Assembly: GCF_006345805.1 (NCBI RefSeq)
Contig: NC_042998.1
Location: 153,388,001 to 153,452,000, forward strand
Source of the DNA: Octopus sinensis
Lineage: Eukaryota
Length of the DNA: 64,000 nt
Reading direction: 5' to 3'
This document shows, piece by piece, positions 1 to 64,000 of the stretch; positions within the stretch are counted from its first letter, which is position 1, and each line of letters begins with the position of its first letter. Under the pieces are notes generated by a model that had not been told where the DNA came from, did no database searches, and worked only from the letters and a program-made list of their open reading frames with translations. The position numbers and the translations under genes are program-made.

Positions 1-2290
1 TTAAGGTCCGTTGGAAGATTTTGGAGACCAGGTTCTTCAATGTGCTTTTGAAACACTGGGATATGCTATTGCCAGATACAGACTAGTTTGATGAAAATAG
101 TGTTGAAGTTCAGTGACTACTGGTTGTAAAGCACCATGCCCACAATGTACTGCTGCACAGGGGACTTTCAGCAGTGCAGCGAAATCTAGCACTTGCTCAC
201 TAAAGCAGTGTAAAATCACTACTGCAGCAATCTCTCAGGAAGATACAGAACATTTGGTGGGAGGATCTTGCTCATGATGTTCAGGCTGCTGCTAATGCAA
301 ATGACAGCAAGAAGCTTTACCATCCTATGAAACAAGTTTATGGGCCTAAGAGCTCTGCATCATCTCCTTTGCTTTCTAAGGAGTCTTCTACTCTGTTTAC
401 TAAATCAACAGAAATCACAAGTCACTGGATTGAACACTACTCTGAACTCCTAAACCATGAGTCAGTTGTGGAGGAAACAGTGATTGATATTATGCAATAA
501 AGACCTATCATTGGCTCCTTAAATTCTATGCCCTCAATAGATGAGGTAATGACGTCAATAAGTAAAGTGTATCTTGGTAGGCACCTGAAAGGGATGGAAT
601 TTTTGCTGAGGTCTTGCGATTTGGTGGTGATTACATCATACAGTCTCTTCATGAACTTATTAATGTAGTCTGGAGAGATGGTGCAATGCCTAAGGACTGG
701 AAGGATGCAATTATTCTTCCTTTCTATAAAGGAAAAGGAGCCTGAACAATGTGTGGTGTATTGCTCTACTATCAGCTGCTGGCAAGGTTCTGGCAAATAT
801 TCTTCTTACCCACCTGAATAGGTGTCTCATAGATGATGCCCTATCTGTATATCAATGTGGCTTCTGATCTGGTTGAGGGACAATGGATATGATTTTCATA
901 GCAAAACAGATACAGAAGTGCTTTGAGCAGAATATGGATCATGTCCAAGTATTCATTGATTTAACCAAGGCCTTTGATATTGTGAATAGGTCCTTGCTAT
1001 GAAAAATACTTGGCAAACTTGGATGTCCGGATCACTTTGTATCTATAATTAAATCATTTCATGATGGAGTGGAGGCTTTGGTCAATGTTGGTGGTGGCAT
1101 GGCGGGAGCCATTCTTGTAGAGAATGGTGTCAAGCAGGGTGACATCCTTGCCTCAACTGTCTTTTCTTTGCACTTTGCTGCTGCTTTTACTCATGCTTTT
1201 GCTAAAATTAGCTCTCTGGGAATATATGTCATGTATCGATCTTCTGGCCACCTAGCACTGATTTGCTGCCAATTCAAAAGATTTCTAATCTCTTATTCAT
1301 GACCTCCTTTATGCAGATGACTGTGACTTAGTCACTCATACAGTGGATGACGTGCAAATACATATGAATTGTACTTCTGCTTCTTGCAAGTTATTTGGAA
1401 TCAGCATTAGCCTGGACAAGACTGTTGTAATGTTCCAGCCTGCACCAGGAAATCCATATGCGGAACCAGCTATCTTGGTTGAAGGAACTATACTGAAAGT
1501 GGTAGACAAGTTTGTCTACCTGGGCAGCACACTCAGCAATTCTTTCTCCATGAATGATGAAATCATCTTTCAGGCTGCAAAGAGCAGCTGATTCCTTCTG
1601 GTCTCTTCAGTCTCATGTCTGGTCCCAGCATGGCATCACAAGGCAAACAAAAATTGCTGTGTACCGTGCATGTGTACTGACATCACTCCTTTACTCATAT
1701 AAGACATGGACCTTTTACAAGTGTCGTGTAAGGGTCCCTAAACACTTTCATTGGAGCTGTCTAAGACATATTCTGAATGTTGGCTGGACCTTAAAAACTC
1801 CAGAAACACAGGTCCAGAGGACAGCTGATATCTTGAGTATTGAGTGATGGTGCAGAAGCACCAGTTATGTTGGACTGGGTACCTTATTAGAATAAAGGAT
1901 AACAGGATCCCTAAACAGATGCTATATGGGGAACTTGTTAGTGAAAAGATACCCTGGCAGAAACCAAGGCTGCAATTTAAGGACTGTGTCAAGTCCCCAT
2001 TAAAGGCCTGTGATATGCAGGAGACTGACTGGGAGAGCAGTGCCTATCATCATCACAGATGGAGGAAGCAGGTTAAGGAGGGGGTTGACACCTTTGAGAG
2101 AGTACATATTCTGCATGAAGAATTTAAGCATGCTGCTTGAAAGCACACTGCTAATGTAGTGAATGGGGAAAGCTTTCTTCTGCAATGTTTGCAGTTGTGT
2201 ATGTTTGTCAAGAGCAGGGCTCATTAGCCACCAATGGATCTGCAAATGCAAAATATAAGTTAGTCCTAGAGCACACAATGTTCCTAAAGG
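1..2290 (+). mobile_element. Degenerate RTE (BovB-like) LINE, RT region and 3' end
   Basis: Broken frames give FIDLTKAFDIVNR, GVKQGDIL, LLYAD, FVYLGS, KIAVYRACVLTSLLY and RIPKQMLYGEL motifs, with many stops and frameshifts. The 5' part lies outside the window. Confidence 0.85.
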
Positions 2291-3075
2291 TCGGCAATGG
2301 TCTTCCTTGGTTACAAGTGGATGGAGATCATCATCATGTATGTATGTTTAATTAGAAAAAGATTTGTTTTTAAATTATTTGTTTTAAAAACGTTGTGGAA
2401 TAAGTTGGTGTATAGTGTGTATTTCATTTGTAAGAGCTTTTATTTTTCAATATTTCAAGCACACATGTTCCAGCTAATGCATATAGAATTTGTTTTTTTC
2501 ATAATGGTAATGGTGTTAATTATTTCTGGTTTAATTTTGGATTTAGAATTTTATTAAGTATTCTTCTTTTGCCTTTCATTGATGATCATCTTCATCTTTT
2601 ATTTTTTTAAAGAATATTTTTTTCATTTATAATGGTGATATTACTTCCAGTGTCCAACTGCATTTTAACACTTGTATTTCTGATTTTCACCTTCACGAAT
2701 TTTCTCATTGTTATATTACTAATTTCTTCTAATGACATACTATTTATTCTTTTTCCTTTGTTCTGATATTTTTTTATCTACGTTCTACAGTGCATCTTTA
2801 TATATCCTATACTTCCACAACAAAAGCACTCTGCTTTCTTAAATGGAAAATTTTTCCTCAGGTGTATATTTCCACATGCTAAACATGGGTTTATTTTCTG
2901 ATTTTTATTGTGTTTTTATAAGAAATTATCTCTATTCTATTTTGCACTTGCTTTACTTGGAAACAATCTTTACATTCAATTTCCTCTCTGTTGTGTCATA
3001 TTTTGACTATCCATTCACATTCTTCTGACATTTGTTGTAGGGTTGCATCCTGGTTCTATATATATATATGTATAT

Positions 3076-3106
<31 letters not shown>

Positions 3107-3113
3107 TATATAT

Positions 3114-4012
3114 ATATAATTAGTGAATGGAAGAAATGGAGTTGAACGAAGATTGTACAGAATTCCTTTTATTACATTCTACACATGTTTCAAAGGCCAC
3201 AATTTTCCAAATTCTGATTAAATAAGGATACCATATTGCAGCTTTCTCTTCAGGAAAAAGCAGGAATTACGTTGACAGAACAAAACAAAACAGAGGCGCA
3301 GCAAAGCAATTCGAACGAGGACGCTCCTTAAGAGCCCATGGTTAAACTGTTTATCAATGTACGTTGAAATCGGGGGGGTTGGTGGGGGCCGACAAAAGGT
3401 CCGTTGGAATAATTACAGGTCAGGCCGTGGTCAAATCTAGTAGGTGAGGAATTAATGAGAACAAGGGGTGTGGAGATGTTCTGTGTGACCAAAACTAATG
3501 TTCTGAATATTTTAAGAATACAGGGTGTATTTTAGGGGCGAGACAAAACCTACCTAAAAGCATGTATGTGTATACTAGCCTATGTGTGCGCGGCCGTATG
3601 TTGGCGAGGAGCGCTAGATAATGAGCACTGCTGAGAAAACCTGTCAGGCGGCTGAAAAAATTCTGTGTTCGTGTGTTCGTCTAGGCCTGCTTGTCTAAAA
3701 ATTAACATCGTCAAAGAATCATAAGGGTATATATATTTCCAGCGTTTGCTTCCAAAAAAAACCGACCATTGATAAACAGTTTAACCATGGGCTCTTAAGG
3801 AGCGTCCTCGTTCGAATTGCTTTGCTGCGCCTCTGTTTTGTTTTGTTCTGTCAACGTAATTCCTGCTTTTTCCTGAAGAGAAAGCTGCAATATGGTATCC
3901 TTATTTAATCAGAATTTGGAAAATTGTGGCCTTTGAAACATGTGTAGAATGTAATAAAAGGAATTCTGTACAATCTTCGTTCAACTCCATTTCTTCCATT
4001 CACTAATTATAT
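3114..4012. repeat. 246-bp inverted repeat (3114-3359 / 3767-4012) with 407-bp spacer; Penelope-like pseudo-LTR pair
   Basis: The arms are reverse complements (ATATAATTAGTGAATGG...TTATCAATG) with no mismatch found by eye. Each arm holds a hammerhead motif. Flanked by (TA)n. Confidence 0.85.
3855..3965 (+). ncRNA. Type I hammerhead ribozyme motif (mirror copy on the minus strand at ~3161-3271)
   Basis: CTGAAGA at 3873-3879, a long stem II (GAAAGCTGCAAT/ATTGTGGCCTTT), GAAA at 3935-3938, minimal palindromic stem III ACATGT, and GTA cleavage triplet at 3944-3946. Stem I is imperfect. Confidence 0.55.
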
Positions 4013-4166
4013 TAAACTTCAATTATCCGCACCAAATGGTCTTATCTCCAACCGTGTTTTTTTCTGCTGTGATTTTTGCTACCCAGGTATCGGTTAAACT
4101 TTTGAATAATCTGTAACAAGAAAATTCATCTTTCCATTTCAACAAACTATATATATATATATATAT

Positions 4167-4527
4167 ATATATCTGTGCCGGTGGCACATGACCTGCTGTG
4201 CTTGAGGAAACCTATTGAGTCAAGTACATCAACATCAAAATAAATATCAAATGGAAATTGTAGTTGTGATACCTGTGCCGGTGGCACGTAAAAAGCACCA
4301 TCCGAATGTGGCCGATGCCAGCGCTGCCTTGACTGGCTTCTATGCTGGTGGCACGTAAAAAGCACTCACCACAATCACGGAGTGGCTGGCGTTAGGAAGG
4401 GCATCCAGCTGTAGAAACACTGCCAGATCAGACTGGAGCCTGGTGCAGCCTCCTGGTTTCCCAGACCCCGGTTGAACCATCCAACTCGTGCTAGCACGGA
4501 AAACGGACGTTAAACAATGATGATGAT
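4167..4527 (+). mobile_element. 5'-truncated RTE 3'-UTR copy (SINE-like) with (GAT)n tail
   Basis: Matches the 3' UTR that follows the RTE ORFs at 13586 and 28340 (GTGCCGGTGGCACGTAAAAAGCAC...GGAAGGGCATCCAGC...GATGATGA). Confidence 0.8.
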
Positions 4528-6134
4528 ATATATATATATAAATATAAATATTTTATGTCTATCTGCCCATCTCTCTCTCTCTCTCTCTCTCTACCTTTCT
4601 AATATATATGATTTTAAAAATGTCTAGTCATATTTATTTACATTTTTTTAACCAAGGTAAATGCCAACCATTATTTGGATGATAAGAAGTTTTCTAGTGC
4701 ACATGACAACTTACAAGATAAATTAAAACTTACACTGGTGGAAGTTCTCATTTCAACTGTTCCTGAGACATTTATCCTGCACATTAATACTACACACTTT
4801 GAAATCTCCCTTCCCAATATTTTCCTGACATTTAATCATGTAGGCACCATCTATGATGAGTTAAAGATATAAATGTGAATCGATAATCAAGGTAAGTTGA
4901 TCTCTACACACATTCACAACTTTAGTTTGTAGTACATTCACATATCTCCAGAAACATTCTACTGCAAATAATCAGGGCATAGAAAACTGAAAACCTCTCT
5001 CACTTCTCTGTAATATTATCATCATTATCTTCATCATCGTCATTTTATGACTGTGTTCCATGTCACCATGGGTTGGATGGATCTTCACAGCCTCAGTCTC
5101 CCTACTCCATGGAAGCTACAACTCCCAATGACTGTTGTTCATACTAATTTCTACAGGCTGGGTGCCCTTCCTAACACCAACCACTATGGAGTGTATTTTC
5201 TTATGGCACCAACACAAGAGAGGTTGAATAGTCTTCAGTAAGACAAGAGTAGAGGGACCTCATAACCCAACACTTTCTCTACTCGTTTACCAATCACTTT
5301 ATAAAGTGAACAGTAGTGAGAGTGGGGTAGGAGCTTGTATACAACACAGTAAATGTAAATTTGGAAAGGGAATAACGATAGCAGAAAGCTGTCTTAAACT
5401 AAAACGTTCATATTATGGTGTAATTCAGTAGAAAAGTAAGTTGGCTTACTTCCCTTCGCCTATTTTATTAGGAGTTACCTCCCCTTAATTTTTATTTACT
5501 CTTTTTGTACACCCATAAAATGAACAAGTACCTTCAATATCTACTAAATACAGTTCTATATTTCAGAGATGAGGAATTATGAACATTATTTACTTGTGAC
5601 GGATATTTGTCCTCATCTTGTTTGTTGTTAACACGTTTCGGTACTTGTCTATTGTCGTGGTCCCGGTTTCTCACACGCGAATTCGCGCGCGCGCCAGACG
5701 TAGGTGCTCGTTACTCGAGATCCTACGAGGTGACTTGCGCATGCGCAGTGCAGAATTCGCGCATGCGCGTTACCCCCCCCCCAAAAAAAAGGTGTTGGAT
5801 TTCACTAAAAATATATGTGAGTGTGTGTGTGTGTGTGTGTATATATATAACATTTTCAATTTTACACAAAAAAATTACATAGTCGCTTTCCTCGCGGATT
5901 TACAGATAAATGAATTAATTACTATTTTACAGAATAAAATTAATGAATTAATTATATAAATTAAATAATTCTTGAAAATTAATTAATATTAATAATATTT
6001 TTTGAACAAAGTAAATAATTTATAAAACTTGGTTAATAATTTTTTTTACACAAACGCGAACGTATATAATTTGTGAAACTTTTTTTTTTTTTACAGACGT
6101 ATATAATTTGGTAAACTTAATGAATTAATTTCTT

Positions 6135-6545
6135 CTCATCATCATCATCGTTTAACGTCCGTTCTCCATGCCAGCATGGGTTGGACGGTTCGACCGGGGA
6201 TCTGGGAAGCCAGAAGCTGCACCAGACTCCAGTCTTATCTGGCAATGTTTCTACAGCTGGATGCCCTTCCTAACGCCAACCACTCCGAGAGTGTAGTGGG
6301 TGCTTTTTACATGCCACCCGCACAGGTGCCAGGAGAGGCTGGCAACGGCCACGGTCGGATTGGTGCCAGTCGAGGCGGCTCTGGCATCGGCCACGATTCG
6401 GATAGTGCTTTTTACGTACCACCAGTCCAGGGGTCCTGGCATTTGCCGGGTGTCACACTTGCCCCAACATGTCTTCGCAAGCAAAGGGGGTTGGCGTGGG
6501 TGCCTGTCGTGGGATGAGGTTCGATATCAACTTCGCTTGCCTCAA
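6135..6545 (-). mobile_element. RTE 3'-UTR copy inside the left fold-back arm
   Basis: Reverse complement of the RTE tail, with (ATC)n at the left end. Confidence 0.85.
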
Positions 6546-7584
6546 CAGTCTTTGTGTATAAATGTATAAATTTTTCGCACTAAATTCTTTCCGTAGAATT
6601 TATCAAAAAACGCGCAAAATTATTCCGTAGAATTTATCAAATTAAAAAACGCAAAATTAATATATTTTTTGAAATTGCAAATTATTTAGAATATAAAACA
6701 AATGAAGTTAAATTTTAAAAATAAATGTCATATACTTATACTCTGTAAGGTGCTGTGTTCACACTTCAATTTACTATTTTCTAGAAATGTTGCTTTTCTA
6801 ATTGAAACAATTTTTCTCAATCTCCATTTAAAAGTCCATAATGCCTCTTGAGACATATCAAAATGAACAACTTTGAATTACGCGGTGGTGGTGGTGGTGG
6901 TGTGAGGTTCTAATTTTTTTTTCTGATCTCTCTTTGCCCCCTCTTTATCTCAGTTGTTCATTCCGCTAATATTTAGAAAAATTTTCGCGCCCAATTTTTG
7001 TTGTCGCGGGAAAAGATGAACGATTTAAAATGTATATATATTCTGATGACAAAATATATTATCTTTCAAAAACATCCCAAATTTATAGACTATATCGTGT
7101 AGGTTTAAGAAATATATATATATATATATATATATGAGAATGAAACATCTTTCAGCTGTCTCCCCACCACACCTCCATCTAGGGGGGCAAAGAGAGATCA
7201 GAAAAAAAATTAGAACCTCACACCACCACCACCACCACCACCGCCGCCGCGTAATTCAAAGTTGTTCATTTTGATATGGCTCAAGAGACATGGTGGACTT
7301 TTAAATGGAGATTGAGAAAAATTGTTTCAATTAGAAAAGCAACATTTCTAGAAAATAGTAAATTGAAGTGTGAACACAGCACCTTACAGAGTATAAGTAT
7401 ATGACATTTATTTTTAAAATTTAACTTCATTTGTTTTATATTCTAAATAATTTGCAATTTCAAAAAATATATTAATTTTGCGTTTTTTAATTTGATAAAT
7501 TCTACGGAATAATTTTGCGCGTTTTTTGATAAATTCTACGGAAAGAATTTAGTGCGAAAAATTTATACATTTATACACAAAGAC

Positions 7585-7995
7585 CTGTTGAGGCAAGCGA
7601 AGTTGATATCGAACCTCATCCCACGACAGGCACCCATGCCAACCCCCTTTGCTTGCGAAGACATGTTGGGGCAAGTGTGACACCCGGCAAATGCCAGGAC
7701 CCCTGGACTGGTGGTACGTAAAAAGCACTATCCGAATCGTGGCCGATGCCAGAGCCGCCTCGACTGGCACCAATCCGACCGTGGCCGTTGCCAGCCTCGC
7801 CTGGCACCTGTGCGGGTGGCATGTAAAAAGCACCCACTACACTCTCGGAGTGGTTGGCGTTAGGAAGGGCATCCAGCTGTAGAAACATTGCCAGATAAGA
7901 CTGGAGTCTGGTGCAGCCTTCTGGCTTCCCAGATCCCCGGTCGAACCGTCCAACACATGCTGGCATGGAGAACGGACGTTAAACGATGATGATGA
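7585..7995 (+). mobile_element. RTE 3'-UTR copy inside the right fold-back arm (mirror of 6135-6545)
   Basis: Same sequence at the same position within the arm. Confidence 0.85.
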
Positions 7996-8521
7996 GAAGA
8001 AATTAATTCATTAAGTTTACCAAATTATATACGTCTGAAAAAAAAAAAAGTTTCACAAATTATATACGTTTGCGTTTGTGTAAAAAAAATTATTAACCAA
8101 GTTTTATAAATTATTTACTTTGTTCAAAAAATATTATTAATATTAATTAATTTTCAAGAATTATTTAATTTATATAATTAATTCATTAATTTTATTCTGT
8201 AAAATAGTAATTAATTCATTTATCTGTAAATCCGCGAGGAAAGCGACTATGTAATTTTTTTGTGTAAAATTGAAAATGTTATATATACACACAGACACAC
8301 ACACACACATATTTTTAGTGAAATCCAACACCTTTTTTTTTTTGGGGGGGGGGGGGGGGGTAACGCGCATGCGCGAATTCTGCACTGCGCATGCGCAAGT
8401 CACCTCGTAGGATCTCGAGTATCGAGTACCTACGTCTGGCGCGCGCGCGCGAATTCGCGTGTGAGAAACCGGGACCACGACAATAGACAAGTACCCACGT
8501 TTCGGCTGATATACTCTCCAG

Positions 8522-9330
8522 CCTATTATTATTATCACTATTATTATTATTTTTCCTTCTTTCTTCAAATTTTCCTCTGTTTCTCGCTGAGTGTTTTCCG
8601 TACACCTAGGGCAGGGAAGCTCATTGTATGCATTCCCAGATTGCACACGCAAATTCACAGGTAAAACATGTATTTAAAAAATTAATAAATAAATAAATTC
8701 ATGAATGGATGTTGTTTTCACAGTGATAATGCTCTTCTCAGTACATGAGCCGTTCCAGTTAACACGATTTTTTGCACTTCCTGTAGGGATGGTAAGCCTG
8801 GTATCATTTTCAAATAGGTTTCAGTGCCTTTTTTTATCATTCCTAGAGATCCTACAATCACTGGTACTGTAGTTGCCTTGAGATGCCACATTTTTTCAAT
8901 TTCTATTAGCAAGTCTTTATATTTACTGATCTTGTCAAATTCTTTCACCGCTATATTATGATCACAAGGAATACTCATGTCAATTAATAAACACATCCTT
9001 TTTGTCTGATCTTTTATAATAATATCCGGTTTATTAGCTTTTATAGTTTTGTCGGTATGTAAGGGGAAGTCCCATAGAATCGACACATTTTCTTCCTCAG
9101 TCACAGCTTCAGGATGGTGTTTATACCATTTGTCAGCGGTTTTGATTTTATAATGCTGACATATTGGCATGTCTTGCTTTATATTCTACAGGTGCTAAGA
9201 CTCTACACCCTGAGATTAGGTGGTCTATAGTTTCAATCTCATCATTATAGAATCGACATTTTGGGTCAGCTCCTTTTTTATCACATTGGCTTGGTAGTTC
9301 TGGGTTAATAAGCATTGGTCTTGAGCAACT
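8522..9330 (-). mobile_element. R4/Dong-like non-LTR retrotransposon 3' fragment (zinc knuckle remnant plus restriction-like endonuclease)
   Basis: ORF 8718-9170 has KPDIIIKD...LIDMSIP...KYKDL...PVIVGSLG. The upstream frame has AQDQ...CRFYNDEIETIDHLISGC. (TAA)n tail near 8522-8550. Confidence 0.85.
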
Positions 9331-9460
9331 AATATGAAACCTTCACTCTCCGCTTTTAGCCCTGAGTTTCATAACCATTGGTGCATGTGTTCTTTTAGTC
9401 CTGAGCTTCGTAACCATTGCTGCGTGTGTATTATTATTATTATTATTATTCTCAATTCAT

Positions 9461-10290
9461 TAGTTATTGTTGTCTCTCTCATGTCCTGCGTTAAATATAT
9501 ATATATAATCCTATGGATCGCCCCAGCCTCAATTCATTAGTTATTGTTGTCTCTCTCATGTCCTGTGTTAAATATATATATAATCCAATGGATCGCCCCA
9601 GCCTCAATTCATTAGTTATTGTTGTCTCTCTCATGTCCTCTGTTAAATATATATATAATCCTATGGATTGCCCCCCTAATTTTATCGATCAGCCTCACGT
9701 CTCGTTAAATATAGAATAAATATTTATAATTTTATAGCTCCTTATTTTATATAAGTTTTTCCTTCCCCGCTCACACATGGCTGCTAGTTTTCGCGGGTGC
9801 TAGTTTTCCTCTTCACATTGTCTTTCTATCTCTTTCGATCGCCTCACTGGCCCTCCACCACCACCCCATATGCATTTTACGCTAGCTCTGGAAATAAACG
9901 GTCTCACTTCTTGATTCAAATTCTTACTGTCAACTTCGGTCGAAAAATGAATTCCAGCTAAGCAATTTTTTAAACTTAATTCAGCCCGTATTCTACCAGA
10001 AATATTTCTATGCAATTGTTTGATCTTTAGTTCCCCATGTTTTTATCTCTATTTATGTTATGACTTTTTCACTTTTACTCTGTTTATTTCAGCCTCAATT
10101 CATTAGTTATTGTTGTCTCTCTCATGTCCTGTGTTAAATATATATTTAATCCTATGGATCGCCACCCTAATTTTATCGATCAGCCTCACGTCTCGTTAAA
10201 TATAGAATAAATATTTATAATTTTATAGCTCCTTATTTTATATAAGTTTTTCCTTCCCCGCTCACACATGGCTGCTAGTTTTCGCGGGGT
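9461..10290 (+). repeat. ~68-bp tandem unit x3 plus a ~200-bp direct repeat (9596-9797 vs 10091-10288)
   Basis: The unit CTCAATTCATTAGTTATTGTTGTCTCTCTCATGTCC... occurs four times. The block ending GCTAGTTTTCGCGGG occurs twice. Confidence 0.85.
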
Positions 10291-10479
10291 CGCCCCCTCC
10301 ACCCCCTCACCCCCTCCACCGTTACAGGAAGTCCTAAATTTTCTCATCCTTGTTGTCTCCCATGTACACTTCAAAGTCTTACGCCACCCACACCTCCTTC
10401 CATAAAAGGTAGTAGTCATTCATTGCAAGATATGTTAGTGTAGCGTACGCGGTTTGAACTTGAGTTTTATTGTTTGTCT

Positions 10480-13400
10480 ATGAATCCTGCCAAACGCGAG
10501 TTTTCTTTTCAGGTTCATGATGCTACTCGGGCCAATACCTCCCACTCCCTCAGGGTTGGCACCCTCAACGTTGGCACACTGAAAGGCAGATCTGGCGAGA
10601 TCGTTGAATTGCTTGAACGTAGGTGTGTCGATATATGCTGTATTCAAGAAGTGAGGTGGAGAGGAGGTTCTGCTAGGTTCCTCACAGGTAAAGGACAGAG
10701 GTACAAGATTTTCTGGGCTGGGAATACTGAAGGGGTCGGGGGTGTGGGTATACTTATCGCCGAAAAATGGGTAGATAAGGTAATCAAGGTAGTCAGAGTA
10801 TGTGACAGAATACTGAAGATTAGATTAGTGCTCCATCATAGTTTAGCAACTATTATATCAGCCTATGCCCCTCAGCCAGGGCTACCCGATGGACAGAAAG
10901 ACCGTTTCTATGACACCCTACTGCAGACCACCTCATTGACGAACGACAGGGATCTTCTCTTTGTGGCTGGTGACTTCAATGAGCATATTGGACGATATGC
11001 TGGGGGCTTCCATGGCGTACATGGAGGCTACAGTTATGGTTTCCGCAACGAGGAGGGAACCAGGCTGCTGGAGTTCTGTGATGCAAATAGTCTTATGGTT
11101 TGCAACACTAACTTCAGGAAACCGACAAGCCACCTGGTCACCTACCGATCGAGCTGGCATACTAGCCAAATCGACTACATCCTTGCCAGAAAAATGGAAA
11201 GATGGCTGCTTATAAATGTCAAAACCTTACCAGGCGAAGAATGTACCCCACAAGTAGTTAGTGGGGTAGACTGGTAGTTAGTGACTTTAGGATCAGGACT
11301 AAGGGGATGACTAGAAGACGACCAACATGGAGAAGAAGGGTCTGGAAGCTTAAAGACCCTGCAAATGGACAGAGATTTAGAGACATGTTACTTGAAGCCT
11401 TCAACAAAATAGAAGGGAGTATAGCTACACATAGGGTAGAAGATAACTGGACGCTTCTAAGGGACAACCTGCTGAAAGCCACTGACCAGATCTGTGGCTG
11501 GTGCAAAGTCCCCTCAAGACCCAAAATAACGTGGTGGTGGAACAATATTGTTGACAGGGCTATTAGACAAAAGAAACAGGCTTGGAAGGACTGGAAGAAC
11601 GGTGGTAGCAGGGAAGTTTATCAGACTGCCAGAAGGGAAGCTAGGATGCAGGTGTATTTAGCCAGAGGGGAAGCAGATAAGAAAAAATTAGCCAATGTTC
11701 TGCGCCGTGAGGATGAAAGACTTGAGGTATTTCGTATTGCAAGACAGTGTGTGAGAGAGAATCGTGACGTGGTAGGAGAGAAATGTGTTCGCAAGGGTGA
11801 CAGCTCACTTGCGCTAAATGAGGATGCAAAGAGAGAGGTTTGGAGACACCACTATGAATGGTTGCTGAATGAGGAAAATGAATGGGATAAAGAGAGTCTG
11901 CCGAATGTTGACCCAACAGAGGGACCAGCAATCCGAGTTGACAGTTCCTTAGTAGTTAAGGCAATTACAAGCATGAAAACAGGGAAAGCCCCTGGTCCAT
12001 CAGGAATCACTGCAGAGATGCTCAAAATATCTGATAGTGTCGGCTATAGCCTAGTCACCCGTAGAGTTAACCAGGTGATACACGAAGGAGTCATACCCAA
12101 TGACTGGAGTAGCAGCATAATAGTCAACTGCTACAAAGGTAAAGGTGACACTCTAGATACAAATAACTACAGGGGTATCAAGCTGCTGGATCAGGTAATG
12201 AAGGTCACGGAGAGGGTTATAGCCCAACTAATTAGAGAGAGAGTTAGCTTAGATGAGATGCAGTTTGGTTTCGTGCCAGGGGAAAGTACTACTGATGCTA
12301 TATTCCTGGTAAGACAGCTGCAGGAGAAATACCTAGCCAAAGACAAGCCCCAGTACCTGGCTTTTGTTGATGTGGAGAAAGCCTTCGACAGGGTCCCCCG
12401 ATCCCTTATCTGGTGGTCAATGAGGAAACTAGGGATAGATGAATGGTTAGTGAGAGCTGTGCGAACCATGTACAGAGACGCTGCTAGTAAGGTGAGGGTT
12501 GGCAACGAGTACAGTGAAGAATTCAGGGTAGAGGTTGGGGTCCACCAAGGCTCAGTCCTCAGTCCCCTCCTATTTATCATAGTCCTCCAGGCAATAACGG
12601 AGGAATTCAAGACAGGATGCCCCTGGGAGCTCCTCTATGCTGATGACCTTGCTCTAATTGCTGAGTCTCTATCAGAACTAGAGGAGAAGTTTCAGGTATG
12701 GAAGCAAGGTTCAGAATCGAAGGGCCTTAGAATCAACCTAGCCAAAACCAAAGTCCTAATAAGTAGGAAGGTAGACCAATCACAAACGCCTTCAGGTAGA
12801 TGGCCCTGCTCGATCTGTAGAAAAGGCGTAGGTAGAAACTCTATAAGATGCACCAAATGTAAGCTATGGACACATAAGAGATGTAGTAATGTCAAAGGAA
12901 GACTAACTAGGAAAATAGTTTTTATCTGTAGCAGATGCTCAGGAGCAATAAACTCTGAAAATATGCAGAGACCAACTTCTACCACGTTCCAGGGAGAAAA
13001 ACTAGAATTAGTTGATAGCTTCCGCTACCTAGGTGACCAAGTCAGTAGCAGGTGTGCTGAAAGTGTAACTGCTAGAGTAAGAATAGCCTGGGCAAAGTTT
13101 AGGGAGCTCTTACCCCTGCTGGCGACAAAAGGTCTCTCGCTCAAAGTAAAAGGCAGACTGTATGATGCATGTGTACGTACAGCCATGCTACATGGTAGTG
13201 AAACTTGGGCTGTGACTGCTGAGGATTTGCGTAAGCTCGCAAGAAATGAAGCTAGTATGCTCCGATGGATGTGTAACGTCAGTGTTCATAATCGACAGAG
13301 TGTAAGTACCTTGAGAGAAAAGTTGAACCTAAGAAGCATCAGTTGTTGTGTGCAAGAGAGACGTTTGCGCTGGTATGGTCATGTGATGAGAATGGCTGAA

Positions 13401-14047
13401 GATAGTTGTGTGCGAAAGTGCCACACCCTGGCAGTTGAGGGGACCTGTGGAAGAGGTAGACCCAGGAAAACCTGGGTCGAGGTGGTGAAGCACGACCTTC
13501 GAACTTTAGGTCTCACCAAGGAAATGACCAGAGACCGAGACCTTTGGAAGTATGCTGTGCATGAGAAAACCCGGCAAGACCAGTGAGAACAGTCAAAATC
13601 AAAATCAAGCCAAATCAATTCATATATCAGAAAGTAGAACCAAATTGAGGTTGATCAACATCAGTGGGAATTGCAGCTGTGGTTAAGCGAATCATCCGAT
13701 CGTGGTCGTTGCCGGCGCCGCCCCGTCTAGCCTCCGTGTCGGTGGCATGTAAAAGCACCATCCGTTCGTGTCCGTTGCCAGCCTCGCCTGGCCCCCGTGC
13801 CAGTGACACGTAAAAGCACCATCCGTTCGTGGCCGTTTGCCAGCTCTGTCTGGCACCTGTGCGGGTGGCACGTAAAAAGCACTCACTACACTCACGGAGT
13901 GGTTGGCGTTAGGAAGGGCATCCAGCCGTAGAAACACTGCCAGATCTGACTGGGCCTGATGAAGCCTTCCAGTTTCACAGACCCCAGTTGAACCATCCAA
14001 CCCATGCTAGCATGGAAAACGGACGCTAAATGATGATGATGATGATG
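10480..14047 (+). mobile_element. Near full-length RTE-clade LINE (APE endonuclease, RT, Cys-rich finger), one frameshift
   Basis: APE motifs TLNVGTL, CIQEVRW, GDFN and QIDYIL in 10474-11277. The 759-aa RT ORF 11307-13586 has FVDVEKAFD, GVHQGSVLSP, LYADD and CSICRK...CTKC...HKRC...CSRC. 3' UTR and (GAT)n tail extend to ~14047. Confidence 0.95.
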
Positions 14048-14076
14048 ATATATATATATATACATACATATATATT

Positions 14077-14114
<38 letters not shown>

Positions 14115-15556
14115 AGGTTTGGAGATGATGTACAGGTATTTTATATTAGAAGAAATGAGGTACTCAGAAAATCGGAAGGTTTTATATTTACAGATATTTA
14201 TTTGTATATTACGTGTTTTTATACATCATATAACTTAGATCATGTATTAGCGCTTTCTCCCATTCTAGTGGGGTTTTCAAATCAAACTAAGTTCCTGTGT
14301 GAAAAGTTTTGACCATTTTATAGTGGTATTGAGTTTGTAGTGGTGGGGAGGAATGTAAGACAGTACAAGAGGGTGATGGATGAGGAGAAAGTGAGAGAGA
14401 GAGAGAGTATGTGTGTGTGTGCTTTTGTATTTGGAACCAGTGCTAAAGAAAAAGAGGGGAAGGGAGAAGGAAGAAGAACTAAAGATTTTTTTTGCTCTGC
14501 TGGACAGCATGCTTACTCCAAGTGGGGTCTAAGATTTTGGGGAAAAAGAATTTCAGTTTTGACCATTTCATAGTGTTATTGAGTGTGTGGTGGCGGGGAG
14601 GTAGACCATAAATTATATCACTTTTTATCATTGTGAGAGAGTGTGTGTGTTTAATGAGGGATGGTCAAATGGTTTTTTGAGTTTAGAGAAGAAGAATTCT
14701 TGGAACTTTTCCTTTTGAACGGCACATGTCAACACAATTTCTAGTTAACTAAACACTTTAAAACTTTGTATACTGGTAGAATGTGTCAAAATAAAACATT
14801 TTTTTCTCTTGGCTTTCTTGAGAAAATTGTAATTTGTTTGTTTAACATAGTTTAATTTTTCGAATTTTAACCAATGAATCACCTCTAGTGAGCTAAAATC
14901 ATTTGCTGCATCTAAAACTGAGACAACATCCTGTCACTAACCCTAACCCTCACCCCCTCACCCTCACCCTAACTCTAACCTTTTTTTTTCTTAATTGTTA
15001 CGTGTGTAAAAAAAAAATGAAAGGCAATGGAAAATAATTTAAACAATTAACAAAATAATTCTATAATTTTATATACACGCTTTCTGTACGTATATAGAAA
15101 AATATTTCATAACTAAGTTCTCCCCCAAATTGAATGGCTGAAAATATCTCTATAATAAGCTGTACCAGATGAAGGACCAAATTTGCTAAGTAAACTGTAT
15201 TAAATATATACACACACACAGTTTTCTACACATATGTTTTGGTTTTTGAAAATACAACATTGAACAAATATTTGAATGAAACCATTTCACTTTAATTTGT
15301 GGAACCAGTTGCTCCTGTATGATAAAACTTACTATTTATTTAATCAGTGAGATATTAGACTAAATCAATTGAAGATCAGACAACAGACTCAGTAGTTGTC
15401 AGTTTGTATTCTGTCATTTGTAACTTCAACACAAGAGAGTCTCTTTTTCAAGTATGGACTTTATGAAATTTTACTCATCATACATTGAAGGACAAACCGT
15501 TCAATTTACAATTTAGTATAGTGAAGCATTTAGTATATATATATATATATATATAT

Positions 15557-16177
15557 TAATAAATGCCAAAACCTTCCCAGGCGAAGAATGTACCCCGCAA
15601 CATAGTCTGGTAGTTAGTGACTTCAGGATCAGGACTAAGAGGACAACCAGAAGACGACCAACATGGAGAAGAAGGATCCGGAAGCTTAAAGATCCTGCGA
15701 ATGGACAGAGATTTAGGGACATGTTACTTGAAGCCTTTGACGAAGTAGAAGGGGATAGAGTATCACATGGGGTAGAAGGCAACTGGACGTTTCTAAGGGA
15801 CAACCTGCTGAGAGCCACTGGCCAGATCTGTGGCTGGTGCTAAGTCCCCTCTCGTCCCAAGGTAACGTGGTGGTGGAACAATGTTGTAGACAGGGCTATT
15901 AGAGAAAAGAGACAGGCTTGGAAGGACTGGAAGAATGGTGGTAGCAGGGAATTGTATCAGACTGCCAAAAGGGAAGCTAGGAGACAGGTCTATCAAGCCA
16001 GAGGGGAAGCAGATAAGAAAAAATTTGCCAATGTTCTGCGCCGTGAGGACCAAAGACTTGAAGTATTTTGTGTTGCAAGACAGTGTGTGAGAGAGAATCG
16101 TGATGTGGTAGGAGAGAAATGTGTTCGCATGGAAGATGGTTCACTTGCGCTAAATGAGGATGCAAAGAGAGAGGTTT
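15557..16177 (+). mobile_element. Internal fragment of the same RTE family
   Basis: High similarity to 11210-11840. Confidence 0.9.
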
Positions 16178-16224
16178 AATTATTCATTTTGAATTGATAA
16201 AAGGTGGGTTTTTTTCTAGTATTT

Positions 16225-16257
<33 letters not shown>

Positions 16258-17923
16258 CACTACCGTCAGAAATTAATTAGCACCCTTGATTTGCTCTTCA
16301 CTCAAGGTATTTGCTGTCACCTAGTGGCCATATCTCGAACTATTGCTTTGTTGCGAGTTCACTGTTGCGCAGAACGATGACGTAACTTTGTTTGCAGAGC
16401 GGTTTGAGAGTCTACAGCCTAATGATGTTGACATAGCAGTGCAACAACAACTAGGAGTGCGGATGCAGACAAATCTTCCTTTGTTTAATAGATATAGGTA
16501 GCGCCTCGCAAGGACCGAAATCACACCGTACTAAGTTTTCTCATCGTGTAAGACGTTTTGAACAGCTCGTAGGTTAATTGATTTGTGTATTTGCAAGATT
16601 TTTTTTCCTCACAAATTCTCCTACACTCTGCTTGGTGACATCACTTCCGGTTCACAAAACTTTCTGTTATACATCAATTAAGGTGAGAAATTCTGCTTTC
16701 TTTCTTTCTTGTTTAATGAATAGTAACTCATAGCAGTTTTGTTATAGCATAACATTATTCAAATGAATAGTTTTAATGAAAATAACTGGTTTTTATCGTT
16801 CATTCCTAGATGGGCCCAAGACCTCGCATGACCTTGGAGAGACGGTACGAGGCTCTCTCGTGGCGTGGGAAGCTGTTGGAGGTTGCAATAGCCAGAAAAC
16901 TTGGCGTAGCCAGGCGCACAATTCAGTGCTTATTTAAGAAATACGAGGAAACCGGATCAGCAGCTGACAAAAAGGGTAGGGGACGGAGGAGGCTGACGAC
17001 CCAGCGGGAAGACCGGATGCTGATCCGAAAGTCACTGTACAACCGAAGGGCAACGAGCCGGCAACTGGCGGAGGAGATGCAAAAGATGACAGGGAAGCAG
17101 TTGTCTACAACCACCGTCAAGACCAGATTACTGGAAGCTGGTCTAAAATCCTGTAGGGCCGCCCGTAAGCTCTGGACAAGACATGGACCGTGCAGCAGTG
17201 GCGGACAGTGATGTTCACTGACGAGTCGCGATTCAGTCTCGTCAGTGACAAGCCTGTCCATGTGCGATGCCGCAGGGGTGAGCGCTTCAACAAAGACTGC
17301 ATTGCTTCCACCATGAAGCATGGTGGGGTGGTCTGATGGTGTGAGGGGCGTTCAGCTACAGTGGTGTTGGGCGGCTCTATGCCGTCGAAGGCAACATCAA
17401 CGCAGCAAAGTACGTTGAAATAGTACGGGATACCTCTTTGGTGGCAAGGAGTACGTGCTCCAGCAGGACAACGCGCCTTCCCACACAGCCAAGCGCACAA
17501 CCAGTTTCTTCAAGGACCATGGGGTGACGGTTATGGACTGGCCTGGCCAGTCACCTGACCTGAACCCTATTGAGAACCTCTGGAGTCGATTGGGTAGGGA
17601 TTTGAATGTGCAGCAATACAGGAACCGACGCGAGCTGTTTGGGGCACTTCTTGCTGCATGGGGGGGGGCATCCCTGCACAGTACCTGCAGGTACTCATAG
17701 ACAGCATGCCGACCCGCGTAGCAGCTGTCATTGCTGCCAAAGGAGGAGCAACAAGATATTGACTAAATTTCACGATTAATAACAATTATGTGGTGTGCTG
17801 GGATATGTTTTAATAAATTTTTGATTAAAAATGAGTTTGTTTCTGATAATAAGTTAATTAAATTAAGAAAATGTAAGAAAATGTAGAAATTTGAGAAGTG
17901 GTAATTAATTTCCGACGCAAGTG
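16258..17923 (+). mobile_element. Tc1-like (DD34E-type) DNA transposon with pseudogenised transposase
   Basis: Imperfect TIRs CACTACCGTCAGAAATTAATTAGCAC / GTGGTAATTAATTTCCGACGCAAGTG inside (TA)n. HTH N-terminus from 16810. FTDES, QQDNAP and SPDLNPIENLW motifs are split by frameshifts. Confidence 0.92.
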
Positions 17924-18109
17924 TATATATATATAGTGGTATAAATATCAACACAATTATTTCTCCTTCCTTTTTTTTTTTCCTCTTCTCCTTTCTTACC
18001 TTCTCCAAACTCACAGACACCCACACACACACACACATGCACACACACACACCTCCACAAAACGATAGTAAAGAGAATTCTTCTGCTCTAAACTAAAAAA
18101 AAACCATTT

Positions 18110-18785
18110 GACCAGTGGCCATAAAAAGTACCCATTACACTCTTGGAGTGGTTGGCATTAGGAGGGGCATTCAGTCGTAGAAACCATGCCAAATCAGACT
18201 GGAACCTGGTGCAGAACCTCTAGCTTACCAGTTCTAGTCAAACCATCTAACTCATGCCAGCATGGAAAGCAGACATCAAATGATGATGATGATGGTGATG
18301 ATGATGAGACCCTGACAGAACAGATCTAGTTATTAAGAGGTGACTCCATACTCTCCAAAGCTCCAGAACTCCTGAACTGGAGTCTCACCACAGAATGCAG
18401 CTTAATGTCATACCCAAGACACCATCAGCCCCTCTATAACAAAATGCTTGTGCTTATCCCTCTATCATAATTTAGCCTTTCAACACCTGGTGTACAGCCA
18501 TTAATCTTTGCCTTCTCCTCCCAAGTACTTGTTTATTGTGGGACCTTTTTTTCTCTTATGTCTTGCAAGGAACACAACACTTTATTAGTACTGGTGGCAT
18601 GAAACAACACCCAGTACATCCTGTAAAGTGGTTGACGTTAGGAAGGGTATGCAACTGTAGAAACCATACCAAAGATAACACTAGAGCTTGATGCAGTCCT
18701 ACAGCACACCAGTTCCCTGTCAAACTGTCCTGCCCATGCTAGCATGGAAAGTAGATGTTGGTAGTGATGACAATGATGATGTGAT
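18110..18785 (+). mobile_element. Two diverged RTE 3'-tail copies (~18110-18305 and ~18585-18785)
   Basis: GTGGTTGGC(A/G)TTAGGA...GTAGAAACC...CATGC(C/T)AGCATGGAAA core ending in GAT repeats. Confidence 0.7.
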
Positions 18786-18919
18786 CCATAACAGCATTAG
18801 CTGTGTGTCCAAAGTCTTGAAATAAACTTGGATGTGCTGGTGCATTTGTAGACTCACTACACAAGGGTATTTGGTACTACCAATATCTGAGCAGGAGGAC
18901 AAAGTTTTGGGTCTTCAGG

Positions 18920-19340
18920 TCTCTGGTCCCCCCTCTCTTGCTTTTTAGTTGCAAAACCTGGAAACTGTCTGGAGCCCTTAGGAGCTGCCTGAACTCCTTT
19001 GGTTCCAGGCTGCTTAACAAGAGTATGGATTACCATTGGTTAGATTTTCTGTTCAGCCAACAACTATATTCAGAAACTGGGATGTATCCTATTACATGTA
19101 TGATTAAGGATCATCAGCTTAGACTGTTTGGTCATATTTTCAACTTTCTGAGTTGACATCCTGTGCACCTTGTTCCCTTCTCTGAAGATCTGACTGGTCA
19201 GCCATATGCCACAATGGCCACTGTGGATGCAGAGGTATCTTGTGGAGATAGGGACTAACTGGGAAACTGCATGGAGCATAGTCCAGGGCAACACAAGCAA
19301 ATACCAACTAATGATGGATACAGCAACACCCTGCAACAGT
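18920..19340 (+). mobile_element. Old RTE-like LINE 3' fragment
   Basis: Frame reads ...YSETGMYPITCMIKDHQLRLFGHI..., resembling an RTE C-terminus. Confidence 0.5.
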
Positions 19341-20557
19341 GCATTTCCCCATACCTGACTTGATTTTAAAATAGGAAATTTGTATAATAAAAATGAGAGG
19401 TGGCCTCAGGTGCATTGGTATCAAAAAGATTCAATAGCTTTCAGAGACTATAATGTAACAAAAATAAATAAAAATAACTGCAATAAAATAATTATAGCAG
19501 ATCATTATGATTATTGTTTAGAATCATTTTTATTATGGATTGAATGGTAGTTACCATTTGTATAATAATATTATTACTTGTGACCATCTTTTGTCATATA
19601 AATGGCTCAGCATCCTCAATATTTCTTCTTCAGGCTTCTACTGGCAGCATACTACATATTTTCATCTCATTATCTATTTGTACATCATATGTACATATCA
19701 ACATAGTGGCTTTAAACACATTAACTACATTCATTTACCAAGTGTGGACTCCATGTTTCATGTAGATGAACATTGGACATCCAATGTCTCCATTTTTAGC
19801 ACCTTTCTTTCTCATCTTTTTGCAGATATCACCCATTTTGGTCCTATATACTACTACCATGCAGCATCACATTAATTATACATTCTTCATACCATCCACT
19901 TTTTCTTGAGACATCCCCTTTTTGACAAGTAACTACCTCCTAAACATCCACTTCTTTCTTACTTGAGTTATTGATATTTCCACTCCATCAATCTCTGCTA
20001 ATTGGTATTAATTATGGAGTCAATACAACAATTTCTCTACTACCTTCTACTTTCTCCCTCTAAACATTATCTCTTGAAGTTTGAAAATAAATAAAGTTGT
20101 TCTTAAAAAAATTTCAGAACAAAAAGTGATTTGAGTTTAATTCTTTAGTATTTATACAGGCCCAAATATTCTACCTGCTTTATGTTCAAGCTTGTCAAAT
20201 ATGGCCTCTCACATTAATCCTACAATATCATTCTAAAAATTAATAGTTACTTCATCAAAATCTCAAAGCAACAAGATAATACAAAAATTAATTCAAAACA
20301 TGTGAATAAATATTACTTTTGACAATAATGTGAACACTAAAGGGTTAATTAAAATGTGCATTTTCCTTGTAAGCAGGAGAATGTATTTGTGTGCATTGTA
20401 TGTGTTTTCATGTATGTAATTATGTAATGTATTTGAGTGCATGTGTGTATGTATGTAAGCTCCTGAAAGTAATTTTGTTAAAAGATTTCCTGCACTGTAG
20501 TGTATAATATTGAAAGCATGGAAATTTTACACTCTTTTATCTTTGTCTAATATAGGA

Positions 20558-21238
20558 ATGGAACTGCTCTTTATCAGAGAAGCCATGTATATGGTTCTTA
20601 CTATCATCTTAGGGCTGGTCATTGCACGCGTGTACCGAAGGCGGCGATATAAACACTACGAAGTGCGAGTGCGTGATGTAAGCAAAGGTCATCGTTGGAT
20701 GATGGTCAGCATCTTCCTCAAACCAACGTACTGTGTCATAAGCCAGAACAGAATTAGTGATGGTGCACAATGTCATTCCTGCAGTATTTGTGTTGATGCT
20801 GCCAACATGAAGGTAGCCAATCAAAAAATTCCTTGCAAGCCCCTCTCAGTGAAAAGCATGTTCACACATCATCAATGGGGGCATGGCAACTTGCCCTTGT
20901 ATAGTATCTGTTATATTTGCAACGAGCCTTGCAATAACCAGCTGCAACTTTGTGATTACATCTGCTCTTGGTGCCAACGCTGTGTCCATACTGAATGTTT
21001 CACACACTGTAAAAAAGAATGTGATCTTGGTCCTTACAAAACAGTGATTGTACCTCCACATTGTGTCACCCTTAAGTGGGTTGGTTTGAAAGGCAGGCAG
21101 CACCTTATTGTGGACTCAGTGAAGAGACCAAATATAGTGAACTGGAGCCCACTTATTGTCATTGCCAACCGAAAGAGTGGTAACAATGATGGGGAAAGCA
21201 TCTTACAAGCATTTCGTTCCTATCTGAATCCTGCACAG
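20558..21238 (+). CDS. DGKE: Diacylglycerol kinase epsilon, first coding exon (TM helix, C1A, C1B, start of catalytic domain)
   Basis: MELLF...VLTIILGLVIARVYRRRR (TM helix), two C1 domains, CDLGPYKTVIVPP, and WSPLIVIANRKSGNNDG...LNPAQ. Acceptor-like TATAG at 20551-20555; donor CAG|GTAAGA at 21239. 681 nt, phase 0. Confidence 0.95.
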
Positions 21239-21754
21239 GTAAGACAATTTCTCATTTTTTCTCTTTCATTTATTTTCTTCAGTTCATGCATTTCACTCAT
21301 TGCCTATTCTAGAGTACTACCTTCAAGATTATTTTAGTTGATCTATGTCTATCAACCTGCATTGTGTAGTTAGTGTACAGTTGTGTATATGGGTGAGTAT
21401 GATTAGTGCACAGTTGTGTACAGTTAATGTATAACTAGCATGCTATCAGTGTATGGTTACCATACAGTTAGTATATGGTTAAAGTACTTTCCTGCATGAG
21501 ATTTCTCTTTCATCTGATTTCTGTCATGAAGTCGGAACAGAGTACCAGTTGTTGAAAGATTCATGGTCAGGTACTAGAAAACATTTTAAAACCAATTCTT
21601 TTTCTCATTGTCTCAATATTTCAAAGTGTTCATAATTATTTGTAATTATTTGATAACAGCAGTTAATCCAAAGCTGCAGCTGTGGAAGTTAGCATGATAT
21701 TAACTCCAGTTGATTCCATGTATTGATAGTAAAGATATTTAACATTCCAATGTC

Positions 21755-24658
21755 GGTTAATATAGGGCGTGACAAATATCGGAAAATCAAAAAAAAAATG
21801 TGTGTAATAGGTGTAAAACAACTTCCTATGAACGAATATGAAAAAAAAAATTCGCGCACGCGAAAGGGGGGTGGGGGAGAGTCCTCGGAAAATTCACATC
21901 GGGAAGTTCCGAAAGCGTCTGAGGGGCTGACCCGGGCACCAAAACAAAAAAAAAATTGTGTAATATGTGTAAAACAACTTGCTCTAAACGAATATGAAAA
22001 AAAAAATTCGCTCTCGAGAAAGAGGGGTGGGGGAGAGGCCTCGGAAAATTTATGTCGGGAATTTCCGAAAGCGTCTGAACCGGGCACAAAAACAAAAACA
22101 AAAACAGCGTAATAGGTGTAAAAAAAATTGCTCTAAACGACTATCATGAAAAAAATGCGCGCTCGCGAAAGGGGGGTGGGGGAGAGGCTTCGGAAATTCA
22201 CACATGAATCATAAACTCCGTATTTTTGTACATATTTCGCAAAAAAAAAAATAATAAAGAGAAGAAATTCTGGAAAAAGTGAAGAAATGTTGGATCTCTG
22301 CCATGTGAATCAAAATACGTGTCAGAAACATCTTGAAATACTACAGAAATTATGTTACGAAAATGATAATGTATACATACCTCTTTGAGTGGTCCATCGA
22401 CAGTGTTGATAAAGAAATGAGATGGGTTGCGTTTGGAGGAAAAAATTATCGCGGGCCAGGATAAAGACTTGCTGCTGCCAATAAGAATATGTGTATTCTC
22501 TTGGCAGCAGGTCTGATGCTGTCCAAAAAAAGGAACTTCGCCATGTATTGTTTTAGGTAACAGGCACGAATGCCTGGGCGAACAACCGATTTCTTCACTG
22601 ACCCCCACAATCTCTCTATTGTCTGCGTGTGCACCGACGTGTTTGTCGGATCCACAAAGTTTTCGCTGTGGTTGACGCGGAAGTGAGTATACCCGATATT
22701 TCCAAGAGAGTTATAAGCACCCCAAGAATCACTATATACTACCGACCCTTGGCGTATATATCGGGTAATTAAGGGGATCAGTGTGGCGGCATCTCGCCTT
22801 TCCTCTTCACCACACTCAGATGAAAGAGGTATCAAAAATTTCTTTTTGGCTACCCGCTCGATTCCACCGAAGAGCCAGATAGTTTTTGTCAGTCTTCCTC
22901 GATTGTATTTCCTCCTTACAATAACAGATTCGTCGATCTCCACTTCAACTCCTGGTCCACCGATTTGGTCCTGGTAATTCTCTACCCAATGTTGACAAAC
23001 CTCGGAGCAGAAGGATCGCCAATCGATTGAGGTCGAATACGAAATTTTCAAATTTTCAACGGCTAATGAGTGCGACCAACCGTCTATGAGGAAGTAATTT
23101 ACAAATAACAAGATTTGACCTGGTGATAGCTGGCTCTTCCCCAAAAATGTATTGCTGTATAGGGATATTGAATATCGACATTGTGTTGGCCGTTGCCTTC
23201 GACGGCGAACAGTCCTTCCACATCGGAAGATGTTTGTATTTCCTTGCAATGTACATGGTAAATTGCATCTAGGGCAGTCAACTGTGCGGGGAATGATATT
23301 ATGTTTTCGAAAAAAATCCAATGCCTCAATGTCATTAGTAAATCGGCGAATCCCATCCTGTAATGTTAATTCACATGAATTGCAAAGGGCCACTCTCTAT
23401 CATAAAACTTAACGCTTGTGTATCTACGACTGAAATGAATATATGAACTTGTTCTGTACCAAGGAGCGGGAAATCCTCCACACCAGAAGAATGGATGAGT
23501 AAACACTGGTCAATGAAAGGTCAGTCTTTTGTCTAAGAACAGTTGTTTACAAGACGATAGTTGGTACCAAGTTCTATTCAAGAAAGGTCAGTCTTTTGTC
23601 TAAGAACAGTTGTTTACAAGACGATAGTTGGTAACAAGTTCTATTCAAGACAAAAGACTGACCTTTCATTGACCAGTGTTTACTCATCCATTCTTCTGGT
23701 GTGGAGGATTTCCCGCTCCTTGGTACAGAACAAGTTCATATATTCATTTCAGTCGTAGATACACAAGCGTTAAGTTTTATCCTGGCCCGCGATAATTTTT
23801 TCCTCCAAACGCAACCCATCTCATTTCTTTATCAACACTGTCGATGGACCACTCAAAGAGGTATGTATACATTATCATTTTCGTAACATAATTTCTGTAG
23901 TATTTCAAGATGTTTCTGACACGTATTTTGATTCACATGGCAGAGATCCAACATTTCTTCACTTTTTCCAGAATTTCTTCTCTTTATTTTTTTTTTTTTG
24001 CGAAATATGTACAAAAATACGGAGTTTATGATTCATGTATGAATTTCCGAAGCCTCTCCCCCACCCCTCTTTCTCGAGAGCGCATTTTTTTTTTCATATT
24101 CGTTTAGAGCAAGTTGTTTTACACATATTACACTATTTCAGAATTTCTTCTCTTTATTATTTTTTTTTTTTTGCGAAATATGTACAAAAATACGGAGTTT
24201 ATGATTCATGTGTGAATTTCCGAAGCCTCTCCCCCACCCCCCTTTCGCGAGCGCGCATTTTTTTCATGATAGTCGTTTAGAGCAATTTTTTTTACACCTA
24301 TTACGCTGTTTTTGTTTTTGTTTTTGTGCCCGGTTCAGACGCTTTCGGAAATTCCCGACATAAATTTTCCGAGGCCTCTCCCCCACCCCTCTTTCTCGAG
24401 AGCGAATTTTTTTTTTCATATTCGTTTAGAGCAAGTTGTTTTACACATATTACACAATTTTTTTTTTGTTTTGGTGCCCGGGTCAGCCCCTCAGACGCTT
24501 TCGGAACTTCCCGATGTGAATTTTCCGAGGCCTCTCCCCCACCCCCCTTTCGCGTGCGCGAATTTTTTTTTTCATATTCGTTCATAGGAAGTTGTTTTAC
24601 ACCTATTACACACATTTTTTTTTTGATTTTCCGATATTTGTCACGCCCTATATTAACC
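21755..24658. mobile_element. Merlin-superfamily DNA transposon arranged as an inverted dimer, in DGKE intron 1
   Basis: Termini GGTTAATATAGGGCGTGAC...GTCACGCCCTATATTAACC. 8-bp TSD CCAATGTC at 21747-21754 and 24659-24666. Outer inverted arms 21755-22465 / 23776-24658; inner inverted repeat 23402-23534 / 23648-23780. Confidence 0.92.
22446..23393 (-). CDS. Merlin (IS1016/IS1595-like, ISXO2-type) DDE transposase, 315 codons, open but beginning at GTG
   Basis: N-terminal Cys cluster (CPRC...FRC...C), IGGPGVEVEIDES, KYNRGR, WLFGGIER, DAATLIPLI, VYSDSWGAY, VNHSENFVDP and HTQTIERLW. Codon 1 is GTG, with an in-frame TAG two codons upstream. Confidence 0.9.
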   Translation of the reverse strand: MALCNSCELTLQDGIRRFTNDIEALDFFRKHNIIPRTVDCPRCNLPCTLQGNTNIFRCGRTVRRRRQRPTQCRYSISLYSNTFLGKSQLSPGQILLFVNYFLIDGWSHSLAVENLKISYSTSIDWRSFCSEVCQHWVENYQDQIGGPGVEVEIDESVIVRRKYNRGRLTKTIWLFGGIERVAKKKFLIPLSSECGEEERRDAATLIPLITRYIRQGSVVYSDSWGAYNSLGNIGYTHFRVNHSENFVDPTNTSVHTQTIERLWGSVKKSVVRPGIRACYLKQYMAKFLFLDSIRPAAKRIHIFLLAAASLYPGPR

Positions 24659-26452
24659 CCAATGTCTCGGTAATTTATCTCACTATAAATATAGCCAGTT
24701 TATTGGAGAGCTAGACACATTTCGTCCTTCTAAGTAGAAGTACTGCATAATTAATGAGGGTTTCAAACCCTAACAGAAATCTATCTTAGACAGATTTTGA
24801 TTACTTGAATCAAATGATCTATGTGTGTGTGTGAGACTTTCATGACTTTCTTGAACTGTGGGAGTGTGTGTATGGTGTAGTGTGTTGGCAAGGTCTCTTG
24901 ATAATGTCAAGCTGACACATGTTGCTCTTATTGATATCAACTAACCAGCTCTGATTTTTTCAGGTTTTTTCTTCATTTATGTCTTTTTATTCATTTTTTT
25001 ACCAATTCAGTTGCATTGACTATTGTGGCTGTTTCTATAGGTCACTGACTATTATTATTCAACTTCACTCAGATTTGGTCTTCTTTGTGGTAGAATTTAC
25101 ATGGGTAGCAGGTTACTACCTGTAACCTTAGATATCCACAAGCTTTCAGTAATCTTTCAAATGCATAAAATCCTCCTGATAATCTTTCCTGTTCCTAAGA
25201 GGCAAACTTTCTGTAGAAGCTCTTCAGGACAGTCCATTCCTGTCTCCTTCCTAATTACAGGCAAGACCTTAATAGTTTTCATGTTCTAAATTCTCACAGT
25301 TTCAAATTTTAAGGGATTGTATATTTTTAATTTTTCATCTTCTTTCTTTACAATCCTAAAATCAGACATGATGGATCAGTCAGCAAGCAAATTCACTTTT
25401 CCCTATATATTATTTTTATATCTGGTTTATCATTTTCTAGCTCCTTATCTGTTTGAATAGAAAATCCCATAAAATTTTGCATATTCTCCTTGAGCCAGCT
25501 TGAGACATTCTACATTCTTTCATTCCAAATTCCACATACTCTACATTTTGCTGACACCTTCTCCCCATTACACATATTTTTTCAAGTTGTTTATCTTTAA
25601 CACGTAATCTTGAGGCTCTCTGTTTCTTTTTTCAGTTGCCCTTTTTTCAACCAAGTCCAGAACTTTGTTCTATATACTTCTTCAGTCACTTTCCAAAACT
25701 AACCATGCAAAGATTTTTCTTTAATGTGTTTAAAATACTTTCTTTAAATTTCATTCTTGCTCTTTTCTCCTATTCCACACTTGATCACCTGCTTCTTATT
25801 CACTATCTTCAGTAATTTCTCTCAGCTGTTCTATAAATATTCCTTTCAATCTGTCACACTCTTCCACAGCAATTAAACCTGTTCCACTCTGGTCTCTCAA
25901 GTACAACTGGTTGATATCAGTTTTTGGATGATGGGCTTCTTTCATAGTCAGCAGCTTTCTAGTTTTTCTGTCAAGTTTCTGTATGTTGTTTTTCGTCCAA
26001 TCTACAATTCATGCTCCATTTTTTGCTTCAGTAACATTTTTTGAATTCAGCTTTTACTGTAATATTTTCCTTACTCCCCTTACTTGTAATTTGCTTCATC
26101 TCTTCATGTTTTATTTCATCTGCCTCCAATATTCCCAAATACTTACACTACTGTCCTTCTTCTACTGCTTTCATTGTTTGCCCATTTGGTATCCTTCAAA
26201 TCTTTCTCATTTCATTATCAATATAGCACATTTTTCAATCCTGAATTCCAAACCTATATCATTTGAAAAACTGTGAGCAGTTTGTACTAGACTTTTCAGC
26301 TGCACCTCAGTTTATGCATAAAGCTTTATATCATCCATAAAAAGGAGATGATTTATCTGACCATACTCTTTTCCCAAATCATGAGCTATTTTAACTTCTC
26401 ATAACATCAAACTTAGTGATATCATGGCCAATACAAATAATAATGGACATAA

Positions 26453-29103
26453 GCCGTGAGGACCAAAGACTGGGGGTGTTTCGCGTTGCAAGACAGTGTG
26501 TGAGAGAGAATCGTGATGTGGTAGGAGAGAAATGTGTTCGCATGGAAGATGGTTCACTTGCGCTAAATGAGGATGCAAAGAGAGAGGTTTGGAGACGCCA
26601 CTATGAAAGGTTGCTGAATAAAGAAAATGAATGGGATAAAGAGAGTCTGCCGAATGTCGAACCAACAGAGGGACCTGCTATCTGAGTTGACAGTTCCTTG
26701 GTAGTTAAGGCAATTACAAGCATGAAGACAGGGAAAGCCCCAGGCCCATCAGGAATCATTGCAGAGATGCTCAAAATATCTGGTAGTATCGGCTATAGCC
26801 TAGTCACCCGTATAGTTAATCAGGTGATACATGAAGGAGTCATACCCAATGACTGGTGTAGCAGCATAATAGTCAACTGCTACAAAGGTAAAGGTGATGC
26901 CCTAGATACAAATAATTACAGAGGTATCAAGCTGTTGGATCAGGTAATGAAGGTTACGGAGGGGGTCATAGCCCAACTAATTAGAGAGAGAGAGTTAGCT
27001 TAGATGAGATGTAGTTTGGTTTCGTGCCAGGGAAAAGTACCACTGATGCTATATTCCTGGTAAGGCAGCTGCAGGAGAAATACCTAGCCAAAGACAAGCC
27101 CCAGTACCTGGCTTTTGTTGATGTGGAGAAAGCCTTCGACAGGGTCCCCCGATCCCTTATCTGGTGGTCAATGAGGAAACTAGGGATAGATGAATGGTTA
27201 GTGAGAGCTGTGCGAGCCATGTACAGGGACGCTGCTAGTAAGGTGAGGGTTGGCAACGAGTACAGTGAAGAATTTCGGGTAGTGGTAGGGGTCCACCAAG
27301 GCTCAGTCCTCAGCCCCCTCCTATTTATCATAGTCCTCCAGGCAATAACGGAGGAATTCAAGACAGGATGCCCCTGGGAGCTCATCTATACTGATGACCT
27401 TGCTCTAATTGCTGAGTCACTATCAGAACTGGAGAAGTTTCAGGTGTGGAAGCAAGGATTAGAATTGAAGCGCCTTAGAGTCAATCTAGCTAAAACCAAA
27501 GTCCTAATAAGTAGGAAGGTAGACAAATCACAAACGCCTTCAGGTAGATAGCCCTGCTCGATCTGTAGAAAAGGTGTAGGTAGAAACTCTATAAGATGCA
27601 CCAAGTGTAAGCTATGGACACATAAGAGGTGCAGCAATGTCAAAGGAAGGCTAACTAGGAAGATAGTTTTTGTATGTGGCAGATGCTCAGGAGCAATAAA
27701 CACTGAAAATGCTCTAAGACTAACTTCTACCACATTCCAGGGAGAAAAACTAGAAATAGTTGATAGCTTCCGTTACCTAGGTGACCAAGTCAGCTGCGGG
27801 GGCGAGTGTGCTGAAAGTATAACTGCTAGAGTAGGAATAGCTTGGGCAAAGTTCAGAGAGCTCTTACCTCTGCTGGTTACAAAAGGCCTCTCGCTCAGAG
27901 TAAAAGGCAGACTGCATGACGCGTGTGTAAGAACAGCCATGCTACATGGCAGTGAAACATGGGCCGTGACTACTGAGGATATGCGTAAGCTCGCAAGAAA
28001 TGAAGCCAGTATGCTCCGATGGATGTGTAATGTCAGTATTCATACTCAACAGAGTGTAAGTACCTTGAGAGAAAAGCTGGACCTAAGAAGCATCAGATGT
28101 GGTGTGCAAGAGAGACGTTTGCGCTTGTATGGTCATGTGGCGAGAATGGATGAAGATAGTTGTGTGAAAAAGTGCAACACCCTAGCGGTTGAGGGAACCT
28201 GTGGAAGAGGCAGACCCAGGAAAACCTGGGACGAGGTGGTGAAGCACGACCTTCAAACTTTAGGTCTCACTGAGGAAATGACTAGAGACCGAGACCTTTG
28301 GAAGTATGCTGTGCGTGAGAAGACCCAGCAGGACAAGTGAGACCATAACCCGTGGCCTTCTACATGGGATGTAGCCAGCCCACTTAAGCATACCTTCCCT
28401 TCTTGGGACACAAAACTCTACTTGTGAAGACCTGTTGAGGCAAGTGAGAATCAGAATCGAAATCGATCAATGGAAATTGCAGCTGAGTTACCAGTGCCGG
28501 TGGCACGTAAGAGAACCATCCGAATGTGGCCATTGCCAGTGCCGTCCCGACTGGCCTCGTGCCGGTGGCACGTAAAAAGCACCATCCGTTCGTGGCCGTT
28601 GCCAGCGCCGCCCCGACTGGCCTCGTGCCGGTGGCACGTAAAAAGCTTCATCCATTCGTGGCCGTTGCCAGCCTCGCCTGGCCCCCGTGCCGGTGGCACG
28701 TAAAAAGCACCATCCGTTTGTGGCCATTTGCCAGACTCGTCTGGCACCACCATCCGTTCGTGGCCGTTGCCAGCGCCGCCCCGACTGGCCTCGTGCCAGT
28801 GGCACATAAAAAGCACCATCCGTTCATGGCCGTTGCCAGCCTCGCCTGGCCCCCGTGCCAGTGGCACATAAAAAGCACCATCCGATCATGGCCGTTTGCC
28901 AGACTTGTCTGGCACCTGTGCCGGTGGCACGTAAAAAGCACCCACTACACTCATGGAGTGGTTGGCGTTAGGAAGGGCATCCAACCATAGAAACATTGCC
29001 AGATCAAACTGGGCCTGGTGCAGCCTTCTGGCTTCCCAGACCCCAGTTGAACCGTCCAACCCGTGCTAGCATGGAAAGCGGACGCTAAACAATGATGATG
29101 ATA
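26453..29103 (+). mobile_element. 5'-truncated RTE LINE with stops and frameshifts and an expanded 3'-UTR repeat array
   Basis: Collinear with 11703-14047. ORF pieces at 26698, 27024 and 27939. (GAT)n tail at ~29092-29102. Confidence 0.95.
28490..28950 (+). repeat. ~60-65-bp tandem hairpin units in the RTE 3' UTR
   Basis: Seven GTGCC(G/A)GTGGCAC(G/A)TAA motifs separated by GCCAG...CTGGC linkers. Confidence 0.85.
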
Positions 29104-29774
29104 AGCTATAACCACATCTGATACTTACTCTCCCAAGTCTTTGTTTTCCTCCTATCAATTTAGTATTCTAATGTTTCATACTTTCATTGACCTTTCCTGC
29201 CACTCCAAACATTCTCATTGTTTTACTTATTCAATTGTGCACCTACAATTTCTAATTATCATTTTATCAACTAATAATTAGTCTTTAGTTAACCTACTTT
29301 GCTCTATCCTTTCTGTCCCACTGGAAGTAAACTGTTACTTTCTAGGTGATTATATAACTTTTCCCCCCAAGACACCTGTTATAAACTTCCACACAAGTGG
29401 CAAAGAAGTTATAGGTCAAACAGCTGACAGCTATTTATCTTTTAAGGGCATCCTCAGGACATAACAACATTCATCCACTTGTCATCTAGGTCCCTGTTGT
29501 AACATGTCCCTGTTGTAAGCATTCATCAAGATGTGCAGCAATCCTTTCATGCAACAGTTGCAAGTTGTCTCTCTACCTGTGTTAGTCACTCAGCACTTTC
29601 TTTGTGTCTCACTGGCCTGTTCCAATGTTCTCAAAATACTTTACTTTCTTCTGCATCAGGAATCACTTCCTGATGTTGATCCCCCTTTGTTTCCTCAAAA
29701 AGACATCTTCTATTTGATTGAAACAGTCTATTCTTTTCAAAACCTTTACACTTAGCATCACATCTTTTCATGTA

Positions 29775-30360
29775 CAGTAATACCTCACTTTACAAGGACC
29801 CACTTTATGAGGCCCTGGATTTATGAGTATTATTTTTCAGATCACTTTTGTATGGTGAGCTGAAATTTTTCAAGCACAAGATCCAAATTTTGAACAAAAT
29901 GCAAAAATTTCTACTACCATAACAGATGCTTCTGCATGTTACCAAGAAATTTATAGAGAGCCCAAAAATGTTTCTTCTAAGCAAACAACTCTAGACTTAT
30001 TTTTTAAAAAGAAATCTACAAGTCTGTCTATGAGTGCTTGTGAATTGACAATCATGTCTGCAAGTGATTGTGTGCACGAGTCTAGTGCAAGTGAAAGTGA
30101 TTCAGAAAACAATTATAAAATTATTTTTTATTATAAATAATCTTGACGTTCTTTTTATTTTATGTAAAATATTCTTTACACTCTACTGTTGTTTTATTGC
30201 CATTTATTTACAAGCATTATAAATCTTATTGGTAAAATATTTTTCTGGGAATGAATTACAATTTATGATATTGCTACTGTGGGAAATTATTGCTCTGCTT
30301 TATGAGTTTTTGCTTTACAGTCACCAGGGACAAATCAAATTGTATATCAAGGTTTTACTG
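29775..30360 (+). mobile_element. Tigger/pogo-like internally deleted element
   Basis: TA|CAGTAATACCTCA left end and AGGTTTTACTG right end. An internal frame reads CYQEIYRE...KQTTLDLFFKKK, like Tigger C-termini. Confidence 0.55.
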
Positions 30361-32599
30361 AACTTGTTTTGCAAGGTTTCTGATGTGAAATCGTGTGTTG
30401 AAATAGATATTGTTATGTTTGAGGGTGGTCATATTTTTGTCAATTAACCACATGCACTATATACTTGGTTTTCACTTCAACTTTATTATTATTCTTATTT
30501 TAGTGTCCTTTGTCTGAAATCTTTCATCACACATCCTACAACCTCTTCAGTGAGTCTCCATCCCATGCATCTCCTGTTCTGTTTAGTCCATTCTGTCTTT
30601 CTGTGGTTTCTTTTCAATTTGGCCTTTATGACAATTATTCATGTACTGTTTGCTTCCCCCTCTCTTCTAACCTGTATTGTTCATTCAATTTTCTGATTAC
30701 AGCCTCATTCTTGAGTTCTCCTCTCATTATCCTATTTCATTGCCCCTGTTCTTTCTGTATCTTTTCCAACTTCATTCGTATTCCCTTCCTCCAGTTTGGA
30801 GCTTTCTTTTCCTTTCCTTTCTTTTCTTCAGCTGTCTTCTGCTTGTACTGTATTATGTCAGCTACAATATTAGCAGTAGCTATAGTTAGCTGATTTGTTT
30901 CACTAATGTTCTCAGTTTTAAAGCAAACTCAAAATGCCATTTACTTTACCTGTGTCTCTCCTTACTTTTCCTCTGTCCATATACCTTACATTTAGTGGCA
31001 TTTCATTGTTCACACCAAACATTTTACCTTGCAACTTTTCTAGAAGCTCCCCTTCATCTTTCAAGTCTTGTTCAACATTTGTTGTCACCTGTCCAGCTAA
31101 ATCACCTTCACTATTTACTTTTTCAGTGTTCTCAGGCACATAGTGATTTCCTTCTTTTCCATTTCTTCATCTCTTAGCCTTCCATTACCACTTTCTTTTA
31201 CAGTTGTTTCACACTCTTACTGTTCATTTTATATTCTCTGAATTTCTTCAACTAATCCTATAATCCAATCATTTATATGAATTGCCCTTGCCTCGTCTGT
31301 TAATTGTTGGAAGGAAAATTCAAAAACTCTCTTTTCATCCCATATTCTCTTCATTCATTTTGTGAAACCTCTTCTATTTAGCTTACTTCTCAGCCAACAT
31401 TCAACCACAATCTTGTTTACCTCTCTTTCCCATTTCATTTTCCTCTCACTGCACTTTTGACTTTGATTTTGATCCTGATTGATGACTTAATGACAGCCTG
31501 CCAAAGCTGCTTGATCAGAAAATGACTTACCTGCCACATGCAGCTCCCCCACTGTTAACAGTTCCAGTCCCATTGACACAGTTATTATTATTACTTAAAT
31601 ATGCCATCACTCATTTTGATGTAGCATACATAAGGTTGTGCAATCACCAGTATTTTTATTGTGACACCATCACTAGGTGGATTGCCATCCAAGGCTCAAT
31701 GAGTCCACAGCTACCCTCATATATGCTCTGATGGATGGCTGTTGACTTCTATGAGTTTATCCACCCTTTGATGAGTCTTGTTTTTCTTCCTGCAGAGTAT
31801 CCAACTATCACCCTCCTCACCAAGCACATTTAGTGGGTTTGCCAGTTTAGTCACTGAGAACCCAACTATTATTGTGTTTATTTTAAACCTAATTACAGCA
31901 TACACTCACCAACACTGGAAGTTCACTCGATACTCCCTCCAGACCAACACAATAAGGCAAGTACAAAATATACAACAGATAGTCCCCATCTTCACCAATT
32001 CCCTCCATTACTGCTTGGTCTTACACATTTAACTTCATTTTCATTATTTTTATTATCATTCTAGTTGTAATAATTATTATTACCATGCTCATCACTACTA
32101 CTCTCATTATTTTTACTAACATTACCATTTTTACTATCACTATCACTGCAATTTCACCATTACTATCACTATCATCTTTCCCACAGCCGCAATAAAAATT
32201 TCCAGTATAGGTGGCAGTGGTGGGATTGTGTGGGCACATCACAGAAATGCAAGCAAGTTATTATAATTATTTTTGAGTAATCTTATTTTTATCATGTGCT
32301 TTCACTGCCCTACTGAGCACAGTTCTGTGTGCCTTCAATATGAGCTGTGGTTTGTTTTGATTTTGTTATTTTCACTGTATTGAAAGTACTTTATGTAAGA
32401 TGAGCTCAATGCCTAGTAGTGCTATTTTCTGTATGTTACATGTATTCATAAGTCCTGGTGTTTGGTTATGTATTTGTATTTTTTTTTGTTCATACCTAAT
32501 GCACCTATTATTACGGGGATTATTTCTGTTTTTAGGCTCCACATTCAGGTTATCACTATTTCCAGATTTTTGTATTTTGAGTTTCTCTGTTTCTTTTAG

Positions 32600-33140
32600 A
32601 GATACATTGTCATCTGTTGGGATTGATACATTGATTAGAAAGCATTATTTTTTTTTAATGATCTCTGACAACTACATCCAGCCTATTAGCCTTGATCTCT
32701 CTATCTGTGAATTGACATATCCCAGAGAATTGTTGCTTTGTCATTTTCTGTGATCTTTTCTGGGAGATGCATATACCATCTTTTTTCTGTTGTCATTCCA
32801 TAGTATTGACGTAGCTTCCAGTGTATATAGGTCCCAAGTATGCATATCTGTGGGTATATTCCTTCTTAGTCAGAACTGGGTAGTCAGAGACAATATGATT
32901 TATTGTTTCTTGCCCATCACCACATATTCTGCAATTATTTGTTGTATTTTTCTTCATTATATGCTTCTGATAGAGAGGCTTTGATCTTGTGCTGCAATTA
33001 AAAATCCTTCAGTCTTCGCCTTGAGTTTTGAGTTTCTCAATCATTGTTGGGATTTTATTTTGTTTATTTCTTTTCTGTTTAGCTTATCCCAATATTTGCC
33101 TTGTAAGGACTTTTCTTCTTATTGTTTTATCATGGTATTT
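32600..33140 (-). mobile_element. R4/Dong-like 3' fragment
   Basis: Minus-strand ...TEGFLIAAQDQSL... motif; degenerate. Confidence 0.55.
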
Positions 33141-33163
33141 TGTTGTCCCAGTTTTAGTTTAGA

Positions 33164-33945
33164 CTAGCAGTATAACCCGGCCTTACCCAGGATTAAGTTA
33201 CGATTATTAAGCTAATCAAGTTCTTTATTTCAAACCCAACTAAGTAATATCGACTCTCAACAAAACACTTTATTACTCGGCATAAAATAAAAACAAAACT
33301 CTTTTGCACCCAAAGTAATGTGTGTGAGAGAGGGGGAAGAAAGATGAACGATTTAAAATAAATATATTGTAATTGTTGTGTGAGAAAGTATATATACTAT
33401 GATTATAAAATATAATGTCTTTCAAAAACATCCTGAATTTGAACACTATATCTCATGTTTAAGAAAAAATAAAACATTTTACATTTTATTTTTTATGAAC
33501 GTCGTCACTTACTCTCTATCTCTCACTTTGTCTTTCCCTTTTTTTTGCTTAGACACCGTGAAACTCTCTTCCCCTTTTCTTTATCTTGTTTTTTTTGTTA
33601 GACACCGTCAAAAAGCTATGGCTGAAAATGGATTTTTATGAACGTCGTCACCTACTCTCTCTCACTTTGTCTTTCCCGTGAAACTCTCTTCCACTTTCCT
33701 TTATCTTGTTTTTTTGTTAGACGCCGTCAAAAAGCTATGGCTGATATTTTTTATGGCTAAAAGTTATGGCTGAAAATAGAATTTCACCACTATCTGTGGG
33801 TGCCTCGGGAAAAAAATAAGTTGACAAAACCCAGATAGGATGTTGACGAATGTCCTCCTAAAATTTGAGCAACATGCGTGCTAATTTGTGGATGTGCATA
33901 AACTACAATCATGTACACACACATCTTGCCTTATATATATACAGA
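33164..33945 (-). mobile_element. Non-autonomous Helitron-like element
   Basis: Minus-strand A|TC start, subterminal hairpin and CTAG|T end. Internal ~145-bp tandem duplication (33497-33780). Confidence 0.6.
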
Positions 33946-34099
33946 TTTCAGGTGTTTTTTAGCTTTTGTTGTTTGTTCTCTTGCTTCATAGCTGTCATTT
34001 ACTATGGCTTCTTGTATCATTCAGCTTCCTTAAATACAGAAGACAGAAAATATTATTATCATTATTATTATTATTGAAGGAAGCTTTACTTCTTAGACT

Positions 34100-34330
34100 A
34101 ACATTTTTGTGCACAATGTTGTTAAACCTCTGTTAATAACACCGTATGCAAGTCCTTTTCATTTTCTTTCATGCATGGATAAATTTTTCACTATAGACTT
34201 TAATGGCCATAAAGACACTATATCACTGGATAGACTAAAAAAGGCCTTCATAGAGAAAACTGTCCCTGTTCCCACTGCAGATGATACACACACAGCCTGC
34301 ACACCCACCTTCACATTCCATTACTACCAT
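34100..34330 (+). mobile_element. Gypsy integrase C-terminal fragment
   Basis: PYASPFHFLSCMDKFFTIDFNGHKDTISLDRLKKA, similar to the integrase end at 43200-43300. Confidence 0.65.
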
Positions 34331-34557
34331 TGGGATCAATCAGGTACCGGACAAGGATTCTGGATTATTTTCTTCCAGTTTTTTACTTAATCTTTGAGAG
34401 TATTCAGGTTCATTTTTAGTATTTTTGTTTGTCAGAGCAGTCGACTTTATTTCAGATATTCTCATTTTAAAAATCATCTCTGGCTAATCGTTAAGAAGAC
34501 GTTGGTGTTGCCTTGGCGGAGGTTTGCACTCTCTAAGTGCTCTTCCTCCTCCTACCC

Positions 34558-34615
34558 CTCTTCTTCTTCTTCTTCTTCTTCTTCTTCTTCTTCTTCTTCT
34601 TCTTCTTCTTCTTCT
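34558..34615 (+). repeat. (TTC)n microsatellite
   Basis: Long pure TTC run. Confidence 0.95.
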
Positions 34616-35095
34616 CATTATTATTATATTATTATTATTATTGCAGTGAGTTGGCAGAACTTTTTGTGTGCTGGATGAAATGCTTAGCAGTATTTTGCCC
34701 ATCGCTACATTCTAAGTTCAAATTCCACTGAGGTCGACTTTGCCTTTCATCCTTTCAGGGTCAATAAATTAAGTACCAGTGAAACACTGGAGTCGAGATA
34801 ATCGACTCATTCCCCCACCCAAAACAGCTGCCCTTGTGGCAAAATCTGAAACCATTATCATCATCATTTTTATTATTATTGTTGATGTTATTATTTTTGT
34901 TGTTGTTATTATTCTATGTTTGACTTTTGCTTTACATTTGTACAAGTTGACTCCAAGTCTTCTCAAGAGACAACAAGTTGGAAGTTCATGTTGGTTTTAT
35001 GCCTAGGGTGCCATATATTTGGTTTTGTACTTAGTGTTGTACTAGTGAATGTCTAAAAAACCATACAAAAATTATGTTTGTTTTAAAACTTGACA

Positions 35096-35260
35096 TTACA
35101 TAGAAAGTATTTTGCGTAGGATATGAGCAGTTCCCATGAGCACTATCTTTTGAATTTCTGCCATTTTGGGGTTTCCTGGTATCTGAGTTAGGTAGCAATC
35201 AGCCAATTTTGCTATCATTCCCAGGGCACCTATGACAACAGATATTATTTTAGTCTTATT
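35096..35260 (-). mobile_element. R4/Dong-like extreme 3' fragment
   Basis: VVIGALGMI...IQKIVLMGTAHILRKILSM, matching the end of ORF 8718-9170. Confidence 0.8.
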
Positions 35261-36434
35261 ATTATTATTATTATTATAAGGGCGGTAAGCTGGCAGAATT
35301 GTTAGCATACTGGGCAAAATGCTTAGTGGTATTTCGTCCATCTTTCCATTCTGAGTTCAAATTCTGCCAAGATCAACTTTACCTTTTATCCTTTCAGGGT
35401 TGATAATATAAGTAGAATTGAACATTGGGGTCAATATAATCGATTATCCCCCCTTCCCCCAAAGTTTCAGGCCTTGTAGAAAGGATTATTATTATTATCA
35501 TTATGAATTATTATGAAGCTACATTGCCTTGTGGTTATGGTTTTGCACTCATGATTATGAGATTGTGGTTTCAATTCCTAGACTTGGTGGTGTGTTGTGT
35601 TCTTGAACAAAACATTTCATCTCATGTTACTCTGCGATCACTTTAACACCTCATGCATGGCACACCGTGCACCTGTTCAGACAACATCAATTTGATGGAG
35701 GGAGTGAGCTAATGAACAGCATATACAATTGATCACTATAAACAAATCTTTTGGGCAGGTTGTTCAGCAAAAAAGCTGAACACTCATATGTCATCTTTGA
35801 TGGGAGAGTCCATCATTTTGAGTTAAGATTCTGCTGAGATTAGCTTTGCCTTTCATCCTTTCAGGGTTGATAAAATAAGTACCAGATGAGCACTGGGATG
35901 GATGTAATCAGCTTATCCCTCCACCAAAATTACTGACCTTATGCCAAAATTTGAACCATTATTAATATTGTTATTATTGTTGTTATGGTGGTGGTGGTTA
36001 AGGTGGAAAGCTGGTCAGGCATGTCAGGCAAAAGGTGTAGCAGCTTTTCATTCATCTTTACTTTCAGAGTTTAAACTCTACCAATGTTGTCTTTGTCTTT
36101 CATCTGTTCAGGGTTAGTACTAATCAAGTACTGAGATCAATGTTATTGACTAGCTCTTGCCTCTCCCTTCAAAAACTACTAGCTCTGGGCCAAAATTTGA
36201 AAAGTGATGAGTAGACAGAATCATTAGTATGCCAGACAAAATGCTTAATGGTATTTTGTCTGTGTTTACTTTCTGTGTTCAAATGATGCTGAGGTTGACT
36301 TTGCCTTTCATCCTTTTGGGGGTCAATAACATAAGTATCAGATGAGCACTGAGGCTGTAATCAACTTCCCTACTTCCCAGAAATTACTGTCTTTGTGCCA
36401 AAATTTGAAACCATTATTGTTGTTGTTGTTGTAG

Positions 36435-36578
36435 GTCATTGATATTTGTGATATTACACCAGAGCCTGCACTAAAGTGGTGTCACTTGCTCCCCAGTGTC
36501 ACAATCCGGGTGTTGGTCTGTGGTGGCGATGGCACAATTGGATGGGTCTTAAATGCCATTGAGAGACTTAGTCTACAG
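36435..36578 (+). CDS. DGKE: DGKE coding exon 2 (ATP-binding GGDGT motif)
   Basis: AG|VIDICDITPEPALKWCHLLPSVTIRVLVCGGDGTIGWVLNAIERLSLQ|GTAAGG. 144 nt, phase 0-0. Confidence 0.93.
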
Positions 36579-37079
36579 GTAAGGCATTTCTTTGACATCT
36601 TTCTACAACTTCACCATTTTCCCTGTTGTTCTCACTTATCACACCATTGTCATCATCAACAGCATCATTACCAACTTAATAATCATTACTGCAATTGCTA
36701 TCATCCCTCATTGTTAGTATTGTTATTATTATTATTATTAAGGTAGTGAGCTGGCAGAATTGTTAGTTTGCTGGGCAAAATGCTTAGTGGCATTTTATCT
36801 GTTATGTTCTGAATTCAAATTTTGCTGAGGTCGACTCTACCTTTCAGCTTTCAGAGTCAATAAAATAAGTACCAATTGAGCACTGAGGATAATGTAATTG
36901 ACTAGCCCCGCCCCCAAATCCAGGCAGGCCTTGTGCCTATAGTAGAAAGGATTATTATTATTATTAATGACAATAATTATAATAATAATAATAATAATAA
37001 TAATAGTATTATAAGCATGGAGGTAGACAACATGTAAGAAAACTGCACAAATTGATCTGTTTGATCTGGGAAAATGGAT

Positions 37080-38430
37080 CTGTTCCCCAACAGTTCAAAG
37101 ATTTCAGGCTGAGAGAAATACAGTTGACAGGATTTTTACCCTTCAGCAACAAAAAACACATGAGCAAAATACTGACTTGTACATGGCTTTTGTTGACTTG
37201 ACCAAGGCCTTTGATACAGTGAATTGTGAGGCACTCTGGAAAATTTTGTCAAAAATTGGTCTTCCTGATAAAATGAAAAAGGTAATAGTTTTTCTGCACA
37301 AAGGAATGATGGCAACAGTGATATCTAGCAGTCACTGTTCAGAGGCATGCCACTGGAACCAAACAGGGCTGTGTTTTAGCTCCTGTACTTTTTTCCATAT
37401 TCTTTTCAGTGATGCTTCTACATGCTTTAGAGATTACCATGAAGGTGTAAAATTCTAGTTTCACACAGAAGGAGGTCTACTAAGTCTAAAAGGGCAAAGT
37501 TTTAGATAAAGAAAAAGACCAAGGAAGAAATTCTATGTGACTTTTTGTTTGCTGATGATTCTCTTAGAATTCTCATACATTTGAGGGAATTCAGGAAATA
37601 GTAACAAGTTTGTTGTTGCAGCTTGCACATTTGGACTGACTATCAGCATCAAGACTATCAATATCAAGAAGAATAAAATTTTATTCCAACCAAAACATGG
37701 GGCAGAATATACTCAAGATTCAAATGTAATGATTGACAATAAGCCACTTAAATGGGTCAAGTCATTTAAATATCTTGGAAGTACAGTAGACTTTTAGGGT
37801 ACTCTTGATGATAAAATCAGTGTTAGAATATCTAAGGCTACAAATGCTTTTGGATGATTTTCCTATCGTTTGTGGGATGAACATGATGTCAATTTGTAAG
37901 CTAAAATAAATGTATATAAATCTTGTATTTTGAGCACACTCTTGTATGGGGCAGAAGCATGGACTCCCTACTACAGACATATAAATAAACTTGAAACCTT
38001 TCACATGTGCTGTCTACACAATATCTGCCACAAAAATGGCACAATAAGATATCAAATGTCAAAATCTTAGAAAAATGTGATATCTTCAGTATCGAAAGCA
38101 TGCTGCTGAGAATTCAGTGCAGATGGGTAGGACATATTTGAGTGAAAAATGACTGCATTCTGAAAATTCTTTTGTATGACCAAGAAGTAGAGGTAGACTG
38201 CTGTAAAAGATGACACATCCTAAGATATAAGGATAAGTTGAAGCAATCACTAAGGTTTCTACAGCTTAATTTGACATCTTGTGGAAGTCATTGCCCAAAT
38301 AAATCTACAATGTGTCATGATGCATCAAAACAATTTGAGACAAAGAAACAAAAATATAAGAATTACATCCTGCTATCAACAGACATATTTGCCCAGGCAA
38401 AATCAAAGTCATCAGTGTCCCCATTGTGAC
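37080..38430 (+). mobile_element. Degenerate RTE (BovB-like) LINE
   Basis: YMAFVDLTKAFDTV, LFADD, FKYLGS and a terminal CPHC finger, with many lesions. Confidence 0.8.
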
Positions 38431-39544
38431 TTCATAGCAAAATCCATACCTGGATTCAAATTACATTCACCATCTATCGCAAATAGATGCAGCTTTTTAT
38501 GTTCTTTTATTTTTAAAGATAGGGTTTTTTGTCTCACAGTTTTCTTTGTTACATCAAAATTTTTTTTAAAATCCTCTCTTTCAAACACCGATACATCGAA
38601 ATTGAAGGAAATGACCATCATTATTAATATTAGGGTGGCAAGCTGGAAGAATTGTTAGTATGTCAGGCAAAATGCTTAGTGGCATTTTGTCCATCTTCAC
38701 ATTCTGAGTTCAAATTCTGCCGAGGTCAACTTTGCCTTTCATCCATTTTGAGGTTGGTAAAATAAGTACCAATAGGTCACTGGGGTCAATGTAGTCAACT
38801 TACCCACTTCCCCTGAAATTACTGGCCTTGTGCCAAAATTTGAACTCATTATTATTATTATGGTAGTGAGCTGGTAGAATTGTTAACATGCTGGACAAAA
38901 TGCTTAGTGGCATTTCTCCCAACTTTATTTTCAGAGTTCAAATGACCCTGGGGTCAGCTTTGCCTTTCATCCTTTTGTGATCATAAAATAAGTACCAGCT
39001 GAGCACTGGGGTCAATATCGACTTATCCCCTTCTCTGAACTTACTGGCCTTGTGCCAAAATATGAAATCATTATAGTCATCATCATCTTCATTGTCACAA
39101 ATGTTGCCCTGATGACAGTGGAATATCAATGAAATTTTTGTATACTGCAGCTGCATTACCCTCAATATTTTGTTAAAATAAGATTACATTTTTTTGTGTC
39201 CAAAAGCTTTGAGTTAGATTTGGTGTTAATATAATGTTAATATGGATGAAAACAAAAAGTTTGGGGCAAGATCAGAGGTCTTAGTGCCATAGGTATAGCA
39301 CGTTTCAATGTCAAGCAGTCATGTACAGGAATAACAACAACTATGTTCATGTCCATGTAAAGCCATCTTTTATCTCTATACATTTAATCTCTATACATCT
39401 CTATACAATTGTATAAAATCTATACAATCTCTATACAATTTTATCTCTATACATTTAACATTTAATCTCTATAAATATGTTAGCTGTCATATTTGGCAAT
39501 TCTGTTGATGCATAATTCAGGTTTTTTTCTATTTATTTTTTCAG

Positions 39545-39690
39545 CCTCAACCCCAAATATGTATTTTGCCAATGGGCACTGGAAATGATTTATCCCAAGT
39601 TTTAGGTTGGGGAGAAATATTCACTGATCAAATAGAAGTCCCTAAAATTCTTGACAAGATAAACCAAGCTACAGTAGTTGAGTTAGACAG
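39545..39690 (+). CDS. DGKE: DGKE coding exon 3
   Basis: TTTTTCAG|PQPQICILPMGTGNDLSQVLGWG...VVELD(AG)|GTAACA. 146 nt, phase 0-2. Confidence 0.93.
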
Positions 39691-40395
39691 GTAACAAGTT
39701 TGACCTTTAACTATTTCACATCCATCTTTATTTTACACTGGTGATACATTTTCTTTTCTATATATACATTTCTATTACACTCATTAGGTTTTGCCCCACT
39801 CACTGTAGAAATGCACATTACTTGCTCAACTCAGTTTGCCTGATTAATAAAAGCTTTCATCTTTACATCTTTACTGTAAAAACAATGGCTCCATTAATTT
39901 CTTGTTGCAAATATCTAAATATACAAAAACCATCACAACCATATTAACATATGAAGTATATCTGGTTTTAACAAATGGAAACTTAGAAGTTGATTGTTTC
40001 TGTCTGTCTGTAACTTTTGTAAACACCCATTTATAAAAGAAGAAATGAATTAGAGGAGTGAAAATATTTGTTTACAGTTTCAGAGATTGCAAGAAGAGAT
40101 CAGTGATGTGTGTTGTTTCAGCAACATTACTGATTTTCTAAATATCTGGGCATCAACATAATTGCCCCTTCTCTCACTTACACTTCCCATACATATTCTA
40201 GATTACATCTCAAAGATAATAATTCACCAGATACAAAAATCTTCACTCCTCAGCTTCTGTGATATTCACTAATCCAGTGATATATCCTATCCAATTTGTA
40301 TATCCAAATCGATCAAGTGTCCATTGTTGTATATCCAAATTACTGGATAGACCACTTATTTCATTCACTACAAAACTTTTATTTTATATTTTCAG

Positions 40396-40450
40396 GTGGA
40401 ATCTTGATATCAACCATTCTGGACACTTTCGACTGCCTTACTACAAAAAG
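40396..40450 (+). CDS. DGKE: DGKE coding exon 4
   Basis: TTTTCAG|(G)WNLDINHSGHFRLPYYKK|GTTTCT completes the conserved LDRW motif. 55 nt, phase 2-0, weak donor. Confidence 0.8.
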
Positions 40451-41109
40451 GTTTCTTTTCCTTTTTTCTTCTTGCTTTGTTTCCCTTTTTTCCTATTTGT
40501 TTTGGTCTCCTTTTAGTATTTTTGCAAGAGATAAAGGAACTGCATGTATGAGCTTTTGATTGTTTTATATATGATAAGCAATCCTAATCTTGCAGGGTGC
40601 CAGTATCACATAAAAAGCACCTGTGTTGATACCATGTAAAAGCACTTGTGTCAGTGTTGTGTAACAGCACCCAGTACTCTCTGTAAAGTGGTTAGCATTA
40701 GGAAGGGCATCTAGCCATAGAAACCATAATAAAACAGATATGGAACCTGAGCTGCTCTCCAGCTGACCAGCTCCTTTTAAACTGTTCAACCTATGCCAGC
40801 ATAGAAAATAGATGTTCAATGATAATGTTCAGTGAGAAAATGTATTGTAGCTTCTATTGAGAAAATGACTGTATGGATGAGATTAGGTGAGTGTTGTTGA
40901 TAACTTTATTCTAAAACTCATTTTATTTCCTTTAATTAATATGGGTAATTAATACCTTTTATAAAGGCATGAATGACTTCATTTCTGTTATAAACTTCCA
41001 CATCTTTTGATATAGCCTGATATTTTTGTGGTGATGATAAAAAGGAAATGCAAATTTTTCTAAAATCTGGGAAGATTTTTTAATGAATAATGTTTACATT
41101 TGGTTATTT

Positions 41110-44100
41110 TATAGCGGCTGTCATTGGCTGCTGAAGTGCATGTTATTAAATAGAAAAACGATTAGTACGAATCACCATAAGGCATTTTTGTGTACAAATA
41201 TGTTGTTTATTCTGTGTTTACATTTTGTGGTGGAAGCATGTAGTATGATACAAAAACATGTGTGTTTACATACAAAGAAAGTTTTGATTTTTGCTTTTGC
41301 ACTGAAAGAAGTAACATATATTTGTATTATAGTATGTATGTAATGAGAACAATCATTTTGAGAGTGTGTGTGTACTAAAATATCTTCATTTATGAACCTT
41401 GTATCTTGAGTCGAGGGGAATAGACATGTAAGTCACACATGGGAGATTGCACATGGAGCCTGGCAGGAACTGAGGCCATTTCTACAGTGTAGCTCAGAAC
41501 AAGACTAGTGTCTCAGAACAAGGCTACTGTATTAAAGCAAGGCTAGTGTATCAAAGCAAGGCTAGACACCTCATTGATATATCCGTCTGCTGTGCAGGTC
41601 GACTCACATATTACTATGTAATATGTAGCTCTGCTACATAGCCTTCAAAAAGACTTGAAAAAGTCGAAAAAAAAGTAGAGATGGCATATGTAAATATGCA
41701 GTGCAAAAAGCAGGTAAGAACATAGAATACAAATAGAAGGATGCAATACAACAAAAAATGAGAAACTGAAATGAAAAGTAAAACATGGTAAGGGTAAACA
41801 GAATATGAATACAAAGAAATAAGCAAAATTTTCAAGTCGATTAGGTAAAGTTCAAAGGAATACTGGGAATAACAAAACTGTTTTGTTGGTGATACTGTTG
41901 AAAAGTCTTTGGTAAGTTCACAAAAAGTTCATTATAGTTCAAATGTATATAGTTTTAGACCAATGTACATAGCGACCACTATGAGTCATAGTGACATGTA
42001 GATGGAGGAGGGGTCAGTGGTGGTTGCAGTGGGTTAGCATAATTTTATGTTGTACTGTAAATGTGGGGGTGTATGAGGTGATATTGTATCACTGTCTGTT
42101 TATGCCTGCTTAACCCTTTCATTACTATATTTCTGACCAAAATACACCCCTTATGTGTTTCAATTAATTTCTACCATAATCATAAATTTAGTTTGGTTTC
42201 ATTAAACAACTATAACTTTTTTATTTATCAAAATATTGTGATTTTTGGAAGATAATTTAATGAAATATTTTCAACCAATTCTATACTATAATTTTTGTCA
42301 CAAAGTGACTCTAATTGCAGGTAGATACAGGTAAATTCAACAAAATATAGAATTATTAAAATTTTGTTCAAACATCGCTATAGAAAATGGGTTATTAGCT
42401 AATATTCAATTGGGTATACAACAAAATTTTACGATAGAATTTGTTATTCTGGGTAACTTTCTGATACCCATAATAATATTTATGGCAAAATAGTCTTAAT
42501 TTCATTTAAGGTTGTGGGAAACCACAAACTATCCTTTCTTTCGCTTTGTTTACATTCAGCGTACCGGTTCGTTTCCGCCGTAATGATTTCAAATAGGCTC
42601 GTTCGAAAAAGTAAAAAGAAATAGTCTAAGGCTTTACTCTCATGGGAAAGTCTGTGGCTTGGTCCAGTTTCTTAAGAAAAATCACCGAAAGAAACAGTTT
42701 TAAAATTTTCACTCCATTCAGGTGCCAATTCATTTTCTTTATCGCTGTCAGAGCTCTCGGATTCACTGTTTTCACTTTCGGAAAATGAAGCATCAGATTC
42801 ATTATCAAATACCACATGCTTTTTTTTTCAGTCATAGAGTTAGATTTATGAAGGTCTTCAGTAGAAAATCCTTCGAATTCTGACTCGCTGCTTGATATAA
42901 TGAAATTCATATCCATTTTTTGTCAGAATTACAAATTTTGAAAACACAATAGGAACAAATTTCGGAAAAAAATCTCCCAAAATTCACGGAATTAAAATTA
43001 CACTTCGATCGTTGTACAAAACTGTAGATGGACTGTTTACGAAATATAATCACTTGTTTTCACGAATGTACTAAAGAGATTTGCTCTGATATTCTCATTT
43101 AAATATGAATAGGTAAATACAGGTGGGTTTGGGCGGTTTGGTCACATTAACCAAAATTTTTTTCGGGTGGCTTTGGGCGGTTTGGTAACGAAAGGGTTAA
43201 GCCTGTCTATTGAAACAATTTCCTTTTTACCATTAATGTCAATGGTGTATAGTTTGTCTGTGTGCCACAGGACATGATAGGGTCCTATGTGTGAAGGTGT
43301 GAGAGAGGTTTTCACAGCATTGTTTCATAGAAACAAATGGGGCCAAGAATCAATGTCTTTTGGAACTGATTATTTAGTGGTTTGGTGTCATGTTGACATG
43401 GGTGGCAGTGTTTGCATGTATTTGTGAAGTCTGTGTGTGTACATAGTGGGGTCTTGTGTGGACAGATCCACTGGGCCAACATCTGGCCTGGCAATGAAAG
43501 AGGTGTGCCATAAACAAGTTCTGCTGGGGAATAACTGAGATCCTCTTTTATTGAGGCTCAACAACTAAGAAGATATTCGCTCCAATGCTGCCAATATGGG
43601 TAGGCACACAAAGCAGCTTTCATTTGATGGTAGAATTGTTCCACCATACCGTTGGATTGTGGATAGTAACTGGTGGTTCAAATCCGATGTGCACCTATGG
43701 TCTGCATGAGCTCATGGAAGAGTTGTGATTCAAACTGTTTTTCATGGTTGGTAGTGACTCCAAACTGTGATATCCATCCTGTACAAAAAGCTTTGACAAC
43801 AGATTCTGCAGTGATATCTACTAAATAAATAGGTTCTGGCCAACATTGAAATGATCAATGCAGGTGAGCAGGTAGGTATATTCCTGGTTAACTGGCCAAT
43901 GTCCAACAAGGTCAATGTGTACATGGTTAAAATGTACATCTGGTGTGTTGAATGTGCCAAGGGGTGCATAGATGTGCCTATACACCTTTGACTTCTGACA
44001 GAAAAGGCAGGAGCATGACCAAGCAGTAATGTCTTGTCTCATATTTGGCCAAAAGAATCTAGTGGAAATGAGTTCCAACACTATCGGCTCATTCCTCTTT

Positions 44101-46592
44101 TTCCTATTCTGAAGGAGTGTGTTTAGTGGATATAGGATTTCAGCTGAATGAGGAACAAAGCGCCGATAGAAAGTGAATAGTCCTAAGAAATGTCAGAGCT
44201 GATGTAACGAGTTGGGTGGAAGTAACTCTTGCAATGCCTTCACCATGTCAGGCAGTGGCGGTATGCCTTTGGGGCTGAAGACATGGCCTAGGAAGGTCAA
44301 AGAAGATGCACCAGAAACACATTTGGTAGGGCTGATCTGCACTTGGTAAGTCTTGAACCACTTGAACAGCTAACGTACATGATGGACATGTTCCTTGGGT
44401 AGGTGCTAGCTATCAAAATGTAGTCGATGTACACATAGACGAAGTCTAAGTCTCAGATGACTTCGTCTATGAACCTTTGAAATGTGCTGACTGAATTCTA
44501 TAAACCAAATTGCATAGTCAGGAATTTGAAGGCACCAAAAGGAGTGGTTACAGCAGTCTTTGGAGCATCGTCTGGGTTCACAGGAATCTGATGGTATACC
44601 TTAACCAAGTCTAGTTTGGTGAATATTCTGCAGTTGTGGAGAGATGACGCAAAATCCTGAATGTGAGGTATTGAGTACCTGTCTGGCACTGTGATGGAGT
44701 TTAATCTCCTGCAGTCACCAGTGGGCCACTAGTCCCCAGAACGCTTTGGAATCATGTGCAAGGGTGATGCCCAGGGTCTATTAGAGGGGCGGATGATGCC
44801 CAACTGGACCATGTGGTTAAATTCCTACTTGGCCACTTTTAGCTTCTCCAAAGAGAGGCGACAAGGGTGAGAAAAAGCTGGAGCACCTTTAGTTTCAATG
44901 AAATGGGTGGTGGTGTGAGTTGGAGCAGCAGTAAAAACATTTAGGTTAGTCAGCTTCGGATATGAGTTTAAGAGTGCATAGTATGGGTCGTCCAAGGCAG
45001 CAATGAAAAAGACTGGACTAACTGCAGGGTTAGTGGGATAGAAAGTTCTGTGGTCATGTCCCATAAGCACTGAGTGTGCATTTCCACAAACAGGTGGAAG
45101 TGGTGCAAAAAGTCTGCACCTAATATTGGGTAAGGGAGATCTATGACTGTAAAAATCCACTTGAAGTCACATCGTAGATCTGAATCCAATGAACGAGATA
45201 TCTGGCTGAAAGTTTGAATCGGTGAATGGTTCGCTCCCTGTAGAGTCACTGGTAGTAACAGCGGTTTATTCATGAGGAGTTTTAATGGCCATATTTTGCA
45301 GGCAGCACCTGTATCTATGAGGCAGTAGGTGTGGGATATGTGGTCTGTTAGGAAAAATGCATGGTTGGCCACTGGCTGCTGCAGAGAATGTGCCGTGCTC
45401 AATTCTCTAGTTGGTCATTTTCCTGTCGAGAAAAAGTACAGGGTTGGGTACACTTATGTGCTGAAGCTCCAGACTTGGCATGGTACCAGCATATGAATGA
45501 ATGAGCAGAGGACAATCAATGGCAAGGTGAGAAGTAGCGATCAAAAGAACGCTGTCTGGGTGAATGTGACTAGGATGTGCGAAGGTTCTGCACTTGTCTC
45601 ATTAATTCAGCTATCATGTTTAGGATAGCAGCCGAGGCAAGGTCCTTGTCAGTGGAAACTGACACTACTGGTGGGTGTACAGAGGTATCCAGTGATACAG
45701 GGGTTGGCTTAGTGGTGTTGCTGGTATACTCTATGATTCTGTTGGTGGTGGAGGCTATTTGCTCGACAGAGTTGTCTCTACCATAGAGGCTAGGACGACT
45801 TGGACATTAGAGGGCAACTGGGAAAAAAATAGTTGTTTCAATAAAGCACTATCAGCAGGCACATTTTGGGCCATTTCCTTCATGTGACGCAGAAGTTGCA
45901 AGGGTTTACTGTCGCCCAAGTGCTCATCATTGTTTTTAGCCTGATTCGGCTACAAGAACAAAAGTGAATTTTTTTGGGGGGGGGAGCTGTTGACATCCTA
46001 GCAACAGATTGTTCTTATATGAAAATATGTTGGTGAAAGTGCAGTGTGTTTGGGGATCACCATTTTATAGTGGCTGTCGTTGGCTGCTGAAGTGCATGTT
46101 ATTAAATGGAAAAACAGTTAGTATGAATCACCATAAGACATTTTTTTGTGTACAAATATATTGTTTATTCCGTTTTTACATTTTGTGGTGGAAGCATGTA
46201 GTATGATACAAAAACATGTGTGTTTACATACAAAGAAAGTTTTGATTTTTGCTTTTGCACTGAAAGAAGTAACATATATTTGTATTACAGTATGTATGCA
46301 TGTGTGTAATGAGAACAATCATTTTGAGAATGTGTGTGTAATAAAATATCTTTGTTTACAAACCATATCATGTGTCGCATGTGGGAGATTGTGCATGGAG
46401 CTGCAGTGAAGGCACGTATCTTTGACCAAAGCCTGGCAGGAACTGAGGCTGTTTCTACGGTGTAGCTCAGAATGAGACTAGTGTCTCAGAACAAGGCTAG
46501 TGTATCAAAGCAAGGCTAGATGCCTCATCGATATATTTGTCTGCTGTGCTGGTCGACTCACATATTACTATATGATATGTAGCTCTGCTATA
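41110..46592 (-). mobile_element. Ty3/Gypsy LTR retrotransposon, degenerate, RNase H region apparently deleted
   Basis: LTRs at 41110-41638 and 46066-46592. 4-bp TSD ATTT (41106-41109, 46593-46596). PBS-like TGGTGATCCCC at 46062-46052. Protease IDTGA, RT KLDLVKVYHQIP...TTPFG, integrase VHIDLVG. Confidence 0.92.
42114..43196 (-). mobile_element. Internally deleted piggyBac nested in the Gypsy integrase 3' end
   Basis: TTAA|CCCTTTCATTAC ... GTAACGAAAGGG|TTAA. Acidic N-terminal remnant SSESEFEGFSTEDL at 42626-42916 (-). Confidence 0.85.
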
Positions 46593-47854
46593 ATTTCTTT
46601 TTAAATTTTAACCTGAAGAAGAGGGTTAAATGCTTGTGAGAACTCTACAACACTTTTGAGTTTGAGGAAGTTGATGTTCATCTTGAATTTTTCTGGATTG
46701 ATGTTTAAAGGGAAAATGTGGGTTGTGATGGAGTTTCTGATTCTAAGATTAAAGGTTTAGGGCTGAAACACAAGAATAAGGGAAGAATAAAAATGGCTAA
46801 ATCAGGGGCTATACTGGTAGTTGACAGCAGTAAGAACCATAAATAAGACTAAGATAAAATAATGTGCACTAGTGTATGGTAGGGATCATTTGTCAGTCAG
46901 TTAGATAGCCATTCTTTATTATATGACATGTGCATATGTGTGTACATGTGTGTGAGAGAAGAGAAAGAGACAGAATCTTTATAACCTCTTTTCCCCGAAA
47001 TTGATGTGACTGATAGTTGAACATGAAAAGGACAGATTAGGGACTCCATGCAGATGATGGTAGGAGGAAAAAGTTGGCTAGAGGTGGTGGGCAGCTGATT
47101 ACTTCAAAGGAGCAGTGGCTATTGTAATAGTAGTAGAATAAATTTAGTGAAAAGATTGCAGGACCAAAGGCCAGTTAATTAAATGGCCTTCTTTTAGCTA
47201 CTATGTAAGATATTTATATGTAGTATCATCATCATCATCTTAGATGTGAGTTTTGTAGAGTGTCTGTAACTTGGGATGTAGGTTTGGTAATATGGATTTG
47301 TGTGTGTTGTCCAAGAGGAGCTGGAGTATTGAATTGGTTCTTTGATATATGCAGTGATAGTGAATAGAAATCCAGCTGTCATCTCCCTATTGAAGATTGA
47401 CGAGTAGAGAGAGAATATAATGTGGCATGTTGCCATAATAGAAAAACTGGCTGTATATTGGAATTGTAGATAGAGGTTACATTGTTGTCTCCTCAACAGA
47501 ATGACATTTTAAAGGTTTTAGTTCTTGAAAGTAGGAGGTTGAGTGAAGAATATATTTCTTGCCTGTGCTGGGTGTTTGTCTGTCTCCAGTCCAGGGATAT
47601 TTTCAGAGAATCCAGCTCAGCCTTTGGTGTATTTACCTGACATCATATCTACATATCTAACATCAGAACTACCTAATCATATCAATTTTATTCACAAATG
47701 CTATACGTGTGTGGTATATGGTATATGGTAGCTTTCATTTTTCAGCCAGCATCACCCTACAGTTTAGGCCTACACATTGAATTACTGTTGCTGCTTGAGG
47801 ATTTATCTGTGATCACACATTTCAGTCATTAATGTTAAATAGTAACTTGCTCAT

Positions 47855-48340
47855 AGTCATCATCCTCATCATTGTTTAATGTCTGTTTCCATGCTGGCAT
47901 GGGTTGGACAGTTTGACTGAGGTCTGGAAAGCCAGTGGCTGCACTAGGCTCCAATCTGATCTGGCAATATTTCTACAGCTGGATGCCCTTCCTAACGCCA
48001 ACTACTCTGAGCGTAGTGACATCGATCATGTTTGGATGGTGCCTTTTATGTGCGACCGGCACAGGATCTGGCATCAACCATGTTCGGATGATACTTTTTA
48101 CATTCCACTGGCACGGAAGCCAGTCAGAGGGCACTAGCATTGGCCACATTCGGATGGTGCTTTTTATGTGCCACCAGAATGGGAGCCAGTCAGGGGGCAC
48201 TGGCCACAGCTACAATTTTGGTTTTACTCAACTCAACAGGCATTCTGAAGCATATCATATCACCCAATGCATCAAGAGTACTTTTAAATGGGCCGGATAT
48301 GCAACACTGACATCGGCCATGGCTGCGATTTTACTTTAGT
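47855..48340 (-). mobile_element. Diverged RTE 3'-UTR copy
   Basis: Reverse-complement tail motifs CATGCTGGCATGGGTTGG, GGATGCCCTTCCTAACGCC and GTGCTTTTTATGTGCCACC. Confidence 0.75.
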
Positions 48341-48826
48341 TGCTGGATCTTCTCAATCACAGCATATCTCCAAAGCTATTGGTCTCCTGGGTATGACTCC
48401 TACCTGATTTATGATGCAAGTGACAAGACTATAACCCACACCGCCCGATATTTTAAGCCTGCCCGAACCAGATTGCTGTCTGAATACTGAAGCTTGACCA
48501 TGAGTGGTTGTAGAAATTGTAACAATAATAATAACAACATCAGTTTTAATTGTTATTGCTGTTGTTAGCGGGTATCCATGATTATACAAACATATTTATG
48601 ACATTGAAAAATCTGAAGAAGAGCTGTTTGTAGGACTTGTATTCTGAATGGAGAAAATTGTGATCTGTTCTGAAGTAAAATTACTTATTAAAGCTACCAT
48701 TGTAGATTCATCTTGCTTAGAGCTCCCCCCACCATCACTTCCACCTTTATGTAGATTATTAGGCCACCCATTCACACTGTCTTCTATTCTTCTATGCCTG
48801 ACTTAATTTTCTCTCCATTATTTCAG

Positions 48827-48943
48827 AAAAATATATGTTGGAATAATTACTTCTCCATTGGTGTTGATGCTCTTGTTGCTTTGAATTTTCATCGCCAACG
48901 AGAATCATGGCCGACCCTTTTATCAAACCGCATCATCAATAAG
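48827..48943 (+). CDS. DGKE: DGKE coding exon 5 (accessory domain)
   Basis: TTTCAG|[39 protein letters not shown]|GTAAAT. 117 nt, phase 0-0. Confidence 0.93.
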
Positions 48944-49649
48944 GTAAATGCCATTACTTCTTTGAATTTCCTGACTTTATATTTGTTTTAATTAGTTTAC
49001 TATAATGGGAGAATTATATCCCACCCCACAAGACCAATTTGTAGTTACCTTCCATCATTGGAAGATTTTCCATTTACCACTTTTAAACTAAATATTTAAA
49101 AAATACATAACTCTGGCAAGCAAACTTTTTGATAGGTTGCTAAATGACAACATATCTAGAATCTGTAATTTCCTGAATGGTGTACTACAAGAATCGGTTC
49201 ACTTGCCTGCTCATTTTAACTTATTCTTCCACAGCTCACAAAATGATACACATAACCTTATTCTCAGATATCTGTTATCTCCTTCCAGCTTTCCCTTGTC
49301 AACATCCTACAAACTTAGATCCAAAGAAATAGACTGAAAGCACAATGACATGGATTTTTTCTTAATATGTTCAGGCAGACTACAAGTAGCACCTAGTCAC
49401 TCCCCTGTCTCTACACATAAACCAACAAAATAGCCTCTAAATGGCCACACAACATGCTAGCAATAACATTAAACTCCCTCTTTACAAAAATCTATCCTAA
49501 TCTTCGGCTATACACTACAGTGCTATTCTCAAAAGAGGTAAACTCTCTAACTCTTAATCAATCACCTTCAGATTCAACATCTGATCAGTAAAGGAACCAG
49601 TCATTACATTCTCCATCCCCAGTATGGCTTCCATAAAACCAGATTTACT

Positions 49650-50450
49650 CCTCTTTGTCATTCACGAGTAAACTGTTATCCCCCAGGAAATTTCGTGAAA
49701 ACAACGTTGTTATGCTTGACTTCAACAAAATTTTTGATAAAAGCAGAAATCATCTGAAAACTGTCTACCTATGTGTTCCAGCCATCTTTCATTTCTAAAA
49801 TCAGTGACTTTTTGTGGATTACTTTATCACAGTATGTACTAATGAAGTTCTCTGTTACACACAATCTATCATCTTTGGTCTGCCCCAAGGTTCACTTATG
49901 TTTCTAATACATTTCCTCCCATACATCAATAACCTCCTTGTCATCATTTCCAATAATAGCAATAAAATTTGTCATTCATTTCTCCCTAACTTTCCCATAT
50001 GCAACCTAAACATTTCATGCCATCGTTAATTGACTCCATGAATAGAGACCTCACTGACTTTTTTATAACAGTGTCATGTCAACCTTGTTTTCTTCAGCAT
50101 AAGAAAGACATACTCACTTCCTACATTAAACAACTTCTCTTACAAACATTGTCTTTTTTGTTCAGGGCCAGAAAAGTTCAGGACTATTTACTGACTGTTG
50201 CTGCATCATATATTGACATCTTTGATTGAATTCCAAAGAATAGCTATTCAACTAATTGATATGAAGCTGCTCACTCACCAGTATACTTCAAACCCTGCCA
50301 GCCCATATTCACTCTGCCCCCCTCCCCTCATTATGACCTCTCTTTTGTTCCACTTACCCCACTTGTATCTCCTCCTCTTGTCGCCCATTGTGTCCCTCAC
50401 TTTCACCAATCTTGAAATTTGTTATTGCTATATTAATCTTTACATCACTG
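49650..50450 (+). mobile_element. Highly degenerate CR1/L2-like RT fragment
   Basis: LDFNKIFD and GLPQGS...FLPYINNL-like motifs. Confidence 0.45.
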
Positions 50451-50948
50451 TATTATCATCATCAGATTTATGAACATAGTTCTCTGCTAACATGGGTTGA
50501 CTAATTCTACAATACAGCAGCTTCTACCACTTAATACTGAAGTGAATCAAGGACTCCTCCACAGTTGCTTGACATGCAAGAAATTGCAGCCAAATTTCCT
50601 TCAAACGTAGTCCTAGATACACTAAGCATGAAAAGAACAGATGGGATAGCTAGTGGTGGAATTCTTGTTATTTTAGATTTGCTTTATCTGAGCTGATGAC
50701 AGAAGTAACAGATCTCATGTTGGTTCTGTCAACATATGCTGTTTTTAATGCATCTCTCTCTCTCTCTCTCTCTCTCTCATTATATATATATGTGTGTGTG
50801 TATATATATATAAATAAAAGCGGTTTTAGTATCAAGAAGATCCAAAAGGCAGGTAAGGCTATGTAAGTGCTACAAAAGGACTGCTGTTAGACTCCTGGTT
50901 CAATAATAGGATACGTGAGGAGTCTAATATGGGTCGTGTGTGAGCATA

Positions 50949-51333
50949 TCTCTCTCTATATAAACGGCAGTTTGTCTGTGTGTGTTTCTGTGTGTCTGTT
51001 AGGTTGTACCCTCAACCGGACCACGGCTTTCAACCGATTCTGATGAAACTTGACACACACATAGCCCAATGTCATAATTCAAAACTAACGCAGCGAAAAT
51101 TTTGAAAAGTTCCCCCAGTTCTGAAAAAAATCGATAAATTCGACATGGGGTCGAGAATCAGAAACCCAAACCACAGACCGTCTAGGGGACGCAACTCCAC
51201 CTTTTTTAACTCTCAAAAAAAATTTACCATCATTTTTTTTCCATTTTTTTGCTATTTTTTGGCTATAACTCTCTAAAAATGCTTTATAATTATTTCCCTT
51301 ACAAACCTGAGCAACGCCGGGCGATACTGCTAG
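50949..51333 (+). mobile_element. Non-autonomous Helitron-like element
   Basis: A|TC start; 3' hairpin CCTGAGCAACGCCGGG followed by CTAG|T at 51330-51334. Confidence 0.7.
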
Positions 51334-51404
51334 TGTTAAATAAAATGAGACAACAAAGCCAAGGCAGTGTGAAATTTCTAGGACATTTTATAAAGAGAAA
51401 GGTA

Positions 51405-51452
51405 GTCTTACAGCTGTTTCAGGGATATAAATGATATCCTATCATCAGAGAC
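51405..51452 (-). ncRNA. Minimal type I hammerhead ribozyme motif (Penelope-associated)
   Basis: Minus strand reads GTCT-CTGATGA-TAGGATAT(CATTT)ATATCCCT-GAAA-CAGCT-GTA-AGAC. Stem I is GTCT/AGAC and stem III is the palindrome ACAGCTGT. Confidence 0.65.
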
Positions 51453-51543
51453 GATATGAGAGAGTTAAATAGAAGGAATTAGAGTGCAATATAAGAAGTA
51501 ATTTTGGAAAGGGAGAGATATAGGAAGTATAAAGGGAAATATA

Positions 51544-52810
51544 CGAGGGGCGTTCAATAAGTAATGCCCCTGACCCACTTGCAGTTGTTTGATCTAGCTG
51601 AAATTTTGCATGTGCACTTATTTATACCTCTATAGATTAAGCGAATTACAGCTCTGAACTAATTGTGGTTTCTGATTTACAGGTGTTTGAACTGAGTCAA
51701 GTGTGAAATAGAACCTGTTGAGTGTCGAACAGTGATCTGGTTTTTGTATTTGAAAGGATGCACACCATGGGAGACTTTTGATGAAATGAAAGTAACTTAT
51801 GGTGATGATGCCCCATCATATGACCTTGTAAAACGCTGGCATTGTGAATTCAAACATAGTCGGAACTCTGTGGAAACAGCTCCCAGATCTGGTCGCCCCC
51901 TTCTGCCGTTGATGAGACGTCTGTCCGTCAAGTTGAGGCTGCCATTTTGGAAGGTCAATGCATAACTATTCGCCAAATAGCCCATAAGGTCAAGATTAGT
52001 ACCGGGTCTGTGGAAACTATCATTCATGACCATTTGCATATGCAAAAGGTGTCTGCCAGATGGATTTCCAGGTTGCTCACACCTTTCCAGAAGCAAGAAC
52101 GCGTTGAGTGCTCGAGGATGAATTTGGAGATGTGCCAAGAAGATGAGTCAAAATTTTTCAAAAGACTGATCACACAGGATAAAACCTGGGTCCATCACTA
52201 TGATCCATAGACCAAAGCCCAGTCAATGCAGTGAAAGCACCGTGACTCACCTCCTCCAAAGAAGGCAAATGTGCAGGCCTCCGCTGACAAGGTTATGCTC
52301 ACAGTCTTCTGGGACCAGGACGGAGTAGTGATGACAGATTTCCTGGCAAAGGGTACCACAATTACAGGAGCCTATTATGCTTCACTTTTGATGAAATTAA
52401 GAGAAGCTATCAAAATCAAGAGGCGGGGCAAGATCAGCAAAGGCATCCTCCTCCTGCAGGACCACGCTCTGGTCCACAACTCGCGTGTCGCCAGATCAGA
52501 AGCACAGGTGTGCAGCTATGAACTCCTCCCCTTGCACCCTCTGATTTTCACCTCTTCCCAGCCATGAAGTTGATTTTGAAAGGAAAGCGTTTCCCAGATG
52601 ATGCAGCCTTGATTTCTGAAGTCACCTCGTGGTTGGAGGACCAAGCTGGGGTCTTCTACAAAAACGGTCTCCAGAGCTGTATCAAACGACGGGAGAAATG
52701 CATAACTCTTGGTAGTTCCTATGTAGGAAAAGACTAACAACTGTGCCAATTGTCGTTGCTCTACTGCTATGGGAAGTGGGTCAGGGGCATTACTTATTGA
52801 ACGCCCCTCG
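51544..52810 (+). mobile_element. mariner-family DNA transposon with pseudogenised transposase
   Basis: Perfect 37-bp TIR CGAGGGGCGTTCAATAAGTAATGCCCCTGACCCACTT with TA TSD. WISRLL, ITQDKTWVHHYDP and KVMLTVFWD motifs, with stops. Confidence 0.93.
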
Positions 52811-54999
52811 TAAGAATAAAAATATATGTTGGATGTTAAACTTGCAGTTCCATTATCCAAGAAATGTGTTGTGTAGAATGGGTAAAAAGGTTTCTTGTCT
52901 ATGGTATGTAAGTTCCGATAGTAGTTCATGTTTTGTTATTACAAAATGGATAGTATGCCGGTGTTAATTCCATGTGGTGTTCATTCAAAGGGATCTTGTA
53001 GTGTAAATGAAATTTTGAGAATAGAATAGATAAGTATTTTAGAAAGAAGAAAATTGGTATTGGTCTAAAGGATTGGAGGAGGAAAGAGGAAGAGAAAATG
53101 AACAAGGAGTGCTAGATGGTGGTCAGGATATTGTTGGAGGGTGGGAGGAGAGCTATCAGTAGATAAAAGGAATGAGAGGAGGGATAGAAGGAAGAAATAA
53201 GAATGTAAGGAAGGAATATGTGTGAGAAGTGGGAGGTGGGGCAATATGTTTGACAGGCATTAAGCTAGAGGAATAGATAAAGAATGTGGTATGGAGGGGA
53301 GTACTAAAAGTGAGTAGGAAACCTAAAAAAGGAAGGGAAGAATAAGAAAATATAATGGTCAAGTTTCTAAAAATAGATGTAGGCATTTATATGAGGTCAA
53401 AGATTGTACTAGCTTAAGTGATAGTGGGGACTGATAAATCAGTGAGAGGAAGAAAAATATGTATATAGAAGTGCACATGCACACATATAAATGTGTATAT
53501 GCAGTACTATATAGGACCACATACACATATAACTTCCATTACATTTAGCTTCCATTAACTTGAGTCCATTAACCCAAAAATTTCATAAAAACCGGTAAAT
53601 GTTTAAAACTTTCTATTGCTTTCATATTTTCTTAGCATATTTAATATTGTACCTGTCATTCTTTCAACCCCGATATAATGTCACTTATTATTATAATATA
53701 TTAAACATTGCATACATTCCTTTGATATTCTAGCATTTGCATAACCAAATTATATTTTCAATATTGTAAGATACAATTTGTTAATTAGATACATGTTTTG
53801 TAATAATTTCAAATATTTATATTGTTTAAGATTTTAGGTGATAGCATCTCAGAAACTTCAATCTGTTGATATCATTGAGGTTGAAACTGCCAGTGTCGCT
53901 ATAAAATCAGTAAAGAATCCACTGACAAAATTTCAAATCTGTATGTAAAAAAATTTACAAAGTTACAAGTAAATATTGTGGACACCCCTATTGAACCTGA
54001 ATAATTCAAAATAACGTGAACAAATAAGCCTTACATTTGACAGATTAATATGAACATTAAATCGTTTTTAGGTGTTTTTTTTCCTTACACACACACACAC
54101 ACACATAACATGGCCTCATTTGGTTGGGACTACACGTGTGTTACTTTGACATCATCATTCCATAAAATTTGTTTATGTGAAGAAAAATATTGAAAAATAT
54201 CAATAGATGTGTGAGTAAGAAAGAAAATAGGAGGGAGGTTTGGGGATGTGCTAGAACCAACAGCCAAATCTCCCTTAAATCACACATTTTCCCCTGAAAT
54301 CATTAACAGTTTTTATAAAACCAAAAATGTTTCTCTCATGGGTTTTAAGTGTATAGCAGAAAAAAAATAGCCAAAATCATTTCAGACTGGAGTGGTAAGG
54401 GGGTCGTGAGAGTGAAAAAAAAATTTCTTAGTGTTTTCTTTTTTTTTTGTGAAAAGATGCTTCCCATCATTCTGAAGATTTTGGTGTAAAACATTGGAAA
54501 GAATCCCTGTCAAAACAGAAATTCCAACTTATGTGGGCTGTCTGATGCAAAACTCCATTTTTCAGAAATACTTCCCACATGCCCCCTTCCAAAAATTTTG
54601 CCTACAAATTTCTTTGTAATCATAATGTATTTGTATAAAATTTCATTAAAACATACCTATTTTCCAGAAAGTAATGAGGGGGAAAATGTTGGGTCCTGTG
54701 AATTTTCCGAAACTCCTCTCCCCAACCCCTTGGAAAACTTTTCCAATAAATTTTTACATACACTCAATCTGCAAGATATAAGTGATTATTTGGTGGAAGT
54801 TTTGTTAAAATGTATCCATTTTTCTGGAAGTTATGAAGCAACAAAGTTGGTGGTGTATTAAACTGTAATTATTCCTTTTTTTTCAATAAAATTTAACATT
54901 AATGGATTAACATTAGCTTCTGTTATATTTTCAAAAAATTAACAGGTTAACAAAGTTACTTTTTCGATTAACGGTGCCCAACTCTGCATATATACTGGA

Positions 55000-55985
55000 C
55001 TTATTACCCAGCATTGCCCGGTAAAGTATTCATGGAATTGTTTGTCAGTTTGTCAGAGGGTAGATTGGTTTATGTTATTAACATTATTATTATTGTTGTT
55101 GTTATTATTATTTCTTTTGCTGTTATTTTTTATCCTATCTAGAGTACGAGTATTCTGGATCATGTTAGTAGGATTGGTTGGGTTTTCATTAAGGTGTAAA
55201 GTATTGGGTTTGATATTGGAGCTATGTATGTGTTGGGCGCTCATGTATTCAGAGTTATTTCAGTGTATATTTTGATAATAGAGAAAGTTTTCGTCTATTA
55301 GAAGCTGTTACAACAGACTCAAAGTTGGGCAGGAAAGAGTGGGCTAGCTTTAAAGTAGATCATTTAAAGACAGTAATTATGTTGATGAGGGAAGTTGGAG
55401 TCTAATATATTAAAAAAGGATTTGACTAAGTTCTTAATATTCAATGAGAAGAGGGGTGTATACCATAGAATAGAGCGTCCACTTCTTTTTTTGTTTGCTT
55501 GTGGGTAGTCTGACCTGTATTTTAGAAATTGGAGTGAGGTTATATAGCCCGTTATTATTAGCTGTTTTAGCTTTTGACCTAGTGTTATAGGTGTGCATGT
55601 GGGGTCTAAGCTGTCTTAATCTATGTTCTGGTATAGTGCGTGTATGGTCTGTTATGATGGTTAGCATGTCATGGTGATATGACTTGAGATATATATTGCT
55701 TGAGCTTAGTATTAGAGATGTATTTTATTTACTGGGGGAAGCTACTGGAAGCAAGCGCCTGGTTGTAGTAAGGTGCATGGTTATTGAATATTTCTTCAGT
55801 GATTGAGTGGTCAGATATATGAATCAAAATATCCTTTGGGGAGTATTGAGAGGTTTCTAAGTTTAAAGTAATGTCTAAAAAATTAGCAGTTTTATGCGAA
55901 TTCTCAAAAGTAATGGATAGGTTAAGGTTGGAGAAGAATTTGTGTAGATTTTTCCTAATTCATTCTAAAGAAGATTTACTGCTCT
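55000..55985 (-). mobile_element. Degenerate Penelope-like element, RT C-terminal region
   Basis: Minus-strand NLSITFENSHKTANFLDITLNL, FNNHAPYYNQALASS and STLKLAHSFLPNFESVV motifs. Confidence 0.7.
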
Positions 55986-56049
55986 CTTGAAATTTCACTC
56001 TGCCTTGGCTTTGTTGTCTCATTTTATTTAACATTATATATATATAATG

Positions 56050-56410
56050 TGAAAGCACATGGATCAGTGGTTAGAGCATCAAGCTTATGATTGTGAGGTT
56101 GTGAGTTTGATTCCTGGATGAGGCTGCATGTTGTGTTCTTGAGCACAACACTTTATTTCATGTTTCTCCAGTTCACTCAGCTGTAGAAATGAGTTGCAAT
56201 GTCATTGGTGCCAAGCTGTATTGGCCTTTGCCTTTCCATTGGATAACATAGGTGGCATGGAGAGGGGAGGCTGGTATGCATGGGCGACTACTGGTCTTCC
56301 ATAAAAAAAAAAACAGCACTAGGTTGTGCATTCACCAGTGACGTGACTTTCTGCCCAGACTTGTACCTCAGAGGGGAACTTCTTAGGTGCACCCATGGCC
56401 ATTCATGACC
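56050..56410 (+). mobile_element. tRNA-headed SINE (second family; related copy at ~35520-35820)
   Basis: GGATCAGTGGTTAGAGC (A-box) and GAGTTTGATTCC (B-box) head; body shared with 35520-35820. Confidence 0.65.
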
Positions 56411-56454
56411 AATGGAGTCGAAAGTTTATATATAAGGATATATATATTCCTTTT

Positions 56455-56650
56455 CATGATCATCATCATCATTTTAATAGCCAATTTTCCATGCTTGCAT
56501 GATCTGGATGGAATTTACTCAAGTAGATTTTCTATGGCTAGATGCCTTCACTGTCGCCAAACCTCACCTGATTCCAAGCAAGGTAATATTTTCCCATGGC
56601 CAGATATGTTTCCACTGAATATTAGAAACTAATAACATTGCTTGTATGAC
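56455..56650 (-). mobile_element. Diverged RTE 3'-tail copy
   Basis: (ATC)n followed by TTTTCCATGCTTGCATG...TTTCTATGGCTAGATGCCTT. Confidence 0.6.
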
Positions 56651-56938
56651 AGTGACTCCCATTTATAACTATCATGTGATGGCAAGACAAGGGGACATAA
56701 ACATATATACACTCACACACATACATATATACATAAATCCAGAACCACGTGATTGAGAAGCAAGCTTCTTACCTAACAGACATGCCTGCACCTTTCCAGG
56801 ATATATATTATTTAACAGTTGACTGCAGACTAAAAGCAGACAACATTAATACAATTTTATAATTTTGCTATTCTCATGGACTCAAATCTCTTCCCTTAAG
56901 TCTCTAATTGCATTCTTTAACAATTCTGTTCTTTATAG

Positions 56939-57010
56939 GTGTGTTACTTCATGTATGGCACTAAAGATGTTTTGGAACGAGAATGCCATGATCTTCAAAA
57001 AAAATTAACA
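56939..57010 (+). CDS. DGKE: DGKE coding exon 6 (gene continues beyond window)
   Basis: TTTATAG|VCYFMYGTKDVLERECHDLQKKLT|GTAAGT. 72 nt; matches the YGTKD...EC motif. The expected next LDG...EG...LNI exon was not found before 64000. Confidence 0.92.
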
Positions 57011-57057
57011 GTAAGTATTCTTTAATGCTCAACAGATTATTATTATCATCGTCGTCA

Positions 57058-59940
57058 TCGTCAACAAATGACAGTAACCTTCTGTTTGTGGCTGGTGACT
57101 TCAATGGACATGTTGGGCAATGTCTAGGTGGCTTCCGTGGTGTGCATGGTGGCAATGGAGTTGGTTCCTGCAATGAAGAGGGAACCTGGCTGCTGGAGTT
57201 CTGTGATGCAAATGATGTTATGATCTGCAATACTAACTTCAGGAAACCTGCTTGTCACTTATTAACCTATAAATCTCGTGGGCACATTAGTCAGATGGAC
57301 TACATTCTTGCCAGAAAATAGGAAAGATGGTTGCTTATAAATGCCAAGACTTTCCCAGGTGAAGAATGCACCACTCAACATAGATTAGTAGTTAGCGACT
57401 TCAGAATCAAGGCTAGAAGTCTGCCTAGAAGACAACCAGTGTGAAAAAGAAAGGTCTGGAAGCTTAAGGATCCTCTGAATGGTCTGAGATTTAGAGACTT
57501 GTCACTTGAAGCATTTGATGAAACAGAGGAGGATATAGTGAAATATAACGTGAAGGACAACTGGAGGTTCCTACAGGACAACCTGCTGAGGGCCACAGAC
57601 CAAATTTGTGGCTAGCACAAAGTCCCTTCTCGACCTCAGGTGACATGATGGTAGAACAGTGTAGTTGTCAGGGCCATTAGGGAAAAGAAAAAGACCTGGG
57701 AGGACTGGAAGTGTAGTGATAGCAGAGAACTGTATCAGATAGCCAGAAGGGAAGCTATGTAGCCAGGGGAGAAGCAGAAAAGAAATTTTCCAATATTCTG
57801 TGACATGAGGACCAGAAACTTGATGTGTTTTAGATTGCAAAACAGTGTGTGAGAGAAAATTGTGATGTCATAGGATGATGGTTCACTTGCAGTTAGTGCT
57901 TCTGCAAAGAAGGAACCTTGGAAATGTCATTATGAAAGGCTGTTAAATGTAGAAAATGCATGGGAAAAGGAGAGTCTACATAATGTAGACTCAACAGAGG
58001 GACTAGCTATCCAAATTGACAGTAGCTTGGTAGATAAAGCAATTAAGAATATGAAAACAAGGAAAGCCCCCAGCCCATCAGGAATCACTGCTGATATGCT
58101 TAAAATATCTGGTGGAGTTGGATATGGCCTAGTCATCCATATAGTTAATGGGGTTGTCCATAAAGGAGTCATACCCAACGAGTGGTGTAGCAGCACCATA
58201 GTCAGCTGCTACAAAGGTAAAGATGATGCCTTAGGCAGAAATAATTACACAGAGATATCAAACTGCTGGACTAGGTAAGAAAGATACAGAGAGGGTTGTA
58301 GCTCAAATTAGGAAAAGAGTTAGATTAGATGAGATGTGGTTTGGTTTCGTGCCTAGGAGAGGCATAACTGATGCTATGTTCCTGATAAGGCAACTGCAGG
58401 AGGAGTATTTAGAAAAAAATAAACTTCTGTACTTGGCTTTTGTTGATATGGAGAAAGCTTTTGACAGGGTCCTCTGCTCCCTTATCTGGTGACCTATGTG
58501 GAAGCTAGGGATAGATGAGTGGTTAGTGAGAACTGCACAAGCCATGTACGGAGATGGTGTCAGTAAAGTGAAGGTTAGCAACAAGTATAGCAATGAATTT
58601 AAAGTACAGCTAGAAGTTCACCAAGCATCAGTTCTCAGCCCCATCTTTTTTATCATAGTCCTGCAGGCTATAACAGAAGATTTAAAGACTGGCTGCCCCT
58701 GGGATCTCCTCTACGCTGATGATTTTGTTCTTATAGCTGAATCAACACCTGACATAGAGAAGAAATTTTAAGTGTGGAAGCAAAGCCTGAAATTTAAGGG
58801 CCTTAGAGTTAATTTAGCAAAAACCAAAGTAAATAGGAAAACAGACAAGTCCCTTCAGGGAGATGACCCTGCTCAATATGTAAGAAGGGTATTGGTAGAA
58901 ACTCCATAAGTTATACCCAGTGCAAGCTTTGGACACATAAGAGGTATAGCAGTATCACAGGAAGGTTAACAGAGAAAATAGTCTTTGTGAATGGCAAATG
59001 TGTGGGCACAATAAGTACTGAAAATGTGCAGACAATAGACTGCCTCAAATGCTTGGAGTATCGTTAGAAGTAGTAGATAGCTTCTGTTATCTAGGCAACA
59101 AATTTAGTTGAGGAGGGGGAGTTCTGAAAGTGTAATTGTTAGAATAAGAATGGGCTGGGCAAAGTTCAGAGAGCTTATACCTTTGAAACTAAGGACCTCT
59201 CTCTCAGAATGAAAGGCAGATTGTACGATGCCTCTGTATGTACAGCTATGCTTCACAGCAGTGAAACATGGGCTGTGACCACAGAAGACTTGCAATGGCT
59301 TGAAAGAAATGAAGCTAGCATGCTCTGCTGGATGGGTTATGTCAGTGTGCACACAACAGAATGTAAATGATTTAAGAGGAAAACTGGATATAATAGGCAT
59401 CAGATGTTGTGTGCAAGAGAGAAGGCTGTGCTGGTTTGGTCATGTGATGTGTATGGATGAGGATAGCTGTGTAAAGGAGTGCTGATTTCTAATTATGGCA
59501 GAAACCTCTGGAAGAGGTAGACCCAGGAAGACATGGGACAAAATGGTGAGAAAGGATCTTTGAAAGCTGGACTTCACTGAGAAAATGATAAGGGACTGAG
59601 AGTTGTGGTAATTTACTGCACTTGAGAAGATGTGTCAAGCTAAGTAAAATCACAGTCATCCATACCTACAGGCATGTCCTTTACAGGTGCCAGCACCACA
59701 TAACATGCTCTTGTGTCAGGGCTCCATGAACACACCTATACTGGTGGCATGTAAAAAGCACCCAGCACACTCTGTAAAGTGGTTGGCATTAGGAAGGCCG
59801 TCTAGCCATAGAAACCATGCCACAACAGACAATTGGAGTCTGGACAGCTTTTCAGCTGGTCAGCTCCATGTCAAACCATGCAACCCATGCCAACATGGAA
59901 AACGGACATGAAGTTATTATTGTTGTTGTTGTTGTTGTTA
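57058..59940 (+). mobile_element. Older degenerate RTE LINE starting ~50 nt after the exon 6 donor
   Basis: Collinear with 10930-14047, with many stops. Confidence 0.9.
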
Positions 59941-60217
59941 TTGCTGCTGCTGCTGCTGCCATACTGTAAAATCACAGAAATTTGAAGTTCCGTAAGTTGA
60001 AATAGTGTTTGTAATCTTAATCTTTTTGGTCTTCTAAGATTCTGCGTTTTCATTTTTATTGCTACCATTGCATTTCTGAGATTGCCTGGACTGCACTGAT
60101 AGTATTTTTGTGTAGAAACATCCACTGTTTTGCAGGGGATGCACATAAGTTATTTTTAAAATTTTCACTACATTTAGCAAAAGCAAATATTTTACAATTT
60201 TCATTAATTATTTAAAG

Positions 60218-61400
60218 ATGGAAAATAAAGAAGCCGTCATAATGTTCAACAACAGGGTGTGTTCCTTGTCAGAGAAGAATGAGAACAAAGATGTAGAATG
60301 GCTTACACTTAATGACATAACCGAGGCAAATACTGTTTTGTCTCTAAGCAACGTCATAACTTTCAGTGACAAAGACAATAGCAATAACAACAACAACAGG
60401 AACAGCAATACTAAAGAAATGAAACTTAGAAACATGAATATTGCTACTGCTGCCACAACCACCTCTACTACAATGATTTCTTTGCAATTGTGGTGAGAAA
60501 TTTGGAAAATTTCTGCATAGATGAAGAAGATTTAAAAATGGCTAGGAAATTTGTTAAAAGGAATGGGAAAAGAGTGGCCCTAAACCCTCCTCCAACATCA
60601 TACACAATATCTTGAGATGCATGGTCACATACTGCTGCATTGGAGTAAAATCTCAGTAGTTGGAAAATGCGTCTGAGAGTAAAATACAAAAATACCTTGA
60701 GCGCGTGTGGGAACAGAAGACCCACATTACCTGAGGAAAGAAGTTTGGAACTATTGAGGTGAAATTTGGGAAGAGAAAGAAGCCAAGTGTCATTCTGCAA
60801 CCAACACCTTGCTAAGATTAGAATGTTGAACATGCCACCAGAAATATCCACCTGGTTAGTGGTGGCCATCTTGACAGGTTTAGATGAAGAAAATGCTGGG
60901 AGGTCAAGAAAATACCAAAACAAAACTGGTCGGGTATAGGTATAGAACTGACCCTACAATGTAAGCAAGCCCATATCAACCAGCTGCCCTATCTTACCGA
61001 TCTCCCAGATAGTACTCACCTGTCATTGTTAGTGGTGGGTAGACAATCAAGATGCTACATATGTGAATCTGTAACTCACTTAAAGGCTTTCTGCCCTGAA
61101 ACAAAAATTAAACTCCCACTGCTGTCAACACTACAAACACCACAAGTACAAAATCATGAAGAAGTGCTCAGGACTCCTACTCTTCCACCCATATCCATGT
61201 TCACACCCAAACCAAGAGAAAGAAGGAGTCTACTCCTGGTTGCTATGGAAAAGCAAGCTTCTCCTGAACACTGCCTCCCAAACCAAAATAAGCTGCAATG
61301 ACATCGAGAAAGAAGAGCTGAATGAACAATGGATCACTGAGACAAAAGGGGATAGGCGAAAGAGAAATAGAGTACACAGCCCTACACCAAGAATTCAACA
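60218..61400 (+). pseudogene. Gag/ORF1-like remnant with CCHC zinc knuckle
   Basis: CYICESVTHLKAFC (CX2CX4HX4C) in ORF 61026-61301; upstream frames are broken. Confidence 0.55.
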
Positions 61401-61414
61401 AAATATACAGGTGT

Positions 61415-61815
61415 GGGAGTGGCTGTGTGGTAAGTAGCTTGCTTACCAACCACATGGTTCTGCGTTCAGTCCCACTGCGTGGCACCTTGGGCAAGTGTCT
61501 TCTACTGTAGCCTCGGGCTGACCAAATCCTTGTGAGTGGATTTGGTAGACAAAAACTGAAAGAGGCCCGTCGTATATATGTATATGTATATATATATATA
61601 TGTGTGTGTGTGCGTTTGTGTGTCTGTGTTTGTGCCCCCAACATCGTTTGACAACTGATGCTGGTGTGTTTACGTCCCCATAACTTAGCGGTTCGGCAAA
61701 GAGACTGCTAGAGTAAGTACTAGGCTTCCAAAGAATAAGTCCTGGGGGCGATTTGCTGGACTAAAGGCAGTGCTCCAGCATGGCTGCAGTCAAATGACTG
61801 AAACAAATAAAAGAG
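61415..61815 (+). mobile_element. tRNA-derived SINE with internal (TA)/(TG) microsatellite
   Basis: tRNA-like head GTGGCTGTGTGGTAAG...GTTCAGTCCC; CORE-like GCACCTTGGGCAAGTGTCTT. Confidence 0.75.
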
Positions 61816-62629
61816 AAACCACAACTGCAACACAATTCACAACCACTCCAACAAAAACAAGAACAACAATTTCAAAAATAGCAACATCATGCTGTTGTTG
61901 ACAACAACATGAAATCACAGGAATGCAGAAGCAACCAATTACGAAACTTCAAAAACAAGAATATTCCTCAGACTGTAGGCGAAATGTATCCATCAATTTC
62001 ACTGTTGCGAGTGAGTGCAACAGTGAATTGATGAATTTGTTAGTCAAAACAAAATAGAGACAGAGGGAAAGGAATTTGAGGATTTCATACTCAAATTCCC
62101 AAAGGACAGACTTCTAATTAAAATGGCGTCAAACGTTTATAAAATTAGAGAAAAATTCTCATGTAGTGTGGGGATTTTAAAAAAACACCAATTGATAAAG
62201 GGCTGTTGGAAGTGCATTTTAAAAACTTTTGGCCAGTAGAGAGGCCCAGAACTTCCAGGCTTCTTGAAAGTCGAGGTGAGTAGCATCTTTTTCTTTCTCC
62301 ATGTAGCATGACTATCTGAGATTGGGAACACATTCTAGCATCCATTTTTGAGGACAATGAGGTATTCTCATCTTGTATGTACATGTGTATATATATATAT
62401 ATTTCGTTTTGGATTTGGTTTGCAAGATTCTTTATATGAGTTCGTGTGTTGAAGCATATTCTGTTGTGTCTGGGGAGAGTCATTTTCTTTTAGTGCCTTA
62501 TTATTTAACACACTCACCGGTAAAATTTCAACTTATTTCTTATTTTTATTTTCTAAAATTTTCATTGCATGTTGCAACCGTTTCAATAGTCTTAACTCTG
62601 TCCGTTATTTTCACTGCGTTCCCTTTTGT

Positions 62630-62990
62630 TTGTTTGTGCACATGTGTGTGGGTCAGTGGGTCAGTATGTGTATGTGCCTATACATGCATGCATGTATGTA
62701 TGTATGTATGTGTGTGTTTGCATGTGTATGTATGTATATATGTGTGTGTATGCATATGTATGTATGTATGTGTGTGCATCTGTATGTACGTATCCTGCAT
62801 ATTTATGTGCTTGCCTGTCCGTGTTTGTGTATTTTCTATGTATGTGTGTGTGAGCATGTGTTTGTATATGTATGCACCTCTGTCTCCTTGTGTGTGCATG
62901 TTAGGTAACTATGTACCATGTTTGTGTGTATGGATGTGCATCTTTATATGTGTGGATCCGTGTCTCCATATGTGTGTGTTCATATAGTCT
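62630..62990. repeat. Compound (GTAT)/(GT) microsatellite
   Basis: Low-complexity tract. Confidence 0.9.
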
Positions 62991-63237
62991 ATATACCTAT
63001 CCGTCTGTATATTGATCTGTTTATTTACATATCAAATGCTTACATACAGAAATTTAAAAAAAAAAAAAAAATACAAACTAAAAAATATTTAAAAAATAAC
63101 AAAAAAACCAAAAAAATTATAATGATTAAAAAAAGGCATACATACACTCACACCCCAAACACATACATTTATCTACCTAACAGTCCACTAACTATTCTAC
63201 TCTACCTGTGTAAACTGTGGGTATGGAGGTATGGTAT

Positions 63238-64000
63238 TTATTGTGTATATTTCCTATTTAATATTGGGGAGGTTTCATTTATAAGCACGTACTCCCGTAT
63301 TTGTTTGAGTGTTGGGTCTTTTGGGTGCTTGGATAAGATGTGGATGTCAAGTTGACCCAAGTTACCTCCATGGTGGTCTTTGGCATGTTCGTAGAGTATG
63401 GAGGACTATTTTCTGTTGTCATATTGTCTTAGACGTTCATTTATCCGTTCCGCAATGCTCCTAGACGTCTCCTCTATGTACATCATGTTCACGTTCTTAC
63501 AAGCACCCTCTATGCATCTTATGCTGTAAACTACATTTCGAGTTCTACAGTTAATACCAGGGCTAATTCTACATACCATGCAGTTATCATTGGTGCATAT
63601 GGTATTCTTAAACAGGTACGTCCTACATAGTTGTGATCTGATGGAGTTCCCTGACTTTTCAACAATTTTAATGTTGAGTTTGGTCTCCTTCAGAGCTTTT
63701 CTAAATCTACGGGCTAGTTCTCCATGGGCCGTGGCCTCTACAAACATTACTCCTTGATATTTGTTGGTTTTATACCATGTGTTCACACTGTTTGCTTTGT
63801 CACAAGTTCTTTGTATTCTATTCCATTCTTTGTTTCTATATCTAGGGCAGGTACCACTGGTATCATTACGTATAATGTTATCTAATTGCTCTCTAGCCCC
63901 CACCCCCATATTCATGAACCCTATCTTTCTGATCATATCCAGAGAACTGCATGCGGTGTATGAAGTTCTGTATATGTTTCTTCGTTTCATAGGGTTTGCA
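63238..64000 (-). mobile_element. Penelope-like element, GIY-YIG endonuclease end, with one premature stop
   Basis: NVVYSIRC...YIEETSRSIAERINER; after the stop at 63406 the frame continues ILYEHAKDHHGG...LKQIREYVLINETSPILNRKYTQ*. Confidence 0.85.

Follow-up and report, generated by a model that had tools for sequence, protein, structure and literature searches.

The 64-kb window of Octopus sinensis DNA, by which we mean the whole stretch analysed here, contains a 2.9-kb GG...CC element at 21755-24658. From left to right it is composed of arm A, a transposase gene on the minus strand, segment B, two 67-bp tandem units, segment B' and arm A'. Its features are as follows.

21747-21754: left target-site duplication (TSD) CCAATGTC, identical to 24659-24666
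21755-22465, minus strand: arm A, the native 3' end, 711 bp, delimited by inverted-repeat pairing with A' and by alignment
21783-22202: subterminal repeat array of arm A, 2.8 repeats of about 156 bp
22446-23393, minus strand: Merlin/IS1595-type DDE transposase ORF, 315 aa, 948 bp, uninterrupted
23402-23534, minus strand: segment B, 133 bp directly 5' of the ORF (5' UTR or promoter region)
23515-23648: two tandem 67-bp units (23515-23581 and 23582-23648), one base different
23648-23650: central inversion joint, 3-bp microhomology AGA
23648-23780, plus strand: segment B', inverted copy of B, 133 of 133 bases complementary to B
23776-23780: B'/A' deletion joint, 5-bp microhomology TTTAT; B' and A' overlap by these 5 bp
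23776-24658, plus strand: arm A', inverted copy of A, 883 bp, starting with YPGPR-stop and holding one extra repeat block of about 172 bp
23988-24159: extra block in A', about 172 bp, placement ambiguous by about 20 bp
24659-24666: right TSD CCAATGTC, identical to 21747-21754

Most of this layout had already been described from the letters of the window. Our coordinates agreed with that sequence-only reading almost base for base for the element ends, the TSD, A, A', B, B' and the B'/A' joint. The 67-bp units that it reported do exist, but their coordinates had been placed one base off, and the central AGA microhomology was absent from it.

Termini and transposase of the element

The two copies of CCAATGTC match at all eight of their fixed positions, with a chance expectation of about 1.5e-5. 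Outside the element both flanks are unique, and the 8-bp duplication that they carry is direct, not inverted. The terminus GGTTAATATAGGGCGTGAC is located at 21755 and its reverse complement ends at 24658, so that both ends start with GGTTAATATAGGG..., i.e. with 5'-GG termini. A scan of the 64 kb for GGTTAATATAGGGCGTGAC with up to three mismatches matched only the two end sites (0.02 expected by chance) and uncovered no TIR-like sequence inside the element. The native 5' terminus is absent, as had been proposed, and each outer end is a copy of the 3' end, distal to the transposase. With only two terminal sequences and a centre made of 5'-UTR sequence, the element is neither a nested insertion nor a composite or dimer of two complete elements. 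An exon resembling diacylglycerol kinase epsilon (DGK-epsilon) lies about 420 bp upstream of the element; its best database protein match is 62% identical.

The transposase ORF showed a significant match to the Pfam domain DDE_Tnp_IS1595 (PF12762; E = 3.9e-15, 56.6 bits against a cut-off of 27). It has 913 homologues, the best with 66% identity, and the nearest database proteins are 57-66% identical. The best homologue is found on contigs of about 1-2 kb. The protein is colinear from end to end with seven homologues and keeps D154, D222 and the glutamate of HTQTIERLW. However, the position of the initiator methionine of all homologues is occupied by GTG, in-frame stops are located just upstream, and the first in-frame ATG appears only at about residue 284. 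Because the start codon is replaced while the DDE residues are kept, the enzyme for this element would probably have to be supplied in trans. A reading of the "ORF copy" as autonomous is thus in doubt, even though the frame is uninterrupted. The GTG start is absent from the sequence-only reading.

The earlier assignment to the Merlin superfamily (IS1016/IS1595-related) holds. Apart from its DDE_Tnp_IS1595 transposase, which is about 315 aa long and includes a Cys-rich N-terminal region, the element has GGTTAA... ends of the 5'-GG type, like the GGTAA/GGTTAA termini of its relatives, and an 8-bp TSD where 8 or 9 bp are expected. It departs from the superfamily in having two 3' ends, a GTG start and unusually long arms. 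The 24-462 bp given for Merlin TIRs in PMC8101967, which cites Feschotte 2004, is a descriptive range, not a defining one; arms of 711 and 883 bp, plus the 133 bp of B or B', exceed it, in agreement with the sequence-only reading. The element is also longer (2.9 kb) than its relatives (about 1.6-2.7 kb).

Arms, centre and joints

Arm A comprises the last 17 coding nucleotides and the stop codon, the 3' UTR, the subterminal repeats and the terminus. The first 100 bp or so of the 3' UTR are conserved in a related family on L001, and the subterminal repeat motif reappears about 220 bp past the stop codon in L004 and L005. This conservation with L001 and L004 supports the identity of the region as 3' UTR. 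There are 2.7-2.8 repeats of 156 bp in each arm, of which about 40% is unique 3' UTR. The repeats are predicted as possible secondary transposase-binding sites.

A' is arm A in inverted orientation, which makes the element the head-to-head palindrome that had been claimed. The alignment of the two arms falls into four blocks. Outside the extra block it comprises 839 bases, a single one of which is mismatched, and the remaining differences are changes in repeat-unit and homopolymer length only, namely a 2-bp poly-T indel and the additional repeat block of about 172 bp in A'. In this block the unique region and an R2-like repeat are combined into a chimera, with an identity of 90% to the adjacent copy and of 97% to R2. 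The difference more probably reflects a loss from the left arm than a gain by the right arm. Over the whole halves, about 970 bases are shared, among which we found one substitution and nothing diagnostic of separate parents.

The inner end of A' opens with TAT CCT GGC CCG CGA TAA, which encodes YPGPR and the stop, the final codons of the ORF. Here it is fused to B' at TTTAT, and the equivalent of 22466-23401 (936 bp, including the whole ORF) is lacking. One half therefore carries the ORF and the other has lost it by a deletion at a 5-bp microhomology, as previously described. The presence of these five codons and the stop in A' shows that the template of the right half carried an ORF. The second joint lies in the centre. 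Each 67-bp unit is made of x (20 bp) and u (47 bp), and the centre reads x-u-x-u followed by x'. The AGA at 23648-23650 fits both the continuation from u to x and the start of x', and the adjacent bases 23647 and 23651 fit one parent each. The 40-mers spanning the two joints contain ...GCGTTAAGTTTTATCCTGGCCCGCG... and ...GTTCTATTCAAGACAAAAGACTGACC.... The tandem array is probably a native 5'-UTR array. B and B' are predicted to fold into a perfect 133-bp hairpin (dG -175 kcal/mol, z = -31), and the centre forms an asymmetric spacer of 113 bp.

Palindromic chimeras are a familiar artefact of long reads, so a fold-back chimeric read or a mis-join in the assembly could in principle have produced such a structure. 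A fold-back at the read level should yield a perfect palindrome with inverted flanks. In this element, however, the arms are not mirror images, as one lacks 936 bp and the other 172 bp, the centre is asymmetric, and the flanks are unique and directly duplicated. We therefore regard an assembly artefact as very improbable. The direct duplication also rules out fold-back replication in place over the whole element.

Relatives and origin of the palindrome

To date, searches for other copies gave no match. An exact look-up of the transposase found no record among 153 billion gene positions. A bait of 804 aa, for which nine spurious ORFs of arm A, segment B, the centre and the joints were concatenated, had no match among 5.8 billion proteins. 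When JGI metagenome contigs were scanned for exact occurrences of either the 20-nt terminus or the conserved subterminal motif, each pattern gave 0 matches. Within the window, BLAST of the element against the remaining sequence revealed no further copy, and BLAST of the reconstructed empty site (...AACATTCCAATGTCTCGGTAATT...) revealed no paralogous empty site.

The relatives that could be measured have an ordinary architecture. L006, L008 and L009 are 1.9-2.7 kb in length with TIRs of 26-137 bp, 8-bp TSDs and GGTAA/GGTTAA termini, and the TIRs of L013 and L014 measure about 75 and 215 bp, giving a range of 26-215 bp for the five. For L007, L010 and L011, the TIR/TSD search gave no clean boundaries; L010 (Elysia) is a cluster of Merlin fragments in direct orientation. 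In L004, the closest family with flanking sequence (64% aa identity), no inverted copy of its own 3' region was found in the 726 bp upstream of the ATG.

These data bear on whether arms of 0.7-0.9 kb are the canonical structure of the family, the present copy being unrearranged like Galileo or fold-back elements. Long, internally repetitive TIRs do exist elsewhere, as in Galileo (0.3-1.25 kb; PMC3573991) and Tm1 (PMC3169594), the subterminal repeat motif is common to a family 64% identical in protein, and a second GG element with an 8-bp TSD and long arms is present in the same window (see below). However, A' ends on its inner side in a coding tail that a microhomology joins to 5' UTR, which is the mark of a deletion and not an evolved TIR boundary, and B' repeats in inverted orientation the sequence upstream of the ORF itself. 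The short TIRs of the five relatives, the lack of a palindrome upstream of L004, the TIR range in PMC8101967 and the mean length of 1,635 bp of curated mollusc Merlins (PMC10294476) also speak against it. A native long-TIR design is thus unlikely.

The sequence-only reading had proposed that two copies fused and then transposed as one unit. In this scenario, an autonomous copy and an ORF-deleted derivative were joined head-to-head at their 5' sides, through end joining, ectopic recombination or alternative transposition on two 3' ends, and the composite subsequently moved and generated the CCAATGTC TSD. The perfect 8-bp TSD and the intact, identical termini are compatible with such a movement. 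DNA transposons usually give rise to non-autonomous copies through internal deletions with microhomology at the joint (PMC3814204), and the different repeat numbers of the arms could reflect a different parental copy. Yet the scenario needs more events, as a deletion derivative must have existed beforehand and both a fusion and two independent 5' truncations must have occurred, and the halves differ by a single substitution without any diagnostic difference. No second copy of either kind was found in our searches. In addition, a rearrangement during repair at the donor site keeps the parental TSD, and a perfect TSD is therefore equally explained by rearrangement in place and does not discriminate between the two. 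The near identity of the halves and the microhomology at both joints mean that one parental copy suffices, with gap repair by template switching. We consider that a fusion of two copies is not required and that transposition as a unit is one of two possible sources of the TSD, and judge this scenario to be rather improbable, if less so than a native long-TIR design.

We favour an origin from one Merlin copy, in which an inverted copy of the element's own sequence, lacking the ORF and consisting of the 5'-UTR segment B joined to the 3' end A, would have taken the place of the 5' end through abortive synthesis-dependent gap repair, with a probability of roughly 0.6. Near-identical halves (B/B' and A/A' alike) are what copying from a single template predicts, and microhomology of 5 and 3 bp at the two new joints is a signature of template switching or MMEJ, as in abortive gap repair. 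From these joint signatures we infer the repair mechanism; the place and time of the event and any later movement of the composite are likewise conjectural. The process would begin with excision of the element from one chromatid. A strand primed at the 5'-side flank would copy the short terminal repeat, jump to the homologous repeat that terminates the template on its 3' side and then copy this 3' end inward. It would skip the ORF at the TTTAT microhomology and copy B next, and the growing strand would finally be end-joined at AGA to the strand coming from the opposite side. The product would retain the original 8-bp TSD. With two identical 3' termini and three subterminal repeats at each, it should remain a substrate of the Merlin transposase.

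Some observations count against a repair origin. The 172-bp block of A' is only 90-97% identical to its presumed sources and needs an extra event, either the loss of a unit from A or the use of a second template. A second long-armed GG element with an 8-bp TSD is found in the same window, and a parental monomer with a distinct 5' end was not found in the collections searched.

Comparison with known systems and implications for fold-back elements

The closest parallel is Goblin, a MITE of Aedes aegypti that descends from the Tc1/mariner element Ozma and in which both subterminal regions come from the 3' region of the parent. It is proposed to have arisen during SDSA, when synthesis switched from one TIR, just copied, to the opposite TIR and the ends were then joined (Yang et al. 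2013; PMC3814204). As in Goblin, the element described here has inverted subterminal regions of unequal length derived from one parental end (the 3' end), and microhomology at the novel joints. Goblin, however, belongs to a different superfamily and is miniature, ORF-less and present in high copy number with 54-bp TIRs, whereas our element is 2.9 kb in length, still has the full-length ORF of its transposase in one of the halves and is known from a single locus. In the "2RT" copies of Galileo in Drosophila, internal sequence has been recruited into the TIRs (Marzo et al. 2013; PMC3573991). Galileo shares with the present element TIRs on the kilobase scale, tandem repeats varying in number between the arms and adjacent internal sequence recruited in inverted orientation. 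It belongs to the P superfamily (THAP/P), generates a 7-bp TSD, and its copies with the longest TIRs never bear an ORF. By contrast, the ORF is kept here, and the whole 5' end is replaced, not just a part of it.

Classical fold-backs (Drosophila FB, plant FARE/Tnr8 and nematode Tm1) also have long inverted arms partly composed of tandem subrepeats, hairpin potential and TSDs. Their arms are composite and consist of repeats only, and their transposases are mostly unrelated or unknown, whereas in this element the 3' UTR and end of a Merlin gene can be recognised in the arms. As in bacterial composite transposons, the outer ends of two inverted modules could serve jointly as ends, but neither half is a complete element bounded by both its ends, and no cargo separates the modules. 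The IS dimers (IS21)2 and (IS30)2 are head-to-tail junction intermediates, not head-to-head palindromes. Maize Mu killer and derivatives of the double-Ds type are transposon derivatives with an inverted duplication of a part of themselves; they resemble the present element in this respect and in the possibility of hairpin RNA if it is transcribed through. In double Ds, one copy is inserted within another and all four ends persist. A nested insertion of this type was ruled out here, as neither an internal terminus nor an internal TSD was found.

It has long been asked how fold-backs and MITEs of the long-TIR or hairpin type develop from ordinary transposons with short TIRs. The answers have mostly been inferred from end products without an ORF, such as Goblin, the 2RT copies of Galileo and PALTA-type hairpins. 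The locus described here represents an intermediate with a full-length transposase ORF in one arm and with both joints intact. Therefore, the steps (the end switch, the skipping of the ORF at a microhomology and the end joining) are directly readable. It also extends the long-arm architecture to the Merlin superfamily. A full-text literature search found no paper tying Merlin to fold-back elements.

The case is so far a single-locus anecdote. The architecture recurs in the Octopus sinensis genome, as a second fold-back with GG ends and an 8-bp TSD is located at 5640-8495 of the window (2.86 kb, with 1.3-kb arms and without an ORF). Long arms may thus be a common, possibly heritable design in this genome rather than a one-off accident of repair. 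We tentatively suggest, as a possibility that we rate below the repair origin itself and well short of even odds, that the composite is transposition-competent on its two 3' ends and a source of Merlin-derived fold-backs common in the genome. The composite may then be ORF-bearing or only just inactivated, and the fold-back at 5640-8495 may be another product. If this is true, the element would provide the first link between the Merlin superfamily and fold-back or hairpin elements, as a captured intermediate on the way from an autonomous element to a fold-back. Two fold-backs of this kind in 64 kb suggest that the process is frequent in the genome. A frequent process would matter for genome instability, long palindromes being prone to breakage, and for the formation of hairpin RNA inside introns.

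Structure of the Merlin element and its two joints

The Merlin transposon at 21755-24658 starts with GGTTAATATAGGGCGTGAC and ends with GTCACGCCCTATATTAACC. The region was read directly and then subjected to repeat analysis, ORF analysis and arm-to-arm alignment. All parts of the structure proposed in the sequence-only reading (inverted arms, B/B', 67-bp units, target site duplication and deletion at TTTAT) were present on re-analysis, as follows.

Components of the Merlin element
21747-21754 and 24659-24666: target site duplication (TSD) CCAATGTC, directly outside both ends
21755-22465: arm A, 711 bp
22446-23393, minus strand: transposase ORF, 315 aa (Pfam DDE_Tnp_IS1595, E = 3.9e-15)
23402-23534: B, the sequence 5' of the ORF
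23515-23581 and 23582-23648: two 67-bp tandem units between B and B', one mismatch
23648-23650: central joint, 3-bp microhomology AGA
23648-23780: B', inverted copy of B (133/133 complementary)
23776-23780: B'/A' joint, 5-bp microhomology TTTAT
23776-24658: arm A', inverted copy of A, 883 bp

The structure is real and well above chance. The terminal 19-mer occurs only twice in the 64 kb with up to three mismatches allowed (chance expectation 0.02), and single strands of B/B' were computed to fold as a perfect hairpin (dG -175 kcal/mol, z = -31). An artefact of assembly is very improbable, given the asymmetry of the arms and the direct duplication in the flanks. In the alignment, A and A' differ by one substitution (T in A at ~21880, G in A' and in other repeat units), a 2-bp difference in poly-T length and an extra block of ~172 bp in A'. 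This block shows only 90% identity to the neighbouring unit and 97% to R2, one of the ~156-bp subterminal repeats in the arms, and therefore does not represent a fresh duplication; loss of one unit from A by slippage would explain the difference more easily.

Two joints of the element are novel. At the B'/A' joint the ORF was cleanly removed: the stretch missing from the right half, relative to the left, is exactly 22466-23401, the whole ORF. The first bases of A' are TAT CCT GGC CCG CGA TAA, coding YPGPR and a stop. That A' retains coding sequence at its inner edge contradicts the reading of the long arms as an evolved native design, a reading that we regard as improbable. At the central joint, the array of the left half, x-u-x-u (x, 20 bp, and u, 47 bp, form one unit), meets x', the inverted x. 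The AGA fits both the continuation from u to x (GAAAGG...) and the start of x' (AGACAAAAG...), while the flanking bases 23647 and 23651 are each compatible with one parent only. After the second u, x starts again for 2-3 bases only, which suggests that the 67-bp units are tandemly repeated in the native 5' UTR and did not arise in the event. A terminus scan found no trace of terminal sequence inside the element, so neither a nested insertion nor two complete elements can account for it. In this Merlin, an inverted copy of the element without the ORF stands in place of the 5' end, which gives the element two 3' ends.

The transposase and its Merlin relatives

The element is a genuine Merlin, as had been proposed, by its IS1595-type transposase, GG termini and 8-bp TSD. 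Published descriptions put Merlin TIRs at 24-462 bp and TSDs at 8-9 bp, with GG at the termini (PMC8101967). The arms, at 711 and 883 bp, lie far beyond this TIR range, in agreement with the sequence-only reading, and the element carries the same end twice. Curated Merlins from molluscs average 1,635 bp, and the superfamily is almost confined to cephalopods among the molluscs analysed (PMC10294476). A repeat annotation of Octopus vulgaris (2026) lists 18 Merlin families, two of them recently active with 11 insertions and 28,998 bp in total, ~2.6 kb each (PMC13282606).

The transposase has 913 homologues at E <= 1e-5, with a top identity of 66%. Its alignment with seven of these runs end to end, covering the N-terminal Cys-rich region, the VEIDE and YSDSW aspartates, the HTQTIERLW glutamate and the C-terminal LYPGP motif. 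The label "autonomous copy" is nevertheless not secure, because codon 1 (23391-23393, minus strand) is GTG where all aligned homologues have the initiator Met (ATG), two in-frame stops lie just 5' of it, and no in-frame ATG follows until near residue 284. The ORF is full length, but its ordinary translation is improbable; the gene, intact in other respects, probably has no normal start. The transposase was not on record in an exact look-up of 153 billion gene positions, and spurious ORFs from the arms had no match in 5.8 billion proteins. Exact-pattern scans of JGI metagenome contigs found neither the terminus nor the repeat motif. By BLAST, the window contained neither another copy of the element nor a paralogous empty site matching the reconstructed one.

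In the closest relatives retrieved, five Logan contigs (64-66% amino acid identity), nucleotide similarity to the window extends beyond the stop codon by ~100 bp, into A. The subterminal-repeat motif (GTGAATTTTCCGAG...CCCCC) recurs ~220 bp 3' of the stop in a Merlin family 64% identical in protein (P0002; contigs L004, 1894-1920, and L005, 1270-1296), where the contigs end. Its conservation at this protein identity hints at a functional site, possibly bound by the transposase. In L004, the 3' region has no inverted counterpart in the 726 bp upstream of the ATG, whereas in our element the inverted 3' UTR starts 388 bp upstream of the ORF. The classical Merlin layout is found in more distant relatives on long contigs; each of the five begins with GGTAA or GGTTAA.

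More distant Merlin relatives
L006: 1,874 bp, TIR 27 bp, TSD GTTTATAG
L008: 1,963 bp, TIR 26 bp, TSD GTTGAATG
L009: 2,667 bp, TIR ~137 bp, TSD CACTATTC
L013: length not cleanly delimited, TIR ~75 bp, clean TSD absent
L014: length not cleanly delimited, TIR ~215 bp, clean TSD absent

In Elysia chlorotica (RQTK01001207.1, 4294-13838), at least five Merlin transposase fragments and copies lie in direct orientation within ~10 kb, a tandem-like array without long inverted repeats.

Origin of the two 3' ends

We favour an origin from a single parent by template switching, at a probability of roughly 60%. Excision would be followed by gap repair from the sister copy, in which the strand primed on the 5' side would copy the short TIR and then jump to its homologue at the 3' end. 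The 3' region would then be copied inward, and the released ends would join at microhomologies. A single template fits because the halves are near-identical, with no diagnostic difference in ~970 shared bases; apart from the 172-bp block in A', they do not differ substantially. The sequence-only reading had proposed a palindromic dimer, fused from two copies at their 5' sides, that transposed as one unit. Its structure and two 3' ends stand, but such a fusion followed by a joint move, although it could yield the same product, is less economical than the simpler one-parent route and seems unlikely. The suggested analogy with a composite or double-ended IS fails, since neither half has two ends. 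Nor does the perfect CCAATGTC duplication, taken as a sign of movement, prove it: repair at the donor site keeps the parent's TSD, and the duplication is equally compatible with a composite that moved as a unit. Mobilisation of the composite at some time is conceivable, at somewhat less than even odds.

The template-switch model was published for the MITE Goblin, derived from the Tc1/mariner element Ozma in Aedes (PMC3814204). As in our element, both subterminal regions of Goblin come from the 3' end and are unequal in length (PMC3814204). Likewise, the TIRs of the Galileo "2RT" copies in Drosophila have taken up internal sequence and vary in their number of tandem repeats (PMC3573991). Goblin/Ozma and the extended-TIR copies of Galileo are the closest precedents. 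New here are the superfamily, the full-length ORF that one arm has kept and the fact that both joints can still be read; a full-text literature search found no paper linking Merlin with fold-back elements.

Neighbouring features and a second fold-back

Other features of the window
3114-3359 and 3767-4012: perfect 246-bp inverted repeat (100% complementary), 407-bp centre, AT-rich flanks
5640-8495: second GG...CC element, 2,856 bp, perfect 8-bp TSD CACGTTTC at 5632-5639 and 8496-8503
6135-6422 and 7711-7999: dispersed SINE-like repeat, (ATC)n-GTTTAACGTCCGTTTTCCATGCTAGCATGGGTTGGACGG..., at mirror positions in the arms of the second element
4295-4527, 13816-14045, 18122-18294, 28799-29105, 47860-48014 and 59733-59907: six other SINE-like copies
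10474-13586, plus strand: LINE-type retrotransposon, endonuclease ORF (Exo_endo_phos), then 759-aa reverse-transcriptase ORF
13730-13882 and 28494-28942: tandem arrays, units of 61-66 bp (GTGCCGGTGGCACGTAAAAAGCACCATCCGTTCGTGGCCGTTGCCAG...)
20510-21337, plus strand: 275-aa ORF with a C1 (phorbol-ester/DAG-binding) domain

The best matches of the 275-aa ORF are diacylglycerol kinase epsilon-like proteins (identity <=62%), and it is probably a large first exon. The Merlin element, ~420 bp downstream, presumably occupies the next intron, in antisense orientation to the gene. The inverted repeat at 3114-4012 is another hairpin or MITE-like element without GG termini; its TSD is ambiguous, the flank TAATTA being palindromic. 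The reverse-transcriptase ORF has a weak match to a PHD finger (22.1 bits, below the Pfam cut-off of 24 bits). The tandem arrays correspond to the SINE-like repeat's 3' tail, which can expand.

The termini of the second GG...CC element (GGTACTTGTCTATTGTCG...) are unrelated to those of the Merlin element. It is a fold-back with arms of ~1.3 kb, ~99% identical, around a unique centre of ~240 bp with (TA)n, and no transposase remnant was found in it. The two SINE-like copies in its arms have private substitutions and the insertion point in common; the SINE was therefore in place before the arms were duplicated or homogenised. This element is independent evidence that inverted copying of whole halves of Merlin-type elements takes place in this genome. 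The presence of two such fold-backs in 64 kb suggests that the process, or its products, are common.
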